Below, one piece after another: positions 1 through 64,000 of a stretch of 64,000 bases of DNA (position 1 is its first letter; each line of letters starts with the position of its first letter). The DNA is from Bacteroidota bacterium (GTDB taxonomy: Bacteria > Bacteroidota > Bacteroidia > AKYH767-A > 2013-40CM-41-45): assembly GCA_016711505.1 (NCBI GenBank), contig JADJSV010000002.1:199674-263673 (forward strand), given 5' to 3'. The position numbers and the translations under genes are program-made. The notes below the pieces were generated by a model. That model did no database searches. It worked only from the letters and a program-made list of their open reading frames with translations, and had not been told where the DNA came from.

Positions 1-1332
1 TGACTAGATCTAACTCTGAATTTCTGGAAAGATTTCCAGACATAACGTTCCTGCCTAAATGATCAAACATTTTAAAGTCACCTTGAGCTTCTTCGCTTAA
101 CTTAATATAAAATTTATCTGTTGTAGGATTAGGATAAATTTCAAAATTAAAGTCCAAGTTCTCTAAGACGGAATTTGTTAAGCTGTCACAAATACTCCCT
201 GCCACAGATCCCATTGAATAATCAGGATTGTTTGGAAGACCCCAATATGTACGTTTGCCACTAAGATAAAAACTATACATAGTAAAAATACAGCCTGAAC
301 CTAGAACGTTTGGATCATTGATCACGCTCAAATTCATGTTAAACTGATTATACATGGTATCGGCATAAGGATAGGTAATTACACCATTGTTCCATAATCA
401 GACCAATAAATTTTATCATCTGGTGCGAGTCTTAATAACCCTGCATAATAAACGGGTGAATTAATTGTACTTAAGTGTATCCTTACTGGCAGCGATATTA
501 CTTGCTGTCAGATCATATTGAAACAAATATGAAGTGGTATCATTCTGACTCACATAAATAACATTCTCATTTGCAGAAAATGTAGAGCTTAACGTAATTG
601 CAGAACCACCACCTCGTATACCTGAAATTACAATTGCATTAGAAAAGATACCTGTGCATCTGTCAAAATCGAAAAACTCAATCAATCCAGCATTAGTTGA
701 AAATAATAATCGTGATCCGGATTTTGAAAACTGCATGTGACAAGCATTTCCCCATACTCTATTTCCGATTCCTTGCCTTGATTCTGCAATTCCGGAAGGT
801 GAGATAAAATAAATCGTAAATATATTATCCCCAAGTGGATCACCGTTCCTGTCATCCTTTGTTATTAACCACCAATCCCTTCCATTGGCATGCTTTACTG
901 CTGCAATTCCATCCCATCCTTGATATGGATGTATTTGAATATTTTTTGAGTAACTACTTTCCCTAGACCCTGATTTTCTTTCATATCAATTAATTGGAAT
1001 AATATAATCCAAAAAGATGTCAGTATCGCCTGCAGAAAATAAACTGAGTGCAAATGCTGGATCTTGGAATGTATAATAAAAAGTTCATTGTACCAGGCTC
1101 TTCCAACTATAGAGTCTCCTTATCCATTATTTGGTTATTTATGTTGAAGACAAGTGTGGTTACCTGAATAACTTCCCAAAGTTCCTGCATAAAACAAAAG
1201 TTGTCCACTACTATCGGCAATAGAAGCACACGAGCCGCGTGTATCAAGCGCAGAGGTTAATGATATTAGATTTGATGTATCACTAAAATTGATCCCTGCG
1301 CTATCCCCAAAACACCAAAAGGAATTTTGCAA
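1..1332 (-). CDS. Secreted repeat protein with a T9SS C-terminal sorting domain (CTD-like sequence at about 1-150 on the minus strand). It is fragmented into at least 3 frames and its 3' end runs past the window start.
   Basis: Minus-strand ORF pieces (461-736, 1135-1332) plus my translation of 1-460 giving '...FEIYPNPTTDKFYIKL...' (Por/T9SS CTD-like). The ORF continues upstream of the annotated Met through '...HANGRDWWLITKD...'. Confidence 0.4.
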
Positions 1333-1571
1333 TTGAGCAATCGCGGAATTATTTAGTAAAAAATTAAATATTATAAAAATGCGAGCTAAGAATCCTGCAG
1401 CTCAGCTTGCATTAATTTTAGAGAATAATCACCAATCTGACCACATTGAGAAATTACACTTTTCATCAGAAATTAAAAAAGTTTTAGACTTCTTAATTTA
1501 AAGTCATTAATGTTTATTTTGAATTTAATCAAATTATTGCTTTAACAAAGTATGCAATTTGTATGTATAAT

Positions 1572-1610
1572 AAAAAAAGGCTTACAGGTTTAAACCTTGT
1601 AAGCCTTTGA
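1572..1610 (-). terminator. Hairpin followed by a T-run on the minus strand, immediately 3' of the displaced tRNA-Val 3' fragment. Probably the original chromosomal tRNA-Val terminator.
   Basis: Inverted repeat aggcttacagg-ttt-aaaccttgtaagcct, preceded on the plus strand by an A7 run (a T7 run on the minus strand). Confidence 0.45.
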
Positions 1611-1615
1611 TCTTT

Positions 1616-1662
1616 AGTGTGGGAGCTACAGGGTTCGAACCTGTGACCCTCTGCTTGTAAGG
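1616..1662 (-). repeat. 47-bp direct repeat identical to the 3' end of tRNA-Val (distal att site of the island, the displaced tRNA 3' fragment)
   Basis: agtgtgggagctacagggttcgaacctgtgaccctctgcttgtaagg is identical to 40267-40313, and the two copies diverge immediately outside. Confidence 0.85.
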
Positions 1663-1802
1663 AGGTAGCTAGTACTTGATTGTTGTTTATTGTTACTTTC
1701 CATTACTTTGCAAATGACTGATTTATAATTATATATTTTAATATGCGCTTGCTTAATTTGCATTGTTTTTTACATTTGTTGCAACCATGTTGCAACCGAC
1801 AT

Positions 1803-3025
1803 AAAAAAATGGCATCTGTAAAACTCAAACTGTTCAAAGGCAAGGTACTGAAAAACGGGGAACATCCGATAGTGATTCAGCTAATCAAAGATCGCAAACG
1901 AAAGGTAATTTCTACCGGACGGTCCTGTCCAATTGAACATTGGGATGAGAAAGAAGGATTGCCTAAAAAGCAGCATCCCAATCGTGTCCAATTGACAACT
2001 TTCCTTTTGCATAAAAAGAAAGAAGCACATGACTTACACAATACCATTGAAACTGACAAAGGTTCATCCTATTCAATGGAGGAGTTTGAAAGGAAAATAT
2101 AGAAACGAGAATAAAAAAGCATCTTTCTTTAAATATGTCGATGAATTAGTTGCAAATTTCATTGCCACTGGACGAGTCGGGAATGCCAAAATTTATAAGG
2201 ATACCAAAAGAGAAGTCTATAAATTCCGCAATGGCCTTGATTTGGCATTCACCGACATTGATCTTAAATTCCTTAAAAGCTTAGAAAATTTTTTTCCGAA
2301 CACGAGGTTATAAAGAAAATACGATGAGTGTTTTTTTCAGAACATTGAGATCGATTTATAACAAAGCCATCATTGAGAATTATGTCAAGAAAAGTCTTTA
2401 TCCATTTGACATTTTTAAAGTTTCACAGTTTGATACAAAAACTCAAAAGAGAGCATTGTCTCAAATAGACATAAAAAGTCTAATTGAATATTACCCTGCC
2501 TTAGACAATCCACTCTTCAAATCTTATAGCTATTTTATGTTCAGCTTTTACATGATGGGAATGAATTTTCATGACATGGCTTTTTTAGAATGGGATCAGA
2601 TTAGTTCCGAAAAATTATCATACATAAGAGCAAAAACTAGAAAACATTTTGTAGTAAAGATTCTTCCTCCAGCTCAATCAATAATAGATATTTTCAAGAT
2701 AGCAAAAGAAGGTAAATATGTATTTCCGATTTTCAATGAATTAAAACATACGACTCCGCAATCCAAACATAACAGAATTAAAAAAGTTCTTAAAATGTAC
2801 AATAAAGATTTGAAAGAAATTGGAAGTGCATTAGAGATTAAAACACCTTTGACTTCTTATGTTGCCAGGCATACATGGGCAACTAGTATGAAAAAACTAG
2901 GCGCCTCAGTAGGAATTATTAGCGAAGGATTGGGACATGACTCTGAAGAGACAACTCAAATTTACTTAGATAGTTTTGGCAATGACGTTATGGATAAAGC
3001 AAATGAATTGCTATTAAAAATTTGA
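1803..3025 (+). CDS. Tyrosine-type site-specific integrase (Bacteroidetes phage/ICE integrase family). It is split into 3 frames, with two frameshifts near 2030-2100 and 2313-2324.
   Basis: Three consecutive ORFs (1743-2102, 2029-2313, 2324-3025) in frames 0/1/2 together give ~407 aa. The C-terminal catalytic region reads '...VARHTWATSMKKLGASVGIISEGLGHDSEETTQIYL' (R..H..R...Y motif region). The second junction lies at T7 homopolymers. Confidence 0.8.
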
Positions 3026-3258
3026 TTACCCTAAAATGGCGAATTTAGCCATAAAATTATATTCGTCGAGTTAATTTTTTAATTGAAGTGATATCATTAA
3101 AAAATAACTTCATAATTACTCCAGAAACGGATAAGGGTTTTTTCTTAAAATTCAATGAAAATTTATAATTTTCATTTGATTTTTTATTTAATGTTGAAAA
3201 CCTACTTTGTAAGAAACGAATCATCTTTTAATAATTTTACCTTTGCAGCCGATTAAAT

Positions 3259-4442
3259 TTGGAAAACCTCAGACATCTGTTAGGGTATACAAGAATCATT
3301 AAATCATGGGTAACAATAAATTTAAAAAATCTAATGAGGATTTTCTTAGTCATTACTATGTGCTTGGCTATTATTACATCAAGAGCTGTAACAGCCACGG
3401 TCAAAGGTGCACTTCCATCTGTTCTTACCGAATGTTCCGGTTTAGACTTTAATGGAAATTCGTCCTTTTGGACACATAATGATTCGTGGGGTGATGATCA
3501 ACTTTATCGAATATCATCAACTGGAAATCTCCAACAAACGATTACAATCAATGGGGCAAATAATCGTAATTGGGAAGACATTACTCATGATCAGAACAGA
3601 GATCATCTATTCATAGGCGATTTCGGTAACAATGATAACGATAGAACCGACCTCAAAATATATAAGATCCCATATCCGAATGCTTCAACCACATTTTCAA
3701 CAGCTGAAATCATCGAATTTACATTTTCTGATCAAGAAGATTTTCCTTCCGCTTGGATGAATTTTGATGTCGAAGCATTTTTTCATTTCAACAATCGTTT
3801 ATATTTATTTACAAAGGCCGACGGTTCGGCTGTGGGTTACACAAAGATGTACTCTCTTTCTCAAAATTCTGGACCTCATATTGCTAATCTGGTTGATAGT
3901 TTTTATACAAATGACCGTACTACTTCCGCTACCATAAGTCCCGACGGAAACTCTATGATATTAATGTCTAATTCTCACATTCATATTTTTAAGAATTTTA
4001 GCGGTACAGATTTCTTCGGTGGACAGCATACGCAATTAAATATAAGCGGATCGTGGACACAGAAGGAAGGAATTTGTTTACAAGTAATAACGAAGTTCAT
4101 TTAACAGATGAAAATACAGGTTCTGGCAACAATCTATATTATCTCAATCTGGCAAGTTATATACCAACTTCAACTACAACGAGTGTAGATGAAAATATAA
4201 ATTTGGAAGTTGATATTTTTCCGAATCCTACTACACAATATGTAAACATGCGTTTTGAGGAGAATTTGAAAATTTTGGAAGTAAAAGTTTCTGATGTTTC
4301 CGGAAAGTTAATCGATTCTCATCTTTTCAATAGTGTGCAGGAAATTAAATTGGACCTTGGCAAACTCAATCCCGGTCTTTATTTTTGCAACATTTATTCT
4401 AACGGAATTTTAATAAGGACAGAAAATATTTTAAAGCATTAG
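3259..4442 (+). CDS. Secreted beta-propeller-like protein with a T9SS (Por) C-terminal sorting domain. There is a frameshift near 4053-4104, and the true start is probably the signal peptide near 3334.
   Basis: ORFs 3259-4104 and 4053-4442 lie in different frames. The C-terminus reads '...DIFPNPTTQYVNMRF...KVSDVSGKLI...GLYFCNIYSNGILIRTENI', a typical T9SS CTD. Confidence 0.6.
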
Positions 4443-4482
4443 CACATTCAATCTAATTTAACCTTCCTAAAATAAAATAATC

Positions 4483-4731
4483 ATGAAGAAAATAACTTTT
4501 GCTCTTGTAGTTTCGATAGGAATACTCTTTGGCTGCAATAGCAATACACCAAATGAGGATACTAAAAATCAAAAAGCAGAACACAAACATGGCGATCATA
4601 ATGATGGCAAGCATGAACATAGTGATGGGGCCATTCACGAAAATGAAGATTCTGTAAAACACGGAGGATTTGATGCCGAAAAAGATTCGTCACATCATGA
4701 GCATGAATCACACAAAGGCCATGATCATTAA
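4483..4731 (+). CDS. Small His-rich lipoprotein, putatively metal-binding
   Basis: Lipoprotein signal (LFGC). The mature part is extremely His/Asp/Glu-rich (HKHGDHNDGKHEHSDG...HHEHESHKGHDH), and the gene sits beside the Cu ATPase. Confidence 0.55.
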   Translation: MKKITFALVVSIGILFGCNSNTPNEDTKNQKAEHKHGDHNDGKHEHSDGAIHENEDSVKHGGFDAEKDSSHHEHESHKGHDH

Positions 4732-4781
4732 TCGGATATGTAAAGCAAGCGGATATGAATCACTTGTTTTTAAAATTTCTA

Positions 4782-4833
4782 TTAATCTAAATTCTTAATT
4801 TTAAGCATGTACTTAAAATTAAGAATTTAGATT
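4782..4833. terminator. Perfect 23-bp inverted repeat (taatctaaattcttaattttaag / cttaaaattaagaatttagatta) with a 6-nt loop. Probably an intrinsic terminator or operator between 4483-4731 and 4855-5070.
   Basis: Read directly from the sequence. Confidence 0.45.
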
Positions 4834-4854
4834 AAACTTTGAATATCTTTTAAA

Positions 4855-5406
4855 ATGAAGCCAAAAGGCGTTATCGTATTGGCACTATTCTTTACATTGT
4901 CTGTAATCTTTCTCGTTTATATCATGTTAGGTTTAATACCAATGGTTCTTTTCTCATTTGGTTTTCTTGGCGGATTCGTTCTTTGGTTGATTATACCTAC
5001 TAACTTGTCTTTTAAAAATATCAAATCTCCATTTTTTTATTACCCTTTTTTTTCATTCTTCATAAATTAGAAGAATGATATATGGGATTTTTCTCAAAGC
5101 TTTCGGAAATTACTGGTGTTGCTACACCATCAACCGATTCTATTCTAGTCTACTTATTGTATTGCTTCGCCAGATCCTGGTTCTTAATTCCATATTTGAT
5201 GAAGCACAAATATTCTTTTGGGCACTACCTCGTTTGGACCTTTTTTTACCGCAATGGGAGTTAATGAGCTTGCCCATTTTATCTTTCCATTCTTAACGAA
5301 TAATCCATACGGATATTTCCCGGGAATGGCTACAGTTGTTTTACTTGCACCAGTTGCTTGGTGGGGGATGTTTCGACTTTCACGAAAGGATATTGAGAAT
5401 AATTAG
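4855..5406 (+). CDS. Hypothetical small membrane protein, apparently broken over at least 3 frames
   Basis: Hydrophobic ORFs 4855-5070, 5082-5264, 5075-5296 and 5218-5406 are consecutive and in different frames. No family is recognised. Confidence 0.25.
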
Positions 5407-5502
5407 GCAAAATCATTAAGCTAAAAACCATTAAATTAAGGACAGAGTATTCGCCAGCCGAAATGGGACTATTAATTTGAGGAATTTGATCTATTAGTTG
5501 AA

Positions 5503-7449
5503 CTATGAAATCTTCAAAAACCTAGCATTAAAAGCCACAATAATAGTACTTAAACTCATCAAAACTGCACCTGCTGCCGGATTAAGCATTATTCCAAACA
5601 TGCCCGCTGCCAATGGAATAGCAACTACATTATATCCGGTAGCCCATATTAGATTTTGAACCATTTTCCTGTAGGTGGCCTTTCCAAAAAGAATAAGACT
5701 GACAATGTCTTCAGGATTGCTGTTTACTAAAACGATTCCTGCTGTCTCCGCTGCAATATCGCTTCCACTTCCAACTGCAATGCCGACATCTGCTTGCGCT
5801 AAAGCAGGAGCATCATTAACACCATCCCCGGCCATTGCAATGTACTCACCCTTTTGTTGTAGTTCTTTGATCTTGTCAAGTTTTTGATGTGGTAGAACTT
5901 CAGCATAATAACCATCCATATTTAATTGCCGGCTGACACTTTCAGCGACTTTATTATTATCGCCTGTTAAAAGGATCGATTTTATTTTGGCAACATGTAG
6001 TCTTTCAATTGCTCTACCTGATTCCGGACGTATTTCATCGGCAAGAGATATAAATCCACTTACTTTATCATTAACTAATACATACACAACCGTTTCATTT
6101 GGTTGACTGTCTTTAAGTAACATTTCAGGATAATTTTTCTGAATAAATGCCGGACTGGAAACTAAAACTTTAGAGTTGTTTATAATTCCAGTGATACCTT
6201 GCCCTGTAATAGCTTTAAACTCAGAAACAGGAAGTGGGTTCAATTTTCTTACATTTGCCTTTTTAACTATCCCTGTGGCAATTGGATGTTCGGAATTTTG
6301 TTCAAGTGAAAAAGCCATTTGAAGTATTAACTCATCATTGACAGACGAATCAAATGAACCATACCGGATCACATTGAAATTTCCAAAAGTAAGTGTACCC
6401 GTTTTATCGAATATAACTGTGGTAACCTTTCTGGAATTTTCAAATGCTGTTCTGTTTTTGATCAACAAACCATGTTTTGCAGACAAGGAGGTAGATTTTG
6501 CAACTACTAATGGCACAGCTAAGCCTAATGCATGTGGACAGCAAATTACTATTACTGTAACCATTCTTTCCATTGCAAATGCCAATGACTCATTTGCAAT
6601 AGACCACCAATAAAAGAAAGTAGATATACCTGCAGCTAAAGCTACGATAGTTAAAATTCTTGCCGCTTTGTCAGCGAGTAATTGTGTTTTGGATTTTGTC
6701 TTTTGGGCATCATTGACTAACTTAATAACACTTGCAAGATAAGAGTCTTTCGAAGGATGTGTGACAGAAATTTTTAAGGAACCATTTCCATTGATAGAAC
6801 CTGCAATCACTTTTTCCCCCTTTTGCTTTTTCACGGGGACCGATTCACCTGTAAGCATTGATTCGTTAATATAGCTTTCTCCATCTGAAATAATTCCATC
6901 GGCTCCAATCTTTTCTCCGGGTTTGATTAGAATCAGGTCGCCGATATTTAAGGAATCAACTTTAACTTCGTGGGTCATTTCACCTTTAATTAAATGAGCG
7001 CTTGATGGTAATAATTGTACCAGCAGTTCCAATTCTCTTGAGGCCCCGGCAATAGATTTCATTTCTATCCAATGTCCAAGTAACATAATTAGAATAAGTG
7101 TACATAGTTCCCAAAAGAAATCCATCCCTTGTAAACCAAATACAGTAGCAACACTATAAGCATACGCGACAGTGATAGCAATCGCAATCAAGGTCATCAT
7201 TCCAAAAGTTCTTTGCTGGAACTCATCAACAAGACCTTTCAGGAAAGGAAATCCTCCATATACAAAAACCACAGAGGATAAAGAGAAGAGAACATAAATT
7301 GAACCTGAAAAAGAAAAATCAAAACCAAACCATTTTTGGATCATAGGCGAAAGCAACATAACCGGAATAGTAAGGAATAGCGTTACATAAAACCTACGTT
7401 TAAAATCCTCGATCATCATTTTATGATGGTCATGGTGCATCATTCCCAT
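5503..7449 (-). CDS. Heavy-metal-translocating P1B-type ATPase, CopB-like (copper). The His-rich N-terminal leader is encoded in another frame at 7450-7516.
   Basis: Motifs TGES, DKTGTLT and GDGVNDAPAL are present, with CPH in TM6 and MSLST in TM8. The N-terminus reads MGMMHHDHH. Upstream, in an alternate frame, lies MEHQHQGHNNVEHSNH. Confidence 0.9.
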   Translation of the reverse strand: MGMMHHDHHKMMIEDFKRRFYVTLFLTIPVMLLSPMIQKWFGFDFSFSGSIYVLFSLSSVVFVYGGFPFLKGLVDEFQQRTFGMMTLIAIAITVAYAYSVATVFGLQGMDFFWELCTLILIMLLGHWIEMKSIAGASRELELLVQLLPSSAHLIKGEMTHEVKVDSLNIGDLILIKPGEKIGADGIISDGESYINESMLTGESVPVKKQKGEKVIAGSINGNGSLKISVTHPSKDSYLASVIKLVNDAQKTKSKTQLLADKAARILTIVALAAGISTFFYWWSIANESLAFAMERMVTVIVICCPHALGLAVPLVVAKSTSLSAKHGLLIKNRTAFENSRKVTTVIFDKTGTLTFGNFNVIRYGSFDSSVNDELILQMAFSLEQNSEHPIATGIVKKANVRKLNPLPVSEFKAITGQGITGIINNSKVLVSSPAFIQKNYPEMLLKDSQPNETVVYVLVNDKVSGFISLADEIRPESGRAIERLHVAKIKSILLTGDNNKVAESVSRQLNMDGYYAEVLPHQKLDKIKELQQKGEYIAMAGDGVNDAPALAQADVGIAVGSGSDIAAETAGIVLVNSNPEDIVSLILFGKATYRKMVQNLIWATGYNVVAIPLAAGMFGIMLNPAAGAVLMSLSTIIVAFNARFLKIS

Positions 7450-7607
7450 CGGGGATTTGCATGATTCGAATGTTCAACGTTATTATGTCCTTGATGTTGA
7501 TGTTCCATATGATTGTTTTACTTTTTAATTTAAGAGTTAATGTTCTATTCTAATCAGGTATAAATTAGTGCTTAAATTAACCGCTTTAGCTCCGATGATC
7601 AAATTGT

Positions 7608-8096
7608 TTATAGGATTCTTCCATCAATGTTTTTTTTAGTATCCTCTAACATATTTTTCAAACACCAGTTACAATACATATTTGCGAAAAGGAAGGAAAG
7701 AAACTTATAGAACCATTGTTTTGGCGGCAAATAGCTAATAGAAAGTTTCGCGATAGTTGAATTTTCAAGTGGAGATAATTCAAACCACATTCGATACCAT
7801 GACATTATAATAATTTTAGCATCACCAATTGTCTCCCATTCTTTTAATAAAGGCGCTTGCCACTTGGTAATTGTTGTGGTGAAATAAATAATCATTCCTG
7901 CCATCTTTCCATACCAACGATATTTTGCTCCAACTCCACTTGAATTTTTCGATAGTTGTTCTAATTTTAATTTGCTTCCCATCATCATCATAGAACTTTC
8001 GCTCATGTGCATTCCTGTTTTTGAAAAATCATCCATTTGCTGAAAAACAATTTCAGGACTGGAATTAATTATAATACTTTTCGATTTTGTCTTCAT
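7608..8096 (-). CDS. Hypothetical protein, SRPBCC/polyketide-cyclase-like
   Basis: Weak resemblance to SRPBCC ligand-binding fold proteins. Met-rich patch SESSMMMMG. Confidence 0.3.
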   Translation of the reverse strand: MKTKSKSIIINSSPEIVFQQMDDFSKTGMHMSESSMMMMGSKLKLEQLSKNSSGVGAKYRWYGKMAGMIIYFTTTITKWQAPLLKEWETIGDAKIIIMSWYRMWFELSPLENSTIAKLSISYLPPKQWFYKFLSFLFANMYCNWCLKNMLEDTKKNIDGRIL

Positions 8097-8158
8097 ACTT
8101 TAAGATTTTTCTGACTAAAATAGTTTGTTTTATTTGTCAGGAATTTTATTCGACAGAT

Positions 8159-9427
8159 TTATTCTTTCAACTGCGCTTCACTTAAATGCCTGTAAGCATT
8201 TTCTACCATAACAATTCCATCATCTACAATTACACCAATTGCCAAAGCAATTCCCGTAAGTGACATGATGTTGGAAGAAAACCCTAGAAGATTTAAGAGA
8301 ATAAAACTTGATGCAACCGAAACAGGAATTTGAATGAGAATTATAATTGCGCTTCGCCAATGGAAAAGAAAAATTAAAATGACTATAGTAACACTAATAA
8401 ACACTTCAACCAGTGTTCCCTTTACTGAACTAATAGCTTCTTCAATTAATCCACTTCTGTCATAATTAATTTTAAATTTCACGCCTTCAGGTAAACCTTT
8501 TTGTAATTCAGCCATTTTTGCCTTTACGTTTTTTATAACCTCATCAGCGTTTTCTCCGTATCGCATTACTACAATTCCACCGACTTTTTCGCCTTCTCCG
8601 TTTTCGTCAAAAATTCCGTATCGGATATCGCCACCCATTTGCACCGACCCAACATCTTTAATTCTTATGGGAACATTATTGGAAGTGCTAAGTGAAATAT
8701 TTTCAATTTCACCGATTGATTTAATGTAACCCAAACCTCGCACGATATATGACTTATCGCTCATTTCAAATTTTCGTCCTCCAACATCATTGTTATTTGA
8801 TTTTACCGCTTGCAAAACGTCCATCATTGAGAGATTAAAGAAGTTCAGTTTCACAGGGTCAATAATTACCTGATACTGTTTTTGAAAACCTCCGAAGGAG
8901 GCAACTTCACTTACTCCGGGAACTGTTTGTAAAGAAAACTTGATATACCAATCCTGCAAAGCACGTTGTTCGCCAAGATCATATCCTTTGGCATCTAACG
9001 AATACCAAAAGATATGGCCAACGCCTGTTCCATCGGGGCCGAGTGTGGGTGAAATTCCTTCAGGTAAAAGTTTCTGTGCAAAATTTAACCGCTCTGCTAC
9101 CCTCGTTCTAGCCCAATAAATGTCAACATTGTCCTCAAAAACTAGATATACGAAACTCATTCCGAACATAGATGAACCTCGGATATTTTTAAGTTTCGCA
9201 ATGCCTTGCAAATTTGAAACGAGTGGATATGTAATCTGGTCCTCGATTACCTGCGGGCTTCTCCCCATCCATTCAGAAAAAACAATTACCTGATTTTCGG
9301 ATAAGTCAGGTATTGCATCTACGGGGTTGTGCTGCACTTCGTAAAGTCCCCACCCTAACATGCCTGCTGCAAAAAGTAATACAACAAAGCGATTGCGCAA
9401 TGAGATTGATATAAGACGTTCAACCAT
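8159..9427 (-). CDS. czcA: CzcA/CusA-family heavy-metal RND efflux pump, N-terminal fragment only (residues 1 to about 420). It ends in the TM4-TM5 loop.
   Basis: The N-terminus 'NRFVVLLFAAGMLGWG...NPVDAIPDLSENQVIVFSEW' and the end '...AIGVIVDDGIVMVENAYRHLSE' align to CusA residues ~1-415. A stop follows, and then the next gene starts. Confidence 0.85.
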   Translation of the reverse strand: MVERLISISLRNRFVVLLFAAGMLGWGLYEVQHNPVDAIPDLSENQVIVFSEWMGRSPQVIEDQITYPLVSNLQGIAKLKNIRGSSMFGMSFVYLVFEDNVDIYWARTRVAERLNFAQKLLPEGISPTLGPDGTGVGHIFWYSLDAKGYDLGEQRALQDWYIKFSLQTVPGVSEVASFGGFQKQYQVIIDPVKLNFFNLSMMDVLQAVKSNNNDVGGRKFEMSDKSYIVRGLGYIKSIGEIENISLSTSNNVPIRIKDVGSVQMGGDIRYGIFDENGEGEKVGGIVVMRYGENADEVIKNVKAKMAELQKGLPEGVKFKINYDRSGLIEEAISSVKGTLVEVFISVTIVILIFLFHWRSAIIILIQIPVSVASSFILLNLLGFSSNIMSLTGIALAIGVIVDDGIVMVENAYRHLSEAQLKE

Positions 9428-9438
9428 TGTTGTTTGAA

Positions 9439-9708
9439 TTAGTGTTTTTTCATTTCAGATAATTCCATTCCACACTTTGGGCAATCTCCCGGTTTATCGG
9501 ATAGTACTTCTAGGTCCATCACACATTGGTAGAATGCTTCTCCATTTTTCAACATCGTTGTGTCAATATTGAAGTTTTGTGATGTGTTTTGACCTTGATT
9601 TGTTGTGGAATCGGGCAAAGTTCCTTTTTCACTTCTGTTTGATGAACTATTGCAGGCGCCTAGTAATATTATACTATTTAATGCTAGTAAAAGAATTGCA
9701 TTTTTCAT
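9439..9708 (-). CDS. Small lipoprotein with a C-terminal heavy-metal-binding domain (HMBD, CxxxDxxV...CPKCGM)
   Basis: Lipobox LLGAC. The C-terminus 'YQCVMDLEVLSDKPGDCPKCGMEL' matches the HMBD found at the N-termini of CusB-like adaptors. Confidence 0.65.
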   Translation of the reverse strand: MKNAILLLALNSIILLGACNSSSNRSEKGTLPDSTTNQGQNTSQNFNIDTTMLKNGEAFYQCVMDLEVLSDKPGDCPKCGMELSEMKKH

Positions 9709-9730
9709 TTATACTATTTACTTAGAGAGT

Positions 9731-10887
9731 TTACATTTTCATTCCCGGCATTTCTTGATGGCCTTCCATAGGGTTCGCTCCTTTTTTAAAAATATATTCG
9801 CTGTTCAATAAGTATGCACCTTTCACAACAACAACATCTCCTTCTTTCAATCCATCAATTATTTCAATTTGGCTACTGTTCTGCATACCTACTGTTACCA
9901 TTTTATTTTCAAACACTCCATCATTGTTTCTCACCCACACATTTGCTCCTTTACTATCCTGAACAATTGCATCTAAAGGCAGCACATAAGATTTTTTCTT
10001 TTCTGTTTGTAAGTTTATATTAGCTAACATTCCGGGCTTTATTTGTCTTGATGAATTAGTTAACTGAAATCTTGCCAAAACATACCGTTGTGGCGCTTGC
10101 ACTTGTGGATCAATAAAAACTACTTTCCCCGAAAACAATTCTTGAGTTGCAGCAGGAATAGAAAAACTAGCTTCCGTTCCAATTTTTATATAAGTTAAAT
10201 AGGGGAGATAGACTTGGGCTTCTACCCATAGTGCATTTATTGAAGCGAGTCGGAAAGAGTAGCGCCTGCTGAGACGTAATTCCCTTCATTAACAGATATT
10301 TCGCTCACAAAGCCCTCCGTTTTCGCAAACACCGGAATATTTTGCAGAATTTGCTTGGAGGTATTAAGTTGATCGATTTGCAATTCGCTCATTCCAAATA
10401 ACAGCAACTTATTTTTAGTGCTTTCGATAAAATCACCAGTTGAAAATGACTTTTGTAGAGCTAGCAAATATTCTTCTTGCGCCAAGTTTAAATCTTCACT
10501 GTAGATTTCATAAAGCATCTGACCTCTGCTAATGTATTCTCCAATGTTTCTTACGGCTAACTTTTCAATTCTTCCTTGGACTCTTGCACTGATAGCATCT
10601 GAAAGATTTTGGTCCACTGTAACTTTTCCTGTAAGGGTAATTTCTTTAGCCAACTCATGAACACGAACTGTGTCATATGTAATGTTACCTAATTGGATTT
10701 GTTGGGAACTTAGTTTTATTTGTCCCGTTTTGAGATTATTCCTTTTTACCTTAATCAGTTTCATGTGGCAAATTGGACAGTTGCCAGCTTTATTTTCTAT
10801 CACTTGCGGATCCATTGAGCATGTGAAATACTCATCTGATCCCGCCATCTCGGCCTGATTATTATTTTTTTTGCATGAAATTAGCAA
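9731..10887 (-). CDS. RND efflux membrane-fusion protein (CusB/CzcB-like) with an N-terminal HMBD. It is split into two frames (10237-10887 and 9731-10138).
   Basis: N-terminal 'YFTCSMDPQVIENKAGNCPICHMKL' (HMBD), followed by HlyD-family adaptor sequence and a C-terminal beta-barrel domain ORF in another frame. Confidence 0.7.
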
Positions 10888-10937
10888 CAGAATGGATGCT
10901 AAAAAAAAGCATCATGACTTGGTTTGCGATATTTATT

Positions 10938-12189
10938 TTATTTCTGTACATTATTTTCGGTTTGAATAAAGCTTTCGCTGTCTACCATAAATTGTGCATT
11001 GGCAGCAACCATTTCATTTTCTTTTAATCCGGATTTTATTTGAACCAATGAATCTGTGAAAGCTCCCGTTTGTATTAATTTAGTAACAAAACAGTTTTCT
11101 GATTTTACAAATACGATTTGATTATATCCTAAGTTTACAATTGCATTTCGTGGCAACCATATTCCCTTAATTTCTGATGAAGTAATATTAGCAGAAACCA
11201 GAGTACCTATTTTAAGTTGTCGGTCTTGGGAATTCTTCAAATACACTCTTGCTTTAATTGCAGAATAATTTTGACCGGCAACAGGTTCAATGTAACTGAT
11301 GGTGGATTGAATAACAGTAGTTGGATTTGCTTCAGTAGTGAGAGACTTTATCACCTATATTGATTAGTGCAGCATCTTGTGGAAATATATCCAACACTGC
11401 CCAAACCTGACTTATATTGTAAACCGAAAAAAATGCCTGACCACTTTGCAAATACATTCCTTCCTTAATTGAAAGTGCGGAGGTTCTTGAGGAGGAAAGA
11501 TTCTCAACTTGCATTTGTGTGGGCGATTCACTAGTTGTATTCATTCCTGAACTCATTCCATTCCCCTTGGAAGGTGCAGCAGAAGTAACTCCACTGCTAA
11601 TTCCTAAATCATGAATGTGCCCAGTATAAGGGCTGTATATTGGTAATGGATTTATCGGTTGTTTCGTGGTTTCAATTTGTTTAAGTTGTTCATTGTTTAA
11701 TCCTAGCAATTGTAATTTAGTTTTAGATGAATTGATGAGCGGAAAGTCCTTAATAGAACTGTTCAAAAGATAAATTAGATTTTGTTGTTCAGTCAAAATT
11801 TCCGGACTGTAGATATCCATGATTCGCTGACCTTTAAAAACATTTTCAAAATTGAAGCGCACATACAATTTTTCAATTCGCCCACTGAACCGTGCGCTGA
11901 TATTGTTGAGTGAGCGAGGATCGTAAACAATTACGCCTATTGCATTTAATCGGGGCGTGATCGTTTGTTGCATAGGTAGAATTGTTTTTACGTCACTAAA
12001 TACTGTTTGATTAGTTGGTTGTTCTAAGCCTTCCAACTCACTGGTCTTGTTTGCCTGAATGTGTTTGTGTTCGTCTCGGCTACTACAAGACGAGATGAAA
12101 ATCAGAATTGCAATCCCGATAAACACCGAGAAAGCAACGATCCCATTGCCTCTTGCCATGCCCTTATCGAATTTCCAATTCTTTTTCAT
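10938..12189 (-). CDS. RND efflux membrane-fusion protein (HlyD/CzcB family). There is a frameshift at the overlap 11332-11354.
   Basis: ORFs 11332-12189 and 10938-11354 overlap by 23 nt in different frames. The lipoprotein N-terminus and the adaptor coiled-coil/beta-barrel regions are both present. Confidence 0.7.
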
Positions 12190-13390
12190 ATTCTACTTGT
12201 AATTTAAAAAGTACATTCAATTGGTCTAATTCATTCATTTTTGCCATTCGATGCATCTTCAACGCATCAAGTACGACAAAAAGATCCTCTGTATTTTGCT
12301 CATAGGCAAGCATTGAGGTTTCATAACTCTTGAAATAGGTTGGAATTATCAGATTGGTATAATTAGTTAGTTGCTGCTTTGAATATTTCATTTGTGTCTG
12401 CAATGAGGCTATTTTCCCTGCTGTTTCATTGACAAGAGATTGTTTTTGATAACCTATAGCATTGAGGGTGTTGTTCAACCCTTTAATATTTGATTTGTAT
12501 TCTTTGGTTGCCCACGGCGCAATTGGAATTGTCATCATTCCCATTGCTGAATACTGATTAGGCATCATACCCAGTGATTGCATGTGACTTAGTGAAATTC
12601 CAAAGTCAGGCAAGCGTTTCGATTTTTCGTATTGCTGTTGGAATTTAAGTAAGCCAATATTTGCATCAAATTGTTTGATATCGCTGCGTGATGTTGTAAT
12701 AAGGAAAGTATCAATTAACTGCAATTCATAATCGTATGATATGAATGAGGTATCAACATCAAACTCATATGACTTGTCAATATTCATGAGAGTGTTAAGT
12801 TCAATATTTTTCATTTTCATATCGCCAACCAACATTGCTTCCATATTGCGTAATTCAAATAAGTCTGCCTGAGATTTGTAAATGTTATTGAGTTTTTCTT
12901 TGTTAAAGGTGAAACGATTTTGTGCAACCTGAACGATATAATTTAAAAGGGAATCGGTTTGCATCAATACATAGTATTTCTTTTGCAGCACTATCCATTC
13001 GTAATAATTCGTTTTAGCCATTGCGAACATTTCATTCTTCTTTGCAGCTTTTCCTTGTTGTTCAATTGAAGCCATGCCCTGCATAAATTGATAATTCGCC
13101 TTTTGTTTTGCAGGATTCGGAATCATTTGTTCTCCTGTTATCATCCACATCCCATCGCTAAAGTTTTTGTAGGGAGCTTGCCACGGACCTGTAGAAAAAG
13201 TGGGAGGCATCCAACTTTTTGCCATCTCCGAATAATTATTCGCAGCATTGATTTGCTCATCATACATTTTGAGCATTGGGTTATTACTTTCTATCCTACT
13301 CAAAACTGAGTCAATTGTCAACACTTGTCCGAATGTTTGAATTGCACAAACACAAAAAATAAATAGCAATATTCTTTTATTATTCTTCAT
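12164..13390 (-). CDS. TolC-family outer-membrane efflux protein (CzcC/CusC-like)
   Basis: Signal peptide, ~408 aa, with the typical OEP repeat composition. It overlaps the upstream czcA 3' end by 11 nt. Confidence 0.8.
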   Translation of the reverse strand: MKNNKRILLFIFCVCAIQTFGQVLTIDSVLSRIESNNPMLKMYDEQINAANNYSEMAKSWMPPTFSTGPWQAPYKNFSDGMWMITGEQMIPNPAKQKANYQFMQGMASIEQQGKAAKKNEMFAMAKTNYYEWIVLQKKYYVLMQTDSLLNYIVQVAQNRFTFNKEKLNNIYKSQADLFELRNMEAMLVGDMKMKNIELNTLMNIDKSYEFDVDTSFISYDYELQLIDTFLITTSRSDIKQFDANIGLLKFQQQYEKSKRLPDFGISLSHMQSLGMMPNQYSAMGMMTIPIAPWATKEYKSNIKGLNNTLNAIGYQKQSLVNETAGKIASLQTQMKYSKQQLTNYTNLIIPTYFKSYETSMLAYEQNTEDLFVVLDALKMHRMAKMNELDQLNVLFKLQVEYEKELEIR

Positions 13391-15326
13391 TTATTCCCGG
13401 CAGGATTATTTTTCCATGTTTTTTTAATTCTCTTTCCTTTCCCATTTCATAAATTATAGGTGTTACCAATAAGACATAAATAGTAGAAGTAATTACACCG
13501 CCAATCAAGGGAATTGTAATTGGCAACATCACATCGCTGCCCGTACCAGTTGACCAGAGTATAGGAATTAAGCCAAAGAGCGAAACGGAAACAGTCATTA
13601 ATTTTGGCCGCAACCGTTGAACGGCACCGTCCATTATGTATTTACGTAAATCAGCCTTTGAAATAGTTTCATTTGAATTACCTTTATCTTTAACCAACTT
13701 TTCCATATACTCATTAAGGTATATAACCATCAACATTGCTGTTTCAATTGCTACACCAAACAATGCGATAAAACCAACGGCAACGGCAACTGATAAATTC
13801 ACTCCATAGAAATAAACCATATACACTCCGCCTATTAATGCAAACGGAACAGTAATAATAGTCAGTAAAGCTTCTTTCAATGATTTGTAAGTAAAATACA
13901 ATACCATAAAAATGATAATAAGAACAATTGGCATTATAAATTTTAATGTTTTGTTCGCACGAATTTGATTTTCATATTGACCGCTCCATTCAAGGTTGTA
14001 ACCTTTCGGAAGTTTGGAAAACATTTTGTCCAATTTGTCTTGTGCTTCTTTCACTGTGCTTCCCAAGTCACGATCCCGTACATTGAACAATACTGTTCCC
14101 CGCAACATAGCGTTTTCTGAGTTAATCATTGGTGGACCTTCCGAAACAGTTACTTCAGCTACTGATGAAAGCGGAACGGTTCCATAATTCATAGTTTTTA
14201 TTGGAATTTGGTTTATGGCTTCTAAACTGTTTCTGTAGTCCTGTGCGAACCGTGCATTCACCGTAAATCGTTCTCTGCCTTCAATTGTTGTAGTTAGATT
14301 CATTCCCCCTAATGCAGTTTCAACATACATATTCACATCATCCACACTCAAACCATATTTCCCAATTTCGTTTTTTTTCACTGTAATATCCACATATCTC
14401 CCTCCTGTAACGGGTTCAACATATAAATCTTTAATGCCATTGATCCCTTGCAATTCATTTTTCATTTTTACCGCAAGAGTATAGATGGAATCTAGATTCT
14501 GTCCATAAATTTTCAATCCTACATCTGTTCTTATTCCTGTTGAAAGCATGTTGATTCGGTTGATAATAGGTTGAGTGAAACCGTTAACTACACCTGGAAT
14601 TTGCAACTTTGCATTCAATTCGTTAATTATCTCGTTCTTGGTTATACCGATTCTCCATTGTGCCTTTGGTTTCAATAGAATAATTGTTTCAATCATACTG
14701 ATTGGAGAATTATCGGTCGCTGTGTTTGCTCTGCCAGCTTTGCCTAATACATTTCCTACTTCAGGAACTGACATAATTAATTTATCCTGTACCTGTAAAA
14801 TTCTTTTAACCTCAGAATTTGATACATCTGGTAGTGTTACAGGCATGAACAGTATAGAGCCTTCATCCAATGGAGGCATAAACTCTGAGCCCATTCGAAA
14901 CAACATAATACCACCAACGGTGAGCGCTATTATATTTAGTGCTATTACTGTTTTTCGCCAATGCAAGCACCATTTCAAAATAGGAGAGTAAATCTTCTCC
15001 AAGACCCGCGTTACAGGGTTTGCACTTTCAGGTTTTAATTTCCCTTTTAGAATAAATGAAATCAAAACAGGTGCAAGCGTAATAGCAAGAAATGCATCAA
15101 TAATAAGTATGAAAGATTTTGTCCAAGCTAGTGGATGAAACATTTTTCCTTCAATACCGGTAAGTAAAAAAACGGGGAGAAAAGAGGTAATTACAACGAT
15201 GGTTGAATAAAACACACCAGGCCCTACCTGTTTCGAGGACTTTTCAATAATTTGTAATCGTTCTTTACTTTCCACCTTTGCAATTATTTTTAAAAAAATA
15301 GCGAAACTATTTATTAATAACAGCAC
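13380..15326 (-). CDS. czcA: CzcA/CusA-family RND pump, C-terminal fragment (about residue 415 to the end). The 5' ~50 nt of the ORF is AT-rich non-czcA read-through from a GTG.
   Basis: 'KERLQIIEKSSKQVGPGVFYSTIVVITSFLPVFLLTGIEGKMFHPLAWTKS' aligns to CusA TM5 onward, and the match continues to the conserved C-terminus '...MLPITIPLIGGVITSTIYVLLVTP'. Confidence 0.85.
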   Translation of the reverse strand: MLLLINSFAIFLKIIAKVESKERLQIIEKSSKQVGPGVFYSTIVVITSFLPVFLLTGIEGKMFHPLAWTKSFILIIDAFLAITLAPVLISFILKGKLKPESANPVTRVLEKIYSPILKWCLHWRKTVIALNIIALTVGGIMLFRMGSEFMPPLDEGSILFMPVTLPDVSNSEVKRILQVQDKLIMSVPEVGNVLGKAGRANTATDNSPISMIETIILLKPKAQWRIGITKNEIINELNAKLQIPGVVNGFTQPIINRINMLSTGIRTDVGLKIYGQNLDSIYTLAVKMKNELQGINGIKDLYVEPVTGGRYVDITVKKNEIGKYGLSVDDVNMYVETALGGMNLTTTIEGRERFTVNARFAQDYRNSLEAINQIPIKTMNYGTVPLSSVAEVTVSEGPPMINSENAMLRGTVLFNVRDRDLGSTVKEAQDKLDKMFSKLPKGYNLEWSGQYENQIRANKTLKFIMPIVLIIIFMVLYFTYKSLKEALLTIITVPFALIGGVYMVYFYGVNLSVAVAVGFIALFGVAIETAMLMVIYLNEYMEKLVKDKGNSNETISKADLRKYIMDGAVQRLRPKLMTVSVSLFGLIPILWSTGTGSDVMLPITIPLIGGVITSTIYVLLVTPIIYEMGKERELKKHGKIILPGINEE

Positions 15327-15383
15327 AAGTTACAATAAACAATTTTTTAAAATATGACTTCTGTCCTGTAATACAGCATATAA

Positions 15384-15602
15384 CTATTGCTTTACAACAC
15401 TTTCCAAGGCCATGTCACACTTAGGACAATTATCTGCTTTCGCTGAAATTACTTCCAAGTGCATTGGACACTGAAAAAATGTTTTTCCCGAATCAACTTT
15501 TGACGTGTCGAGAGTAAATGTGCTTGTTGTTGATCCATCTTTTGGTGATGAACACGCTACCATTAAAACTGCAATAGCGGAAATTACAAATGCTTTTTTC
15601 AT
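15384..15602 (-). CDS. Small lipoprotein with a C-terminal heavy-metal-binding domain (HMBD), paralog of 9439-9708
   Basis: Lipobox MVACS. C-terminus 'FFQCPMHLEVISAKADNCPKCDMAL'. Confidence 0.65.
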   Translation of the reverse strand: MKKAFVISAIAVLMVACSSPKDGSTTSTFTLDTSKVDSGKTFFQCPMHLEVISAKADNCPKCDMALESVVKQ

Positions 15603-15713
15603 ATTTTATTTATTTATTAACCTTGTTTTATTGTTCACTCTCGCTTCTAATAAATTACATTTTGAATCCATCTTGAATGCTTACATGCCATCTTTTATCA
15701 AGCATTTTTATAT

Positions 15714-17147
15714 TTATTGTCTGATAAATTTGCTTAACAATTCTCCCTTTTCTGTTTCAATTTTTAAAACATACATTCCATTTTCAGGAGAAATTTTCAA
15801 ATTTACTTCTCCATTGATTACCTGACATTTGCTGTTAATAGTACATTGCCCTAAAACATTTTCAATTTTAAAATTGTACTCTCCATCTGGAACCGCACTA
15901 AGTAGCATTTTAATTTCTTCAGAACCCGCGGGATTAGGATACAATAAAATTCTACCCGTTTCAACCACAGAAATATTTGTCGTCGGAATATAAATACCAC
16001 TTTTGAATTTTACAGTTCCTGAAATATCGTCTTGCCAAACGACATAGACATTTCCATCATGAATTGCAACGTCTGCGTTCACAACTCCTGCATTAGCAAT
16101 TGTGTCAGTTACCGGATTCAAGCCGTTATTTATATCAGATGAAAACCGTAATAGTGCTTTATTTTCACCTGAAACTGTTTCCTTCCACACTATTCCGACG
16201 GCAGACTCATAGTTTGAGATTCGTGGGTAGTTCTGATCATTATTACCTGATAATTGTTGAACAGATGTAAGCGACATATTACTGATAGACGAACTGCTGA
16301 AATAAACTTTTGGAGAACCACTTGCACCATTCATGAAAACCGAATACAGAGAATCTTCAACGATAACTCCATCTGGTCCCGTAGACGGACAAGCCATAAT
16401 CATCCAATTATTTAAATCAACATTCCAGCCGTTTGTAAACGATATAGCATTATCCATTGAGATACTTGTCCAGCTATCTCTAATATTGTTTAGGTTGTCA
16501 CGATAAAGCATAGCAACAGTATTTCCTTCGCTTACAATTGAACTCGGACAGCAATCACATACGACGCCACCTGACCAGCCACTTGCTAAAACATCTGTTA
16601 TAAAAGTATTTCCATAATCCGAAGATCTTGTTACCATCCATCTTGCATTTGAAAAGTTAGGATCCAATTTCATAAACCCAACTATTGGATTTCCTGAATC
16701 GTCTATTGTAACTGTTGGAAACCGACTAAGGTCAGGAGTAACGAAATCCACTTGAATTGGTGATGAAAATGACTGTCCACCATCAAAAGAACTGACAATG
16801 TAAATCGGGTTAACATCTTCGGGTGTTTCTTTGATCACAATGTAAACTGTATCTCCTCGTGAAGCAATGTCTGGCCCGGCCCAAGATGCAGTAAATACAG
16901 GGATTGAAGGTGGGTTGATCGTTATAGGGCTTGTAAACATTGTTCCGTTCCACTTGGAGAATTTACATTCATTTGACGATCCTTTTCCCCAAATAATCAT
17001 AGGATTTCCTGAAGCATCAGTAACAACTCTAGGATGAAGGTTCCCATCCATTGACATTGCAACGGTGACTTCAGATGACCATGTCACTTGCTGGGCATCT
17101 GCTCTTAGGATAAATAATATTGAGAGAAGTAGGATAAGATATTTCAT
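15714..17147 (-). CDS. Secreted BNR/sialidase-fold-like beta-propeller protein with a T9SS C-terminal sorting domain
   Basis: Signal peptide. The C-terminus 'LYPNPAGSEEIKMLL...GEYNFKIENVLGQ...MYVLKIETEKG' is a T9SS CTD. The body is Ser/Asp/Gly-rich, consistent with a propeller. Confidence 0.55.
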   Translation of the reverse strand: MKYLILLLSILFILRADAQQVTWSSEVTVAMSMDGNLHPRVVTDASGNPMIIWGKGSSNECKFSKWNGTMFTSPITINPPSIPVFTASWAGPDIASRGDTVYIVIKETPEDVNPIYIVSSFDGGQSFSSPIQVDFVTPDLSRFPTVTIDDSGNPIVGFMKLDPNFSNARWMVTRSSDYGNTFITDVLASGWSGGVVCDCCPSSIVSEGNTVAMLYRDNLNNIRDSWTSISMDNAISFTNGWNVDLNNWMIMACPSTGPDGVIVEDSLYSVFMNGASGSPKVYFSSSSISNMSLTSVQQLSGNNDQNYPRISNYESAVGIVWKETVSGENKALLRFSSDINNGLNPVTDTIANAGVVNADVAIHDGNVYVVWQDDISGTVKFKSGIYIPTTNISVVETGRILLYPNPAGSEEIKMLLSAVPDGEYNFKIENVLGQCTINSKCQVINGEVNLKISPENGMYVLKIETEKGELLSKFIRQ

Positions 17148-17155
17148 TTGTTAGA

Positions 17156-18883
17156 TTATAGTTTAATTATTTTACAATACTGAGATTTATGGTTGTCAGT
17201 AACTCTTAAAATATATATACCTGATTGAATACTGTGCAAGTCAATAATAAATTCTGATGAATTGTAATTCAATTTTTTTGAGAGAGCACAGTCTGGTTTG
17301 AGCTATTAAATACAGAGTATTCTATTTCTTTTTCAAAACCTTTCAGTGAAATCCTTACAGATCCGGAAACGGGATTAGGACTGCATTCTAACACTTCAAT
17401 ATTCTTACTTGGATTATTTATATCTGATGTTCCTGGTAAAACAACAAACGATCCCATCATACCATCATCTTCATGGTGTAGTAAATGACAATGATACATG
17501 TAAGGTATGGTGTCTGCAAAATCTTCAAACTTGGTTATAAAGGATACTGATTCATTAGGCATGACTAAAACAACATCCTTCTTCACTTGTTCTGAAACAG
17601 GAACAGAAATACCATTGACATCGGTGACATAAAATTGTACATCATGAATATGAAATGGATGGGCGATCAGTGTATTATTTATTAAAGTCCATTTTTCAAC
17701 ATGATTTAAATAGGTAGTATCGTTTATCGTATCCATACTAAATTGATGTCCATTGATTGTAAATGGACCTTCAACCATTTCCATCGGCCCCATAGTTTGT
17801 GGCGCAAAAACGATATCTCTTGTTCTGTTTATCAGACTAGCATCAATTGGTTGGAAATTAACTAATGAAGTTGGAATAGAGGTAACGGATTAAGTGTTGG
17901 GGCAACAACATTTATTTCAAGAAGATCATAATCCGCACCATTTAAGAAATTCAGGTTGTAGTCGGGAATTTGACTCATTCCATTTCCAACATTTTGAGCA
18001 CCTAGAATTCCATCAGGTAATCCACTGCCGTAATTCATCATTGAAATAGTTTGCCCCTGCATTCCGGTAAGATCAATTAGAATTTCAGCTCTTTCTCCGG
18101 GTGATAATTGTAATCGGTTTTTTGCAATAGGGGATCTAACTAAACCACCATCCGTTGCGATTTGATAGAAAGTCATATTGTTTGAGAAACCAAATAAGAA
18201 TGAACGATCAGATGCACCATCGAGTAATCTAAAACGCACAACTTGCGCAGGTGCATTAAAAAAAGCATCGATGGTCGCATTGATCATTGGCACAGTATCA
18301 AACACAGTAGCAATTGCTGTCTGATATAGTACATCAAAACATTTGGTCTGAACTATAAGTGGAACATCATCTATTCCATAAGTTCTCGTAAATTCAATGC
18401 TGATTCAGCACTGTCTTTCACTATTATTAATCCTGCAAGTCCTTTTGAAACTTGAATATCAGTACGATTTTGACCATGTGGATGATACCAATATGTTGCA
18501 GCATCATTCATTACGGTAAATGAAGGCGACCAGGTTGCTCCCGGCATGATCATTTGGTGTGGACCACCATCCGCATGTGCAGGAACATGTAAACCATGCC
18601 AGTGCATAGTTGTAACCGGTGGAATATTGTTTGTTACATTCAGTGTTACATTGTCACCTTTATTTAAAATCAACGTTGGGCCAAGAATGTTTCCATTAAC
18701 ACCATAAGTCGGGGTTTGATGGCCTGCAAAAAATTCCGTTGAATCCGCTTGAACCGTTAAATTGAAATTTGTACCCGACAAAGTGGGTGGAATAAATAAA
18801 GGATTTTGTGAATACGATTTATTAGCAATGACGAAAAGGATCGTCACTGCTAATAAATTGAATATTGATTGTTTGTTTTTCAT
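17156..18883 (-). CDS. Multicopper oxidase (three-domain laccase/CueO-like) with a T9SS C-terminal sorting domain. It is split over about 4 frames.
   Basis: Domain 1 carries HWHG and WYHPH. Domain 3 carries HPFHIHD and HCHLLHHEDDGMMG (T1/T2/T3 copper ligands). The tail '...EFIIDLHSIQSGIYILRVTDNHKSQYCKII' reads in another frame after an A7 run. Confidence 0.8.
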
Positions 18884-19662
18884 TAGTGAGCAATATTTAT
18901 TCTTTTGTTAATTGATTTGCCATTACTAAGGATTTGTACTGTATAAACACCGGATGGGATGCTAGACAGGTTCGAACTTACTTTATGGATTCCGCTGTTG
19001 GCTTCTTCATTTGCAATCTCGCGAATTAATTTTCCTGAAACATCTAACAGATTGATCGTAACATTAGTCTTTGATTTCATATTCAATTCAATTGAGAATA
19101 GATCATTCACAGGATTTGGATACAATGAAACATTTTCAATTGTTGCAGGTAAATCATTTACTTTTGACGTTGCAAAGAAGTTTCTTGCCGCAATACCAAT
19201 TGCAGTTGTATCACTTATGGAAAATCCCACATTTGTAAAAAGCACATCATGTCCTGACCCTGCAGCAACTGCTACAGTTGGCATTCCGAAGCCTCCATAA
19301 TAAGCAACCAATGCCGCACCCTGATCGAATATTGCACTATTGAATCCATTTGTGTTTTTGAATCCGGACATAGTAGCGCAAGTGTAGCTATTCGTGTAAG
19401 CGATCTGATACCACTTTACTCTGCCCGGATATTCTGCCTGAAGATCCATGACCATTGCCTCAATAGCATGCCCAGCAGCTATACAAGAATTGCAAGTCAT
19501 GACAAATTCCATGATCACAACCTGACCTGAATCAAGTTCAGAGAATAAATGATGTGATTGACCATCGCAATCAACTTTTGTAAAATCCATCGCAGTCGTT
19601 TGAGCTTTGGAAATCACCGAAACGAACATCAAAGCAATCATTAGATAAAATGATTTTTTCAT
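18883..19662 (-). CDS. Thioredoxin-fold (CxxC) protein with a T9SS C-terminal sorting domain
   Basis: 'GQVVIMEFVMTCNSCIAAGH' is a TlpA/redoxin-like CxxC context. C-terminus 'LYPNPVNDLFSIEL...LLDVSGKLI...GVYTVQILSNGKSINKRI'. Confidence 0.5.
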   Translation of the reverse strand: MKKSFYLMIALMFVSVISKAQTTAMDFTKVDCDGQSHHLFSELDSGQVVIMEFVMTCNSCIAAGHAIEAMVMDLQAEYPGRVKWYQIAYTNSYTCATMSGFKNTNGFNSAIFDQGAALVAYYGGFGMPTVAVAAGSGHDVLFTNVGFSISDTTAIGIAARNFFATSKVNDLPATIENVSLYPNPVNDLFSIELNMKSKTNVTINLLDVSGKLIREIANEEANSGIHKVSSNLSSIPSGVYTVQILSNGKSINKRINIAH

Positions 19663-19747
19663 TTTGTTTTATTGTTTTTTGAATTATGTATAAATAGGAA
19701 TAGTCGCCCTTCCGAAATGGAGGCGACGCTTAATAGAAAGTATTATT

Positions 19748-20129
19748 TCAAATTAAGAAAGTACTGTTTCGCTTGTAAATAGGAGCCTGATTTAAATTAG
19801 GCGGTGGTTTGTCCAATGAGAAATGGACGTATTCAGAAAAAGAGATAAGAGATTTAACATCAAAAATCGTTGGTATTAATAATGAGAACTGGTAATTAAG
19901 AAATGAAGAGGTTGAAGATTTACTGTGAACAGACTTAACTTTAAAATACTTGATCTCATTTTTACAGCAATCGGGATTCATTTCCCCTTTACCGCATTTG
20001 CAAGAATGTTCATCTGTAAAAACAATCTGCACAGAACTAATTTTTTCCGCAATAATGAAATTGAAGTCCGACACCGAAGGTGGTCACGGAATAAATAATC
20101 AAAATAAGGAAGGAGATCAATCGCTTCAT
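19748..20129 (-). CDS. HYC_CC_PP-family small secreted protein (motifs HYCG, DCCKNE, PPP). There is a frameshift after the signal peptide.
   Basis: An upstream frame gives MKRLISFLILIIYSVTTFGVGLQFHYCGK, then the ORF continues '...CKCGKGEMNPDCCKNEIKYFKV...LDKPPPN'. The family assignment is from memory. Confidence 0.45.
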
Positions 20130-20612
20130 TAAGGTCGAAGATAAGCTATTTGCATTTAACTTCAAAAAATGAAAGATTAAATTGAATTTAACCAATTGAT
20201 TGAAGAATCAGGGGTTTCATACAAATTTCGAAATTTACTTAGAAATGAAATATTTAAATCTTTTTAGATGAAACTCACAAACTGCATTTGTACTCCTCAC
20301 TGGACTGAGTTTGAACCTATTTTATGAGGATTTGAAGAGATTAAAGGGTGTAAAGGAAGTTTTGGTCTAAATTTTTAAAAAGATGAGTCCTTGTTTCAAA
20401 AAAGCTGCATTATTTCAAATGGCATTAAAATCAAACCCTGCTTCAAAATAAGATTACTTCACTTTCATTCAGCGAAAAGTATGTGGAAAGGAGAGCCTAA
20501 AACATTTATTTAGGTGATTTCTATCATTTCTCGTAATGAGGTATATCATCTCATTCCTGATTTCATTAATGGAGATTTACAAATCAATATAATATATACT
20601 AAAAAAAAGAAA

Positions 20613-21978
20613 ATGGAAACGAAATATCTACATAATATAATAATTGTGCTTGGGCTACTTTTCTCATTCAATAACACAAATGCTCAATGTGGTCCGGCAG
20701 GAAATGGAACTAATGGTGGAATCCATTGCATGTATCCGGACTCAATGCGAAATTGCTTATATGTTGGAGGTGGATTTCATAATTCTGGAATGGATACGAT
20801 AAATCATTGTGGTTATTGGAATGATAGTACCTATTTTCCAATGTCGATGATGGGAAATAATGGGTGTAATGATTCAGTATGGTGTTTCGCCATGTTTAAT
20901 GGTGATTTATATGTTGGAGGCGAATTTACACAGGCTGGTGGAGTTGCATGCAATCATATTGCAAGATGGGATGGAACTAGTTGGTATGCTGTAGGAGACG
21001 GTTTTAATCAACCTGTACATGCATTGGCAGCATTCAACTACGAACTTTATGCAGGTGGCGATTTTACTTCTTCAGGTGCAACCACTTTAAACATATAGCA
21101 AAATGGTCTGGCTCCAATGGAATCAAATTGGCACCGGAACTAATGATGATGTTGAAGCTATGTGCGTTTGGAATAATGCTCTATATATCGGTGGAGATTT
21201 TACTATTGCAGGCGGGATTACCGTCAATCGAATTTGTAAATGGGATGGTACCAATTTTCGTTCTGTTGGTAGTGGCTTCACTTCCGGAATGGGACAATGC
21301 ATGGTGCATTCACTTTGTGTTTACAATGGAAATTTATGCGCAGGTGGCATGTTTGAGCACGCAGGAACAAATGACATGCACAACTTGGCAATGTGGAACG
21401 GTTCAAATTGGTCCTCACTTGGAGACATCGATGGTTCAGGAATGGGCGATAATGTAGTTAGTGCAATGTGTGCTTATAATGGACATCTATTTATTGGCGG
21501 TAATTTTGGTTCATGTGGCTCAACCTCATCAAGCAATTTAGGAATGTGGGATGGTTCTTCTTGGTCAAGTATCGGAACAGGAATAGACGGCCAAGTGAAT
21601 TCTCTTGCTGTCTATCACAATGAGCTTTACATTGGTGGTTCATTTACAAATGCTGCTGGAACTTCTGTAAATAATATTGCTAAGTACTCCCTAATATCGG
21701 TATTCAACCAATTGATGTTAAGATTAATTCAATCAAGGTTTATCCTAATCCGGCAATTGATTATGTGCAAATAAGCTGGATTAACGAGCAATCATCAAAA
21801 ATAATTTTGAGCATAACAGATATTACCGGAAGGATTCTATTTGAAAAAAATGAAGGTGAAATTGCTGTTGGTTTTCATCAGGAACTTGTTCCGAAATTAT
21901 TTAAGTAATGGAATTTATTTCGTTACTCTCAATTCAACGGATAGAAAATATTCACTTAAGTTTCAAATAAACAAGTAG
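20613..21978 (+). CDS. Secreted beta-propeller-repeat protein (~50-aa repeats 'LYVGGxFTxAGGxxxNxIAxWDGxxW') with a T9SS C-terminal sorting domain. There are at least 3 frameshifts.
   Basis: Signal peptide METKYLHNIIIVLGLLFSFNNTNAQ. Repeats fill ORFs 20514-21098 and 21103-21774. The CTD 'IKVYPNPAIDYVQISW...ITDITGRILF...GIYFVTLNSTDRKYSLKF' is recovered in other frames. Confidence 0.6.
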
Positions 21979-22123
21979 GGTTAAAAATATTTATTCTTTG
22001 GAAGTTTTAATGATAGCAGTTCTGGGAATTGCATGTAAAGTGGGCACTTAAGTGCATCAACCTCAGAACTGCTTATCGGAACTAGACGAATGAGTTTAAT
22101 TCATTGGCTGATTCCTAAGTAGT

Positions 22124-22708
22124 TCAATTTATAAGCCGTTTAAAACTACAAAACAAAAAATTCTGAATGGTGTTGAACGGTGTCTTGTGATCTTCGGTCA
22201 AACATTTCAGTTTAGTAAAACCATCACTTAACTGATGTTGAAGTTCTTCTTCAGTATATTGGTGTACATCAAGCATACTGCATTTTTTCGGCCCCTTATC
22301 TGAAAAAGTTCCTATAACCATATATCCATTTACAGCTTGTCGTGCAGTTTCGAGATAAACATTCATATCATCTGAACTTGTAAGGAAATGGAAAGTTGCC
22401 CTGTCGTGCCAACAATCATAACTCGATGAAGGTTTGAACTCTGTTACATCACTCACAATCCAATTTACTTTTATAGCTTTTTCTCCAAGCCGTTGCTTCG
22501 CCCTATTAATTGCCGTTTCCGAAATATCGAGAACAGAAATATTTTCATAGCCTTCATTGAGTAGATAGTCAACAAGATTACTATCACCTCCTCCTATATC
22601 AATTATATTTGCAGACTTCGGCAAATTAAAGCTATGAAAAAAATCTAATGACGTTTTAGGGATTTCTTGTGTCCAACTAACTTCATTTGGTTGCTTGGTT
22701 GAATACAC
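22124..22708 (-). CDS. Class I SAM-dependent methyltransferase (TehB/TPMT-like), small
   Basis: 'NIIDIGGGDSNL' glycine-rich SAM motif. ~194 aa. Its start overlaps the upstream ATPase gene by 26 nt. Confidence 0.65.
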   Translation of the reverse strand: MYSTKQPNEVSWTQEIPKTSLDFFHSFNLPKSANIIDIGGGDSNLVDYLLNEGYENISVLDISETAINRAKQRLGEKAIKVNWIVSDVTEFKPSSSYDCWHDRATFHFLTSSDDMNVYLETARQAVNGYMVIGTFSDKGPKKCSMLDVHQYTEEELQHQLSDGFTKLKCLTEDHKTPFNTIQNFLFCSFKRLIN

Positions 22709-24590
22709 TTTTTCCCAATGTCATTAGATTTAAACTTATCAATATTACTATTAAGGTTACACCAACATCAGCAGCAATCGCAAAAACCAAATTGCTATAA
22801 CCCATAAAAGCGAGAATAATAAATATCACTTTTACGGCAATTGCTCCTGTAGTATTGATCTTGATTGTTCTGAGTGTTCTTTTCGAAAGTTGAATTAGAA
22901 AAGGGATAAGGGAAAGCCTATCATTCATTAATGCAATATTAGCAGTTTCAATAGCTGTATCACTTCCTGCTGCCCCCATTGCAATCCCAACAGTCGATTG
23001 TGCAAGTGCGGGAGCATCATTAATACCGTCACCTACCATTGCAACATTTTTATACTTTGTTAGAAGAGCTTTTATTTTTTCTGATTTATTTTCCGGCAAT
23101 AACCCACCATAGCTTTCATTTATTCCTACAATTGCAGATGTGTGTTTAGCAGCTTTATCACTATCTCCTGTCAACATAATTACATTTACTCCCATATTTT
23201 GAAGCTGACTTATTGCTTCTTTACTGTCCGGTTTAATTTCATCCATTAAACCAATGATTCCTGCAACACCATTACCAAAACTTACAACTACACTTGTTTT
23301 CCCTTCTGAAGAAAGTTTTTCTACTATTTTTTCTGCTTCCTCAGTCACAGGTTGATGCTCTTCTATAAAACTTAATTTACCAATGAAAATGGTTTCATCT
23401 TCGCAAACAAGACACTCCGCAATTGCACCTTTACCCGCAACACTTTTGAAATTCTCAACTTGATGCGGAGTTAATCCTTCTTTTTTTGCCGCATCAATAA
23501 TCGCTTCCGCTAAAGGATGTTCAGAAAAAACCTCTGCACCCGAAGCACAGGCAAGTAATTCTTCTTTATCAGTTCCATTCATTGGAATAACATCTGAAAC
23601 GATTGGCTTCCCAAAGGTAATAGTTCGGGTCTTGTCAAGACAAATAGCTTTAATCTTTGCCATTGCTTCAAGATACTTACCACCTTTAATTATAATTCCC
23701 TTTGAAGAAGCATTTCCTATTGCAGCATAAATAGCGACAGGAGTAGAAATTACTAAAGCACAAGGACAAGCTATCACCAACAATGTAATTGCTTGCTGTA
23801 ACCATTTTTCTAAAGGTTGATCTAAAATGAAAACAGGTATGCAAAAAACAAGAACTGCCAAAATAATAATGGAAGGTGTATAATACTTCGAGAATTTTTG
23901 AATGAACTTCTGTGTATCTGATTTTGTTGCTTGAGCTTCAAATGTCAATTTAATGATCTTTGAAAAGGTAGTGTCTGTTGACAATTTAGTAGTTTCAATT
24001 TCGATGAAACCGTTCTTATTGAGAGTTCCAGCAAAAACAAAGTCCCCTTCATGCTTGTCTTTAGGAATTGGTTCGCCTGTTATTGCAGCTTCATCAACTG
24101 TTGTATTTCCTGACACAATCTTTCCATCCAATGGAATCATTCCGCCCGGTTTAACTTGAACAATTGAACCTATGGCGATTTGATCAATCTGTATTTCACC
24201 ACCTTCCTTTAATGTAGCTATTTTAGGTGATTTAGAAACCAATTCATCCAGTGCATTCTTACTGTTCTCGATTCCTATATCCTCTAATCTTTCACCCAGA
24301 ACATAAAGGACAATTACAACTGCTGCCTCTGGATATTCCTTCAGATAAAATGCACCTACAACTGCTATAAGCATCAATAAATTAATACTACTAAATTTAA
24401 GCTTCACAAGCGCTTTTAATCCGTTCCAAAGGACGCTGTAGCCAAATCCTATAATTAATACTGCAAATACATACGGAGCGTATAGAGGAGGCACTTCTAT
24501 TCCAGTGAGAGAAAGAATTTCAAGTGTTACAACTACTATTACCGCAAAAAGAAGAAAGAGAAATTTTTTATCGTTTATTGGTATCTTCAT
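22683..24590 (-). CDS. Heavy-metal P1B-type ATPase, Zn/Cd/Pb (ZntA/CadA-like), with no N-terminal metal-binding domain. The phosphorylation motif reads DKTRT instead of DKTGT.
   Basis: CPC in TM6, 'AADVGVTL' in TM8 (Zn-type Asp), TGEP, GDGINDAPAL. Codon cga (R) sits in 'CLDKTRTITFG'. Confidence 0.85.
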   Translation of the reverse strand: MKIPINDKKFLFLLFAVIVVVTLEILSLTGIEVPPLYAPYVFAVLIIGFGYSVLWNGLKALVKLKFSSINLLMLIAVVGAFYLKEYPEAAVVIVLYVLGERLEDIGIENSKNALDELVSKSPKIATLKEGGEIQIDQIAIGSIVQVKPGGMIPLDGKIVSGNTTVDEAAITGEPIPKDKHEGDFVFAGTLNKNGFIEIETTKLSTDTTFSKIIKLTFEAQATKSDTQKFIQKFSKYYTPSIIILAVLVFCIPVFILDQPLEKWLQQAITLLVIACPCALVISTPVAIYAAIGNASSKGIIIKGGKYLEAMAKIKAICLDKTRTITFGKPIVSDVIPMNGTDKEELLACASGAEVFSEHPLAEAIIDAAKKEGLTPHQVENFKSVAGKGAIAECLVCEDETIFIGKLSFIEEHQPVTEEAEKIVEKLSSEGKTSVVVSFGNGVAGIIGLMDEIKPDSKEAISQLQNMGVNVIMLTGDSDKAAKHTSAIVGINESYGGLLPENKSEKIKALLTKYKNVAMVGDGINDAPALAQSTVGIAMGAAGSDTAIETANIALMNDRLSLIPFLIQLSKRTLRTIKINTTGAIAVKVIFIILAFMGYSNLVFAIAADVGVTLIVILISLNLMTLGKSVFNQATK

Positions 24591-24601
24591 TTGAATTAAA
24601 A

Positions 24602-25234
24602 TTAAATTAACCTGTGAGTTTGGAGCATATACATAGAATACTTTTCACCATGTTGGACTTTCAAGTGAGCTTCCTCCAATCTTATCTGAATCTGTATAAT
24701 AAAATATGTTAGGACGAGGGTTGTTAAACTTAATGCATTAGGTAAAATCAAAAACAAACCGGAAGCCGTCAGGATCATTCCTAAAAATACAGGATTGCGG
24801 CTTATTTTGAACACGCCACTAGTAACAAGATCCGTACTGTTAATTTCATCAATTCCAATTCGCCAGTTTTCTTTCATTTGTTTTTGTGCTATACCTATCC
24901 AAATCAAAGAAGCGTGGATGATAACTAAGCCCACAATTTTGGAATTCTTATTATCTAAATAGTGAATTGAGCTAAGGAAATTGTAATACTTATCACTTAA
25001 GGAATATAGACAGATATTTAATGCAATCCCTATGACTATTATTTTCATTACAAGACCAATATAATCATGCACACTGTCTGACCGCTTAAAAGTTATAGGA
25101 TTTATTCCTTTTAACTTATAAACACGGTAAGACGGAATAATGAATATAAGTAACAGATAAATTAATAAATAGATTGGCAAGTATATTTTAAGAATGTTAA
25201 TCATGTTTCTAATTTTAATGTTCGTGGGCTTCAC
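24602..25234 (-). CDS. Isoprenylcysteine carboxyl methyltransferase (ICMT/PEMT)-family membrane methyltransferase
   Basis: Multi-TM protein ending 'GVFKISRNPVFLGMIL...EEAHLKVQHGEKYSMY', the ICMT-family C-terminal signature. GTG start. Confidence 0.6.
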   Translation of the reverse strand: MKPTNIKIRNMINILKIYLPIYLLIYLLLIFIIPSYRVYKLKGINPITFKRSDSVHDYIGLVMKIIVIGIALNICLYSLSDKYYNFLSSIHYLDNKNSKIVGLVIIHASLIWIGIAQKQMKENWRIGIDEINSTDLVTSGVFKISRNPVFLGMILTASGLFLILPNALSLTTLVLTYFIIQIQIRLEEAHLKVQHGEKYSMYMLQTHRLI

Positions 25235-26458
25235 CCTGATTAGTCATTTTGGCTAATAGAAAAAATGCGCCATTCACTACTACTTTGCTGTTTTGAGGTA
25301 TATCCTGAAGCAATGAAATCTCAGAATAGCCAATATCGGTAGTCCCTTTTTTAATTGCTATTCTTTCAAATGTAAGAGAGCCTTCAGGTAATTCTTCATG
25401 ATGCTCATGATCATGTGCCTCCTCACTTTTTCTGCGGTTGAATGCTTTTCTTCTGCTTCCTTTTCAGTTACAATAAATATAAAGTCTTGTCCTTCACTGC
25501 TTACAATAGCGTTTGTTGGTATTGCATCAACAGTGGCATTCTCTAAACTAACTAAAGCTGTAATACTCATTCCGTCAATCAGACCTTGCCGATTACCTTT
25601 TACGGTAGCATGTACTGCTATTGCTTTAGTACTTTGTTCAAATGTATTGCTGATTGCAAAGACGTCTGCATCATACTCCTTACCGGGATTGTTGGTTAAC
25701 GTAAAGTGAATAGTTTGAGCTACTTTTAATTTTGCCAAATCCTTTTCATATACATATAAATCCAAATGCAGTTGATCATTATCTACTATTTCAGCAATAG
25801 GATTATTAGCTTCTACATAACTTCCTATGTTAACAAGTACATTACTTATCGCACCATTGATTGGACTTTTTATATTTGCAACAGATTGAATGTTGTCAGA
25901 TGTAATATTCTCTGTATTAAAACCAATTAATTCCAACTGTTTTCTTAAACTTGATTTTCTCGCTTTTAAGGACTTTAATTCTGATTCGGCACTTTGCAGA
26001 TTTTTCAAAGCGCCTGCATTTCCCTGCTGTAAATCTTTTTGCCTTGCAAGTTCCTGTTCTGCAAATACGGATTTTGCAGAAACATTTATGAATTCTTCTT
26101 GCATTATTATAAATGAATTGTTTGAAATCGTTGCTATCACTTGTCCCTCTCTAACTTCATTTCCGGTTTGAACTAGAATCGATTTAATTACTCCGCCCAA
26201 TGAAGCAGTTGCAGTAGCTCTATTTTGATTGGGTACTTTGAGAATACCATTGGCCTTTAATGAAGCCGTTAACTGCTTTTTCTCAATATTTCCTAATTCT
26301 ATTTTGATTGATTTTATTTGTTCCGGTGAAAGCGAAACCGAATTTGAAAACTCCTCTGATTCATGATGCTCGGTTTCTTCTTCCTTGTGATTATGATTAT
26401 CTTTACAGGAAGCAAAAAATGTCAGTGCAATAGCTGCTATGGTGATTATGTTTTTCAT
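25216..26458 (-). CDS. RND efflux membrane-fusion protein (CzcB-like). There is a frameshift near 25440, and the true C-terminus extends to about 25216.
   Basis: The 366-aa ORF gives lipoprotein plus adaptor domains. An alternate frame gives the conserved end 'EGSLTFERIAIKKGTTDIGYSEI...VVVNGAFFLLAKM'. Confidence 0.75.
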
Positions 26459-26465
26459 TTTAAGA

Positions 26466-27665
26466 TTATTTGTTAAGTAAGTAATTTAAATTTATCACAG
26501 ACTGATTCATTTGATTGACAGCATTGAGATAGGCAAGTTGTATGTCAATTGCTGTTTGAAGAGCATTGAGATACTCGATATAACCAATTTCGCCGGACTT
26601 TAGACCAACGCTAGCTGTATTGGTAACAACATCTGAATTGTTTAATCCTGTTGATCTATAATAGCTATAGACAGAACGACTCTGCTCATACTTATTCAAT
26701 GCATTCTGAAAATGGACTACAATATCCGTTTTCATTTTTTCTTTCTTTTACTAATGATTGCTGCCTGAATTTATAAGACTTGATCCGTGAACTGCTGCTA
26801 AAGAAAGTCAGAGGTATATTAACACCAAAATTAAATCCTGTAAATCGTTTATCAGATTCATAGTAAACTTCGCTACCATTTACATTCTGAAAACCAATTA
26901 TACTTTGATTGTTATATCCAATACTAAATTCAGGAAGAACATTTGCAGATTCTACTTGCTTTGTTTTCTCCGCAATCAAAGCCTCTTGAAATATCAGTTT
27001 TAATTGAGGATTTTCATTGAGAAGGAAGTGTCCGTTAATTCTGTAAGATTAAAAATCAATGTGTCTGCTTCCGGGATCAACACAAATTCATCTTTTAGAT
27101 TTAAAAGTGATTTTAATGAAAGATAGACTTCTGAATATTCTCTTTCGTATTGTGTCTTTAAGATAGTTAATTGTCCCCGTTTTGATTCTGCTGTTGCTTT
27201 CTCTAGCAAATTACTTTCACCGCTTTTATAACGTACTTCAGAAGCACTTACAAAATTGGAATAAAGGCTATCAAGAGAATTGAGTTTAACATTTACGTTT
27301 CGTAAATACTGCATTTGATAAAATAACGATCTTATTCGCGTTCTGACTTCATTGATTTTTGCATTCCCTTTTAGCTCTGCACCTTCAAATTCTGCTTTAT
27401 ATAAACCAGCCTTTGCTGAATAGACCGTAGGAAAAGGAATATTTTGCTGAATTGACAATCCGTTATCCTTATTGATGCTATTATATTGACCGTATTGATA
27501 TTGAATCTCTGTTTTAGGAAGTTCAAATACAGATTTTTTTAATGCTGCTGAGGATTTTATATTAAGTTGTTCAGATTGGATTTCTAAATTGTCTTTTAGT
27601 GCTTTATTTATTGCATCAGGCAAACTCAGATTTTGCTGAGCATTTACTTTAAATGACTTAAGCAA
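26466..27665 (-). CDS. TolC-family outer-membrane efflux protein, fragmented into 3 ORFs
   Basis: ORFs 27000-27665, 26692-26979 and 26466-26735 together give OEP-like N-terminal, middle and C-terminal segments. Confidence 0.7.
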
Positions 27666-30600
27666 AATATAGCAATAATCATCGTCGAACCGATCTTTAC
27701 TTTACGTCCTGAATAGAAAACCAGATATAGCAAAGGAAGAATAAACAGAGTTAAGAAGGTCGCTGAAAGCAAACCACCTATTACTACGGTTGCCAGTGGT
27801 CGCTGAACTTCTGCACCCGCTCCATGAGAAAGAGCCATTGGAAGAAATCCTAATGAAGCTACAGTTGCTGTCATAAGAACCGGACGCAAGCGCATCTTTG
27901 TACCAGTTTTAATTCTTTCAATAATATCTGACATTCCCTCTTTTTCAAGTTGATTAAACGTTCCTATCAAAACGATTCCATTTAGTACAGCTACACCAAA
28001 TAATGCAATAAAACCAACCCCCGCTGAAATACTGAAAGGCATATCTCTAATTAGTAGCGCAAACACACCTCCAATAGCAGACATTGGTATTGCAGAATAA
28101 ATAAGAGTTGCCTGTTTAACAGAATTGAAAGTGAAATATAGCATCAAAAATATTAATGCAAGAGCCACAGGTAAAGCAATCAGTAATCGTTTACTTGCAG
28201 CTTGAAGGTTTTCAAATGTTCCGCCATAAGTATAATAATATCCTTCCGGTAATATTACCTTCTGATCTAGTTCTTTCTGAATATCTGTAACAACGCTTTC
28301 AACATCTCTCCCAGAAACATTGAAGCCGACAACAATCCTCCGCTTACCGTCTTCTCGACTGATCTGTGCAGCACCTAATTCCATTTTTATTTCCGCTACT
28401 TGTGAAAGAGGAATTTGAGTTCCAGTCGCAGTCGGAATATATAAATGACTTACATCTTCAATGTTACTTCGATTTGCGCTATCAAGTCTCACAACCAAAT
28501 CAAACTTCCTCTCATTCTCATATACAACGCCCGCAGATTGTCCGGCAAATGCTGTACTAACAATGTGATTAATATCTTCAATATTTAATCCATAGTTTGC
28601 AATCTGTGAACGGTTATAGTTAATGACAATTTGCGGAAGACCTTCAACTCTTTCAACACTTGGTTCTGTAGCTCCTTCAATGTTCTTCACAACTGAATTT
28701 ACTTTATTCGCATAACTTACTAGAGTATCCATATTCTCACCAAAGATTTTTACAGCAACATCTTGTCTAATTCCTGTCATAAGTTCATTAAACCTCATTT
28801 GGATTGGTTGGTTCTTTTTCAAAGAAAACTCCGGGAATGACACTTACTTTTTTCAAATTCTTCAGCAAGTTCATCGTATGTAATTTCTCTTTTCCATTCA
28901 TCAGGACTTTTTAAAATGATCATTAAATCTGTTGCCTCAGGTGGCATTGGATCGGTTGGCACTTCACCTGCTCCCGTTTTACCGACAACCATTTTTACCT
29001 CATCAAATTCTTTTATTAAGCGGGACGCTTGCATTGAAGTTTCAAGACTTTGAGAAAGCGAAGTTCCCTGAGGAAGAATACAGTGAAAAGCAAAATCGCC
29101 TTCTTGCAATGTTGGAATAAATTCTCCACCCATTCTTGAAAATATGAACACTGCAAGAATAAAGAAGCCAATTGTAATGGCTACAAGCGTTTTTTTAATT
29201 CCGATTGCCTTTGCAAGCAGAGGAGCATATTTACTTTGCAAATAGGACATCATCTTGTCGCTGAAAGTTTTCTTATGACTTAAGTGCTTAGGTAAGAACA
29301 AAGCGCTCATCATTGGGATATAAGTCAATGAAAGAATCATAGCTCCTAAGATTGCGAAGGCTACTGTTTGTGCCATTGGTCTGAACATTTTTCCTTCAAT
29401 TCCAATTAGACTAAGAATAGGAAGGTAAACGATCATGATAATAATTTGTCCAAATATTGCGCTGTTCATCATTCGTTTAGCACTACCTCCAACAGCCAAA
29501 TCCATTTCATTTTGAGAAAGTCGATTTTTCTCTCTTCGTTGCTCTATATTAAACAAAGATGCTTCAACAATTATTACCGCACCATCTACAATTAATCCGA
29601 AATCAATTGCTCCAAGGCTCATTAGATTCGCACTGACACCGAAAACATTCATTAGTCCAAGAGCAAAAAGCATTGAGAGTGGTATAGCAGACGCTACAAT
29701 TAAGCCTGCCCGAAGATTGCCTAAAAACAAGACTAGCACTAAAATTACAATTAGTGCTCCTTCAATCAGATTCCTTTCAACCGTACTCATAGATCTTTTG
29801 ACAAGATCAGTTCTATCAAGAAATGGTTCAACGATTATATCATCAGGCAAGGATTTTTGAATTGTAGTCATTTTACTTTTAACCCTATCCACAACCTCTG
29901 CGCTATTAGCCCCCTTTAGCATCATAACAATACCCCCAACAGCATCAACTTCTCCGTTGTAAGTCATAGCGCCGTACCTTACAGCACTGCCTAAACGCAA
30001 CTCAGCTATGTCCTTTATTAAAATAGGAATTCCGTTCGGATTTGTTTTAACTACAATGTTTTTGATGTCCTCAAAAGTTCTAATTAAACCAACTCCTCTT
30101 ATAAAATATGCATTTGGTTTTTTATCAATATATGCTCCTCCGGTATTCTCATTGTTTTTTCAAGAGCAGTAAAGACCTCCGGTATTGTTATTCCCATTGC
30201 AATAAGTCGATCAGGATTGAGTGACACTTCATATTGCTTCAATTGTCCTCCAAAACTATTCACCTCTGCAATTCCCGGTGTTCCGTAAAGTTGTCGGGCA
30301 ACAATCCAGTCCTGCATAGTGCGAAGGTCCATTGAAGTGTATTTGCTTTCACTCCCTTTCTTTGGGTGAATGATATACTGATAAACCTCTCCTAAACCTG
30401 TGCTGACAGGGGCAAGTTCCGGTTTGCCAATTCCGGCGGGTATATCTTCTTCCGCTTCTTTTAGTTTTTCATTTATCAGTTGACGGGCAAAATAAATGTC
30501 AACCTTGTCATCAAACACAACAGTAACTACAGAAAGCCCAAAGCGCGAAATGCTTCGCAACTCCACAAGGTCTGGAAGATTAGCTATGCTTTGTTCAATG

Positions 30601-30802
30601 GGATAGGTTACTAATTGTTCAACTTCCTGTCCGGCAAGTGTAGGACAAACAGTGATGATTTGAACTTGATTATTTGTGATGTCAGGTACTGCATCAATTG
30701 AAAGTTGGGTTGCACTCCATACGCCCCAGATTATTAGTGCAAAAGTCATCAAACCAATGATGAACTTGTTTTTATGCTAAACGCAATTATTTTATCGAGC
30801 AT
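27644..30802 (-). CDS. czcA: CzcA/CusA-family heavy-metal RND efflux pump, second copy. It is full length but lies in at least 4 frames.
   Basis: ORFs 30099-30752, 28819-30000 and 27644-28843 cover the N-terminal, middle and C-terminal parts. The true N-terminus MLDKIIAFSIK (30802) is recovered upstream in another frame at an A-run. Confidence 0.85.
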
Positions 30803-30898
30803 TATATATCAGTTAAAATGAATAAATACACAGATTACTACAAAGCAAATGCTAAGTAGAAAAAGTGATTACTCGTTGACAACGAGTTTAGAAATTCA

Positions 30899-31222
30899 TT
30901 AACTGATTTTAGGCGGTTGCCAGATAGAAGAATTGTCTATTGAAAAAAACTGTTGATCGAAAAGAACAAAGTCCTGTAATGCAGGTTTGGCTTGGAAAGT
31001 AATATTTGGTAAGTAATGAATGTTCATTGCAGTTGAACAGCATGAACAGAAACAAAACGGACTGCACATGTCATCCTCCTCTTGATGATGTTCTGAAGCG
31101 CTCTGAACTGAAGAAGTGACATCAAGTTTATGCGAATCGCAAATGTCATTACAGGGCATGAGCATTATCGTCATCAGATAGATGACAAGTGAAAAACTAA
31201 AGATCCGCCTGAAAATGTTCAC
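30899..31222 (-). CDS. Small membrane-anchored Cys-rich protein (CSPFCFCSCCS motif, C-terminal WQPPKIS), a conserved Bacteroidetes family often found 5' of metal-efflux operons
   Basis: N-terminal TM helix. His/Glu-rich patch EHHQEEDD followed by CSPFCFCSCCS. It sits directly upstream of czcA-2. Confidence 0.45.
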   Translation of the reverse strand: MNIFRRIFSFSLVIYLMTIMLMPCNDICDSHKLDVTSSVQSASEHHQEEDDMCSPFCFCSCCSTAMNIHYLPNITFQAKPALQDFVLFDQQFFSIDNSSIWQPPKIS

Positions 31223-31333
31223 AAGGCAAAAGTAGTGAAAGTTCCTAAATTACCAATTTTTGAAAGAAAAGTGCTTTTTCATGTATTTTTCATTACTGTT
31301 TGCTCTTGTTTCGTACCTTTAATAATCTAAAAA

Positions 31334-31700
31334 ATGAAAACCATGAACGCATTCCATAAAATGAAGGTTATTTTCACCTTACTTTTCTTATTTACGATTT
31401 CGAATTTCATACAAGCAAAAGATGCAGATACACTTGTCATCAAAACCAACATCTATTGTGATCATTGCAAAGAATGTGAAAGTTGTGGAGGAAAAATTGA
31501 ACGTGATTTAACTTTTGATAAAGGTATTGAAGCAGTTCAACTTGATGAAAAAAGCAATGACTATCAAAGTAACTTATAACTCCAAAAAGACCAACCCTGA
31601 AGCTATTCGACAACTAATTTCAAAATATGGTTTTGATGCTGATGAAGTAAAAGCTGATCCGGTTGCTTATTCTAAGTTGGATGAGTGTTGCAAGAAATAA
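31334..31700 (+). CDS. Secreted heavy-metal-associated (HMA)-domain protein. There is a frameshift at an A6 run.
   Basis: Signal peptide. 'LVIKTNIYCDHCKECESCGGKIE' is a Bacteroidetes HMA-like CxxC region. A second frame gives 'MTIKVTYNSKKTNPEAIRQLISKYGFDADEV...LDECCKK'. Confidence 0.6.
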
Positions 31701-32261
31701 TGGCATATAAAACATCAATCATCTCATAACGATTGCGCTTTTTTATAAAAAAGTCAATTTAAATTTACTGCAATTTTAAGAATGTATAAATATTCAAAAG
31801 CAAAGTTGAAAAAGCAATAAATATATTTTTTAGCGTTTTACTCTTTTGGGACTTTTTGTTTGCCCTTAGGTGACTTTTCTTTGCTGCAAGACATACCTGA
31901 AATGTATCGCCACTGTAAAGCGACTGAAGACAAGGACATGACACCTATTGACTTTGTTACAGACCATTTGGTAAACATTGATAGTCTGTTTGACAAACAT
32001 GAAAACGGTGACGAACAGAAACCACACTCTACAAATCAAACACAGCATCACGGACAGAAGCAGGTTACGCTCATTACTTCCTTTGCCTTTTTTCCATTTC
32101 ACAGTTTATCAAAATGAGTCCAAACCATCAATTCCCAATTTAAACTTTCTTCCATCAGACTACATCACAAAATTTTTTAGACCTCCGATATTTGCTTGAT
32201 CTTTCGTAGTTGCTTTTTATTAAGCGACAGTTCAATTTCAATAACAATTAATCAAGCAAAC

Positions 32262-32686
32262 AATGAAAAAAATAATTTTCGTTGCAATGGTTCTTTTATT
32301 GCCTTTGCGACATGTTTGCCCAAGGCAAAACACCAACGGCTGTTACGACAGCGTTCAATCAGAAATTTCCAAACGCTACTAAAGTAAAGTGGGACAAAGA
32401 AAATGCTCACGAATACGAAGCATCGTTTGTACAGAATGGTGAAAACTATGCAGCCAACTTTAGCGACACAGGCGAATGGGGTTAGAAACCGAAACTCCAA
32501 CTACTTTTAATCAACTTCCAAATCAAGTGCAGACAGCGTTTAATACTTCACATAGGGGGTGACGCCAAAAGCTGTTTCAAGAATTGAAACTTCCAAACAA
32601 GGGACAATTTATGAAGTGGAAATGAAAGGAGGTTCAAAGACTGTTGAAGTATTTTACAAAGCAGATGGAACAGAAGTGAAAGAATA
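32262..32686 (+). CDS. PepSY-like (beta-lactamase-inhibitor-like) two-repeat secreted protein. There are 3 frameshifts, one at a G5 run.
   Basis: Repeats 'TAVTTAFNQKFPNATKVKWDKENAHEYEASFVQNGENYAANFSDTGEW' and 'TTFNQLPNQVQTAFNTSH...AVSRIETSKQGTIYEVEMKGGSKTVEVFYKADGTEVKE' sit in different frames after the signal MKKIIFVAMVLLLP. Confidence 0.5.
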
Positions 32687-32740
32687 ATAACCAAAAAGGC
32701 AAAACAATAAAGTGTTTTGCCTTTTTTAATCTTAAGCAAA

Positions 32741-33157
32741 ATGACAAAAAATAAAAAAATAATTCAGCAAGTGTTAGGAACACTTGTGGCGGCAAACGCA
32801 ATCATCTTTCTCTTGCTTGCTTATCTGCATGTGTTTTCCGACACACCAAGAGCCATTGTATTCATTGACTTTTGGGGACGGCTATGTGTCTATTCACTTT
32901 GGTTTACGGGCTATGCACTTTACAGAAAGTATTTACCACAGAAAAGCATTTTAAAAAGCATCATCATTACTATTGTATGCTTAAACATTCCTGTTTTTTT
33001 GACACTTGGTTACATGAATAAGCTTTCTCCCGACTTAGCAACACTACCATTTATTGACTTTTGGGGGCGAATAACAGTATATTCATTGTGGTTTATGGCA
33101 TACGAATATTACCGCTACTATATTGGCGACAATTCAAGTGAAACCGAGACAGTTTAA
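32741..33157 (+). CDS. Hypothetical membrane protein with an internal duplication (FIDFWGR...YSLWF motif twice)
   Basis: 'AIVFIDFWGRLCVYSLWFTGYALYRKY' and 'TLPFIDFWGRITVYSLWFMAYEYYRYY'. Confidence 0.35.
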   Translation: MTKNKKIIQQVLGTLVAANAIIFLLLAYLHVFSDTPRAIVFIDFWGRLCVYSLWFTGYALYRKYLPQKSILKSIIITIVCLNIPVFLTLGYMNKLSPDLATLPFIDFWGRITVYSLWFMAYEYYRYYIGDNSSETETV

Positions 33158-33160
33158 GCC

Positions 33161-33900
33161 ATGAATAAACTTCCGGCAATCACACTTTCATTTTGGATAA
33201 TGAAAATTTGTGCAACCACGCTTGGCGAAACCGCAGGCGATTTACTTTCCATGACAATGAATGTTGGCTATGCAGTTAGTTCAGCAATTCTTTTGAGTTT
33301 CTTTTTTGCAACGCTTATTGTTCAACTTTCCAGTAAAATGTTCCACCCAATTATCTATTGGTCAGTTATTCTTGCGACAAGCACGGCAGGGACAACTATG
33401 AGCGATTATATGGACAGGACTTTAGGTTTAGGCTATGCAACAGGTTCTTTGATTTTAGTTTCCCTCTTAGTTACGACACTCATAATTTGGAAAATAACAG
33501 AAAAGTCTTTGTCGGTAACAAACATTAGATCAATTCGAGGTGAAGTGTTTTACTGGACAGCAATTTTATTCTCCAATACTTTGGGAACAGCGCTAGGCGA
33601 TTTTCTTGCAGATAATTCCGGTCTTGGTTTTGCAGGTGGAGCACTTCTAATTGGCAGTTTACTAGCCCTAATTGTTTTGGCTTACTACTTTAGTAAAGTA
33701 TCTCATGTGATTTTTGTTTTGGTTAGCATTTGTTCTTACAAGACCATTTGGTGCAACCTTTGGCGATTTGCTGACGAAGACACAAGACAAAGGCGGATTA
33801 AATTTCGGGACGCTTGGGTCATCCATAATTTTATTCACGATACTTGCAGTGTTAGTTATAAATTCAATTATCAAATTAAAAAGAATCAAGGCCTGCTTGA
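33161..33900 (+). CDS. Hypothetical membrane protein with three tandem 2-TM repeats, each carrying a T/LGxxxGD motif (possibly a DUF347-like repeat protein). There is a frameshift near 33700.
   Basis: TTLGETAGDLLS, NTLGTALGDFLAD and RPFGATFGDLLTK. The last repeat is in a second frame (33714-34040). The 3' end is uncertain. Confidence 0.35.
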
Positions 33901-34288
33901 CCCACTATCTTATATTGGCTGCTTTTCCGCCTGAAAGAAGAGCAGCCGATATAAAAAAAGAATTTAGCACAGGTTCCGTGCGTAGTAGATGCTTTTGTGA
34001 AAATCAAAAATTACAAATTCAATTATTCTATTTGGCATAAAATGATTTTCAAAAAAACTATCTAAATGCATCTGTGTAACTTCACCTTCTTGTAAATAGT
34101 GAAATTACCGGTTGTTTTACTTCTGTAATTTTTTAAGTCGATTAGTAGTAATTTTATATTGATGTTCTATATTCGAAATTAGTTCAATGGTTCTATTACA
34201 AATTCGACCATTGTTATCTAAAAAATATTTGAAGCATACTTCGTATATATTTCTATCAATTCTGAAGTTAAATAACTGTAGTTTTCAA

Positions 34289-37200
34289 ACGCACCCATCT
34301 ATTCTTTTCCAATAATATTGATTTCTGAATCGGTCAAAGTGTAAAGGTTATTTACAATATCGTCTATTTCCTTTTCAAGATGTTTGGTTTCAGCAAGTGG
34401 ATTTTCTTTCTTTATTAGTAATATTTTTAACGATAGGTTCTAATAAAGTATTTCTCACTTAAATCTTTAAAAACAGGCAGCTCCTTAAACTCTCCAATCT
34501 TGATCTTTGGAAATAATGCATCAAATTCATTACTCGAATATTTAAAATAAGTGGAAATTAATTTTGAACCAAGCAGGCCTTGAACTCCGTAAAAATACTT
34601 CTTATTTTCTTTATTCGGCGTAGCAATAAAAACACTTTGATCAATAATAAATTTCTCTTCAATTAATGTACAATTCAATTTTTCGCCACATTTGCCTCAT
34701 AATTAATCTCAATCCTTGAAAATATTTCATCTCACGAGGAGCGGCTAACCATTCACCATAACTGATATAATGTTTTTTATCCCAATTGTACGAATAACTA
34801 TTTACATGTTTTCCTCTTAATTCTGGAATGAAGCTGGATCTTTTTGTGATCAGAATGGTAAACCTTATTTTGATTACTTCCTCAGATTGGCCCCTATATT
34901 TATCTAAGGATTTACCCCTCGTGTTATTTCAGCAATGTCTTGTAACTTAATTGATTTTGCTCTAATCTTTTCTAATAATTTAAACACTTCATTCTGCGAT
35001 TCAACATCTATAACTAGTCTTTCATTTTCGCTAAACCGCTTCTGTTCTATGGAATGCTTAATAAATGGAACTTGATTTTTGAATGAGTATACTTTTACGT
35101 TGGAGTCTCCTTTGCCTTTTAAGGCAAGAAAAATTAATGTGTCGACCGAAGCTTCTTGGAATACACTTTCTAAATTTGGAAAAATTGATTGAATTTTGAC
35201 AGCATTTAAAATGTATTCTCTGCATTTTGTAAATGTGATATTTTTCAACCAAGAATTAGGTGTTATAAATGAGATCGATAGTTTTCTTTTAATATGGATA
35301 TCCCTTTTTCAATGAAGCTAACATATAAGTCAAGTTGGTATTGAGAAGTTATGTAATTGTCACTCAAATATTGAATGATGTTTTTATTAAATGACTTACT
35401 TGAAATGTAAGGTGGATTCCCTACAATAACATCAAACCTTCAAAACTCCCTTCATCGTCCAACACTTCAGGAAATTCAAACCTCCACTCAAAAGCATTCC
35501 GATAAATCGCATTGCTTTTGATATCTTCTATTATGGTTTCTTGTTTACTTATTTTCTCTGTAAGTTTTTTAACGTCGTCTTCAAATAGCTTTTTTTCTTT
35601 GCGCAGTTTTTTCAAATAGACCAGTTTGCATGGTTAAGTTAACAAGTTCGCCTTTCCATTTGGCAAGATCTTTAAACTCCTTGCTGTTATTATTTATCTC
35701 AATTCTAAAATCTGATTTAATTGAATTAATTATTTGTTCCAACCCGTTTTACTTCTTTATCATGGGCGTTCTTATAATCTTGAACAAATCCCTTTGTATT
35801 GATTGATGTTATATTTGATGCTTTTCAACGCCTTGCTTAAATCAGCATCTAATGCGAAACGACTTACAAGCGAGTTCCCGCATTTGATATTGATATCAAT
35901 GTTAGGAAGAGTTTCCAGTTCTTTGAATTTGCTTTCTTCGGTGAAATAAGCATTTTTAAGAAGTTCGATCCACAAACGTAAACGACAAATCTTTACCGAA
36001 TTTTGATTGATGTCAACACCGAATAAACAATTTTCAATGATGATTTGCTTTTCATGAAAAAGTGATTTCTGTACTCGCTGAATTTCTTTGTTAATGCTTC
36101 CATTGTTGACCTGATATTCAAAAATATCTTGTCCTTCGTTATAGGTAACAATTAATTCGTCGTTTTCAATTTCTATTTCATATCCCGATAAACGAACGCC
36201 TTTGTTATCTGCAAGAATTCCTAGCTCTGCCTTTATTGAAATGATCTCGTTTAAAGAAGAAACTAAAAAGTGACCGGAACCGACGGCGGGATCGCAAATG
36301 TGCATACCGTTTATTATGTCGTTGAATTCAAGAACCTCTTTAGCTGTTCTACGATCTGCCATGTAGTTTTTTAAATCTTCGAAAACTTCACAATTCCAAC
36401 CATAAGCATCCTTGAATTTCTGAACTACCGCCAAGCGAATAGATTCCCTGCACATGTACATGGTAATAAATCCCGGTGTAAAGATTGAACCGTCTTTATA
36501 GCCATTTATTTTTTCAAAGATCAAACCTAAGACAGAAGCATTAATTAATGTCTTACTGTCTTCTTGAATTTCCTCCGCACCTTCAGAAGCAAAATCATAA
36601 GCTTCAAGAAAATCGAAAAGGTATTGCAAGCTATTTAAGCTCTTTGCGATTGGTTTATTTTTTGCGTCACGCAATACCGTTCCGCTATATAGATCCAGTT
36701 GTTGAGAATCATCGAGGCTATTTATTTTGATCGTTTGATCTTCAAGTTCGCTGATTTCAAATAGCGAACTATTCAGATAAGGAATGCTACCGAATTTTTT
36801 ATTTATTATTTCATTCCGGTCAGACTGTCGTTTGGCCAATACTTGAAAGAAGAGTTTATACAACTCATCGTATTGCGGAATCTTTGTGTAATTTAAAAAC
36901 TTATACGATTGATCGCCTTTGTGGTATTTGATCAATTGCGCTTCCAGTAATTTTAAAAACAAGATCCTGTTGATCCACGTTATGCAAAGTTCTAATGACA
37001 GATTGAACAAGCGATCTTGTCTTGTATCACCATAACTACTCAAGTCCGGAACTTTGTGTAAACTATCTTCTAAATCAAGAATGGTAATCGCATTTTCAAG
37101 CAGCGATCCACCATCTCTTTTTCCTTCTTGCTTTCTGCGAATTAACTTCTTGCTACCTTCTTTTACTTCTTCTAACCCTATTATGTGCAACAATTCAGAA

Positions 37201-37955
37201 TAGAAACCTTTATCGAGTGAATTACTATCGTTAGCAAATTGAATTTTTAATAGATGTATAGGGCTGAAGATCTTATATAGCGCTATGAGTTTTGTATCAT
37301 CTGCCTTATCGTTATTCTTCAACGGTTTTTCATAATCGCGAATGTCAAACCAAGTAAAAAGAACATCTTCCTTTAATTCATCTAAGAATGGTTTTGCGAT
37401 TTCTTTGTAAAACAAATCGGTGTTGGTACTTACTTTTTGACCCCTTTCCCAATCAGTCAAGGCTTTGACTAGCTTAGCGTTTTTCGCAAACAATCGTTCA
37501 AAAACTGAGGCATCAAAAATAAACCATTCGTAAATATTGGTAATTACAAGATGTCGAATATCAATATTCTTTCCGGTGATCCTTTCGCGCAAATAGTAAA
37601 GGATGAGTTCATGCATGGCTTTGGCATTGAGATTTTGCCTTGACACCATGTCTGTCTTATTGGTTGGTCGCTTAACTTCAAACAAAACACCACTAGGTGC
37701 TTTTGCATCCTTGCCTGTATGAATAACAAAATCAGTCCGGCCTTTCGTAGCAACAAGATACTCTTGCTTGTACCAAGTCTCCTTTAGAAAATCCATCAAA
37801 TGAATTTTCACATTCTCTTCGCTTTCCTTTTCATCAATTTGTCCAAGCAACTTAATCAAGTTGCCTTTGACCGATTCAATGTCCGGGCGTTTTGGTTTTA
37901 CTAATCGATAAGCTTTATTGAGGGCCTTCTTTAGGCTAATTTCGTGCAAGGTCAT
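34289..37955 (-). pseudogene. Single-polypeptide Type IIG/IIL restriction-modification enzyme (MmeI/Eco57I-like: N-terminal PD-ExK nuclease, gamma-class N6-adenine MTase, C-terminal TRD). It is fragmented into at least 6 frames.
   Basis: The 727-aa ORF carries 'TDFVIHTG...VLFEVKRP' (PD-ExK), motif I 'DPAVGSGHFL' and 'NIKCGNSL'. Downstream fragments in other frames give 'FEWRFEFPEVLDDEG...FDVIVGNPPYI' (motif IV), 'FIPELRGKHVNSYSYNWDKKHYISYGEW' and 'QGLLGSKLISTYFKY...', and the tail 'LYTLTDSEINIIGKE'. Confidence 0.7.
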
Positions 37956-38488
37956 TTTTACTAAACACTTAGTTTGTAATCTTAAACTGGTTATATCTGA
38001 AAATTTTAGTTTTTTATTCTTTTTTTATAATTCACATCAGACGAAGTCAAATATATAGAAAATAAACCCAAAAAATGAATTTCCGGAAAAACCAGTACTT
38101 ATATTAAGTGATCGTCTTTAAGAATATAATCTTGCAAAATTAGTTGACGGAAAAGAATTTATAGGTTAAACCTATTTTGCAAGCTTATATTTGATTCGGA
38201 ACGTCATTTTGGTGATCGTAATTGAAATTGGAGATAACCAAACTAATTTTATTAACTACTTTACTTCTCGTTTTTTTTAACATCAATAATTTCCGCCTTA
38301 GGCTCCTTTATCCTAATGTTTTCGAACCCATATGGTTTAATAAGTTTATACACTCCTATGATTGCTAGGACAACAACTGCTGTACCAATGACAATTTGGA
38401 TTTTACTAAATTGTCTAGGATTGAACGGTACCGGAATCTGAGATATCGGTGTCCGTATAATTTTATAATATCAGAATAGTTTATCATT

Positions 38489-38947
38489 TTATATAGTTTT
38501 TTTGTGAATTAAAATTACGTCTGGTTTTACTAAGAAGGTTTCGTATTCCCCGTATACTACACACTGAATATTTAAGCGAGAATTAAATGGAAATCTATAA
38601 GTATATGCAGAGAAGTTGAAACCGAACTTTTGAAGTTCTTGGATCTGATAATGATTTCCTTCTGGTTTAAGCATTAAAGAATCTAGAATTTTTTTATTTG
38701 ATTCTAAAATATCTTTGGTTGCATCTTTATTATATTCTTCTTGTACCGGATGTGGCTGTTGCTTTTTTACTGCTCTATGAGTTGCATTATAAAAGTCCTG
38801 ATAACATTTGTTGGAACAATAATCTCTTCCTTTATTATAAACCATGTGAGGTTTTTTGCAAGCAGGGCAAACTCTATAGTTTGGTGAATCTGGATCTAGC
38901 TTTATTTGTCTAGAGTCCTTGTTAAACTTCTTATCGTCCATTTTCAA
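38489..38947 (-). CDS. Hypothetical protein with a zinc-ribbon-like CPACKK...C..KC motif
   Basis: ORF only. No family recognised. Confidence 0.3.
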   Translation of the reverse strand: MKMDDKKFNKDSRQIKLDPDSPNYRVCPACKKPHMVYNKGRDYCSNKCYQDFYNATHRAVKKQQPHPVQEEYNKDATKDILESNKKILDSLMLKPEGNHYQIQELQKFGFNFSAYTYRFPFNSRLNIQCVVYGEYETFLVKPDVILIHKKTI

Positions 38948-39242
38948 TTATTTCTTCTTTAGTTTTAATACGCTTTCCATTGATCCATTCTTCAATAATT
39001 TCAAGATCAAACATCAATACCTTTCCAACTTTTGAATGAGGAATGTATCGCTTATATACCCATCCATAGATAGTCGCTTTAGGCCAGCCATATAATTGAC
39101 ACAATTTTTCTATATTCACTTTCCTAGTTGATTCGGGGCGGTTAAAAGAATTAAGAATTGTAGAATCCAATTTATTTTGGATAATAGCTTCCAGTTGTTC
39201 TACACTGAGATCAATGATTCTAATATTCGAGTAGCCTGACAT
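38931..39242 (-). CDS. Helix-turn-helix DNA-binding protein, excisionase/AlpA (Xis)-like
   Basis: 'KLCQLYGWPKATIYGWVYKRYIPHSKVGKVLMFDLEIIEEWI' is a typical HTH_17/Xis domain of Bacteroidetes integrative elements. Confidence 0.6.
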   Translation of the reverse strand: MSGYSNIRIIDLSVEQLEAIIQNKLDSTILNSFNRPESTRKVNIEKLCQLYGWPKATIYGWVYKRYIPHSKVGKVLMFDLEIIEEWINGKRIKTKEEIIENGR

Positions 39243-39295
39243 GGCTCAAGATTAAGAACAATAAAAGGTCACAAAAAAGTACTTTTACAAGTACC

Positions 39296-40143
39296 TTAAA
39301 AATTTAACATTTCAATTAATCCTGGGATTGGCTTAGCAGTGGGCGCATTCGCAGATGAAATACTTTTATGAACATAATTTTCAGTTAGTTCGATTATCTC
39401 ATTTCTTTTCTGCCCTTTAAAATACCTGCAAATCCACGATTCTAAATTCTTCTTCGAATTCAAGATCAGATTTTTGTGGTGAAGTCTGTGGAATGCATCT
39501 AAAAGTTTGATGCAGGGTGCTTGAAAACTTAATGGATTTTCAATTGGATTCCCTTTCAAAAGCATTTCAAGGACTTCGTGTTCCTTAGAATCAAAATATG
39601 GTTTTAAAAGAGCATGAAATTTTGGAAGAAAATGTTCATTGATTGCAATTTCTTTAAAAACATAACTATCGACCTCGTTTTGGTCTTTGCTCCTTTTTGA
39701 ATCAACCCAATTCATTATTGCTTGTCTTCTTAAAATGCACTCATGAAAACAATTTTGCAGACTTTGTCATAAACTCCATATTGAATCATTCCAACAAACT
39801 CAATTTTATCTTTTGCATAATAATTTCCTTCAAACGCAGTAAAATGATAGTCTAAATAGGAATTGATTTTAAATACATCAATTATTGCAAGCTGAATCTG
39901 AAGAAACACGTGATACATAGTAGATCTTGGATCAATCAGAATGGGAAGCAATCTTTCCGTATTATGCTTATAAATAATTCCATTTGGTTCAGCATACAGA
40001 GGTCCTTGAAAATCTAAAATGCTAATCAAACTTTCACATTTGCTCTTCACTTTTAGATTGGTTGCTGAGGTAGATAATTCTAATAATCTCTTTCTTATTG
40101 ACGAGAGATTTAGATCATATATGTGAAATTCAATTTTGGCCAT
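39296..40143 (-). CDS. Hypothetical protein(s), island-borne. Two consecutive ORFs (39730-40143, 39296-39715) in different frames, possibly one ~276-aa frameshifted gene.
   Basis: ORFs are separated by 15 nt with a frame change. No motif recognised. Confidence 0.3.
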
Positions 40144-40230
40144 TATTAATATTTTATTGAAGAAAAGAAAAAAAATAGAGTTTAGAAAATCAAAAATGTT
40201 TAAACCATGTTTAAACCACCTTAAAAAGAA

Positions 40231-40257
40231 AAAGCCTCTACATCTCTGTAAAGGCTT
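40231..40257 (-). terminator. Imperfect hairpin plus T-run immediately 3' of the intact tRNA-Val. The island-borne sequence parallels the displaced terminator at 1572-1610.
   Basis: aagcctttacagagatgtagaggctt followed by ttttt on the minus strand. It resembles the 1599-1623 region. Confidence 0.35.
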
Positions 40258-40266
40258 GATTTCTAA

Positions 40267-40313
40267 AGTGTGGGAGCTACAGGGTTCGAACCTGTGACCC
40301 TCTGCTTGTAAGG
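40267..40313 (-). repeat. 47-bp direct repeat forming the 3' end of the intact tRNA-Val (tRNA-proximal att site)
   Basis: Identical to 1616-1662. Confidence 0.85.
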
Positions 40314-40345
40314 CAGATGCTCTGAACCAGCTGAGCTAAGCTCCC
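40271..40345 (-). tRNA. tRNA-Val, anticodon TAC
   Basis: Manual fold of GGGAGCT-TA-GCTC-AGCTGGTTCA-GAGC-A-TCTGC-CTTACAA-GCAGA-GGGTC-ACAGG-TTCGAAC-CCTGT-AGCTCCC-A. The anticodon loop is CTTACAA. Confidence 0.9.
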
Positions 40346-40558
40346 CTTTTCAAAGAAAAAAGCACTTTTTTTCTTTGGGATGGCAAATATAGAGGATTTT
40401 TTTCGCTGAACAAGAATTCAAATCGAAATAAGTGAAAAAATGTGGTCTTTTATGGGTTTTGGCTCATTTTGAAAGAGTTAATAATGGCATATGTTTTTAG
40501 TTTTTAAAAGGACAATATCTCATTTGAAATAAGCATATCCCAAAATGGAAAATAGTTT

Positions 40559-41458
40559 ATGAAGTATAACGTAAAATCTCTCTTCAAAATCTTTAAAACC
40601 GCCGCCAAAGAATGGTGGTCAAAAGATCCCTTCAAAGAAAGTGCTGTGATCGCTTACTACGCGATCTTCTCTTTGCCCGGATTGTTAGTGTTGATCTTAA
40701 CTGTTGCCGGATATTTATATGGTCAGGACGATATTAACAACAAATTATCTGATCAGATTGCATCAACGATGGGACAGGATACTGCTGTCCAGGTTAGTGA
40801 AATGATTGAAAAAGCGCGAGCGACCGGTAGTTCGGTCTGGGCAACCATTATTGGAATTGTAACAATTATTGTCGGAGCAACCGGAGTATTTGCACAATTT
40901 CAGAAATCGCTCAACATTATCTGGGAAGTAAAAGCAGACGAATCCAAATCAGGTATACTTTCGTTGATTAAAGTGCGGTTGTTTTCTTTTGGCTTAATTA
41001 TATCTGTCGCATTTATCCTCGTAATTTCTTTAGTTGTATCAACATTGCTTGCAGCATTTGGTGGTTGGTTGCAAAGTAATTTTTCAGAAACATTGCTAGT
41101 GATAGTGCAGATTCTGAATGTAATTATTTCACTTTCCATTCTTGCGTTAATTTTTTCACTAATGTTTAAATTTTTCCCTGATGCAAAAATAAAATGGCGC
41201 CATGTTTGGGTGGGTTCATTTGTAACAGCAATACTTTTTGAGTTGGGAAAATTCGGATTGAGTTTATATTTCGGAAAAGCCAGTCCTGAATCGGGATATG
41301 GAGCCGCAGGTTCAATTATATTAATTCTGCTTTGGGTGAGTTATTCATCCATGATCGTATTTCTCGGAGCTGAATTTACCAGAGCGTTTGCAAATTATTA
41401 TGACGGCGATATTCCTGCAGATAAAAATGCTGTTAAAGATAACGGCAGACAAAAATAA
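40559..41458 (+). CDS. YihY/BrkB (virulence factor BrkB) family membrane protein
   Basis: 299 aa, six TM helices, conserved 'AYYAIFSLPGLL...GAEF' pattern. Confidence 0.75.
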   Translation: MKYNVKSLFKIFKTAAKEWWSKDPFKESAVIAYYAIFSLPGLLVLILTVAGYLYGQDDINNKLSDQIASTMGQDTAVQVSEMIEKARATGSSVWATIIGIVTIIVGATGVFAQFQKSLNIIWEVKADESKSGILSLIKVRLFSFGLIISVAFILVISLVVSTLLAAFGGWLQSNFSETLLVIVQILNVIISLSILALIFSLMFKFFPDAKIKWRHVWVGSFVTAILFELGKFGLSLYFGKASPESGYGAAGSIILILLWVSYSSMIVFLGAEFTRAFANYYDGDIPADKNAVKDNGRQK

Positions 41459-41645
41459 TCAGCATCTGAAATACATAACAGTTGGCAATTAAGATAAAAA
41501 AATATTTTTTTTATCTTAATTGACCTTTGACCTTTAAGCCCTCATCACTTTGATTTTCAGCTTTTAATCACTACTTTTGCAAGCCTTTTAAAATAAGAAG
41601 TAGATTATTTGTTCAAAAAGGGCATATTTAAAACAAAGAGAAGAA

Positions 41646-42107
41646 ATGAAACGCATCATCGAAAGCCGTAAACTATTAAATGCCGATAAAACAACCGATC
41701 TGGCTAACCTTAAATTGATCTACAGAAATCTGATCAAAGAATGGCATCCTGATAAATTTCAGGATGGCGATGCGAAAAAAGAGGAAGCTGCGTTAACGAG
41801 TAAAAATATAATTGAAGCATACCATCTTTTAGTAAGTGTGAATCCTGAAACACATGCTTTGAATTCTGAATCGTATGCAAATACGATCAACAATTCAGGC
41901 ATTGATGATTTCACTTATAAAGGACAAACGCTGAAAGTTACTTTTCATGATGGTAGTGTGTATGAATATTTCGGTGTGCCGAATAATGTCTATACTAAAT
42001 TTCTGAATTCACCCGGACAGTCACGTTTTGCAAGACGACATATCTTTAATGAATATCTTCATAGAAATGTTATTAAAGCATCAGTTGCTGTTGAAGAACT
42101 GGTTTAA
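41646..42107 (+). CDS. J-domain (HPD motif) protein with a C-terminal KTSC domain
   Basis: 'LKLIYRNLIKEWHPDKFQD' is a DnaJ-like J domain. 'TLKVTFHDGSVYEYFGVPNNVYTKFLNSPGQSRFARRHI' is a KTSC domain. Confidence 0.55.
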   Translation: MKRIIESRKLLNADKTTDLANLKLIYRNLIKEWHPDKFQDGDAKKEEAALTSKNIIEAYHLLVSVNPETHALNSESYANTINNSGIDDFTYKGQTLKVTFHDGSVYEYFGVPNNVYTKFLNSPGQSRFARRHIFNEYLHRNVIKASVAVEELV

Positions 42108-42200
42108 TAATAAAATCGATTAAAGTGTTTAAGGGGTTTAAGATGTTTCAGGACATTTTAAGCCCCTTGACTTTATCTAACATGCAATAAATAAATCAAT

Positions 42201-43358
42201 ATGTCATTTTCCGATTTAGGAATCTCTTCCCGATTAATAAAGAAACTCTCTGAGCAAAATTACACTCAGCCTTATCCGATACAACGCGAAACAATTCCTG
42301 CGATATTGAGTGGAAAAGATATTTTGGGAATTTCTCCAACAGGTTCGGGAAAGACGGCGGGATATGTACTTCCAATTTTAATGAGCTTACATGAAAATGT
42401 TATTTCAAAAAACAGGCATGTCAAAGTACTCGTAATAGTTCCTACCCGTGAGTTAGCTATTCAGGTAAAAGAAGTATTTGAAACTTTTGGTTCTGCAATG
42501 ATGAATCCTGTTAAGTCACTTGCAGTTTATGGTGGTGTTTCCATCAATCCGCAAATGATGGCAATGAATAATGTCGATGTTTTAGTAGCGACACCGGGCC
42601 GATTACTGGAGCTTGTTGATTCAAATGCAGTTCATCTTTCTGAAGTGAATACACTCGTTCTTGATGAAGCTGATAAAATGCTGAATCAGGGTTTTGAAAT
42701 CGAGATGAACAGGATACTTGATCTATTGCCACGCAAGAGACAGAATCTTTTGTTCTCTGCAACATTAAGTGAAGATCTTGAACCGATCAAAAGAGTTTTG
42801 TTAAAAGACCCTGTGATCTGTAAGATCGCTAATGCTGAAAATACTGAAGAGAATTTTAATCTTGATCTTATTCGTCAGCTTGGATATTTTGTGAGTGAAG
42901 AAAGAAAAGGTCCATTGTTGCGATATCTAATTAAGAAGAATGAAATGAAACAAGTTCTTGTTTTCACTTCATCTGTTTTTGAAGCTGATAAAGTCACTGA
43001 CAAACTCCGCAAGAATGGTATCGATGCAGCAGCAATGCATAGCAAAAAAAGTCAGGGCGCGCGGACTGATGCTTTGTCACGATTTAAGGATGGGAAACTA
43101 AATGTTCTTGTCGCAACAGATCTGATCTCCCGCGGAATCGACATCGCTTTTTTACCACACGTGATCAACTACGAATTGCCGCGTTCACCGAAAGATTATG
43201 TTCACCGTATTGGTCGCACCGGCCGTGCAGAAAATCCCGGTGAAGCAATTACGTTTGTTACTCCTGCGGATTCACATCATTTCAGGGTAATTCAGAAAAA
43301 AATGGGGAAATGGGTGACAATGATCGATAGTGAACCGATCGACCTGTTAGGAAATTAG
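42201..43358 (+). CDS. DEAD-box ATP-dependent RNA helicase
   Basis: Q-motif, GSGKT (motif I), DEAD ('VLDEADKML'), SAT, HRIGRTGR. Confidence 0.9.
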   Translation: MSFSDLGISSRLIKKLSEQNYTQPYPIQRETIPAILSGKDILGISPTGSGKTAGYVLPILMSLHENVISKNRHVKVLVIVPTRELAIQVKEVFETFGSAMMNPVKSLAVYGGVSINPQMMAMNNVDVLVATPGRLLELVDSNAVHLSEVNTLVLDEADKMLNQGFEIEMNRILDLLPRKRQNLLFSATLSEDLEPIKRVLLKDPVICKIANAENTEENFNLDLIRQLGYFVSEERKGPLLRYLIKKNEMKQVLVFTSSVFEADKVTDKLRKNGIDAAAMHSKKSQGARTDALSRFKDGKLNVLVATDLISRGIDIAFLPHVINYELPRSPKDYVHRIGRTGRAENPGEAITFVTPADSHHFRVIQKKMGKWVTMIDSEPIDLLGN

Positions 43359-43444
43359 CATTATATTTTTTTATGCAGTCTAATATTGATTGAGGAAATC
43401 CAATATATTTGGTTTCGGTCTTTCATTTTTAAACTAAGCGGCTA

Positions 43445-45439
43445 ATGATTTCCTGTATCAAAACTCTTTTGTTTTTTACCCTGACGTTTGTAACAATCAA
43501 TGTTACTGCTCAGAATGGATACACACTTCTGGATTCTTGCTACGAAAATTCTAATGGTTATGTAGAATTCACCAGAACTTTCTTGGTTACAAAAGATAGC
43601 GGAAGTTTTCATGTTGAACAATTCAAACGGGAATTGGATTCAGTATGGACAACGACAGATACTACTGCAGTTGTATTGTGCAACATTCTTACATCTCAGG
43701 ACAATTTTGGACGAGTTTTAGAAACGAATTATTATCTGAATGATTCATTAAACTGGAATATTTCCAGACGTACAACATTTGGTTATGATTCGAATAATCA
43801 TTTAACAGACAGTGTAGTACAGGTTGATTCGTCAAATGTACTTGTAAATTCCTATTCTTGGCACAGAGAATTTGATTCATTTGGGAATTTGATATTGAAA
43901 GAAACGAAGCATTGGAGTAGTGGGCAATGGTTAAATAATAGCAGAGAAGAATGGTATTTTGATGTTATGGGAAGAGACACACTTCATGTAAACTTTGCCG
44001 GAGATTCTTTAAACTGGCTTCCATATGCGCAGATGAGAAGAATATTTGATTCGAATGGAATCATTGACAGTATGAGTTATTCCTGGGATGGTACAAGTTG
44101 GAATAATCAACATAGAAATCAATTTTCTTATCAGGCAGCACTTCAAGACACTTTGGAATTGTCATTTAATGGAAATGGAATTTTATGGGATAGTTCTACT
44201 GCTATTCGTAAAACTTATGATTCATTTGGAAATAGAACCAATAGTATACAACAGAATTTTGTCAGTTCGGTATGGGAAAATTATTTTAAAGCAATTTATA
44301 CTTATGATTTAAGTAATAGAGTTGTTCTTGAAACAAGAATGATCTGGGCTGATAGTTTGTGGGAAAATTCAAATCAAACTATTTTTACTTATTCCGGAAT
44401 TGATGCAGTTGACAGAGTTTATCAGCTTTGGGTTGATACAGTGTGGGTGTGCGAATCTTTCACGTACAATGATTATACTTATGGCCAGGAAGTTTCCGGT
44501 GTATTCGGAGGAGGAGATTGCAATTCAAGAAATATTGATTCAGATGAGACACGTAGATATGATAGCCAAGGCCATTTGATTTATTCTGCTACTGATGGCC
44601 ATGCTGGCCAAAGTCAGGGATCGACCCGATATTACTATGAAGAAGACTTTTTGTATCTGGTACAAAATCACTCAACTTCTATGGGGGGATTGACACATGA
44701 TTTAGAATGTTATTATTATAAACCTCTAACAATTACTTTCGCTAATTTCAATTTTGAGATTTGCAGTGGTGATTCTTTATCTATAAATATTAACGGTGGA
44801 GTCGAGCCATACACGATAAGATGGTACATAAACGATTCTCTTGAAACTAATCCATCCTCTGATCCGACTTTATTTTTTCCGGAAGTAAGTGGAGAGTATA
44901 GTGTTTTGGTTTCAGATTCATTGAATAACTATTTCACACAATCAATCCCTGTCGATGTTAGCGTGGGTGTAGAATTAGGAATGGATAAAATTGTGTGTTC
45001 AGATGCCCTTGTTTCATTAGCTGCCGGGCAGTTTGAAACTTATGTGTGGCAGGATGGAAGCACAGATTCATTATTCATAGCTTCCAGTCCGGCTCAGCTT
45101 GCTGATACCATTGAATACTGGGTTGAAGTAACAGATTCTTCAGGATGTATCAGCAGGGATTCAGTGTCCGTTGTTTTTGAAATTTGTATTGGTGTAGATG
45201 AACTATCAGATAAATTGACGCAAGTATTTCCTAATCCGGTTTTGAGTGGTGAAGAATTTACAATTAAAGGAACTGTAAAAGCAGATAGAATAACACTGGC
45301 TAATCTGTCAGGAGAAATTGTGCAAGAGTTGAACATTGATAATTCAGGAATTTATAAACTTGAATTGGAGCCGGGAATTTATTTTCTTACCATTTATACA
45401 AATGAAAAAATGGTTGTTCAAAAATTAATTATACTCTGA
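43445..45439 (+). CDS. Large secreted protein with degenerate YD-like repeats and a T9SS C-terminal sorting domain
   Basis: Signal peptide. Repeated 'F.YDS.GN' units and 'C..D...L..G.F..Y.WQDGS.DS' modules. C-terminus 'VFPNPVLSGEEFTIKG...GIYFLTIYTNEKMVVQKLI'. Confidence 0.55.
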   Translation: MISCIKTLLFFTLTFVTINVTAQNGYTLLDSCYENSNGYVEFTRTFLVTKDSGSFHVEQFKRELDSVWTTTDTTAVVLCNILTSQDNFGRVLETNYYLNDSLNWNISRRTTFGYDSNNHLTDSVVQVDSSNVLVNSYSWHREFDSFGNLILKETKHWSSGQWLNNSREEWYFDVMGRDTLHVNFAGDSLNWLPYAQMRRIFDSNGIIDSMSYSWDGTSWNNQHRNQFSYQAALQDTLELSFNGNGILWDSSTAIRKTYDSFGNRTNSIQQNFVSSVWENYFKAIYTYDLSNRVVLETRMIWADSLWENSNQTIFTYSGIDAVDRVYQLWVDTVWVCESFTYNDYTYGQEVSGVFGGGDCNSRNIDSDETRRYDSQGHLIYSATDGHAGQSQGSTRYYYEEDFLYLVQNHSTSMGGLTHDLECYYYKPLTITFANFNFEICSGDSLSININGGVEPYTIRWYINDSLETNPSSDPTLFFPEVSGEYSVLVSDSLNNYFTQSIPVDVSVGVELGMDKIVCSDALVSLAAGQFETYVWQDGSTDSLFIASSPAQLADTIEYWVEVTDSSGCISRDSVSVVFEICIGVDELSDKLTQVFPNPVLSGEEFTIKGTVKADRITLANLSGEIVQELNIDNSGIYKLELEPGIYFLTIYTNEKMVVQKLIIL

Positions 45440-47946
45440 TGAAACAAATTGTAATTACTTTCCTTGCAGCTTTTAATGTCTTTTTTGCAATAGCATCAGG
45501 CGACAGTACAAGAGTGTCATTTTGTACAACTACAGGTGATATTTGTTATGGCAGGCCTTCGTATTCAGAATCAATTGAAGTAATTGATTCGGCAGGTAGA
45601 GTAATTCGTGAGGATGAATATTCGCTTTCGGGATGTTGGGAAGGAGTAATTGATTCAATATTCAGAAAAAGTGCATCGAATATTTATCAGTATGACGCCA
45701 ATGGAAATATTGTCTCTCATCTTACCTCAATTTATTTTCTTAATGATTCGATTAAAAATCAATACACATATTCTTACGATAGCCTGGATCGTAGATTAAC
45801 GGAAGTCAGAACAAGATTGCATCCTTTACCCGTATTGGATTATTTCTTTGAACAATTTGAATATTATCAGGACAGCCTGAGTTCAGATCTTTATATGCAT
45901 AATCCCGGTTCCGGATTAGATACTTCATATTTTAGAACTATGGAATATGATTCAGCTATGAGAAAAATAAAAGAAACATTTCGTCGCTATGAAACATCAA
46001 GTGGAAATTTAAACACTTTTTATATACAATATTACATGTATGATTCAACAGGGAACCTGAGTACATTATCGTATAAAAATTTGCTTCCTTCAAACGATTC
46101 AACGAGGATCACTTATTTTTATAATGTGCTTAATAATATTTCCGAAGCGTCCTATGAGCGATTTGATACTCTTAATTCAATATGGGAACTGAATGAGAAA
46201 ACAATCTATAATTATGATAGCTTAAATTATTTGGATATAGCTTATGATATAAGGTGTTTTGCGGGAATATGTACTGATACATCAAGTTATGTTGATTATA
46301 CTGTCGATTCAATAGGACGTATTACAAGAGAGGCCTATTATTCTTATCCCGGGGAATGGAATGGTTCATCTGCTGTTAATTTTAATGCATACGGTGATAC
46401 ATTATATTATGGTAGTAGTTCTCCTACTGAAAATGGCTGTGGTGAAAGCGAATATATTTATTTCACCTACAGTAATTCACAGGAGGTTATACATAGCCGG
46501 ACACAAACTTTAGCTTCGTGTGCGTTTATGTATGTCGATTGCGATTATTATAATCTCAACAGTGATTCAATGGTAATTAATGTTTCCAGTCCGTTGACCG
46601 TTTGTGCAAATGATACAGTTTACCCTGTTGTTTTTCATGCAGGTGGCAATGAGCCCTTGCAGTATCATTGGTCACCTGGGATTTATTTTTCTGATTCAAC
46701 GATCAAATATCCATATCTTATTAATAATGTTTCCGGAACTTATACTTTAACCGTGACCGATTCATCCGGAAGAAGCATATCCGATACGGTATCTGTACAA
46801 ACGCATCCCGATCTCATTCATCCGCTTGATATTTCTGCATTTGGAGTTCCGCCATGTGAAGGTGTTGTCCAGCTGACATTCTCACCTGATTCTTTGAACG
46901 GGACATGGTATAGTCACTGGGAGTTTGATGGTTCTACTTATTGGGAAGATACCATTGTAGCCGGGTCAAGTGGATTGTATTCACTTATTATCAATAATGA
47001 TTATTGCACGTACAGAACCGACACAAATCTGGTGCTGATTGAACCACAACCTCTGACGATAAACACTATTGGAAGTTACCATGTTTGCGAAGGGAATAGT
47101 GTGACCTTGTTTACGCAGGATCAGTTTAATTTTACCTGGAATACAGGAAGTACTGCCGATACAATTGTTGCCGATACTTCGGGTTATTATTATATAAGTA
47201 TGACGGATACAAATTCGTGTCCTGATACATCAAATATGATATATGTTTACATTGGCTCATTTGAATCTGCTGAATTAATCCGTGATACATCTTTTTGCAG
47301 TGGTGATTCTGTAAGACTTAATCCCGGGTTTTATTATTCTTATTTTTGGAGTGATAGTTCAACACAGAACCATCTGGTTGTTACAGATCCGGGAGTGTAT
47401 TCTCTGAGAGTTACTGATTATTTTGGTTGTCCGAATCATGATACTATTACAGTAACTGAAAATTTGCTTCCGGCAGTGAATCTGGGAGTTGATACACTTC
47501 TATGCAGAAACACTTCGATAATATTGGAACCCGGAAATTTTCAAAGTTATCAATGGCAGGATGGAACAAACGATTCGATATTTATTCCGGTTTATTCCGG
47601 AGTTGATACCGTAATTATTTCAGTTTTAGTTTCTGATTCGGCAAATTGTTTTGCATCTGATACAGTAGCTATTTTCTATGATGTTTGTAATGAAATAGTT
47701 TTTATTACCGGCAGTTCAAGTTATGTTTGGCCAGTACCTGCTGATGATATATTTTATCTGCAGTTTTCTGACAAGAGGGGTGAAATAATGGTATTCAATT
47801 CGCTTGGTGAAATATTTTATAAAGACCGGTTATTTAATTCTGCAAGTATAAATTGTAAATCCTGGCCGTCCGGTTCCTATTTTTATAAGATAGTAAAAGA
47901 GGATGGGCTTAATATTTCAGGAAAAATATTTATTCGCCATCCCTGA
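45439..47946 (+). CDS. Large secreted protein, tandem paralog of 43445-45439, with a T9SS C-terminal sorting domain
   Basis: The start overlaps the upstream stop (ATGA). The same Cys-containing repeat modules are present. C-terminus 'VWPVPADDIFYLQF...GSYFYKIVKEDGLNISGKIFI'. Confidence 0.55.
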   Translation: MKQIVITFLAAFNVFFAIASGDSTRVSFCTTTGDICYGRPSYSESIEVIDSAGRVIREDEYSLSGCWEGVIDSIFRKSASNIYQYDANGNIVSHLTSIYFLNDSIKNQYTYSYDSLDRRLTEVRTRLHPLPVLDYFFEQFEYYQDSLSSDLYMHNPGSGLDTSYFRTMEYDSAMRKIKETFRRYETSSGNLNTFYIQYYMYDSTGNLSTLSYKNLLPSNDSTRITYFYNVLNNISEASYERFDTLNSIWELNEKTIYNYDSLNYLDIAYDIRCFAGICTDTSSYVDYTVDSIGRITREAYYSYPGEWNGSSAVNFNAYGDTLYYGSSSPTENGCGESEYIYFTYSNSQEVIHSRTQTLASCAFMYVDCDYYNLNSDSMVINVSSPLTVCANDTVYPVVFHAGGNEPLQYHWSPGIYFSDSTIKYPYLINNVSGTYTLTVTDSSGRSISDTVSVQTHPDLIHPLDISAFGVPPCEGVVQLTFSPDSLNGTWYSHWEFDGSTYWEDTIVAGSSGLYSLIINNDYCTYRTDTNLVLIEPQPLTINTIGSYHVCEGNSVTLFTQDQFNFTWNTGSTADTIVADTSGYYYISMTDTNSCPDTSNMIYVYIGSFESAELIRDTSFCSGDSVRLNPGFYYSYFWSDSSTQNHLVVTDPGVYSLRVTDYFGCPNHDTITVTENLLPAVNLGVDTLLCRNTSIILEPGNFQSYQWQDGTNDSIFIPVYSGVDTVIISVLVSDSANCFASDTVAIFYDVCNEIVFITGSSSYVWPVPADDIFYLQFSDKRGEIMVFNSLGEIFYKDRLFNSASINCKSWPSGSYFYKIVKEDGLNISGKIFIRHP

Positions 47947-48065
47947 CATAGTTGCTTTTAAAAATTGGGAATCTGTGACGAGTGTCATTTATGTTGTTGA
48001 CGATTATCAATACATGGCATTTTTCTTTGTCGGAGATTTGGATATTAATCCTAAATCTCAAAACC

Positions 48066-48437
48066 ATGAAAAAGCAATTTCAAGTCCTTGCAATTATTTT
48101 AGTTTCCTTCTTGTTCACTTCCTGTGGAGTAAATCAGGCATATTTGTTGAACAGTAATCAAAACAATACGCAGGTTAATCTATCAAGTAACAATTTTAAA
48201 GTAACTGATAAGATCAGCGGCAGTGCAGAGGTAAGCTATATCTTGATCTTTGGTGGATTGAATAAGAAAAAGCTTTATGAAAATGCATATTCCGATATGA
48301 TGAACAAAGCCAATCTTTTGAATACTTCTAAAGCAGTGATCAATATTGTTACAGAAGAGCATGTTGGTGGTGTTCCGCCTTTTTATTTTAAAAGGACAGT
48401 AACAGTTAGTGCAAATGTTATTGAATTTGTAAAATAA
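48066..48437 (+). CDS. Hypothetical lipoprotein
   Basis: MKKQFQVLAIILVSFLFTSCG lipobox. The ORF 47982-48437 starts upstream of the probable start. Confidence 0.4.
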   Translation: MKKQFQVLAIILVSFLFTSCGVNQAYLLNSNQNNTQVNLSSNNFKVTDKISGSAEVSYILIFGGLNKKKLYENAYSDMMNKANLLNTSKAVINIVTEEHVGGVPPFYFKRTVTVSANVIEFVK

Positions 48438-48444
48438 AATTGTC

Positions 48445-49095
48445 GTGTTCGGTTTATATTCGGGCATTATATCTATTTGCAGAATTAAAAAAGGTTGTTT
48501 GCCTTTTTTAATTCTGTTTTTATTGATCTCTATAGAAACCTTTTCCAGGGATACTTTACAGACTCATTCAACGTGGTCATTTCAGACAAGAATGGTCATG
48601 ACCGGATCATCGGATCATTCAGATCCGGCTGGATATACTGTGTACAGTGCATTTTCTGTTGAACCTACTCTTACCCGAAAAATTACTTCCCGATTTTCTT
48701 TAACCTTCAATATTCGTACAGAATCTCATGAAATAGATTTTATTGATTCTGTCGGTAATGAAACTCCATTAGGTTCGATCGAATTACTTCCGCTAAATTT
48801 ACTTGTGCAGTACGATCTGATTCAATCAACAAATGCGAGGATATATATAGGTGGAGGAGCAAATCTGACTTTTTGCTGGGAAAAGAGTGGCGCATTAAAT
48901 TCTACTGATCTTCCACCATCGTTAGGGCCGGCACTCCAGCTTGGAACAGATTTGAACATTTCAAAAGCCATGTTTATGAATTTTAATATTGGCTGGAATG
49001 CACTTCAAATGGATATAGAATCAGCTGGAGATAAGTTCTCAAGTTTAAAGATGGATCCAATTAATCTTGGAATAGGTTTAGGATACAAATTTTAG
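48445..49095 (+). CDS. Outer-membrane beta-barrel protein (OmpW-like)
   Basis: Alternating amphipathic strands and a C-terminal '...NLGIGLGYKF' aromatic end. Confidence 0.45.
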   Translation: MFGLYSGIISICRIKKGCLPFLILFLLISIETFSRDTLQTHSTWSFQTRMVMTGSSDHSDPAGYTVYSAFSVEPTLTRKITSRFSLTFNIRTESHEIDFIDSVGNETPLGSIELLPLNLLVQYDLIQSTNARIYIGGGANLTFCWEKSGALNSTDLPPSLGPALQLGTDLNISKAMFMNFNIGWNALQMDIESAGDKFSSLKMDPINLGIGLGYKF

Positions 49096-49319
49096 ACAGT
49101 TTAGCTGTAATTAGCAAATTTTCATTTCTATGTTTTAGATTACGTCTTTGTGACATTTTTTCAGAATAAGTTTACTATACTTGAAACTTAAATTAGTTTA
49201 ACTTGAAAATTATTTTACTTTAGATTGTTTGAATCACTCAAATAATCTGAAAACTTCTTCCAAAAAAGTAGTTATACCTTAATCACCTGAAGAGCTTTAG
49301 GTCCAATTCAAAATATTTC

Positions 49320-51976
49320 ATGAAAAAACTTTTACTTGGTTTCTTAGCAGTCGTAATTTTTGTCATTGATGTCGATGCGCAAAGTTATGATGAATTCACC
49401 TGGACTGCTCCAACACCAAATATGTCCCAGAAATCTGCATTTAAGTTTGGTCCTGATGATTCATTATACATTGGTGCAAGAGGTTTATTTGTTTATAAGG
49501 ATTCAACTATTAATCATTACAACTTTTATCCATTATCAGGATCTTATATCAAAGGAATTGCTTTCGAGAACAACAATATCTGGTTAGGGACAGATAGTGG
49601 TCTTGTTAAAAGGTCAGGGAGCGTAATTCAGGTGTTTAATAAAAGCAATTCCGGAATGAATAGTAATAGAATAAATGACATTTGTTTCAAAGGTTCTGAC
49701 CTTTACATTGCAACTGATAGTGGAATTACAGTCTATGATGGAATGACCTGGACGAATACTTTACTGTCGGATTTGCAAATGACCAGTCGACCCAATTCAA
49801 TTGGTGTAAACACTTTTGGAGTTTATTTAATGGAGAGTTCCGGAAAGATAGTTTACAATTCAGGAACGACGTGGAGAGTAATTTATGATACTCATCCTTA
49901 TCAATATGGAAATAGAAAGTTTCGAAGTACGAATAGTGATACACTTTATATTCCCGGCTTCCCCGCATATTTGACTGATACAATCATACATTATATTGAG
50001 ATTCCATTTGATCCATGTATATTAAAAGATAATTTATTTAAAAAAGCCTATCTATTTGCAAATCCCATCACGTATGAAAAGTCACTCGCAATTAGTGAAG
50101 GTACAATAGATTTAAAATATTTACTGAGGTGTGATAATCTTCAACCTGATCTGGCAAATGTAAAAGAAAATTTAAATTCTTCAGGTCAATATGATTTCAA
50201 CCAGATAGCTGAGGGAGAATTCTATGACTACAATTCTTCGGGAAAACTTTTTTGGACAAATAGAACTACCACAAGACAGATATTTTCTAGGTATCTCAGA
50301 TTAGATTCATTTCCTTCAAATGTTCCTTACGATGTTTGCCCATACCTCGACATTAACCAGGTTCGGGCGAAGGTCATGAACGATGGTGGTATGTTTTGGG
50401 ATTACACTGGTGATGCTTTATATGAAGTTCCTAAAGGTTCGGGAACAACTTTAATATTTTGTCAGGGTCTGTGGATAGGAGGACTGGATCAGAATAATCA
50501 GCTACATATTGCTGCACAAACTTACAGACAAAGCGGTAGTGATTTCTGGCCGGGACCGCTGGATACTATTTCTGCAACAATTGATTCTGTAACTCATGAT
50601 ATTTTTGATACGATCTGGAAGATCAACAGAAGTACAGTAGATGATTTTATCTGGCGTTTTGCAACGGGTCAGGTTCAGAATGGTTCATGGACAGTGCCTG
50701 CAATTATTTTAAACTGGCCTGCAGAAGGATCCGGTAGTTATTCACGCAGTCTTGCGCCTTATTACGATTTCAATCAGGATGGACATTACAATCCTTATGA
50801 TGGCGACTATCCGGATATAAAAGGTAGTCAGATGATCTGGTCTGTCTTCAACGACAATTTCGGACCACATGGAACAGATGAATCAGATCGGAATTTAGGT
50901 GTAGAAATCCAGGCCTCTGCTTATGCATATAATTGTCCTATGGCAATTAACGATGACAGCGTTATAAATTATACAACCTTTTATCACTATGAAATTATCA
51001 ACCGGTCGGATACAGATTATCATGATGTTTATATTGGAAATTTTACTGATGTTGATTTAGGAAATTATCTGGATGATTATGTAGGATGCGACACCATAAA
51101 TGATTTTGGATTTGGATATAATGGAGATGATAATGATGATGGTTTGTTGGGTTATGGTTTGCACCCACCCATGATCAATAATTTAATACTTAAAGGCCCT
51201 CAGGCAGATCTTTTGGATGGAATAGATAATGATCATGATGGAGTTCTGGATGAGCAAGGTGAAATGTGTATGATGAACAATTTTACTTACTGGAATAATG
51301 ATGCGTCTGCAAATGGTAATCCTAGAACAGCGATGGAACATTACTATCGGATACAATCACGTTGGTTAGATGGTTCACACGTCGTTACGGGTGGAAATGG
51401 TTTTCTTACACCAAATGGTGATTCAACAAATTATATGTTCAGTGCAACACCATATAGCGGATTATTCTGGTCAGAACAGGTGCCTGATCAACAGAATCCT
51501 ACTCCCAATTACCCAAGTGATAGAAGGTTTTTAATTTCAGCCGGGCCTTTTACTTTGAATACACATCAGTCAAAAATAATTGAATTTGCTTATGTGTATA
51601 CAAGAGACCCGAATTCTTCAAATGGCTTAAACACATCAATAGCGAAAAACACACAAGATGTATTAAGGATAAAACAATTTTACGAAAGCAATAGTTTTCC
51701 TTGCGATAATGTGATATCAGTAAATGAAATTGAGAATATTCATTCAAGTTTATTTCCAAATCCTGCTGATCATTCTATTGAAATCGAAATTGTCGCAAGA
51801 CCTAATATAGATGCACAAATAAAAATTACAGATGCTTTAGGGCAGTTGATATTTAAAAGATCTTCATGGAGAAAGAAAGATAAGATACTCAACAGAACAT
51901 TTAGCTCCGGGAATCTATCTGTTGAATATTATTTCCGGTGATCAGATGGTGAGTAGAAAGTTTGTGGTGCAGCATG
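49320..51976 (+). CDS. Large secreted protein with N-terminal two-component-regulator-propeller-like repeats and a T9SS C-terminal sorting domain. There is a frameshift in the last ~60 nt.
   Basis: Signal peptide. 'SLFPNPADHSIEIEI...ITDALGQLIFKRS', then an alternate frame '...GIYLLNIISGDQMVSRKFVVQ'. Confidence 0.55.
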
Positions 51977-52128
51977 GTGGCAGGTGAAATGGTGAGCAGT
52001 AATTAGTGAGTCGTGATCAGCACTGCTTTCTTCATTTATAACTTTTTACTTAGCGGAAACTCCTAAAGTTTATGCTTATGAAATTGTGAAAATTAGGAAT
52101 CCCGTGCTACTTACTACTCACTAAGATT

Positions 52129-52722
52129 TCATTTCCAGATCCTAAAAACCAGAACCAACCTTTTCTTCTGTAGCAACATGCGCCAGTCGATAAACAGAAG
52201 TGCGCTTACCATAATTAGTCCGATGGAAATACTGAAGACGCTTCGCATTGATGATGCTTCTTCTAAAATTGCTTTTGCATTTTTTGTAGCATAGTTTCCT
52301 ACAGTTACTGCAACAGTGTCGCTGATAAATTTTCCTACAAAGAAGGCAGGAATTATCTTGATTGGTTTCAGTCTGGCGATACCTGCAGCCAGAAAGAGTG
52401 GTGTTGTTGGTAATGGTAAAAGTGAATATGCCAGTATCATCACCTGACTGCGCCAGCCTTTTTCCTGCATTTGATTACCAAGAAATTCGATGTCTTCTGT
52501 CTTTGCGCGTTTAAAAATTCTTCCGGCCAGGCGGGGAATGTATAATGTCAGGACATATCTTCCAAAAATAGAGCCGGCCACACCAATAAAGATAACAGCC
52601 CATATATTCAGATCAAAAAGAATCTGAAATGTGACCATTATTGTAAAAGCAGGTGGAAAAGGGAAGGGTACCACATCAAAAATAAAAGCTCCCAGAAAGA
52701 CCAGGAAATAGTGATACCACAT
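52129..52722 (-). CDS. DedA/SNARE-associated (TVP38)-family membrane protein
   Basis: 'YSLLPLPTTPLFLAAGIARL' matches the DedA family core. Confidence 0.45.
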   Translation of the reverse strand: MWYHYFLVFLGAFIFDVVPFPFPPAFTIMVTFQILFDLNIWAVIFIGVAGSIFGRYVLTLYIPRLAGRIFKRAKTEDIEFLGNQMQEKGWRSQVMILAYSLLPLPTTPLFLAAGIARLKPIKIIPAFFVGKFISDTVAVTVGNYATKNAKAILEEASSMRSVFSISIGLIMVSALLFIDWRMLLQKKRLVLVFRIWK

Positions 52723-52909
52723 ACAATTAATTGGAATAAATTAAATTACTCACAAACGAGACTTTAAATTAGTAAGATAAAGGTATGCAGAATTTTCGTT
52801 TAAAGGACAGTTCAAGTCAGATTCTACTGACCTCAACAATAGCTACTTTAGTCAAAAAATATTTTGTTAGTTTTTACAAATATCTTAGATTTATAACAAA
52901 TAACAGCAC

Positions 52910-53353
52910 ATGGCGAACCTTGTACCCTTTTTTATAAGCACAGAGTGTGATATCTACTACAATCCCGAATACAAAATTGTGCAATCGCGCTGGAAGGGGA
53001 TCTATGTAGAAGGTCATCGCCTCAAAGAAATATTTAACGAGTTGATCTACGCACTTGAATCGTATAAGTGTTCTACAATTATTGCTGATGCGAGGGAAAT
53101 GCTGATCATTACTCAGAAAGATCGTCAATGGACGATAGACGATTGGTATCCACGTGCAGTAAAAGCAGGATTCAGAAATCAGGGACTGATATTGAGTAAA
53201 GACACATTTAATGAACTTACTGTAAAACAAATTTCGGCAAATTATGATAATGCAATTATTACAACAAAATATTTTACTTCGCCTTCACATGCTTTGGATT
53301 GGGTGAGGGAGATTGGGGGGGAAACTGTTGGGAAAATGAATAATGAAAAGTGA
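52910..53353 (+). CDS. Hypothetical protein whose 3' end and stop codon lie inside a (GTGAAAA)n repeat
   Basis: Ends '...GKMNNEK*' encoded by aatgaaaagtga. Weak STAS-like resemblance only. Confidence 0.3.
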   Translation: MANLVPFFISTECDIYYNPEYKIVQSRWKGIYVEGHRLKEIFNELIYALESYKCSTIIADAREMLIITQKDRQWTIDDWYPRAVKAGFRNQGLILSKDTFNELTVKQISANYDNAIITTKYFTSPSHALDWVREIGGETVGKMNNEK

Positions 53354-53366
53354 AAAGTGAAAAGTG
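53339..53366 (+). repeat. Heptanucleotide tandem repeat (ATGAAAA)(GTGAAAA)x3
   Basis: Read directly: atgaaaagtgaaaagtgaaaagtgaaaa. Confidence 0.8.
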
Positions 53367-53435
53367 AAAAAAATGCCCCGAGAGTCTATGATAACCTAAG
53401 TAGGAGACGCATTATTCATTATAAATTAAAAAAAG

Positions 53436-53858
53436 GTGGCTGCCCAAAATAAATTTAGTCTATTTACATTTGTTGTTATAATTTTTCTCGCTCTTTTAAC
53501 TCTTTGGGTTCGGAAGTGTAGCAATTCGAATGATAATTTTAAAGAGCGGCCGATATCAGCACAAGTTGGTGATTGGAGACATCATAAATTAATTTTCACG
53601 AAACACGCCAGATGCAGAATGGAATGCAGGGATATTTCAGAATCAGAAATAGCGGATATACTGGTAACCGGAATTATTAATGAATCGAAAAGTAAAGAAG
53701 CAGATGCTGAAGCAAGCGGACAATGCCCGACATTTGCACTAGAAGGAAAAACAGATGATGGACAGAATGTGAGGATTGTTTTTGGAGCATGTGAAAAGAT
53801 CACAAAAGTCATTACTGCAATTGATCTCGGGGCGGAGCATGAGTGTGATTGCAGATAG
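53436..53858 (+). CDS. DUF4258-like domain protein with an N-terminal membrane anchor and a Cys-rich C-terminus
   Basis: 'FTKHARCRMECRDISESEIADIL' matches the H-A-x-x-R-M-x-x-R signature I associate with DUF4258. Confidence 0.4.
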   Translation: MAAQNKFSLFTFVVIIFLALLTLWVRKCSNSNDNFKERPISAQVGDWRHHKLIFTKHARCRMECRDISESEIADILVTGIINESKSKEADAEASGQCPTFALEGKTDDGQNVRIVFGACEKITKVITAIDLGAEHECDCR

Positions 53859-53871
53859 TTTTTATAATTAA

Positions 53872-54405
53872 TTATTCATTTCTAATTATAACAAAGCAAG
53901 CGCCGGGATGTTCTGCGAAGACAAAATCATTTCTGTATTTCATTCCACATTTTTCTAAGACGCGGATGCTTGCAAGATTTTCTTTCATTGATCTTCCTGC
54001 AATTTCCTTGACTTTCAATTTGTGAAATCCAAAATCCAAGCATCCAATTCCGGCTTCTGTTGCGACACCTTGTCCCCAGAATATTTTGTGTAATCGGAAT
54101 CCGAGATCAATTTCATTTAATTTCTCAACGAATTTTAGTCCACACCAGCCGATAAATGTATTGTCTGATTTTCGGATAACTGCCCATCTGCCAATAGGGG
54201 TGTTTGGATTGGAAGGAATAGAAGAGTAACTGTAATCGTTCACAAACTGTTGTGCTTCACGCAAGTCCCTGAAAGGTTTGTCGCCTGTGTATTTCACAAC
54301 ATCAGGATCATTGTTCAGGTTGAATAATTCAATTGCATCGTCCGCAATAAACTGTCTGAGAAACAATCGGTCGGTTTCAATAATTACATTCATAGAGAAA
54401 AGCAA
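53872..54405 (-). CDS. GNAT-family N-acetyltransferase (RimJ/RimL-like)
   Basis: 'ETDRLFLRQF' N-terminus and 'IGWCGL...LGFRLHKIFWGQGVATEA' acetyl-CoA motif region. Confidence 0.75.
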   Translation of the reverse strand: MLFSMNVIIETDRLFLRQFIADDAIELFNLNNDPDVVKYTGDKPFRDLREAQQFVNDYSYSSIPSNPNTPIGRWAVIRKSDNTFIGWCGLKFVEKLNEIDLGFRLHKIFWGQGVATEAGIGCLDFGFHKLKVKEIAGRSMKENLASIRVLEKCGMKYRNDFVFAEHPGACFVIIRNE

Positions 54406-54418
54406 TGGACTTATCTAT

Positions 54419-54859
54419 TCAGATTTTTATTGCTGCTGCCTTTTTTTTGTCGTAGCGGACAAAGAAATTGATCCAGATAATTCTGGACCACCGAAAAGTC
54501 AGAGGGCTGAGGAGTAGAATAGTGATGGCCATAAATCCAATAAAGAAGGCTGTGGACCAATCAAGGACCAATCCATAGAGTATGAACCACGTAATGAACC
54601 AGCCTGATGTTAGCGCATACGAAACGTACATGGCGCCGAAAAAATACCCGGGTTCTTTCTCATAGATCTCACCACAATGAGAGCAGGTTTTTTCCATTTT
54701 AAGCATTCCGCCCTGCAAGCGATATGGGTTATTATGCGTGAATACTTTTCCCTGATGACAACGCGGGCATTTATTCGCAGCCATTGAATACAGGATTTCT
54801 GTTAACATCATGGCGCAAAGGTAAGAAACATTATTTTTGTTTGCAGGTATTTGCGCCAA
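54419..54859 (-). CDS. DUF983-like zinc-ribbon membrane protein
   Basis: 'CPRCHQGKVF...CSHCGE' followed by TM helices. Confidence 0.5.
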   Translation of the reverse strand: MAQIPANKNNVSYLCAMMLTEILYSMAANKCPRCHQGKVFTHNNPYRLQGGMLKMEKTCSHCGEIYEKEPGYFFGAMYVSYALTSGWFITWFILYGLVLDWSTAFFIGFMAITILLLSPLTFRWSRIIWINFFVRYDKKKAAAIKI

Positions 54860-55034
54860 TCAATGTATAAAGTGGGCAAAAACTGATTAAACTGGTTAAA
54901 AGGAAGACTCCTGCAAAGATCATTAAGATGATGCCAAGTGTTCCTGTGATAACATTCGAAAAATAAAGACCTGCGATGATTACGGCAATGATTGTCCGGA
55001 TCACTCTGTCCGTTGTACCCATGTTCTTTTTCAT
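54831..55034 (-). CDS. DUF2892 (YgaP-like) small membrane protein
   Basis: 'GTTDRVIRTIIAVIIAGL...LISFCPLYTLIGANTCK'. Confidence 0.55.
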   Translation of the reverse strand: MKKNMGTTDRVIRTIIAVIIAGLYFSNVITGTLGIILMIFAGVFLLTSLISFCPLYTLIGANTCKQK

Positions 55035-55198
55035 AATAGCTTTAGTTTAATTTTAACCAAAGCTAAACCCTTCAATGTCCCAAAAAGGTGACTAATGTTA
55101 CACAACCCAAACTATTTCATCATCAAACCCTAAAAAAGACAACTTAATTTTTCATTATAAAGCTAATTCATTATTTTTCATCCCGATAAATCGGGATT

Positions 55199-55254
55199 CA
55201 CTTTTCACTTTTCACTTTTCACTTTTCACTTTTCACTTTTCACTTTTCACTTTT
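55199..55254 (-). repeat. Heptanucleotide tandem repeat (GTGAAAA)x8 on the minus strand, flanked by an 8-bp-arm palindrome atcccgat-aa-atcgggat at 55177-55194
   Basis: Read directly: (cactttt)x8 on the plus strand. Confidence 0.85.
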
Positions 55255-55256
55255 TA

Positions 55257-56270
55257 CTATTGATCCGTCAACGCTTTCAAAAAATTAACCAGATCTTGTT
55301 TCTGTTGCGGAGATAAATTTTTCGGTCGCACAACATTGCTTTTATTCGGATGAGGCTGTCCGCCACTATTGTAGTGTTCGACTACTTCTTCGAGTGTTGC
55401 AATACTTCCATCGTGCATATAAGGGGCCGTGAGTTCAACATTTCGTAAAGAAGGTACTTTGAATTTACCGACATCACTTGCATTGCCTGTGATTCGGGCT
55501 CTTCCTGAATCAGGATAAACGGAATACAAGCCATTGTTTTGAAAACTAAAATCGGTGAAATTGTAATCGACATGGCAATGAAAACAATCTGCTTCTTCAT
55601 TGAAGAACATGATCATTCCATTTTTTTCAGAAGTATTCAATGCAAATGAATCACCTTCATAAACAAATCTGTCGTACTTTGATTTACCTGTAAAGAGCGT
55701 ACGCTCATAGCAAGCAATTGCTCTTGTCAAAGTATAAACAGAAGGTTCAAGGCCATAACTTTTCTGAAAATCTGCAACATAGTCTTTGTTGTTCCTAAGT
55801 CTTTCCACAGCCAGATTCACATCAAAGTCCATTTCATTTGGGTTTTCGATAGGAGCAAGCACCTGTTGTTCAAGATTCGGAACACCACCATCCCAGAAGG
55901 AATAAGGCTGATAAGCAACATTCAAAATTGTCATTGCATTTCGCATTGCATGTCTGCCACTGATTCCTAAACTTAATGCTACACCATCTGTGAATTTTAA
56001 TCCCGGCAAGTGACAAGATCCACATGAAATAGAACTGTCTCTTGAAAGAATTGGATCGAAAAATAATTTCTCACCCAATGCAATTCTGTTTAAAGTCGGC
56101 TTGTTATCGGAAGGAATATTCGGATAAGGAAATCCAACAGGCACATCCAGAATTATAAATTCATTTCCCGGATCGATAATAGGATCTGTAGCTTTTTCCT
56201 TTTTGCAGGCAAAAGTCATTAAAGCAATAAAGAATAAGAATACATACTTTTTCATCCTGTCAAATTGCAT
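55257..56270 (-). CDS. Di-haem cytochrome c peroxidase (CCP/MauG/MbnH family)
   Basis: Two CxxCH haem motifs (SCGSCHL and DCFHCHVD). Signal peptide. ~337 aa. Confidence 0.85.
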   Translation of the reverse strand: MQFDRMKKYVFLFFIALMTFACKKEKATDPIIDPGNEFIILDVPVGFPYPNIPSDNKPTLNRIALGEKLFFDPILSRDSSISCGSCHLPGLKFTDGVALSLGISGRHAMRNAMTILNVAYQPYSFWDGGVPNLEQQVLAPIENPNEMDFDVNLAVERLRNNKDYVADFQKSYGLEPSVYTLTRAIACYERTLFTGKSKYDRFVYEGDSFALNTSEKNGMIMFFNEEADCFHCHVDYNFTDFSFQNNGLYSVYPDSGRARITGNASDVGKFKVPSLRNVELTAPYMHDGSIATLEEVVEHYNSGGQPHPNKSNVVRPKNLSPQQKQDLVNFLKALTDQ

Positions 56271-56333
56271 TTTAAAAAATACCGAATCCGGAGCCCAGAT
56301 TTGTTTATGGTTCCGGATTCGATATAAAGTTCT

Positions 56334-57092
56334 TTATTCTACTTCAAAAGCAGACTGCCAACTGTTAGCTATTTTGGTTGCTAACATCATATTATCCATT
56401 GTATGCGTCATAAGTTCTGAAGTCATATCAACATTGATCAATGCAGCAGCAAGATCAAAATTCAAGTGGATCACCTGATCTTGTCCTGAATTTACGCTGA
56501 ATGCGTCCGTAGAAAAGTCAATGGTACGTTTAAATTCGTCCATGCCGATATGATATAAATAGTCAACGTTTACAGGTCCGGTTTGAGCAACAGTTGTATC
56601 AACCTTGCCTTCAACTTTCCAGAATATGTAACCGCTATTCCATGACCAGTGAATCGAAGGTGTTTGAACAGAAAGCGGATTTGACGAAGGGTATGTTGAC
56701 GGATCGGAGTGATTTATTGTTGAATCAAGTCCTACAATAAATCTGAAGCCTTTGTAATTTCCGACAGGAACCATTCCTAATTCATACTCATCAATTTCCG
56801 GATTTGTAAGAAAAATTTTTCCTGTAATCGGCAATTCGCTTCCGTCACTTTTGATCAGCACAATATTTGAAATATACATTCTGTAATCTTCAATTGTGAA
56901 TCGTTGACCGGCTGAATTTATAAATGTAGAATCATAATTTGCTGTATGTGTTCCAACATTCGAGTGTAAATGCATTGTCAGATTTTGCTCTGTAGAAGGA
57001 GTTGGTTCTTCAGATTTATCCTTTTTACATGAAGTGAATAATAGAGTTGTGCATGCTAATGTCATAGCTGCAATGGAAAATAGTTTTTTCAT
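56334..57092 (-). CDS. Lipoprotein, putatively an MbnP-family copper-binding partner of the adjacent di-haem peroxidase
   Basis: Lipobox FTSCK. ~250 aa. It sits immediately 5' of and co-oriented with the CCP gene. The family call is from memory of Bacteroidetes MbnP-like proteins ('...HWSWNSGYIFWKVEG'). Confidence 0.35.
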   Translation of the reverse strand: MKKLFSIAAMTLACTTLLFTSCKKDKSEEPTPSTEQNLTMHLHSNVGTHTANYDSTFINSAGQRFTIEDYRMYISNIVLIKSDGSELPITGKIFLTNPEIDEYELGMVPVGNYKGFRFIVGLDSTINHSDPSTYPSSNPLSVQTPSIHWSWNSGYIFWKVEGKVDTTVAQTGPVNVDYLYHIGMDEFKRTIDFSTDAFSVNSGQDQVIHLNFDLAAALINVDMTSELMTHTMDNMMLATKIANSWQSAFEVE

Positions 57093-57198
57093 TGATTGAT
57101 TGGGTTGATTAATTTAAATTAGTGATTGACGCAAACAATAATTCAAGACACATAGTGTTGAGATTTATTGATTGAAAATAAAAAGTGAATAAATTGTA

Positions 57199-57570
57199 TT
57201 AAGAGCGAGGTGGCTGAAAAGGTTGATTCTGGAAAGCTACCGTTAGTTTCTCAAGATAAGGTGTTGAAATCTGTTCAACCAGATTACTAATGTATAAAGT
57301 GGTTGGGTTGAAAACAGATAGGTAAACAATTGTTTCCATTTTTTCCTTTACCGTACTTAAAGGAGTGGATTCACTTTGTTCATGAGCTTTGAGCTCTTTC
57401 ATCAAATGACATTTACCATTGCAACTTAACTTTGGCTTGTCTTTATTGATACAATAGTTTTTGGTAATATATTCTTTGTTCAAAGCGTAACCGGCGAAAA
57501 TTACCACACTACTCATAGTTTGACTAAGAATAGCGAGGCTAATTACAAATAAGAGAATCCGGTTGATCAT
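57199..57570 (-). CDS. Small membrane-anchored protein with CINKDKPKLSCNGKCHL and a C-terminal FQPPRS. It leads the MbnP-like/CCP operon.
   Basis: N-terminal TM. Cys motif. The C-terminal QPP(K/R)xS resembles 30899-31222. Confidence 0.35.
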   Translation of the reverse strand: MINRILLFVISLAILSQTMSSVVIFAGYALNKEYITKNYCINKDKPKLSCNGKCHLMKELKAHEQSESTPLSTVKEKMETIVYLSVFNPTTLYISNLVEQISTPYLEKLTVAFQNQPFQPPRS

Positions 57571-57805
57571 AATTTACTTACGCAAAGATAAGCATATTTG
57601 GTACGAAAAAGCATGATAAATGTTGTGTTAATTGCAGTTTTTTATGTGTTAGATTGGGTTTTTTTAAGCTGAATTTGAATTTTGGAAAGGGAGAGTAAGT
57701 AATTTTTTTTTAACACAAGATCACTAAGGTTTTATCACAAGAGCACAGTGTTTTCACTTAGTGTTTTTGGATATAACTTTAGTGAACTTGTGTTTAATTG
57801 ATATG

Positions 57806-59128
57806 TTAAATAATAGCCTCAGCCACAACAAATGTGCTCCCGCCAATGAAGATCATATCTGACAAACTACTGTTTGATCTTGCTGCGGAAATTGCTTTAG
57901 AAACGGATTCGTAAGCGTTGCCATTCAGGTTATATGCTTTTGCCAGATTTTTTAATTCTTCTGCATCAAGGGCACGGGGGATATTTGCTTTGCAGAAATA
58001 GTAGCTTGCATTTGCTGGGAGCAATTCCAGGATTCCGGAAACGTCTTTATCATTAACAACTCCGATCACCATATGAAGTTTCTCAAATTTACATTGCGAA
58101 ATTTGCTGAACAATAAATTCAATACCGGCTTTGTTATGTCCGACATCGCAAATGACAAGTGGTGCATCAGAAAGTTTTTGCCATCGCCCCATCAGTCCTG
58201 TTAATTCCTGCACATTAGAAAATGCATCTCTCACGTGCGACTCAGAAATTTTCCATCCTGACTTTTTCAGCTGTTCGATAGCACAAAGAACTGTTGTGAT
58301 ATTTTTTTTCTGATAATTTCCTTGAAGATTAAGTTTGAGGTCGGTATAGAGAATTTTTTTGTCTATAAAAACATTGAACATGATTCCGTTCTCATCATTA
58401 GTAATCACTTCGGTTTGGATAATATCTTCTGCAAAAGTAAATGGTGAATTTAATTTTTTTGCATGCTCAGTGAAAACATTTTGAATTTCAATTTGTCTTT
58501 CTCCAATGATCACGGGGACAAACCTTTTTATGATACCTGCTTTTTCAGTAGCAATTTTTTCAAGTGTATCGCCCAGCAATTGCATGTGATCATAACTGAT
58601 ATTTGTGATGATAGAAAGTTCAGGTGTAATGATATTTGTTGAATCAAGTCGACCTCCCAATCCTGTTTCAATGATTGCTATATCTACTTTTTCTTTTGCA
58701 AAATAATCGAAAGCAAGTCCAACGCACCATTCAAAAAAGCTCAGGTCAATCTTTTCAAAAGAAGATTTATGCTCATTTACAAAATCGACCACTACTTTTT
58801 CAGGGATCATTTCACCATTAATACGGATTCTTTCTCTGAAATCTTTCAGGTGCGGTGAGGTGTAAAGTGCGGTATTATAGCCCGCCTTTTGTAAAACCGC
58901 AGCCAATAAGTGGGAAGTCGAGCCCTTTCCATTTGTCCCGGCAATATGTAAAGATTTAAAGGAATTTTGCGGATTTCCGAGCGAATTGCAAAGTTCGATT
59001 GTATTTTTCAGGTCGGCTTTATAGGCAGCTGCGCCTATTCTATGGAACATAGGAAGCCTGGAAAAGAGGTAATCTAACGTCTGCCGGTAAGTCACTTGAT
59101 CGAAGTACAAATTTGATTTCAGGGGCAA
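57806..59128 (-). CDS. folC: Bifunctional folylpolyglutamate synthase / dihydrofolate synthase
   Basis: Mur-ligase P-loop 'IAGTNGKGST'. ~440 aa. FolC-like C-terminal domain. Confidence 0.85.
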   Translation of the reverse strand: MPLKSNLYFDQVTYRQTLDYLFSRLPMFHRIGAAAYKADLKNTIELCNSLGNPQNSFKSLHIAGTNGKGSTSHLLAAVLQKAGYNTALYTSPHLKDFRERIRINGEMIPEKVVVDFVNEHKSSFEKIDLSFFEWCVGLAFDYFAKEKVDIAIIETGLGGRLDSTNIITPELSIITNISYDHMQLLGDTLEKIATEKAGIIKRFVPVIIGERQIEIQNVFTEHAKKLNSPFTFAEDIIQTEVITNDENGIMFNVFIDKKILYTDLKLNLQGNYQKKNITTVLCAIEQLKKSGWKISESHVRDAFSNVQELTGLMGRWQKLSDAPLVICDVGHNKAGIEFIVQQISQCKFEKLHMVIGVVNDKDVSGILELLPANASYYFCKANIPRALDAEELKNLAKAYNLNGNAYESVSKAISAARSNSSLSDMIFIGGSTFVVAEAII

Positions 59129-59504
59129 TTTACGACCAAATTAGTTCGCAATGTGAAAATTATCTTTGTGGGAATAAGTTTTTTTCTAAATTGCTTACGC
59201 TAACAACCACCACATTATGCCTTTAACGAAACGGGCCACAAGAAAGCTGATAGGCACTTGGCCACAAAGACTAGCCTTGTCAGGATTGACCGCTTTTGTC
59301 GTTTGGAGTGTAACCGAAGAAAATCTTTTTCTCTTTGCCTCGGTCTGGTTAGTGTCCCATTTAATTCTCACTTTGCTCAATTCAAAAATTCCGGAAGTGA
59401 CGACGAATTTTAACGAAGAGATGCGTTATTGAATTGGGAGATCGTAATTCGAGACTCGTAATGCCTAATAAATGTGGGCTTCAAGTCATTTTAATTATTT
59501 ACCG

Positions 59505-59858
59505 TTAAGTACTCAGAGAAAAATTTTTCCAGAAGAGTGGTCTGCACATTTTGATTCTTGCTTGCATTTTCTTTTCAATTACTTCCGGATTGTTTCGGAC
59601 AAATTTCTGAATCTCTGTTTCAGATTCTGCTTCAAGTAAATTAATTATTCCGCTTCCATTTTCAAAAAGTGCAGCCATGATCAATCTGCCGTCAGTATAT
59701 GCTTGTCGCATATAATTTTCATGTCGGCGCAGATCGACCGTAGTAAATGTTTTATGAGAAGGAAAGTTTTCTCCCATTGTCCACAGAATAAAATACAGAT
59801 GTTTTAGTCCGCTTCTGATGCTTGGTGGAGATTCAATTTTGTCAAGAGGTTCTATCAT
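59505..59858 (-). CDS. YciI-like family protein
   Basis: 'LIMAALFENGSGIINLLEAESETEIQKFVRNNP' resembles the YciI fold core (...GPF.DGSG.L.LLEA.S.EEA..). Confidence 0.4.
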   Translation of the reverse strand: MIEPLDKIESPPSIRSGLKHLYFILWTMGENFPSHKTFTTVDLRRHENYMRQAYTDGRLIMAALFENGSGIINLLEAESETEIQKFVRNNPEVIEKKMQARIKMCRPLFWKNFSLST

Positions 59859-60096
59859 GGTTCGTGTGATTTTCGTGTCAAAAACAATAGCAATAAAAGT
59901 CAGACAGTATCATTTGTGGTATATTTAACATTGCCTTAACTGATATTCAAATATTCATTATATGTTTCGAATTATTATCAGTCTTGTGTCAGTTGTCTGT
60001 CATCGTAGCGTCAGGTGATGTAGGTATTTATTTTCGTGAATCGTGATTCGAGTTGTCCTTGATTCAGCGGTTTACTTGCTGCCAGGATTTTTATTT

Positions 60097-60242
60097 CCCG
60101 CAGATCCCGCAGATCCCGCAGATTAAGGCGCAGATCTTGTGTTCCAATTATTCACTGCTATTGCAAGAAAAACGATCTGGTATAATTTCGACGAACACTA
60201 TCTGCGGATTTATCTGCGCCTTAATCTGCGGGATCTGCGGGA
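60097..60242. repeat. GC-rich composite repeat with 31-bp perfect inverted arms (tcccgcagatcccgcagattaaggcgcagat), each built from 9-bp 'cccgcagat' direct repeats, around a ~75-bp AT-rich spacer containing ttgcaa/tataat-like hexamers
   Basis: Read directly. The left arm is 60096-60135, and the right arm's reverse complement lies at 60200-60242. The ORF 60053-60292 across it is an artefact. Confidence 0.7.
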
Positions 60243-60399
60243 GAAAAAATTTTCAACAACTAGCTGAAAATTTGCATATGTCAGTGTCTTAGAATAGGCG
60301 GATTTCAGCATATAAGACGAAGAAGGGCTCAAATCATTCGCAACTCGTGTTACGAATTTCGCATTACGAATTACAAAATCGAATTGCTACCTTTACGCT

Positions 60400-61895
60400 A
60401 TGAAAAAGTTATTGCTTACTTTCTTGTTTCTTTCAGTCTTTGTTGAATTAAGTTCTTCGCAGACGATTAAATTTTCGGAAGAGATAAAGGAAAATAAAAA
60501 TGCTCGCTACATGCGTGTATTGGGTTCGGATGAAGAAGGGAATATTTATGTATTGAGAAGTAATATCTCTCTTGAAACAGATCGTGACCGTTCCGGATTT
60601 AAGAGCAGAGTTTATTTTCTTCAATACTTAAGTGAGGATCTGAAACTACTCTGGGAAAAAGAGCTGCTAACTTCTTTTGAAGATGGTCATATTGCCGATG
60701 TGCAAATGAACAATGGCAGAGTAGTGGTCGTTGTTTTTTGAATAATAGAAAAGAGAAAACGTTTACTTTTTATATTCAGGCTTTAGACAACAGAGGAAAC
60801 TGGGTCAATAAGCCAAAAGAAGTTGATCAGTTTATTGCAAACGATATTGATGAAGACGACAAACCCGGTATTATAAATTCACAGGATGAATTGTCGATTG
60901 CATTCTCTTACCGGAAAGTGAGCACTGATAAAAATTTTCAGGGTTATCAGGTGCTTGTCATGGATACTTCTTTCAATGTCCGCTATAAAAAACAAATAGA
61001 TATCGAAGCTTCTGTAAATACCTATATTCCGGTATCATTTTTATTTTCTAATCAGGCGTCTTTCTTTGTTCTTGGAATTCATTATACCACTGAGAAACGT
61101 ATTAAGACACAAGGCCAGGCGTTTTATGAGTTGTATGGATTTAATTCGAAAACGAATCAGGTTCTTCACTCAGAAATTAAAAGTGAAACTAAATTTTTGA
61201 CTGATGTAGGTTTCACAATTGATAATGTAAACAAGCGGGTAATTGCTGCAGGATTTTATTCAGACAAGACCACATATTCAGTGGCTGGAGTATTTTACAA
61301 TGCCTTTTCGGAAGATAGTCTTATTCAACTTTCATCGCAGAACTCGGCTTTCCCTGAATCGTATATGCAGAAATTCATAGGAGAAAGAAAAGACGGCCGT
61401 AGTAAAGAACTTGTCAATTACACGATTGATCGTCTCATCGTTCGCAGAGATGGTGGTGTAGCAATACTCGCTGAATCATTCAATCGCGCTGAGCGGTCGT
61501 ACTGGGACTATTACATGCAAACATATGTTTATCATTACTACTATCACTATGGCAACGTAATGATCTTATCGATCAATCCTTCAGGTGATATTTTGTGGAA
61601 TAATGTTGTGTCAAAAGATCAGAACTCTATCGATGATGCTGGATATTCTTCCTCTTATATAAGTTCAATTGTGAGTGGAAAAATAATTTCTCTCTATAAC
61701 AAATATATCGACGATGATTCATCAGTGCTCATGACAACAGTCGATGGAATAGGAGCACAAAAAACCGATGTGCTGTTCAATGAAAATGAAAAAGTGGTTA
61801 TAATTCCCAAGTCGGCTAAACAGATTGATGAAGACACTATTTTATTGCCGGCTTATAAGCAGAACAGGTTTTTTATACTAAAAGTCACCTTGTAA
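60400..61895 (+). CDS. Secreted hypothetical protein (~498 aa). There is a frameshift at 60738-60741.
   Basis: Signal peptide MKKLLLTFLFLSVFVELSSSQ. ORFs 60400-60741 and 60738-61895 join at a T6 run. Confidence 0.4.
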
Positions 61896-61904
61896 TTAAT
61901 TGAT

Positions 61905-62950
61905 TCAGGATTTTTTCTGCAGTAATATCTTCTTTCCCGGAGGAATCGAAGCTCCTTCATTCAGTTCGTTATACTTATAAATGTATTTGGATTTAATTCC
62001 ATATTCCTGAGAGATAGAGAAAACAGTATCTCCGGGTTTTGTTATATAGAATTTTTTATCGCTTTCTTTTTCTTTGGCTGGATGTACACTATCTGACCTT
62101 CTGAAAGATTTGCATCATCACGAACTTCATTATATTTTGGTAACTGCCAGTAGCCGAGATTTAATTCTTTTGCAAGACTTTCATATGTATCTCCGTGGCG
62201 GGCTATAACATATTTAATTCCGTTTTTCTCTTTTACCTTGCGGGTTGCAAATGCATCAACAACTTCAACAGAAGGAACAAAAACCCGTTTCTCTTTTATA
62301 TCTCTTTTAGGATAAGACTCAGCTATTACTTCATCAGTTGAAGTGCTATTAGAAGCTGTAGTAGTATTTGTATTTGAATTTGGTGAAGGAGCAGGAGTCT
62401 TGCTGTCAGCATAAAGTGGAAGTTCTTCCTGAGTATCCAGTAAATGCAATTGATAATCTTCTATGATCTTGATCAAACGGGTAGCATAAGCAGGATCAGT
62501 TGCATACCCGGCTTTCTTCAAACCTTTCGCCCAGCCTTTGTAATCTGTTTTGTCGAGTTCAAATAAGAATGCATAACGTGACCGGGTTTTGAGGAAATTA
62601 CTGTGATCGTCGTATGATTCTAAAGTTGTATTGTATTTTCTGAAACATTCGTCTTTTTCATCATCATCCTGAATGTACGAAGGTCCAACCCAATTAGCGC
62701 ATTTGATACCAAAGTGGTTATTAGCCTGAACAGCTAACGGACTTTTTCCATCACTTGATTCAAGACAAGCCTGAGCCATAGTAATACTAGCAGGCACGCC
62801 GGACTTGATCATTTCACGGATAGCATCTTCTTTGTGATCGGCAATGTATTGCAATCTTGCTGCTTTTGGATCTGCAGCGAAAGTTGAATTTAAGCCAATA
62901 AGTAAAAAGAAGGCAAGAATGGATGAAACTTTCATAGTCATTAAACGCAA
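61905..62950 (-). CDS. GH73 glucosaminidase (FlgJ-like mannosyl-glycoprotein endo-beta-N-acetylglucosaminidase) with two C-terminal LysM domains. There is a frameshift near 62042-62100.
   Basis: 'ITMAQACLESSDGKSPLAVQANNHFGIK' is the GH73 motif. LysM 'YVIARHGDTYESLAKEL'. The second LysM 'YITKPGDTVFSISQEYGIK...' is in an alternate frame. Confidence 0.7.
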
Positions 62951-63041
62951 TTTTGTGATGGTTATTTGTGAGATTATTACGATGATTTAATGTAGTAAGA
63001 TACACTTAGAAGTGTAATTAATTGCCTGAAATTCTTAAAAG

Positions 63042-63926
63042 TTATGGATAAAATGGAAAAATTCCGCCTGTATGGATCGCCGTAATACTGCTTTTGGTCT
63101 GAAAGGTTCCCTTTTTGAGTAGATCATTTATTGCAAAAAACATTTTTCCGGTATAAACAGGTTCGATCTGAATGTTGTTTTGGAAATAAAATTCTCTGCA
63201 GAAATTATCGAGTTCAGATGTTGATTTTGCATAACCTCCAAAATGATAGTCGTAATGCAAAGTGATCTTTGAAAGATCGCCACCCAAATCTGAAATATTT
63301 TTCTGCATGAATTGCGCACCTTTCAATACAGGAATTCCATGCACTTCTTGTCCGGGTTTTACACCTTTTGAGATCCCGGCAACTGTAGCACCTGTTCCAC
63401 ATGCGCAGAAAATATAATTGGCTTCAGGAATTTCATTTGCAATTTCTGAAGTTCCTTCTACTGCTGCAAGATTGGATCCGCCTTCGGGAAGAATAAAAAC
63501 ATCATCAGGATCTTTTATAATTCCTTTACTCTTCAATGTTAGTAACAGATTGGAAATATATTCCGCATTATCTTTTTGTCTGTACTCTTCTCTCGAAACA
63601 AAAATCAGTTTCATTTTATTTTCAAGCATGAATTGAATACATGGATTTGAAATTTCATCACCACGAACAATTCCGATAGAATCAATTCCAAGTTGATGAG
63701 TAGCAGCAGCAGTTGCGATCAGATGGTTTGAATATGCGCCGCCAAAAGTGAGAAGCACTTTTTTATTCTGTTCTCTGAAATCGATCAGATTGTATTTCAG
63801 CTTGCGCCATTTGTTTCCGCCGGTAAAAGGATGCACAAGGTCTTCGCGCAAAACGGAAATTTTAAAATCTCCTGATTCCGGTAGACGGATTTCCTGAAGG
63901 ATTGACTTGGATTGGAGATTCAACAT
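63042..63926 (-). CDS. PLP-dependent enzyme of the 1-aminocyclopropane-1-carboxylate deaminase / D-cysteine desulfhydrase family
   Basis: 'HPFTGGNKWRKL' (PLP-lysine region), 'FGGAYSNH', 'PEGGSN'. ~294 aa. Confidence 0.7.
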   Translation of the reverse strand: MLNLQSKSILQEIRLPESGDFKISVLREDLVHPFTGGNKWRKLKYNLIDFREQNKKVLLTFGGAYSNHLIATAAATHQLGIDSIGIVRGDEISNPCIQFMLENKMKLIFVSREEYRQKDNAEYISNLLLTLKSKGIIKDPDDVFILPEGGSNLAAVEGTSEIANEIPEANYIFCACGTGATVAGISKGVKPGQEVHGIPVLKGAQFMQKNISDLGGDLSKITLHYDYHFGGYAKSTSELDNFCREFYFQNNIQIEPVYTGKMFFAINDLLKKGTFQTKSSITAIHTGGIFPFYP

Positions 63927-64000
63927 CCGGCAAAAATACTTATATAATCACCTGCTTATATGCGGTTCCGATTTACATTTCAAATAAAGTTCTTTGACTA

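Follow-up and report, generated by a model that had tools for sequence, protein, structure and literature searches.

How multicopper oxidases detoxify copper has been studied mainly in Proteobacteria, with a periplasmic, Tat-exported enzyme. In the PcoA/PcoC and CopA/CopC systems the genes encode a multicopper oxidase and, alongside it, a small copper-binding protein believed to present Cu(I). The cutFOG operon of Rhodobacter capsulatus encodes CutF, the oxidase CutO and the CopG-like CutG, the accessory proteins being needed or helpful for oxidase activity: CutF is required for maturing CutO, and CutG/CopG is a Cu-thiol oxidoreductase (PMC8456105). CutF-like proteins are shorter than 170 aa; they combine a signal peptide with a Cys motif in the centre and a PP at the C-terminus, and their genes adjoin an oxidase gene (PMC8456105). 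In Porphyromonas gingivalis the thioredoxin-motif protein HBP35, which has a conserved C-terminal domain, is secreted via the Por/type IX secretion system (T9SS) (PMC2907840, PMC3120885). Here we analysed a 64-kb stretch of DNA (the window) in which a thioredoxin-like protein and a multicopper oxidase, both with a T9SS sorting domain, form a near-obligate gene pair that is conserved in several hundred Bacteroidota genomes.

A four-gene module within a metal-resistance island

A first-pass annotation of the window had placed four neighboring genes on the minus strand, all of which were found there. A HYC_CC_PP small Cys-rich protein (19748-20129, minus strand) lies upstream of a thioredoxin-fold CxxC protein (18883-19662, minus strand, 259 aa, intact), a CueO-type three-domain multicopper oxidase (17156-18883, minus strand, 576 aa after repair of frameshifts) and a seven-bladed beta-propeller protein (15714-17147, minus strand, 477 aa, intact); the latter three end in a T9SS type A sorting domain. 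The oxidase start was said to abut the stop of the thioredoxin-like gene, and start and stop codon indeed overlap by 1 nt (TAATG at 18883). The same type of junction is found identically in locus L001 and in L006, a copy of the module from another MAG with 92% nucleotide identity.

The module is separated from the Cus pump genes by the gene of a small lipoprotein with a heavy-metal-binding domain (HMBD; 15384-15602, minus strand; PF19335, 38.5 bits), which has an equivalent at the matching position in L006. The Cus-type efflux operon (8159-15326, minus strand) shows a split, order-permuted CusA, its two parts covering positions 431-1042 and 1-427 of TIGR00914. It contains the C-terminal part of CusA (13380-15326), a TolC-like gene (12164-13390), two CusB genes (9731-12189, both frameshifted in the window), an HMBD protein (9439-9708) and the N-terminal part of CusA (8159-9427), all on the minus strand. 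The order of this split operon is identical in L001 and L006, where the genes are intact, and both CusA halves are under purifying selection. An intact CopA-like copper-translocating P1B-type ATPase (5503-7449, minus strand) scores 574.7 bits with TIGR01511 (cut-off 397 bits).

All these genes are located on a genomic island of 38.7 kb (1616-40313) integrated in a tRNA-Val gene. Perfect direct repeats of 47 bp delimit it: one spans 1616-1662, and the other, at 40267-40313, forms the 3' part of tRNA-Val(TAC) (40270-40345). A tyrosine integrase gene with a Phage_integrase domain, which is found in three pieces (1743-3025), is adjacent. The island further holds an HTH_17 protein (38931-39242) and an MmeI-like restriction-modification gene (35772-37955), and its metal genes include Cus/Czc pumps and a ZntA-like ATPase. 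None of the scanned ORFs could be recognised as a conjugation gene.

Domain architecture and predicted export of the encoded proteins

In conceptual translation, after repair, the oxidase comprises the domains Cu-oxidase_3 (PF07732), Cu-oxidase (PF00394) and Cu-oxidase_2 (PF07731). All four ligand motifs (HWHG, HPH, HPFHIH and HCHLLHHEDDGMM) align to solved CueO-type structures and follow the pattern HxH, HxH, HxxHxH and HCHxxxHxxxxM, so that the repaired translation bears out the three-domain multicopper oxidase with complete copper ligands proposed previously. The closest solved structures are CueO-type copper efflux oxidases with an E-value of 1.8e-71, as compared to about 1e-42 for laccases; laccases, bilirubin oxidases and CotA are likewise significant matches in the structure database. 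The CueO equivalog model NF008205 yields 338.6 bits, which is below its cut-off of 525 bits. There is no Met-rich insert in the sequence, and the signal peptide is of the Sec type with no twin-arginine motif. Orthologues in L006, L001 and L004 are uninterrupted with a length of 573-575 aa, that of L006 being a single ORF of 575 aa.

In the CxxC protein a signal peptide (aa 1-20) precedes a TlpA/ResA-like domain (aa ~21-170), and aa 180-259 form the sorting domain. The active-site motif M55-T-C57-N-S-C60, encoded at about 19483-19500, is located where helix 1 begins, and the protein has a cis-Pro loop, in agreement with the thioredoxin fold claimed for this partner. The fold is nearest to the reducing TlpA/ResA/DsbE class and not to DsbA. 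Searching residues 1-175 against Pfam and NCBIfam at E<=0.01 gave no match, Thioredoxin, Redoxin and AhpC-TSA included, and it took a profile of the family to reach 2m72 (E 4e-5) and 3gl3 (E 4.9e-4). C57xxC60, C32, C95 and M127-P-T are invariant, and M55 and H138 are present in 81 of 82 sequences. H138 sits in a hairpin turn, which in thioredoxin folds usually faces away from the active site. Nearly all of the best 150 relatives of the N-terminal domain have a length of 250-270 aa, corresponding to domain plus tail, and no fusion proteins were found among them. We also considered the copper chaperones Sco1/SenC, whose copper site of CxxxC and distal His is not present in the CxxC protein.

The propeller protein carries an invariant C197-D-C199-C200-P motif (encoded at about 16548-16559) and C253-P-x-x-G-P-D. 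The first-pass annotation had called it BNR-like; the BNR/sialidase-like propellers with which it was compared have a six-bladed fold. The HYC_CC_PP protein was confirmed as the neighbor of the trio: it is located upstream and after repair has a length of about 126-127 aa and scores 36 bits with NF047658 (cut-off 28 bits). It shows an N-terminal hydrophobic segment, the motifs HYCGK and CKCGK...CCKNE and a C-terminal KPPP. By reading of the sequence it displays the feature set of CutF-like proteins, which is a resemblance and not homology, and it may play a role like that of CutF in oxidase maturation. For four members of the HYC_CC_PP family no match to DUF2946 was obtained at E<=10, and at the level of HMMs the family resembles neither DUF2946 nor any other Pfam family.

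Sorting domains had been predicted for the three consecutive genes, and we assessed them using TIGR04183 (T9SS type A sorting domain, cut-off 23 bits). The CxxC protein (43.5 bits), the repaired oxidase (40.4 bits) and the 477-aa propeller protein (38.1 bits) all exceed the cut-off, and all three pass Pfam PF18962 as well. Sec signal peptides of the trio were identified by direct reading of the sequences (VISKA/QTT, KSYS/QNP and RADA/QQV, with the predicted cleavage at the slash); the Gln behind the predicted cleavage site is conserved in A2. Since the thioredoxin-like protein and the oxidase both combine a Sec signal with a type A sorting domain, export via the T9SS to the cell surface or medium is expected, and we predict that both are secreted by this route. 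No T9SS core genes are present in the 64-kb window, which encodes at least eight sorting-domain proteins and thereby implies that a T9SS probably exists in the host.

Frameshifts in the window

As written, the oxidase gene changes frame at three small indels (near 18391, 17886 and 17272-17281), is thereby spread over three frames and runs into a stop after 170 residues; the first-pass annotation had given merely a hint of this broken frame. The HYC_CC_PP gene is broken by a 2-nt deletion near 20040, beside an A-run. In L006 every gene is intact, and differences between the window and L006 are mostly synonymous at third positions. Contigs of the same species (99.0-99.4% nucleotide identity) do not have the indels of the window, the one in the chromosomal flank included.

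If these interruptions were real small deletions, the island would be a decaying relic, the module would be dead in this genome and nothing would be secreted from this copy. The number of indels is in line with such decay: the 20 kb that can be aligned to L006 contain at least 11 frame-breaking indels, and further ones occur in other parts of the island. Genes hit include those of the integrase, the restriction-modification protein and a 282-aa protein, and several indels lie outside homopolymers. In about 14.6 kb of chromosomal flank compared only one coding indel was found. The resulting indel density, roughly 7 to 10 times that of the flank, could be explained by real decay. However, in about 6,000 codons no nonsense substitutions have been added except for one probable natural stop, and the substitutions show a pattern of purifying selection. 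This sole in-frame stop falls into an unusual 1457-aa pump ORF of L006 and may be a normal stop between genes. Moreover, the indels are mostly deletions of 1-2 nt as typical of long-read consensus errors, and the gene hit in the flank is affected at an A-run. Short-read contigs of the same species end about 0.5-1.5 kb inside the island; we read this as strain variation, which would make the island hard to polish. As L006 is intact and no nonsense codons were added in the window, assembly error is likelier than decay. The interruptions of the oxidase and HYC_CC_PP genes are most probably residual assembly indel errors, and we regard a dead module as rather unlikely. The many frameshifts of the island should not be taken as biology before the reads are checked.

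Conservation of the gene pair

We scanned species-representative genomes and found 351 loci, 80 of which were kept for counts. Of the 67 kept loci for which at least 2.5 kb of downstream sequence was available, 65 have the oxidase gene in the same orientation no more than 2.5 kb downstream of the thioredoxin-like one. In about 44 pairs the two genes abut (-18 to +90 nt), and the pairing persists down to about 40% identity. Almost all oxidase ORFs (69/72) end in a sorting domain, and an equivalent of the HYC_CC_PP gene was found upstream in about 36 of the 80 loci. The propeller protein, marked by an invariant CxCC...C site, often accompanies the gene pair but is optional. Because the arrangement recurs across distant genomes, it is not due to chance. 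Domain identities, folds, conservation and gene linkage are direct observations.

The combination of T9SS routing with a thioredoxin-like partner had been called unusual and uncharacterised. The number of loci and the regularity of the pair speak against the former, as does the precedent of HBP35 for T9SS routing of a thioredoxin-like protein (PMC2907840, PMC3120885). The latter holds: our literature search found no paper describing the gene pair, and neither an experiment nor a published characterisation for any of the four families. The view of the module as cargo of a mobile metal-resistance island was correct in part. The module does lie inside a mobile-looking island with repeats, integrase and metal pumps, but it is not intrinsically island cargo, since most other loci occur in different contexts. 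Other metal genes were detected within 10 kb in 32 of the 80 kept loci and none in 48, using a limited query set. Copper genes near other loci encode CopA, DUF3347 and a second oxidase, and many neighbors are further sorting-domain proteins of unknown function.

Possible functions of the module

The module is one copy of a conserved Bacteroidota operon, and we consider it moderately likely that it encodes a Cu(I) oxidase acting at the surface or outside the cell, together with a partner dedicated to copper handling or thiol chemistry. Copper specificity, functions in copper oxidation and thiol redox chemistry and the mechanism of the partner are predicted from sequence and gene context. The oxidase would turn toxic Cu(I) into Cu(II) beyond the outer membrane and thereby complement the adjoining CopA and Cus exporters. 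The thioredoxin-like protein would act as its dedicated helper, with a putative pocket formed by the CxxC, M55 and M127, the Met before the cis-Pro. It might bind Cu(I) and supply the oxidase with it, be it as substrate or for metallation, or might hold the copper-site cysteine of the oxidase reduced until copper is inserted.

Several observations do not fit a cuprous oxidase well. The Met-rich insert of known cuprous oxidases is missing and the CueO equivalog cut-off is not reached, and phenolics, Fe(II) or Mn(II) could be the substrate as well. Degradative enzymes are frequent among T9SS cargo. The module could then encode a secreted laccase-type or Mn/Fe oxidase whose substrates are organic or mineral compounds outside the cell, for example phenolics or humics, with a thioredoxin-like partner that protects the oxidase or recycles quinone or radical products and with only a secondary link to metal genes. 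The significant matches to laccases, bilirubin oxidases and CotA, the abundance of sorting-domain proteins of unknown function around other loci and the 48 of 80 loci with no other metal gene detected within 10 kb by the limited query set agree with this reading, the last also weakening the case for Cu(I). However, the top solved matches are copper efflux oxidases, genes for CopA, HMBD, Cus, DUF3347 and a second oxidase are found repeatedly next to the module, and the Cys/Met-lined motif of the partner and the CutF-like small protein suit copper handling better. We regard a laccase-type function as unlikely.

A catalytic reductase role of the CxxC protein would face the problem that there is no obvious electron source outside the cell, where an electron donor for a reductase would not be expected. 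This, the tight translational coupling of a CxxC thioredoxin fold to an O2-reducing oxidase and the identical export tag on both proteins would suit an extracellular thiol oxidase: the partner would make or isomerise disulfides in surface or secreted proteins and the oxidase would re-oxidise it with O2, replacing DsbB/quinone. We know of no case in which a multicopper oxidase oxidises a thioredoxin-fold protein, though, and the partner is nearest to TlpA/ResA/DsbE and not to DsbA. Fusion proteins are missing among the best 150 relatives, the copper-gene context is left unexplained, and such a function appears highly improbable. We also find it quite doubtful that the pair is a self-contained extracellular redox couple in which the oxidase re-oxidises the CxxC protein with O2 or takes its Cu(I), with HYC_CC_PP and the CxCC propeller as new classes of copper-trafficking proteins. 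If true, it would constitute a T9SS-delivered surface catalyst for disulfides or copper that operates without DsbB/DsbD or a periplasmic electron supply.

Should the preferred reading of a Cu(I) oxidase with a dedicated partner hold, many Bacteroidota would use the T9SS to bring a CueO-type oxidase to the outside of the outer membrane, accompanied by a dedicated thioredoxin-fold protein of a family that so far consists almost only of domain plus sorting tail. This raises the questions how and at which site an oxidase routed by Sec and T9SS gains its four coppers, whether Cu(I) is carried by a TlpA-like fold recruited for this purpose and whether HYC_CC_PP is the Bacteroidota counterpart of CutF. 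The analysis also defines three unannotated families via their genomic linkage to copper: thioredoxin-like-plus-tail, CxCC propeller and HYC_CC_PP.

Comparison with known systems

With CueO of E. coli and related oxidases the oxidase shares the three-domain fold, all type 1 and trinuclear copper ligands and a location among copper-export genes. It differs in using Sec instead of Tat, in having no Met-rich insert, in its NF008205 score below the cut-off and in the terminal T9SS sorting domain, which predicts a site outside the outer membrane. The CxxC protein has neither the WCxPC nor the CxxxC signature of TlpA, ResA, CcmG/DsbE and Sco1; instead it shows M-x-C-x-x-C, a Met before the cis-Pro and two more invariant Cys, and it bears a sorting-domain tail in place of a membrane anchor. 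HBP35 (5y1a) sets the precedent for sending a thioredoxin-like protein through the T9SS. It is tied to haem use, whereas the protein described here is tied to a copper oxidase, and the match between both is confined to the sorting tail, with no relationship detected elsewhere.

The pair is best read as a functional analogue of cutFOG and PcoA/PcoC. As in cutFOG, the oxidase gene is flanked by genes for a small protein with Cys motif and C-terminal PP and for a copper-handling candidate with a cysteine motif. The partner, however, is a TlpA/ResA-like CxxC and not a CopG-family CxCC protein, its gene precedes that of the oxidase, with translational coupling between the two, T9SS tags are present on every product but HYC_CC_PP, and the module belongs to Bacteroidota whereas cutFOG is found in Proteobacteria. 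Compared to PcoA/PcoC and CopA/CopC, the fold of the partner is that of thioredoxin instead of the cupredoxin-like fold of CopC, and the periplasmic, Tat-dependent route of these systems is replaced by routing through the T9SS.

Organization of the gene block

On the minus strand four genes run in tandem from 20129 down to 15714: a small Cys-rich HYC_CC_PP protein (19748–20129), a thioredoxin-fold CxxC protein of 259 aa, here called the partner (18883–19662), a multicopper oxidase (17156–18883, 576 aa after repair) and a propeller protein of 477 aa (15714–17147). The ATG of the oxidase, described in the first-pass annotation as abutting the stop of the CxxC gene, overlaps this stop codon by one base (TAATG), and the gap from the oxidase stop to the ATG of the propeller gene is 8 nt. 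Three consecutive genes had been proposed to end in type IX secretion system (T9SS) sorting domains. A check with TIGR04183, the NCBIfam model of the T9SS type A sorting domain (cut-off 23 bits), bore this out with 43.5 bits for the CxxC protein, 40.4 for the repaired oxidase and 38.1 for the propeller, and all three also pass Pfam PF18962. HYC_CC_PP likewise deserves its name, reaching 36 bits with NF047658 (cut-off 28). Domain scores of the oxidase and HYC_CC_PP refer to conceptual translations after single-site repairs. In its translation the oxidase comprises three cupredoxin domains, CueO-type copper efflux oxidases are the closest solved structures (E 1.8e-71), and the copper-ligand motifs noticed earlier (HWHG, HPH, HPFHIH and HCHLLHHEDDGMM) all align with those of solved CueO-type oxidases. 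On the basis of these domain hits and junctions we regard the original observation as real. Scans for sigma-70 promoters, a Bacteroidota promoter pattern and terminators gave counts at or near chance and no usable operon limits.

The propeller protein had been called BNR-like. Its model (pLDDT 88.9, pTM 0.84) shows a seven-bladed propeller. The protein does not match the BNR Pfam model, although it has visible Asp-box-like motifs and a few homologues match PF13088. The family is very conserved (mean column identity 57%); C-D-C-C-P and, 53 residues further on, a fourth Cys are invariant. In CopG/CutG, CxCC serves as the copper-cluster motif (PMC8456105). This likeness is only a lead.

The partner and oxidase genes are inherited as a pair

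In a large protein collection 306 relatives of the 259-aa partner were found, nearly all of 250–265 aa, for which the fullest annotation reads ‘T9SS type A sorting domain-containing protein’. Scanning one genome per species yielded 351 loci, 80 of which were kept; all but three (Chlorobiota, Akkermansia and Patescibacteria) carry a Bacteroidota label. In 65 of the 67 kept loci with at least 2.5 kb of downstream sequence, a same-strand multicopper oxidase gene follows the partner within that distance, so that a pairing first thought unusual proves to be common. It holds down to about 40% identity, and 69 of 72 oxidase ORFs in the related loci carry a sorting domain. The two genes abut (−18 to +90 nt) in about 44 pairs and are separated by 660–700 nt in about 22 pairs, or about a quarter of the related loci (for instance L004, 10782–11456, as well as L010, L021, L045, L054, L064, L070 and L076). 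Where examined, the gap encodes a further sorting-domain protein of about 230 aa. In the examined loci it matches no Pfam domain and shows conservation of a W-E-A-S-V-C-D-N-x-x-C-Y motif; in a few loci its place is taken by a sorting-domain protein of 282 aa whose CxxCH motif resembles a haem-binding site. An HYC_CC_PP-type gene is found upstream in about 36 of the 80 loci, a propeller gene no further than 10 kb away in 25, and other metal genes (P1B ATPase, HME-RND pump, HMBD protein, second oxidase) in 32. The TlpA-like CxxC protein and the CueO-type oxidase, both with a Sec signal and a sorting domain, are co-inherited, often translationally coupled and frequently located with copper export genes.

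The thioredoxin-like domain of the partner was also used alone as a query against 1.84 billion cluster representatives, which gave 490 relatives. Of the top 150, nearly every one measures 250–270 aa, the longest reaches 359 aa, and fusions to an oxidase are absent. From these sizes and the linkage, the domain appears to exist essentially only as T9SS cargo encoded beside an oxidase gene.

The AlphaFold model of the partner, for which 82 sequences were used, has a pLDDT of 87.4. Pfam thioredoxin-family models did not match the single partner sequence; the family profile matches 2m72 (E 4e-5) and 3gl3 (E 4.9e-4). C32, C57, C60, C95 and G-M127-P128-T129 are invariant in the 82 sequences, and M55 and H138 occur in 81 of them. 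The local motif M-(x)-x-C-x-x-C reads MTCNSC in the window, which fits MxCxxC, the signature of HMA domains. A Met ahead of the cis-Pro is unusual among thiol-disulfide oxidoreductases. These Cys and Met residues may line a putative pocket resembling Cu(I) sites.

The block is carried by an island with a split CusA

A perfect 47-bp direct repeat at 1616–1662 and 40267–40313 delimits an island of 38.7 kb (1616–40313) integrated in tRNA-Val. The right copy constitutes the 3’ part of tRNA-Val(TAC) (40270–40345), the left one is flanked by a tyrosine integrase in three separate ORFs, and an HTH_17 protein lies near the right end; an Rfam scan of the window returned tRNA only. Between the repeats we found a CopA-type ATPase, a Cus pump with two HMBD lipoproteins, the oxidase module, a ZntA-like ATPase, a second Czc-type pump after a DUF6660 protein, and an MmeI-like restriction-modification gene. 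Repeats, tRNA-Val, integrase and metal pumps together support, for the window, the proposal that the module is cargo of a mobile metal-resistance island. Conjugation genes were not recognised among the ORFs scanned.

The DUF6660 protein (30899–31222, minus strand; CSPFCFCSCCS ... PPKIS) is the first gene of the second Czc-type pump operon and resembles HYC_CC_PP in being operon-heading, small, membrane-anchored and Cys-rich, with a PP motif near the C-terminus. A 2.5-kb segment (20190–22717) is missing from the otherwise collinear L006, an intact metagenomic copy; it holds, on the plus strand, a gene split by several frameshifts (20514–22050) for a DUF5122/Rax2-like propeller that carries a T9SS sorting domain of its own, and also a SAM-dependent methyltransferase (22124–22708). 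Self-comparison showed a 54-nt near-palindrome (92.6%) at 4782–4835 and perfect 31-nt inverted repeats (60105–60135 and 60212–60242) beside a 9-nt tandem repeat (60096–60123).

CusA of the HME-RND pump is encoded on the minus strand by two genes in permuted order (8159–9427 and 13380–15326). The gene order is CusA C-terminal part (TIGR00914 positions 431–1042), TolC-like, two CusB, HMBD protein and CusA N-terminal part (positions 1–427), with the break in the cytoplasmic loop that connects TM4 to TM5. The same order with intact genes occurs in a related locus, L001 (9046–10944 and 14881–16149), and in L006 (14392–16287 and from 20242), and probably also in L045. Compared with L001 both halves are under purifying selection (182:38 and 281:64 synonymous to non-synonymous codons). 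An assembly artefact was rejected because the parts are complementary, the order is intact in L001 and L006, and both halves are under selection. The split, permuted pump may merit separate study.

Broken reading frames in the window

In the window the oxidase gene lacks a continuous ORF: its frame changes near 18391, near 17886 and near the A-run 17273–17279, the last within the sorting domain, and that of HYC_CC_PP changes near 20040. L006 (JBMQEM010000068.1, a Bacteroidota MAG segment) aligns to 8892–20190 and 22717–31347 with about 92% nucleotide identity, and all its genes are single ORFs, including a 575-aa oxidase. Compared with L006 the window shows mainly 1–2-nt deletions, which interrupt the oxidase, HYC_CC_PP and both CusB genes as well as the second RND pump with its outer-membrane factor. 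Indels set aside, the differences are largely synonymous and third-position (134 synonymous and 65 non-synonymous codons in the oxidase, 66 and 9 in the CusA C-terminal part). Over about 6,000 codons compared, a single in-frame stop is found only in the window; it lies inside an unusual 1457-aa pump ORF of L006 and may be the normal boundary between two genes. In L006 (1231–5604) this ORF joins the second RND pump and the next outer-membrane factor, either by loss of a natural boundary or as a fusion.

Indels also affect the integrase, CzcA and TolC (three pieces each), a sorting-domain protein (3259–4442), 33161–34040, the restriction-modification gene and a 282-aa gene (39296–40143), which is split by a 1-nt deletion at 39758. 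Same-species contigs from other assemblies (99.0–99.4% identity) lack this deletion, as well as a 2-nt deletion in an A-run at 51858 that shortens a chromosomal protein from 889 to 873 aa and is the sole coding indel in about 14.6 kb of flank compared. The latter cuts short a sorting domain in a protein of 889 aa in four other assemblies. At 60400–61895 overlapping chromosomal ORFs of 113 and 385 aa resemble one gene split at a T-run; both cases are probable frameshifts beyond the island. The density of frame-breaking 1–2-nt indels in the island is about 7–10 times that of the flank, yet such indels also occur outside the island, and every same-species contig stops about 0.5–1.5 kb inside the island. 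Indels without nonsense mutations, the deletion bias and a hit in a housekeeping flank lead us to consider it probable that these are residual consensus errors, concentrated in a strain-variable, hard-to-polish element. Real decay of this copy, which would leave it dead in this genome, is the less likely reading. Programmed frameshifting in the oxidase was rejected, as the L006, L001 and L004 orthologues are single ORFs and the three sites have no common motif.

Proposed function and comparison with known systems

We infer that the T9SS would export both oxidase and partner, and that the oxidase would convert Cu(I) to Cu(II) at the cell surface. The partner might deliver Cu(I) to this enzyme, whether for catalysis or site loading, or might hold its type 1 cysteine reduced until metallation. 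A role as laccase-type or Mn/Fe oxidase would fit the lack of a Met-rich insert, a CueO family score under cut-off and the many loci missing metal genes; with copper efflux oxidases as the best solved matches and with the frequent copper export neighbours, we consider it rather unlikely. Still more improbable is that the pair forms a thiol oxidase couple driven by the oxidase.

Upstream of a cytochrome c peroxidase-like gene in the chromosomal flank lies an intergenic TTCACTT tandem repeat (55197–55258, 8.9 copies), whose copy number varies between same-species assemblies (L090–L093). On the minus strand the flank also encodes an MbnP-like protein (56334–57092) and a MauG/CCP-type di-haem peroxidase (55257–56270), named after Pfam labels on identical genes in L090–L093. 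MbnP and MauG pairs are linked elsewhere to copper acquisition, so the host has more copper-related genes outside the island.

CueO-type oxidase, TlpA-like fold and T9SS sorting domain are known kinds; the conserved combination and its export route are new. In keeping with the earlier label ‘uncharacterised’, our literature search found no paper describing a T9SS-routed multicopper oxidase, the thioredoxin-like partner in Bacteroidota or HYC_CC_PP. Rather than a surprise, the combination offers a hypothesis that is clear and can be tested, along with three unannotated families that are linked. HBP35 is a precedent for a thioredoxin-motif protein as T9SS cargo, and PcoA/PcoC is one of the two closest functional models. 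The other is the cutFOG operon, in which oxidase activity requires CutF, a small protein with signal peptide, central Cys motif and C-terminal PP, and the CopG-like CutG contributes to it (PMC8456105). No match supporting homology of HYC_CC_PP to DUF2946/CutF was found; what it shares with CutF is this set of features.

Follow-up and report, generated by a model that had tools for sequence, protein, structure and literature searches.

Two tandem arrays of the heptamer GTGAAAA, inverted relative to each other and only 1.8 kb apart, were found to enclose four genes in the window (the whole 64-kb stretch of Bacteroidota DNA analysed here). The locus raises the question of whether such arrays delimit or control the genes between them, or whether they are repeats of another kind that happen to lie at these positions. 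A first-pass annotation had suggested phase-variable promoter spacers, terminal repeats of a small cassette, or regulator-binding iterons. The comparisons described below support another answer, namely that the two arrays (A and B; Table 1) are probably members of a genome-wide dispersed, slippage-prone heptanucleotide SSR/VNTR family, (GTGAAAA)n, with no demonstrated function.

Table 1. Positions of the arrays, genes and other features in the window, and of two further arrays in a related assembly.
Feature	Position	Strand	Remarks
ORF147, conserved hypothetical, 147 aa	52910-53353	+	No Pfam match; tail ends inside array A
Array A, (TGAAAAG)3.9 perfect run	53344-53370	+	27 nt; direct reading and Tandem Repeats Finder
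DUF4258 gene, long form	53436-53858	+	Pfam; 3′ of ORF147 and array A
GNAT	53872-54405	-	Pfam
DUF983	54419-54859	-	Pfam
YgaP-like TM (DUF2892)	54831-55034	-	Pfam
TAGCTTTG, Bacteroidetes-type -7 box	55058-55065	-	23 nt upstream of YgaP-like ATG
Allele-1-only segment	55124-55232		BLAST breakpoints and alignment; intraspecies indel polymorphism
GC-rich palindrome ATCCCGAT-AA-ATCGGGAT	55180-55197		Adjoins array B
Array B, (GTGAAAA)8.3 perfect run	55197-55254	-	58 nt; CACTTTT on + strand
Di-haem cytochrome c peroxidase (CCP_MauG)	55257-56270	-	Pfam; array B starts at its stop
MbnP	56334-57092		Pfam; upstream of CCP, which is its MbnH-like partner
Array C, (TCACTTT)9.6	QueG/SPFH divergent spacer		GCA_963851665.1
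Array D, (GAAAAGT)3.3	3 nt past stop of DUF4296 gene		GCA_963851665.1

The gene identities proposed earlier (DUF4258, GNAT, DUF983, DUF2892 and CCP_MauG) were all matched by Pfam. The YgaP-like, DUF983 and GNAT genes form a co-directional string downstream of CCP (53872-55034, minus strand). For DUF4258, a 79-aa short form was called in other assemblies. No transposase, integrase or recombinase was detected by Pfam in or beside the segment (52.1-57.6 kb), and neither was a rep gene or cognate regulator near the arrays (same interval). No match to known RNA families was obtained from Rfam in 52.5-56.0 kb at E ≤ 1. No DnaA-box cluster was found in the 64-kb window, and a replication origin at the strand switch at 39-40 kb, considered as a candidate, was rejected since no such cluster lies there.

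Arrays A and B (Tandem Repeats Finder scores 57 and 117, respectively) were the only arrays in the 64 kb with a period of 7 and 3 or more copies. A 14-mer search allowing up to 2 mismatches gave 12 occurrences, compared to 2.4 ± 1.5 in shuffled sequences, and 0 of 100 shuffles reached 12; the single heptamer GTGAAAA was not enriched elsewhere in the 64-kb window. The 27- and 58-nt runs are heptanucleotide long SSRs, i.e., head-to-tail 7-nt units longer than expected by chance.

Read directly, the sequence at array A is AATGAATAA followed by TGAAAAG, TGAAAAG, TGAAAAG, TGAAAAA and AATGCC, with degenerate units (TGAATAA) directly 5′ of it from about 53336. It had earlier been placed at 53339-53366 as 4 units; the array itself is real, and that range covers, in the AAAAGTG phase, one degenerate unit and three perfect ones. 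The stop codon of ORF147 does lie inside the array, being the TGA of its first unit. The further proposal that a 7-bp change in copy number would alter the C-terminus of ORF147 was not borne out: with between 1 and 6 units simulated, the encoded protein always ended in GKMNNEK, as does that of a natural 4-unit variant (L141), because the stop codon is already present in the first unit. Alignment of homologues showed the ORF147 tail after WVREI to differ in both length and sequence. Array A RNA was predicted to be unstructured, and no GC hairpin adjoining the array was found by fold prediction.

Array B is located at the CCP stop codon as reported, although it is joined to this codon (CTA on the plus strand, 55257-55259) through a single degenerate unit, GTAAAAA. 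Its distance to the YgaP-like ATG at 55034 is 164 nt, in agreement with the approximately 165 bp given before, and the abutting palindrome is likewise present. On the plus strand, the array presents its U-rich face 3′ of this palindrome, which has a terminator-like appearance; a consensus scan called a site on this strand only, with the tail TCACTTTTCA. On the minus strand, which is the sense strand of CCP, no U-tract was found 3′ of the hairpin. The RNA of array B itself was predicted to be unstructured (fold z-score +0.25).

Comparison of contigs from the same species (98-99% identical) showed that the tracts vary by whole units, as expected of the slippage-prone repeats that they had been taken for. 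Array B comprised 5, 5, 6, 6, 7, 7, 8, 9 and 11 units in different contigs, and for array A, six conspecific assemblies gave 3 units and L141 gave 4. Whole-unit differences between close strains were seen for array C as well, with flanks 98-99% identical; in addition to the 9.6 units listed in Table 1, 4.6 units were counted in a second assembly and, as a lower bound, 4.9 in a third, whose contig begins inside the array. Thus, the long arrays B and C (5-11 units) differed between almost every assembly, and the 3-unit arrays A and D were nearly fixed. These copy numbers were obtained at the level of assemblies, not from reads; several of the variant contigs are k127 or k141 Illumina contigs, for which k is longer than the 35-77-nt array. 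Homopolymer-type irregularities were seen at the array edges in L001 and L002, assemblies that we take to be nanopore-based.

Variation at site B extends to loss of the whole array. Seven conspecific contigs carry an allele of the CCP-YgaP spacer (allele 2) that contains neither array B nor the hairpin, and all of them keep the four genes. Besides the hairpin and some of array B, the segment specific to allele 1 includes an AT-rich spacer stretch of about 70 nt. An origin of these ~100 nt as a MITE or other insertion was considered and rejected, as the segment was single-copy and gave no other match by BLAST in the DNA analysed. Allele 2 retains one proto-unit, AATGAAAAGTGATT, within a degenerate period-7 stretch. 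A 14-mer, ATAATGAAAAGTGA, is common to site A and to allele 2 of site B; as a recurrent motif it was dismissed, no further copy being present in the 64-kb window, and it most plausibly represents a pair of degenerate GTGAAAA-family units.

Relatives were searched for through homologues of ORF147, GNAT, YgaP and CCP, and a sister species and relatives at 69-86% were informative; more distant ORF147 homologues (57-65% identity) were found in unrelated gene contexts and say nothing about a cassette. The sister species, with a CCP 84% identical, showed an identical gene order and neither array. Array A was not found after ORF147 orthologues at 86, 76 and 69% identity, nor in the sister species; at the corresponding place, the 86% relative carries GAAAAGGTGAATAAGAAAAAATAA. 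The adjacency of ORF147 and DUF4258 was kept in relatives without the array, and synteny of the YgaP-DUF983-GNAT string extended to both the sister species and the 69% relative. The arrays are thus absent at orthologous sites in the sister species, in the 69-86% ORF147 relatives and in allele 2. Both arrays are dispensable and recent.

The first-pass annotation had asked for a search of the genome for further (GTGAAAA)n tracts and for a positional bias toward gene starts. Two more, arrays C and D, were found in the about 87 kb of the genome examined, both on CAWKQN010000008.1, a contig of the assembly to which L003 belongs (GCA_963851665.1); the bias observed was toward gene ends, i.e., stop codons. 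In 291 kb of loci unselected for repeats, 5 period-7 arrays were detected and none of periods 5, 6 or 8-12. Besides, 843 kb of loci matched by a (GTGAAAA)3 scan contained 61 heptamer arrays of units other than GTGAAAA, and 2, 14, 6 and 1 arrays of periods 5, 6, 8 and 9, respectively. Heptamers are the dominant long SSR class in the loci surveyed. An array-hairpin-array structure of another heptamer, GTTCAAA, also occurs in the same genome; it is located away from gene ends, in a divergent promoter spacer.

Among the matches listed in a cross-species survey, GTGAAAA arrays were present in more than 120 species of many phyla. Their positions are defined relative to genes, which agrees with the expectation that the tracts are not random: arrays in sense orientation are found at stop codons, arrays in antisense configuration upstream of genes, and close pairs face inward. 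For sense arrays, 34 of 50 began no more than 28 nt from the upstream gene's stop codon, and in 15 of these 34 the stop codon was inside the array, compared to only 9 of 54 antisense-configuration arrays within 30 nt; no sense array was found inside an ORF among the matches listed. Pairs separated by less than 600 nt were inward-facing in 18 cases and outward-facing in none, and inward pairs in other genomes were predicted to fold as long hairpins (z-scores -5 to -12), frequently centred on a GC-rich hairpin. In viral contigs, 54 GTGAAAA stretches were counted compared to 6, 10 and 17 for three composition-matched heptamers (3-9 times fewer) and 6 for an octamer; a hexamer control was left out, being confounded by coding-compatible repeats in giant viruses.

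In this reading, short A-rich proto-repeats at the 3′ ends of two genes would have given rise to the two arrays recently within the species, through slipped-strand mispairing, and the arrays would since have expanded and contracted by whole units, at a rate that appears to rise with array length. As 7 is not a multiple of 3, an array of the sense unit should present a TGA in all three frames every 21 nt; therefore, it could persist only where translation ends or where a dispensable tail is truncated, and the nucleotides just past a stop codon would be the most permissive site. Array B with its hairpin might act at most as an unstructured A-rich/U-rich spacer, weakly insulating the transcription units of CCP and YgaP from each other. 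Two observations do not fit easily with an SSR family of this kind. Arrays A and B share their unit and lie very close to each other, which is only modestly likely by chance by a post hoc estimate that assumes roughly 0.03 arrays per kb of this genome. Moreover, the excess of GTGAAAA and the strict orientation rules hint at sequence-specific selection or a mechanism beyond pure neutral slippage.

The geometry that first drew attention to the locus can be explained in the same way. The arrays are indeed inverted, but the enclosed genes would not form a structural unit with them; each array trails its own upstream gene, and the brackets look inward-facing because ORF147 (plus strand) and CCP (minus strand) converge on the enclosed genes with an array behind each. 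Probably, therefore, the inward-facing geometry is a coincidence of position.

Nor do the arrays occupy the place of phase-variable promoter spacers. Promoter boxes were located with the TAnnTTTG consensus instead of a sigma-70-type one, which is irrelevant for Bacteroidota and for which counts were not above those of shuffles. Arrays A and B lie about 95-135 nt upstream of the nearest such boxes and not between promoter elements: the box nearest to array A is TACATTTG at 53465, and the TAGCTTTG box is situated about 135 nt downstream of array B. The latter box is kept in both spacer alleles, so that the YgaP promoter region is conserved where the array is missing, and the sister species has TACATTTG at the equivalent position, with the upstream GTAACAnnAGTCAC motif kept too. 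Known contingency loci carry their SSR in an ORF, between promoter hexamers or in a 5′ UTR; both arrays follow stop codons.

A regulatory role of a different kind was also considered, in which a tunable spacer in the CCP 3′ UTR or intercistronic region is provided by array B and perhaps by array A. Unit number and hairpin would set either read-through from MbnP-CCP into YgaP-DUF983-GNAT or the stability of CCP mRNA, resulting in heritable, reversible expression variation as in Haemophilus hmw (ATCTTTC)n. We regard this as unlikely. The hypervariability of array B and the existence of one whole allele without array and hairpin are in line with it, and read-through is plausible with co-directional flanking genes and a hairpin without a sense-strand U-tract; the arrays may be included in a read-through transcript of the downstream genes, and control of expression by a transcribed heptamer SSR has a precedent (PMC12721329). 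However, the downstream genes have a promoter of their own that is conserved in both alleles and in the sister species, and they are not typical contingency loci. The array RNA is predicted to be unstructured and lacks a long hairpin like that of hmw; array and hairpin are missing in conspecifics and in the sister species, hence not needed, and the same arrays trail unrelated genes in many phyla.

Of similarly low probability is the broader proposal that (GTGAAAA)n is a functional class of gene-boundary elements shared across phyla rather than a neutral product of slippage. The purine-rich face would then be carried on the mRNA directly past the stop codon and the U-rich face upstream of promoters, and inward-facing pairs would surround GC hairpins; the arrays would either provide the A-tracts and U-tracts of bidirectional terminators or insulators, as modules tunable in length, or be platforms on which a single-strand-binding protein loads. 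If this were true, the changes between 5 and 11 units at the CCP/YgaP boundary would tune read-through between neighbouring transcription units.

Slightly less probable still, and in our view doubtful, is that the hairpin and the U-rich face of array B form an intrinsic terminator or insulator, (UUUUCAC)n providing a U-tract on the plus strand and (GUGAAAA)n an A-tract on the minus strand, i.e., a "half" version of the architecture of array, GC hairpin and inverted array seen in other genomes. The consensus scan called its site exactly at the palindrome (55180-55197, plus strand), and the close pairs of other genomes, with their invariably inward orientation and strong predicted folding, have the polarity (A-tract 5′, U-tract 3′) expected of bidirectional terminators. 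An intrinsic terminator has its U-tract on the strand of the gene that it ends, however, and here the U-rich tail is antisense to CCP and YgaP, the canonical orientation being antisense to every annotated gene nearby in the window; the sense strand of CCP has no U-tract after the hairpin, and array A has no adjacent GC hairpin at all. Terminator-like sites were not enriched in the region (16 compared to 11.9 ± 3.5 in shuffles), and the GTTCAAA structure of the same genome argues against a link to gene ends.

It is very unlikely that the GTGAAAA units are sites for a nucleic-acid-binding protein, one per heptamer, whether a DNA-binding transcription factor ("iterons") or a cold-shock or single-strand-binding protein on the transcribed repeat. 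The preference for GTGAAAA over composition-matched heptamers and the strict strand rules are compatible with such sites, and binding of CspB to T-rich heptamer repeats, each heptamer taking one protein, is reported in PMC4679880, where it is discussed for TAACTGA. On the other hand, the number of such "sites" varies freely, the array is dispensable in conspecifics, no cognate regulator gene was found nearby, and the arrays adjoin unrelated genes in many phyla. Iterons proper are repeats of ~17-22 bp by a rep gene, origin or regulator; the unit here is 7 nt and this replication context is absent.

Finally, although the arrays are mutually inverted with four genes between them, and contig L408 connects array B with array C, from a different locus, as if the arrays were real or apparent breakpoints of recombination or assembly, it is extremely improbable that they are terminal inverted repeats of a small mobile or invertible cassette: the order MbnP-CCP-YgaP-DUF983-GNAT-(MFS)-DUF4258-ORF147-VTT is kept in the sister species without arrays, so that the "module" is not a cassette, synteny across both array sites extends to the 69% relative, the allele-2 contigs (n = 7) keep all four genes without array B, recombinase-type genes are absent, no inverted segment or empty site was seen among about 30 conspecific contigs, and L408 is a SPAdes contig of low coverage (2.5x) with precisely the junction expected from a repeat that exceeds k in length.

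These results remove a false lead, in that the locus holds no four-gene mobile cassette and the repeats leave the upstream protein unedited. They also have practical consequences. Arrays B and C are natural VNTR markers that could separate 98-99% identical strains of this activated-sludge Bacteroidia species, and such arrays break or mis-join short-read assemblies, as illustrated by Logan k = 31 contigs that end inside array B and by the merging of two loci in L408.

Among known systems, no description of the GTGAAAA unit was found in the literature searched. Cyanobacterial STRR were reportedly described by Mazel et al. in 1990 as dispersed tandem heptamers with few preferred units and unknown function; with other units in another lineage, they offer an analogy only. 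Three tandemly repeated heptanucleotides are known in Calothrix PCC 7601 (PMC4692102). In the hmw1A and hmw2A genes of Haemophilus influenzae, (ATCTTTC)n of at least 11 units lies in the 5′ UTR, where pairing with a G-rich arm gives a hairpin processed by RNase III, with a proven inverse effect on adhesin expression (PMC12721329). Like the arrays studied here, the hmw repeat is a heptanucleotide SSR that varies in copy number between isolates and is transcribed; arrays A and B trail genes and are predicted to be unstructured. TAACTGA direct repeats from marine Beggiatoaceae and some Cyanobacteria and Bacteroidetes (MacGregor 2015, PMC4679880) resemble GTGAAAA in that one heptamer occupies many intergenic sites in unrelated phyla, with stop codons in the forward direction and no assigned function, but forward TAACTGA arrays mostly lie a few nt upstream of start codons and forward GTGAAAA arrays at stop codons. 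According to Mrazek, Guo & Shah (2007), as summarized in PMC4679880, heptanucleotides are the most abundant class of long SSRs in most genomes, with polymerase slippage as the proposed cause. The period spectrum observed here agrees with theirs as far as it is summarized in PMC4679880 and PMC4692102; theirs is a statistical class and not a defined element.

The closest likeness was found to the GGGAATC and GGGGA(C/T)T heptamers of Xanthomonas and Nostoc, which are dispersed, mostly intergenic period-7 arrays with many close convergent (inverted) pairs and with lengths that vary extensively among close relatives (Rehm et al. 2015, PMC4692102). In Xanthomonas, GGGAATC is placed in sense at stop codons, in antisense upstream of genes and in close inward pairs (PMC4692102), and the GTGAAAA arrays follow the same positional and strand rules. 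GTGAAAA differs in being A-rich, so that no G-quadruplex is possible, in its low-GC Bacteroidia host and in its presence in many phyla. Since an A-rich unit obeys the rules of the G-rich Xanthomonas heptamer, this comparison suggests that the strand and position rules belong to heptamer repeats as a class and not to G-quadruplexes.

Both arrays were shown to be perfect period-7 runs facing each other, as the first-pass annotation had observed. Read on the plus strand, array A is GGGAAAATGAATAA TGAAAAG TGAAAAG TGAAAAG TGAAAAA AATGCCCC, and array B is ATCCCGATAAATCGGGAT, eight copies of TCACTTT, TTACTATTGATCCG. Tandem Repeats Finder scored them at 57 and 117, respectively, and found no further period-7 array of three or more copies in the 64-kb window, where the 14-mer count was higher than in every one of 100 shuffles. 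Each array lies in sense orientation immediately 3′ of the stop codon of the gene reading into it, and the two face each other because ORF147 is on the plus strand and the di-haem cytochrome c peroxidase gene (CCP) on the minus strand. The other side of array B adjoins a palindrome with 8-bp arms. Pfam agreed with the gene names proposed earlier and identified DUF4258, GNAT, DUF983, YgaP-like TM/DUF2892 and CCP_MauG, with MbnP upstream. The convergent DUF4258 and GNAT genes are separated by just 13 nt from stop to stop (53859–53871). Elsewhere in the window (38950–40560), minus-strand genes to the left switch to plus-strand genes to the right at an AT-rich 1.6-kb spacer with tRNA-Val and the cumulative GC-skew minimum; no DnaA-box cluster was found there, and this is probably a divergent gene boundary and not an origin.

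Location of the heptamer arrays and adjoining genes (window coordinates unless a contig or locus handle, L, is given)
Feature	Location	Strand	Description
ORF147 (147 aa)	52910–53353	+	TGA stop inside the first unit of array A
Array A	53344–53370	+	Perfect period-7 run, 3.9 units
Array B	55197–55254	-	Perfect run, 8.3 units; GTGAAAA read on the minus strand
CCP gene	55257–56270	-	TAG stop adjoins one side of array B
Array C	L420:9806–9872 (CAWKQN010000008.1)		(TCACTTT)n in QueG/SPFH divergent spacer
Array D	L420:16444–16466; L422:6602–6624		(GAAAAGT)n, sense, 3 nt past DUF4296 stop
Arrays abutting a -7 box	L018, L024, L028, L038–L040, L049, L070, L072, L078, L098, L106, L113, L115, L120		

Public contigs with exactly the same CCP and YgaP proteins (98–99% identity to the window) were taken as conspecific, among them the three MAGs GCA_016704865.1, GCA_016719005.1 and GCA_963851665.1. 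Across these assemblies, the window included, array B contained 5, 5, 6, 6, 7, 7, 8, 9, and 11 units, several of the counts being from Illumina contigs assembled at k127/k141, a k-mer size that exceeds the length of the array; Logan contigs (k=31) terminate within array B. Array A contained three units in six assemblies and four in one (L141). The tracts are therefore slippage-prone and strain-variable, as had been anticipated. The expectation that a 7-bp change would alter the C-terminus of ORF147 did not hold, since the product ends in ...GKMNNEK* with one to six simulated units and with the natural four-unit allele. Seven conspecific contigs (L139, L140, L142, L404, L409, L412, and L413) carried the CCP-YgaP spacer as a second allele, without array B, without the hairpin and without ~70 nt of AT-rich DNA. 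Its sequence, ...GAT GAA TAA CTAATAA TGATAA TGAAAAG TGATT..., is degenerate period-7 with a single proto-unit. These contigs still have all four genes and the promoter region of YgaP, so that the suggested comparison of strains found array B variable or absent and the four genes retained. GCA_016719005.1 also contains an IS110-family transposase insertion (L002:7374–8456) between folC and a 123-aa gene upstream of MbnP, which is present neither in the window nor in the other assemblies.

The contigs of a sister species (L414–L417; CCP 84% identical) showed the gene order of the window, MbnP-CCP-YgaP-DUF983-GNAT-MFS-DUF4258-(63 aa)-ORF147-VTT-T9SS protein, and no heptamer array at the site of either array A or array B. 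Array A was not found in relatives with ORF147 at 86, 76, and 69% identity. At its position, the 86% relative contains GAAAAGGTGAATAAGAAAAAATAA, plausibly the proto-sequence of array A, and the tail of ORF147 homologues beyond WVREI is variable. Together, these comparisons support the view that the arrays were born recently, and specifically in this species, at gene ends that were already A-rich, and that the genes between them are ordinary syntenic chromosome. The MFS transporter gene of the GNAT-DUF4258 gap (sister species L414:12479–13785; more distant relatives L137:8856–10034 and L135:1285–2367) is absent in the window, which points to its loss in the window species. The syntenic region of a 73%-identity relative (L418) contained AAGTAAT x2.7, AAGTATG x3.6, GAAGTTA x5.4, and GAAAATT x3.0 in other spacers (5736–5828, 18058–18078), indicating turnover of heptamer arrays and of their units in this lineage. 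A second repeat family in the window (60096–60242) has the architecture of arrays A and B: ~75 nt separate (CCCGCAGAT)3 with variants, on the left, from the inverted (ATCTGCGGG)2 with variants, on the right; its ATCTGCG(G/T) units are tandem in the ORF147-DUF4258 spacer of the sister species (L414:14203–14390), the site of array A in the window. The motif GTAACAnnAGTCAC(C)TTTT, ~20–30 nt upstream of the YgaP-like -7 box (window 55066–55100; L414:11080–11130), is kept in both spacer alleles of the window species and in the sister species, the remaining spacer being unrelated, and may represent an operator or a -33 region.

The first-pass annotation had also proposed a search for other (GTGAAAA)n tracts. 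Two more, arrays C and D, were reached through contig L408, in which array B adjoins unrelated DNA encoding an SPFH/Band_7 protein, so that four arrays are known in ~87 kb of this genome. The SPFH/Band_7 protein was traced to another contig of GCA_963851665.1, in which a C8 run comes after array C and a TACCTTTG -7 box lies ~55 nt further on. Array C has 9.6 units in L420, 4.6 in L421 (4321–4352) and at least 4.9 in L422 (1–34), where the contig begins within the array, and array D has 3.3 units in both L420 and L422. Among the four arrays, copy number varies in the long ones and not in those of three units, as is usual for slippage, with its dependence on length. Two low-coverage SPAdes contigs showed unusual joins between the YgaP side of the locus and unrelated DNA: array B is joined to array C (SPFH locus) via the repeat in L408 (1103–1260; 2.5x), which is either an array-mediated misassembly or a genuine ectopic recombinant, and in L411 (150–260) the hairpin is joined at the exact array boundary to an htpG-like upstream region, with no array at the join. 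Each of the two joins may be either chimeric or a genuine rearrangement that broke at the array. A GTTCAAA heptamer at L420:17495–17575 forms an array, a GC hairpin (GTCTTCGTAGGCGCCTACGAAGAC) and an inverted array; this palindrome lies between two divergent genes, one for an epimerase and the other tyrS, and is not placed as a terminator would be.

A pattern scan for (GTGAAAA)3 over species-representative genomes matched at least 120 stretches. By our reading of record titles, more than half of those listed were from Bacteroidota, the others being from Acidobacteriota, Vulcanimicrobiota, Fibrobacteria, Planctomycetota, Chloroflexota, Nitrospirota, Desulfobacterota, and one archaeon, and many matched 8-kb loci carried several arrays. 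Among the matches listed, 109 of 128 arrays were intergenic, and none ran in sense orientation within an ORF; the stop of the upstream gene lay no more than 28 nt from the start of 34 of the 50 sense arrays (and inside the array in 15 of them), compared to only 9 of 54 in antisense configuration comparably near. Also among these matches, 18 of 20 inward-facing pairs were <600 nt apart, while all seven outward-facing pairs were >1.5 kb apart and none was under 600 nt. The close inward pairs, from many phyla (e.g., L047:304–396, L103:2684–2767, L068:1637–1698, L046:5293–5366), fold into long near-perfect hairpins (z-scores -5 to -12), often round a GC-rich core. In some pairs, the two arms mirror each other's variant units, suggestive of palindrome copying by template switching and not of independent expansion. 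For 16 of the 128 arrays, almost all in Bacteroidales (Prevotella, Bacteroidaceae, and others), the T-rich side of the array, (TTTTCAC)n, lies directly against a TAnnTTTG -7 box, a few nt off, vs. 0–2 in three control configurations; here, the array fills the -33/spacer region of the promoter. In viral contigs, the target heptamer matched 54 stretches, three composition-matched heptamers 6, 10, and 17, and an octamer 6. Period 7 outnumbered every other period between 5 and 12 in the pattern-scan loci and also in 291 kb of loci chosen without regard to repeats.

The arrays consist of perfect tandem units, show whole-unit polymorphism centred on the long arrays, are dispersed in the genome, and are recent and dispensable. 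They would arise and change by slipped-strand mispairing. As seven is not divisible by three, and as the sense unit presents TGA once per 21 nt in each of the three frames, a sense array is expected to live only where translation ends, or to set that end, which would place it at stop codons; the bracket would then be a by-product of two convergent upstream genes. Two features, the unit preference and the strictly inward orientation of closely spaced pairs, are left unexplained by neutral slippage alone. Both could be accounted for if the arrays served terminators or insulators as A-/U-tract modules, or if they were copied over a hairpin by template switching, but the array B hairpin has its terminator-like orientation antisense to the annotated genes in the window, and we therefore rank the terminator/insulator reading below that of plain simple sequence repeats (SSRs). 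The earlier suggestion of phase-variable promoter spacers is contradicted by the placement of the arrays and by the YgaP promoter region kept in the allele without array B. Terminal repeats of a small cassette are refuted by the array-free gene order of the sister species and the four genes kept in the second allele. None of the results supports the further suggestion that the units are regulator-binding iterons.

Among the long SSRs of most prokaryotic genomes, heptanucleotide repeats were described as the most abundant class, and polymerase slippage was put forward to account for them (Mrazek et al., 2007, as summarised in PMC4679880 and PMC4692102). No match to a GTGAAAA array was found in the searchable full-text collection. 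The positional rules of Xanthomonas heptamer repeats (PMC4692102) are exactly those seen here for GTGAAAA arrays. Other heptamer precedents are TAACTGA repeats and (ATCTTTC)n of Haemophilus hmw. Among these, a function has been proven for the hmw repeat alone, which acts via a 5′-UTR hairpin that has no counterpart at arrays A and B. Arrays A and B thus extend the known class of dispersed heptanucleotide repeats in bacteria by one further unit and one further host.
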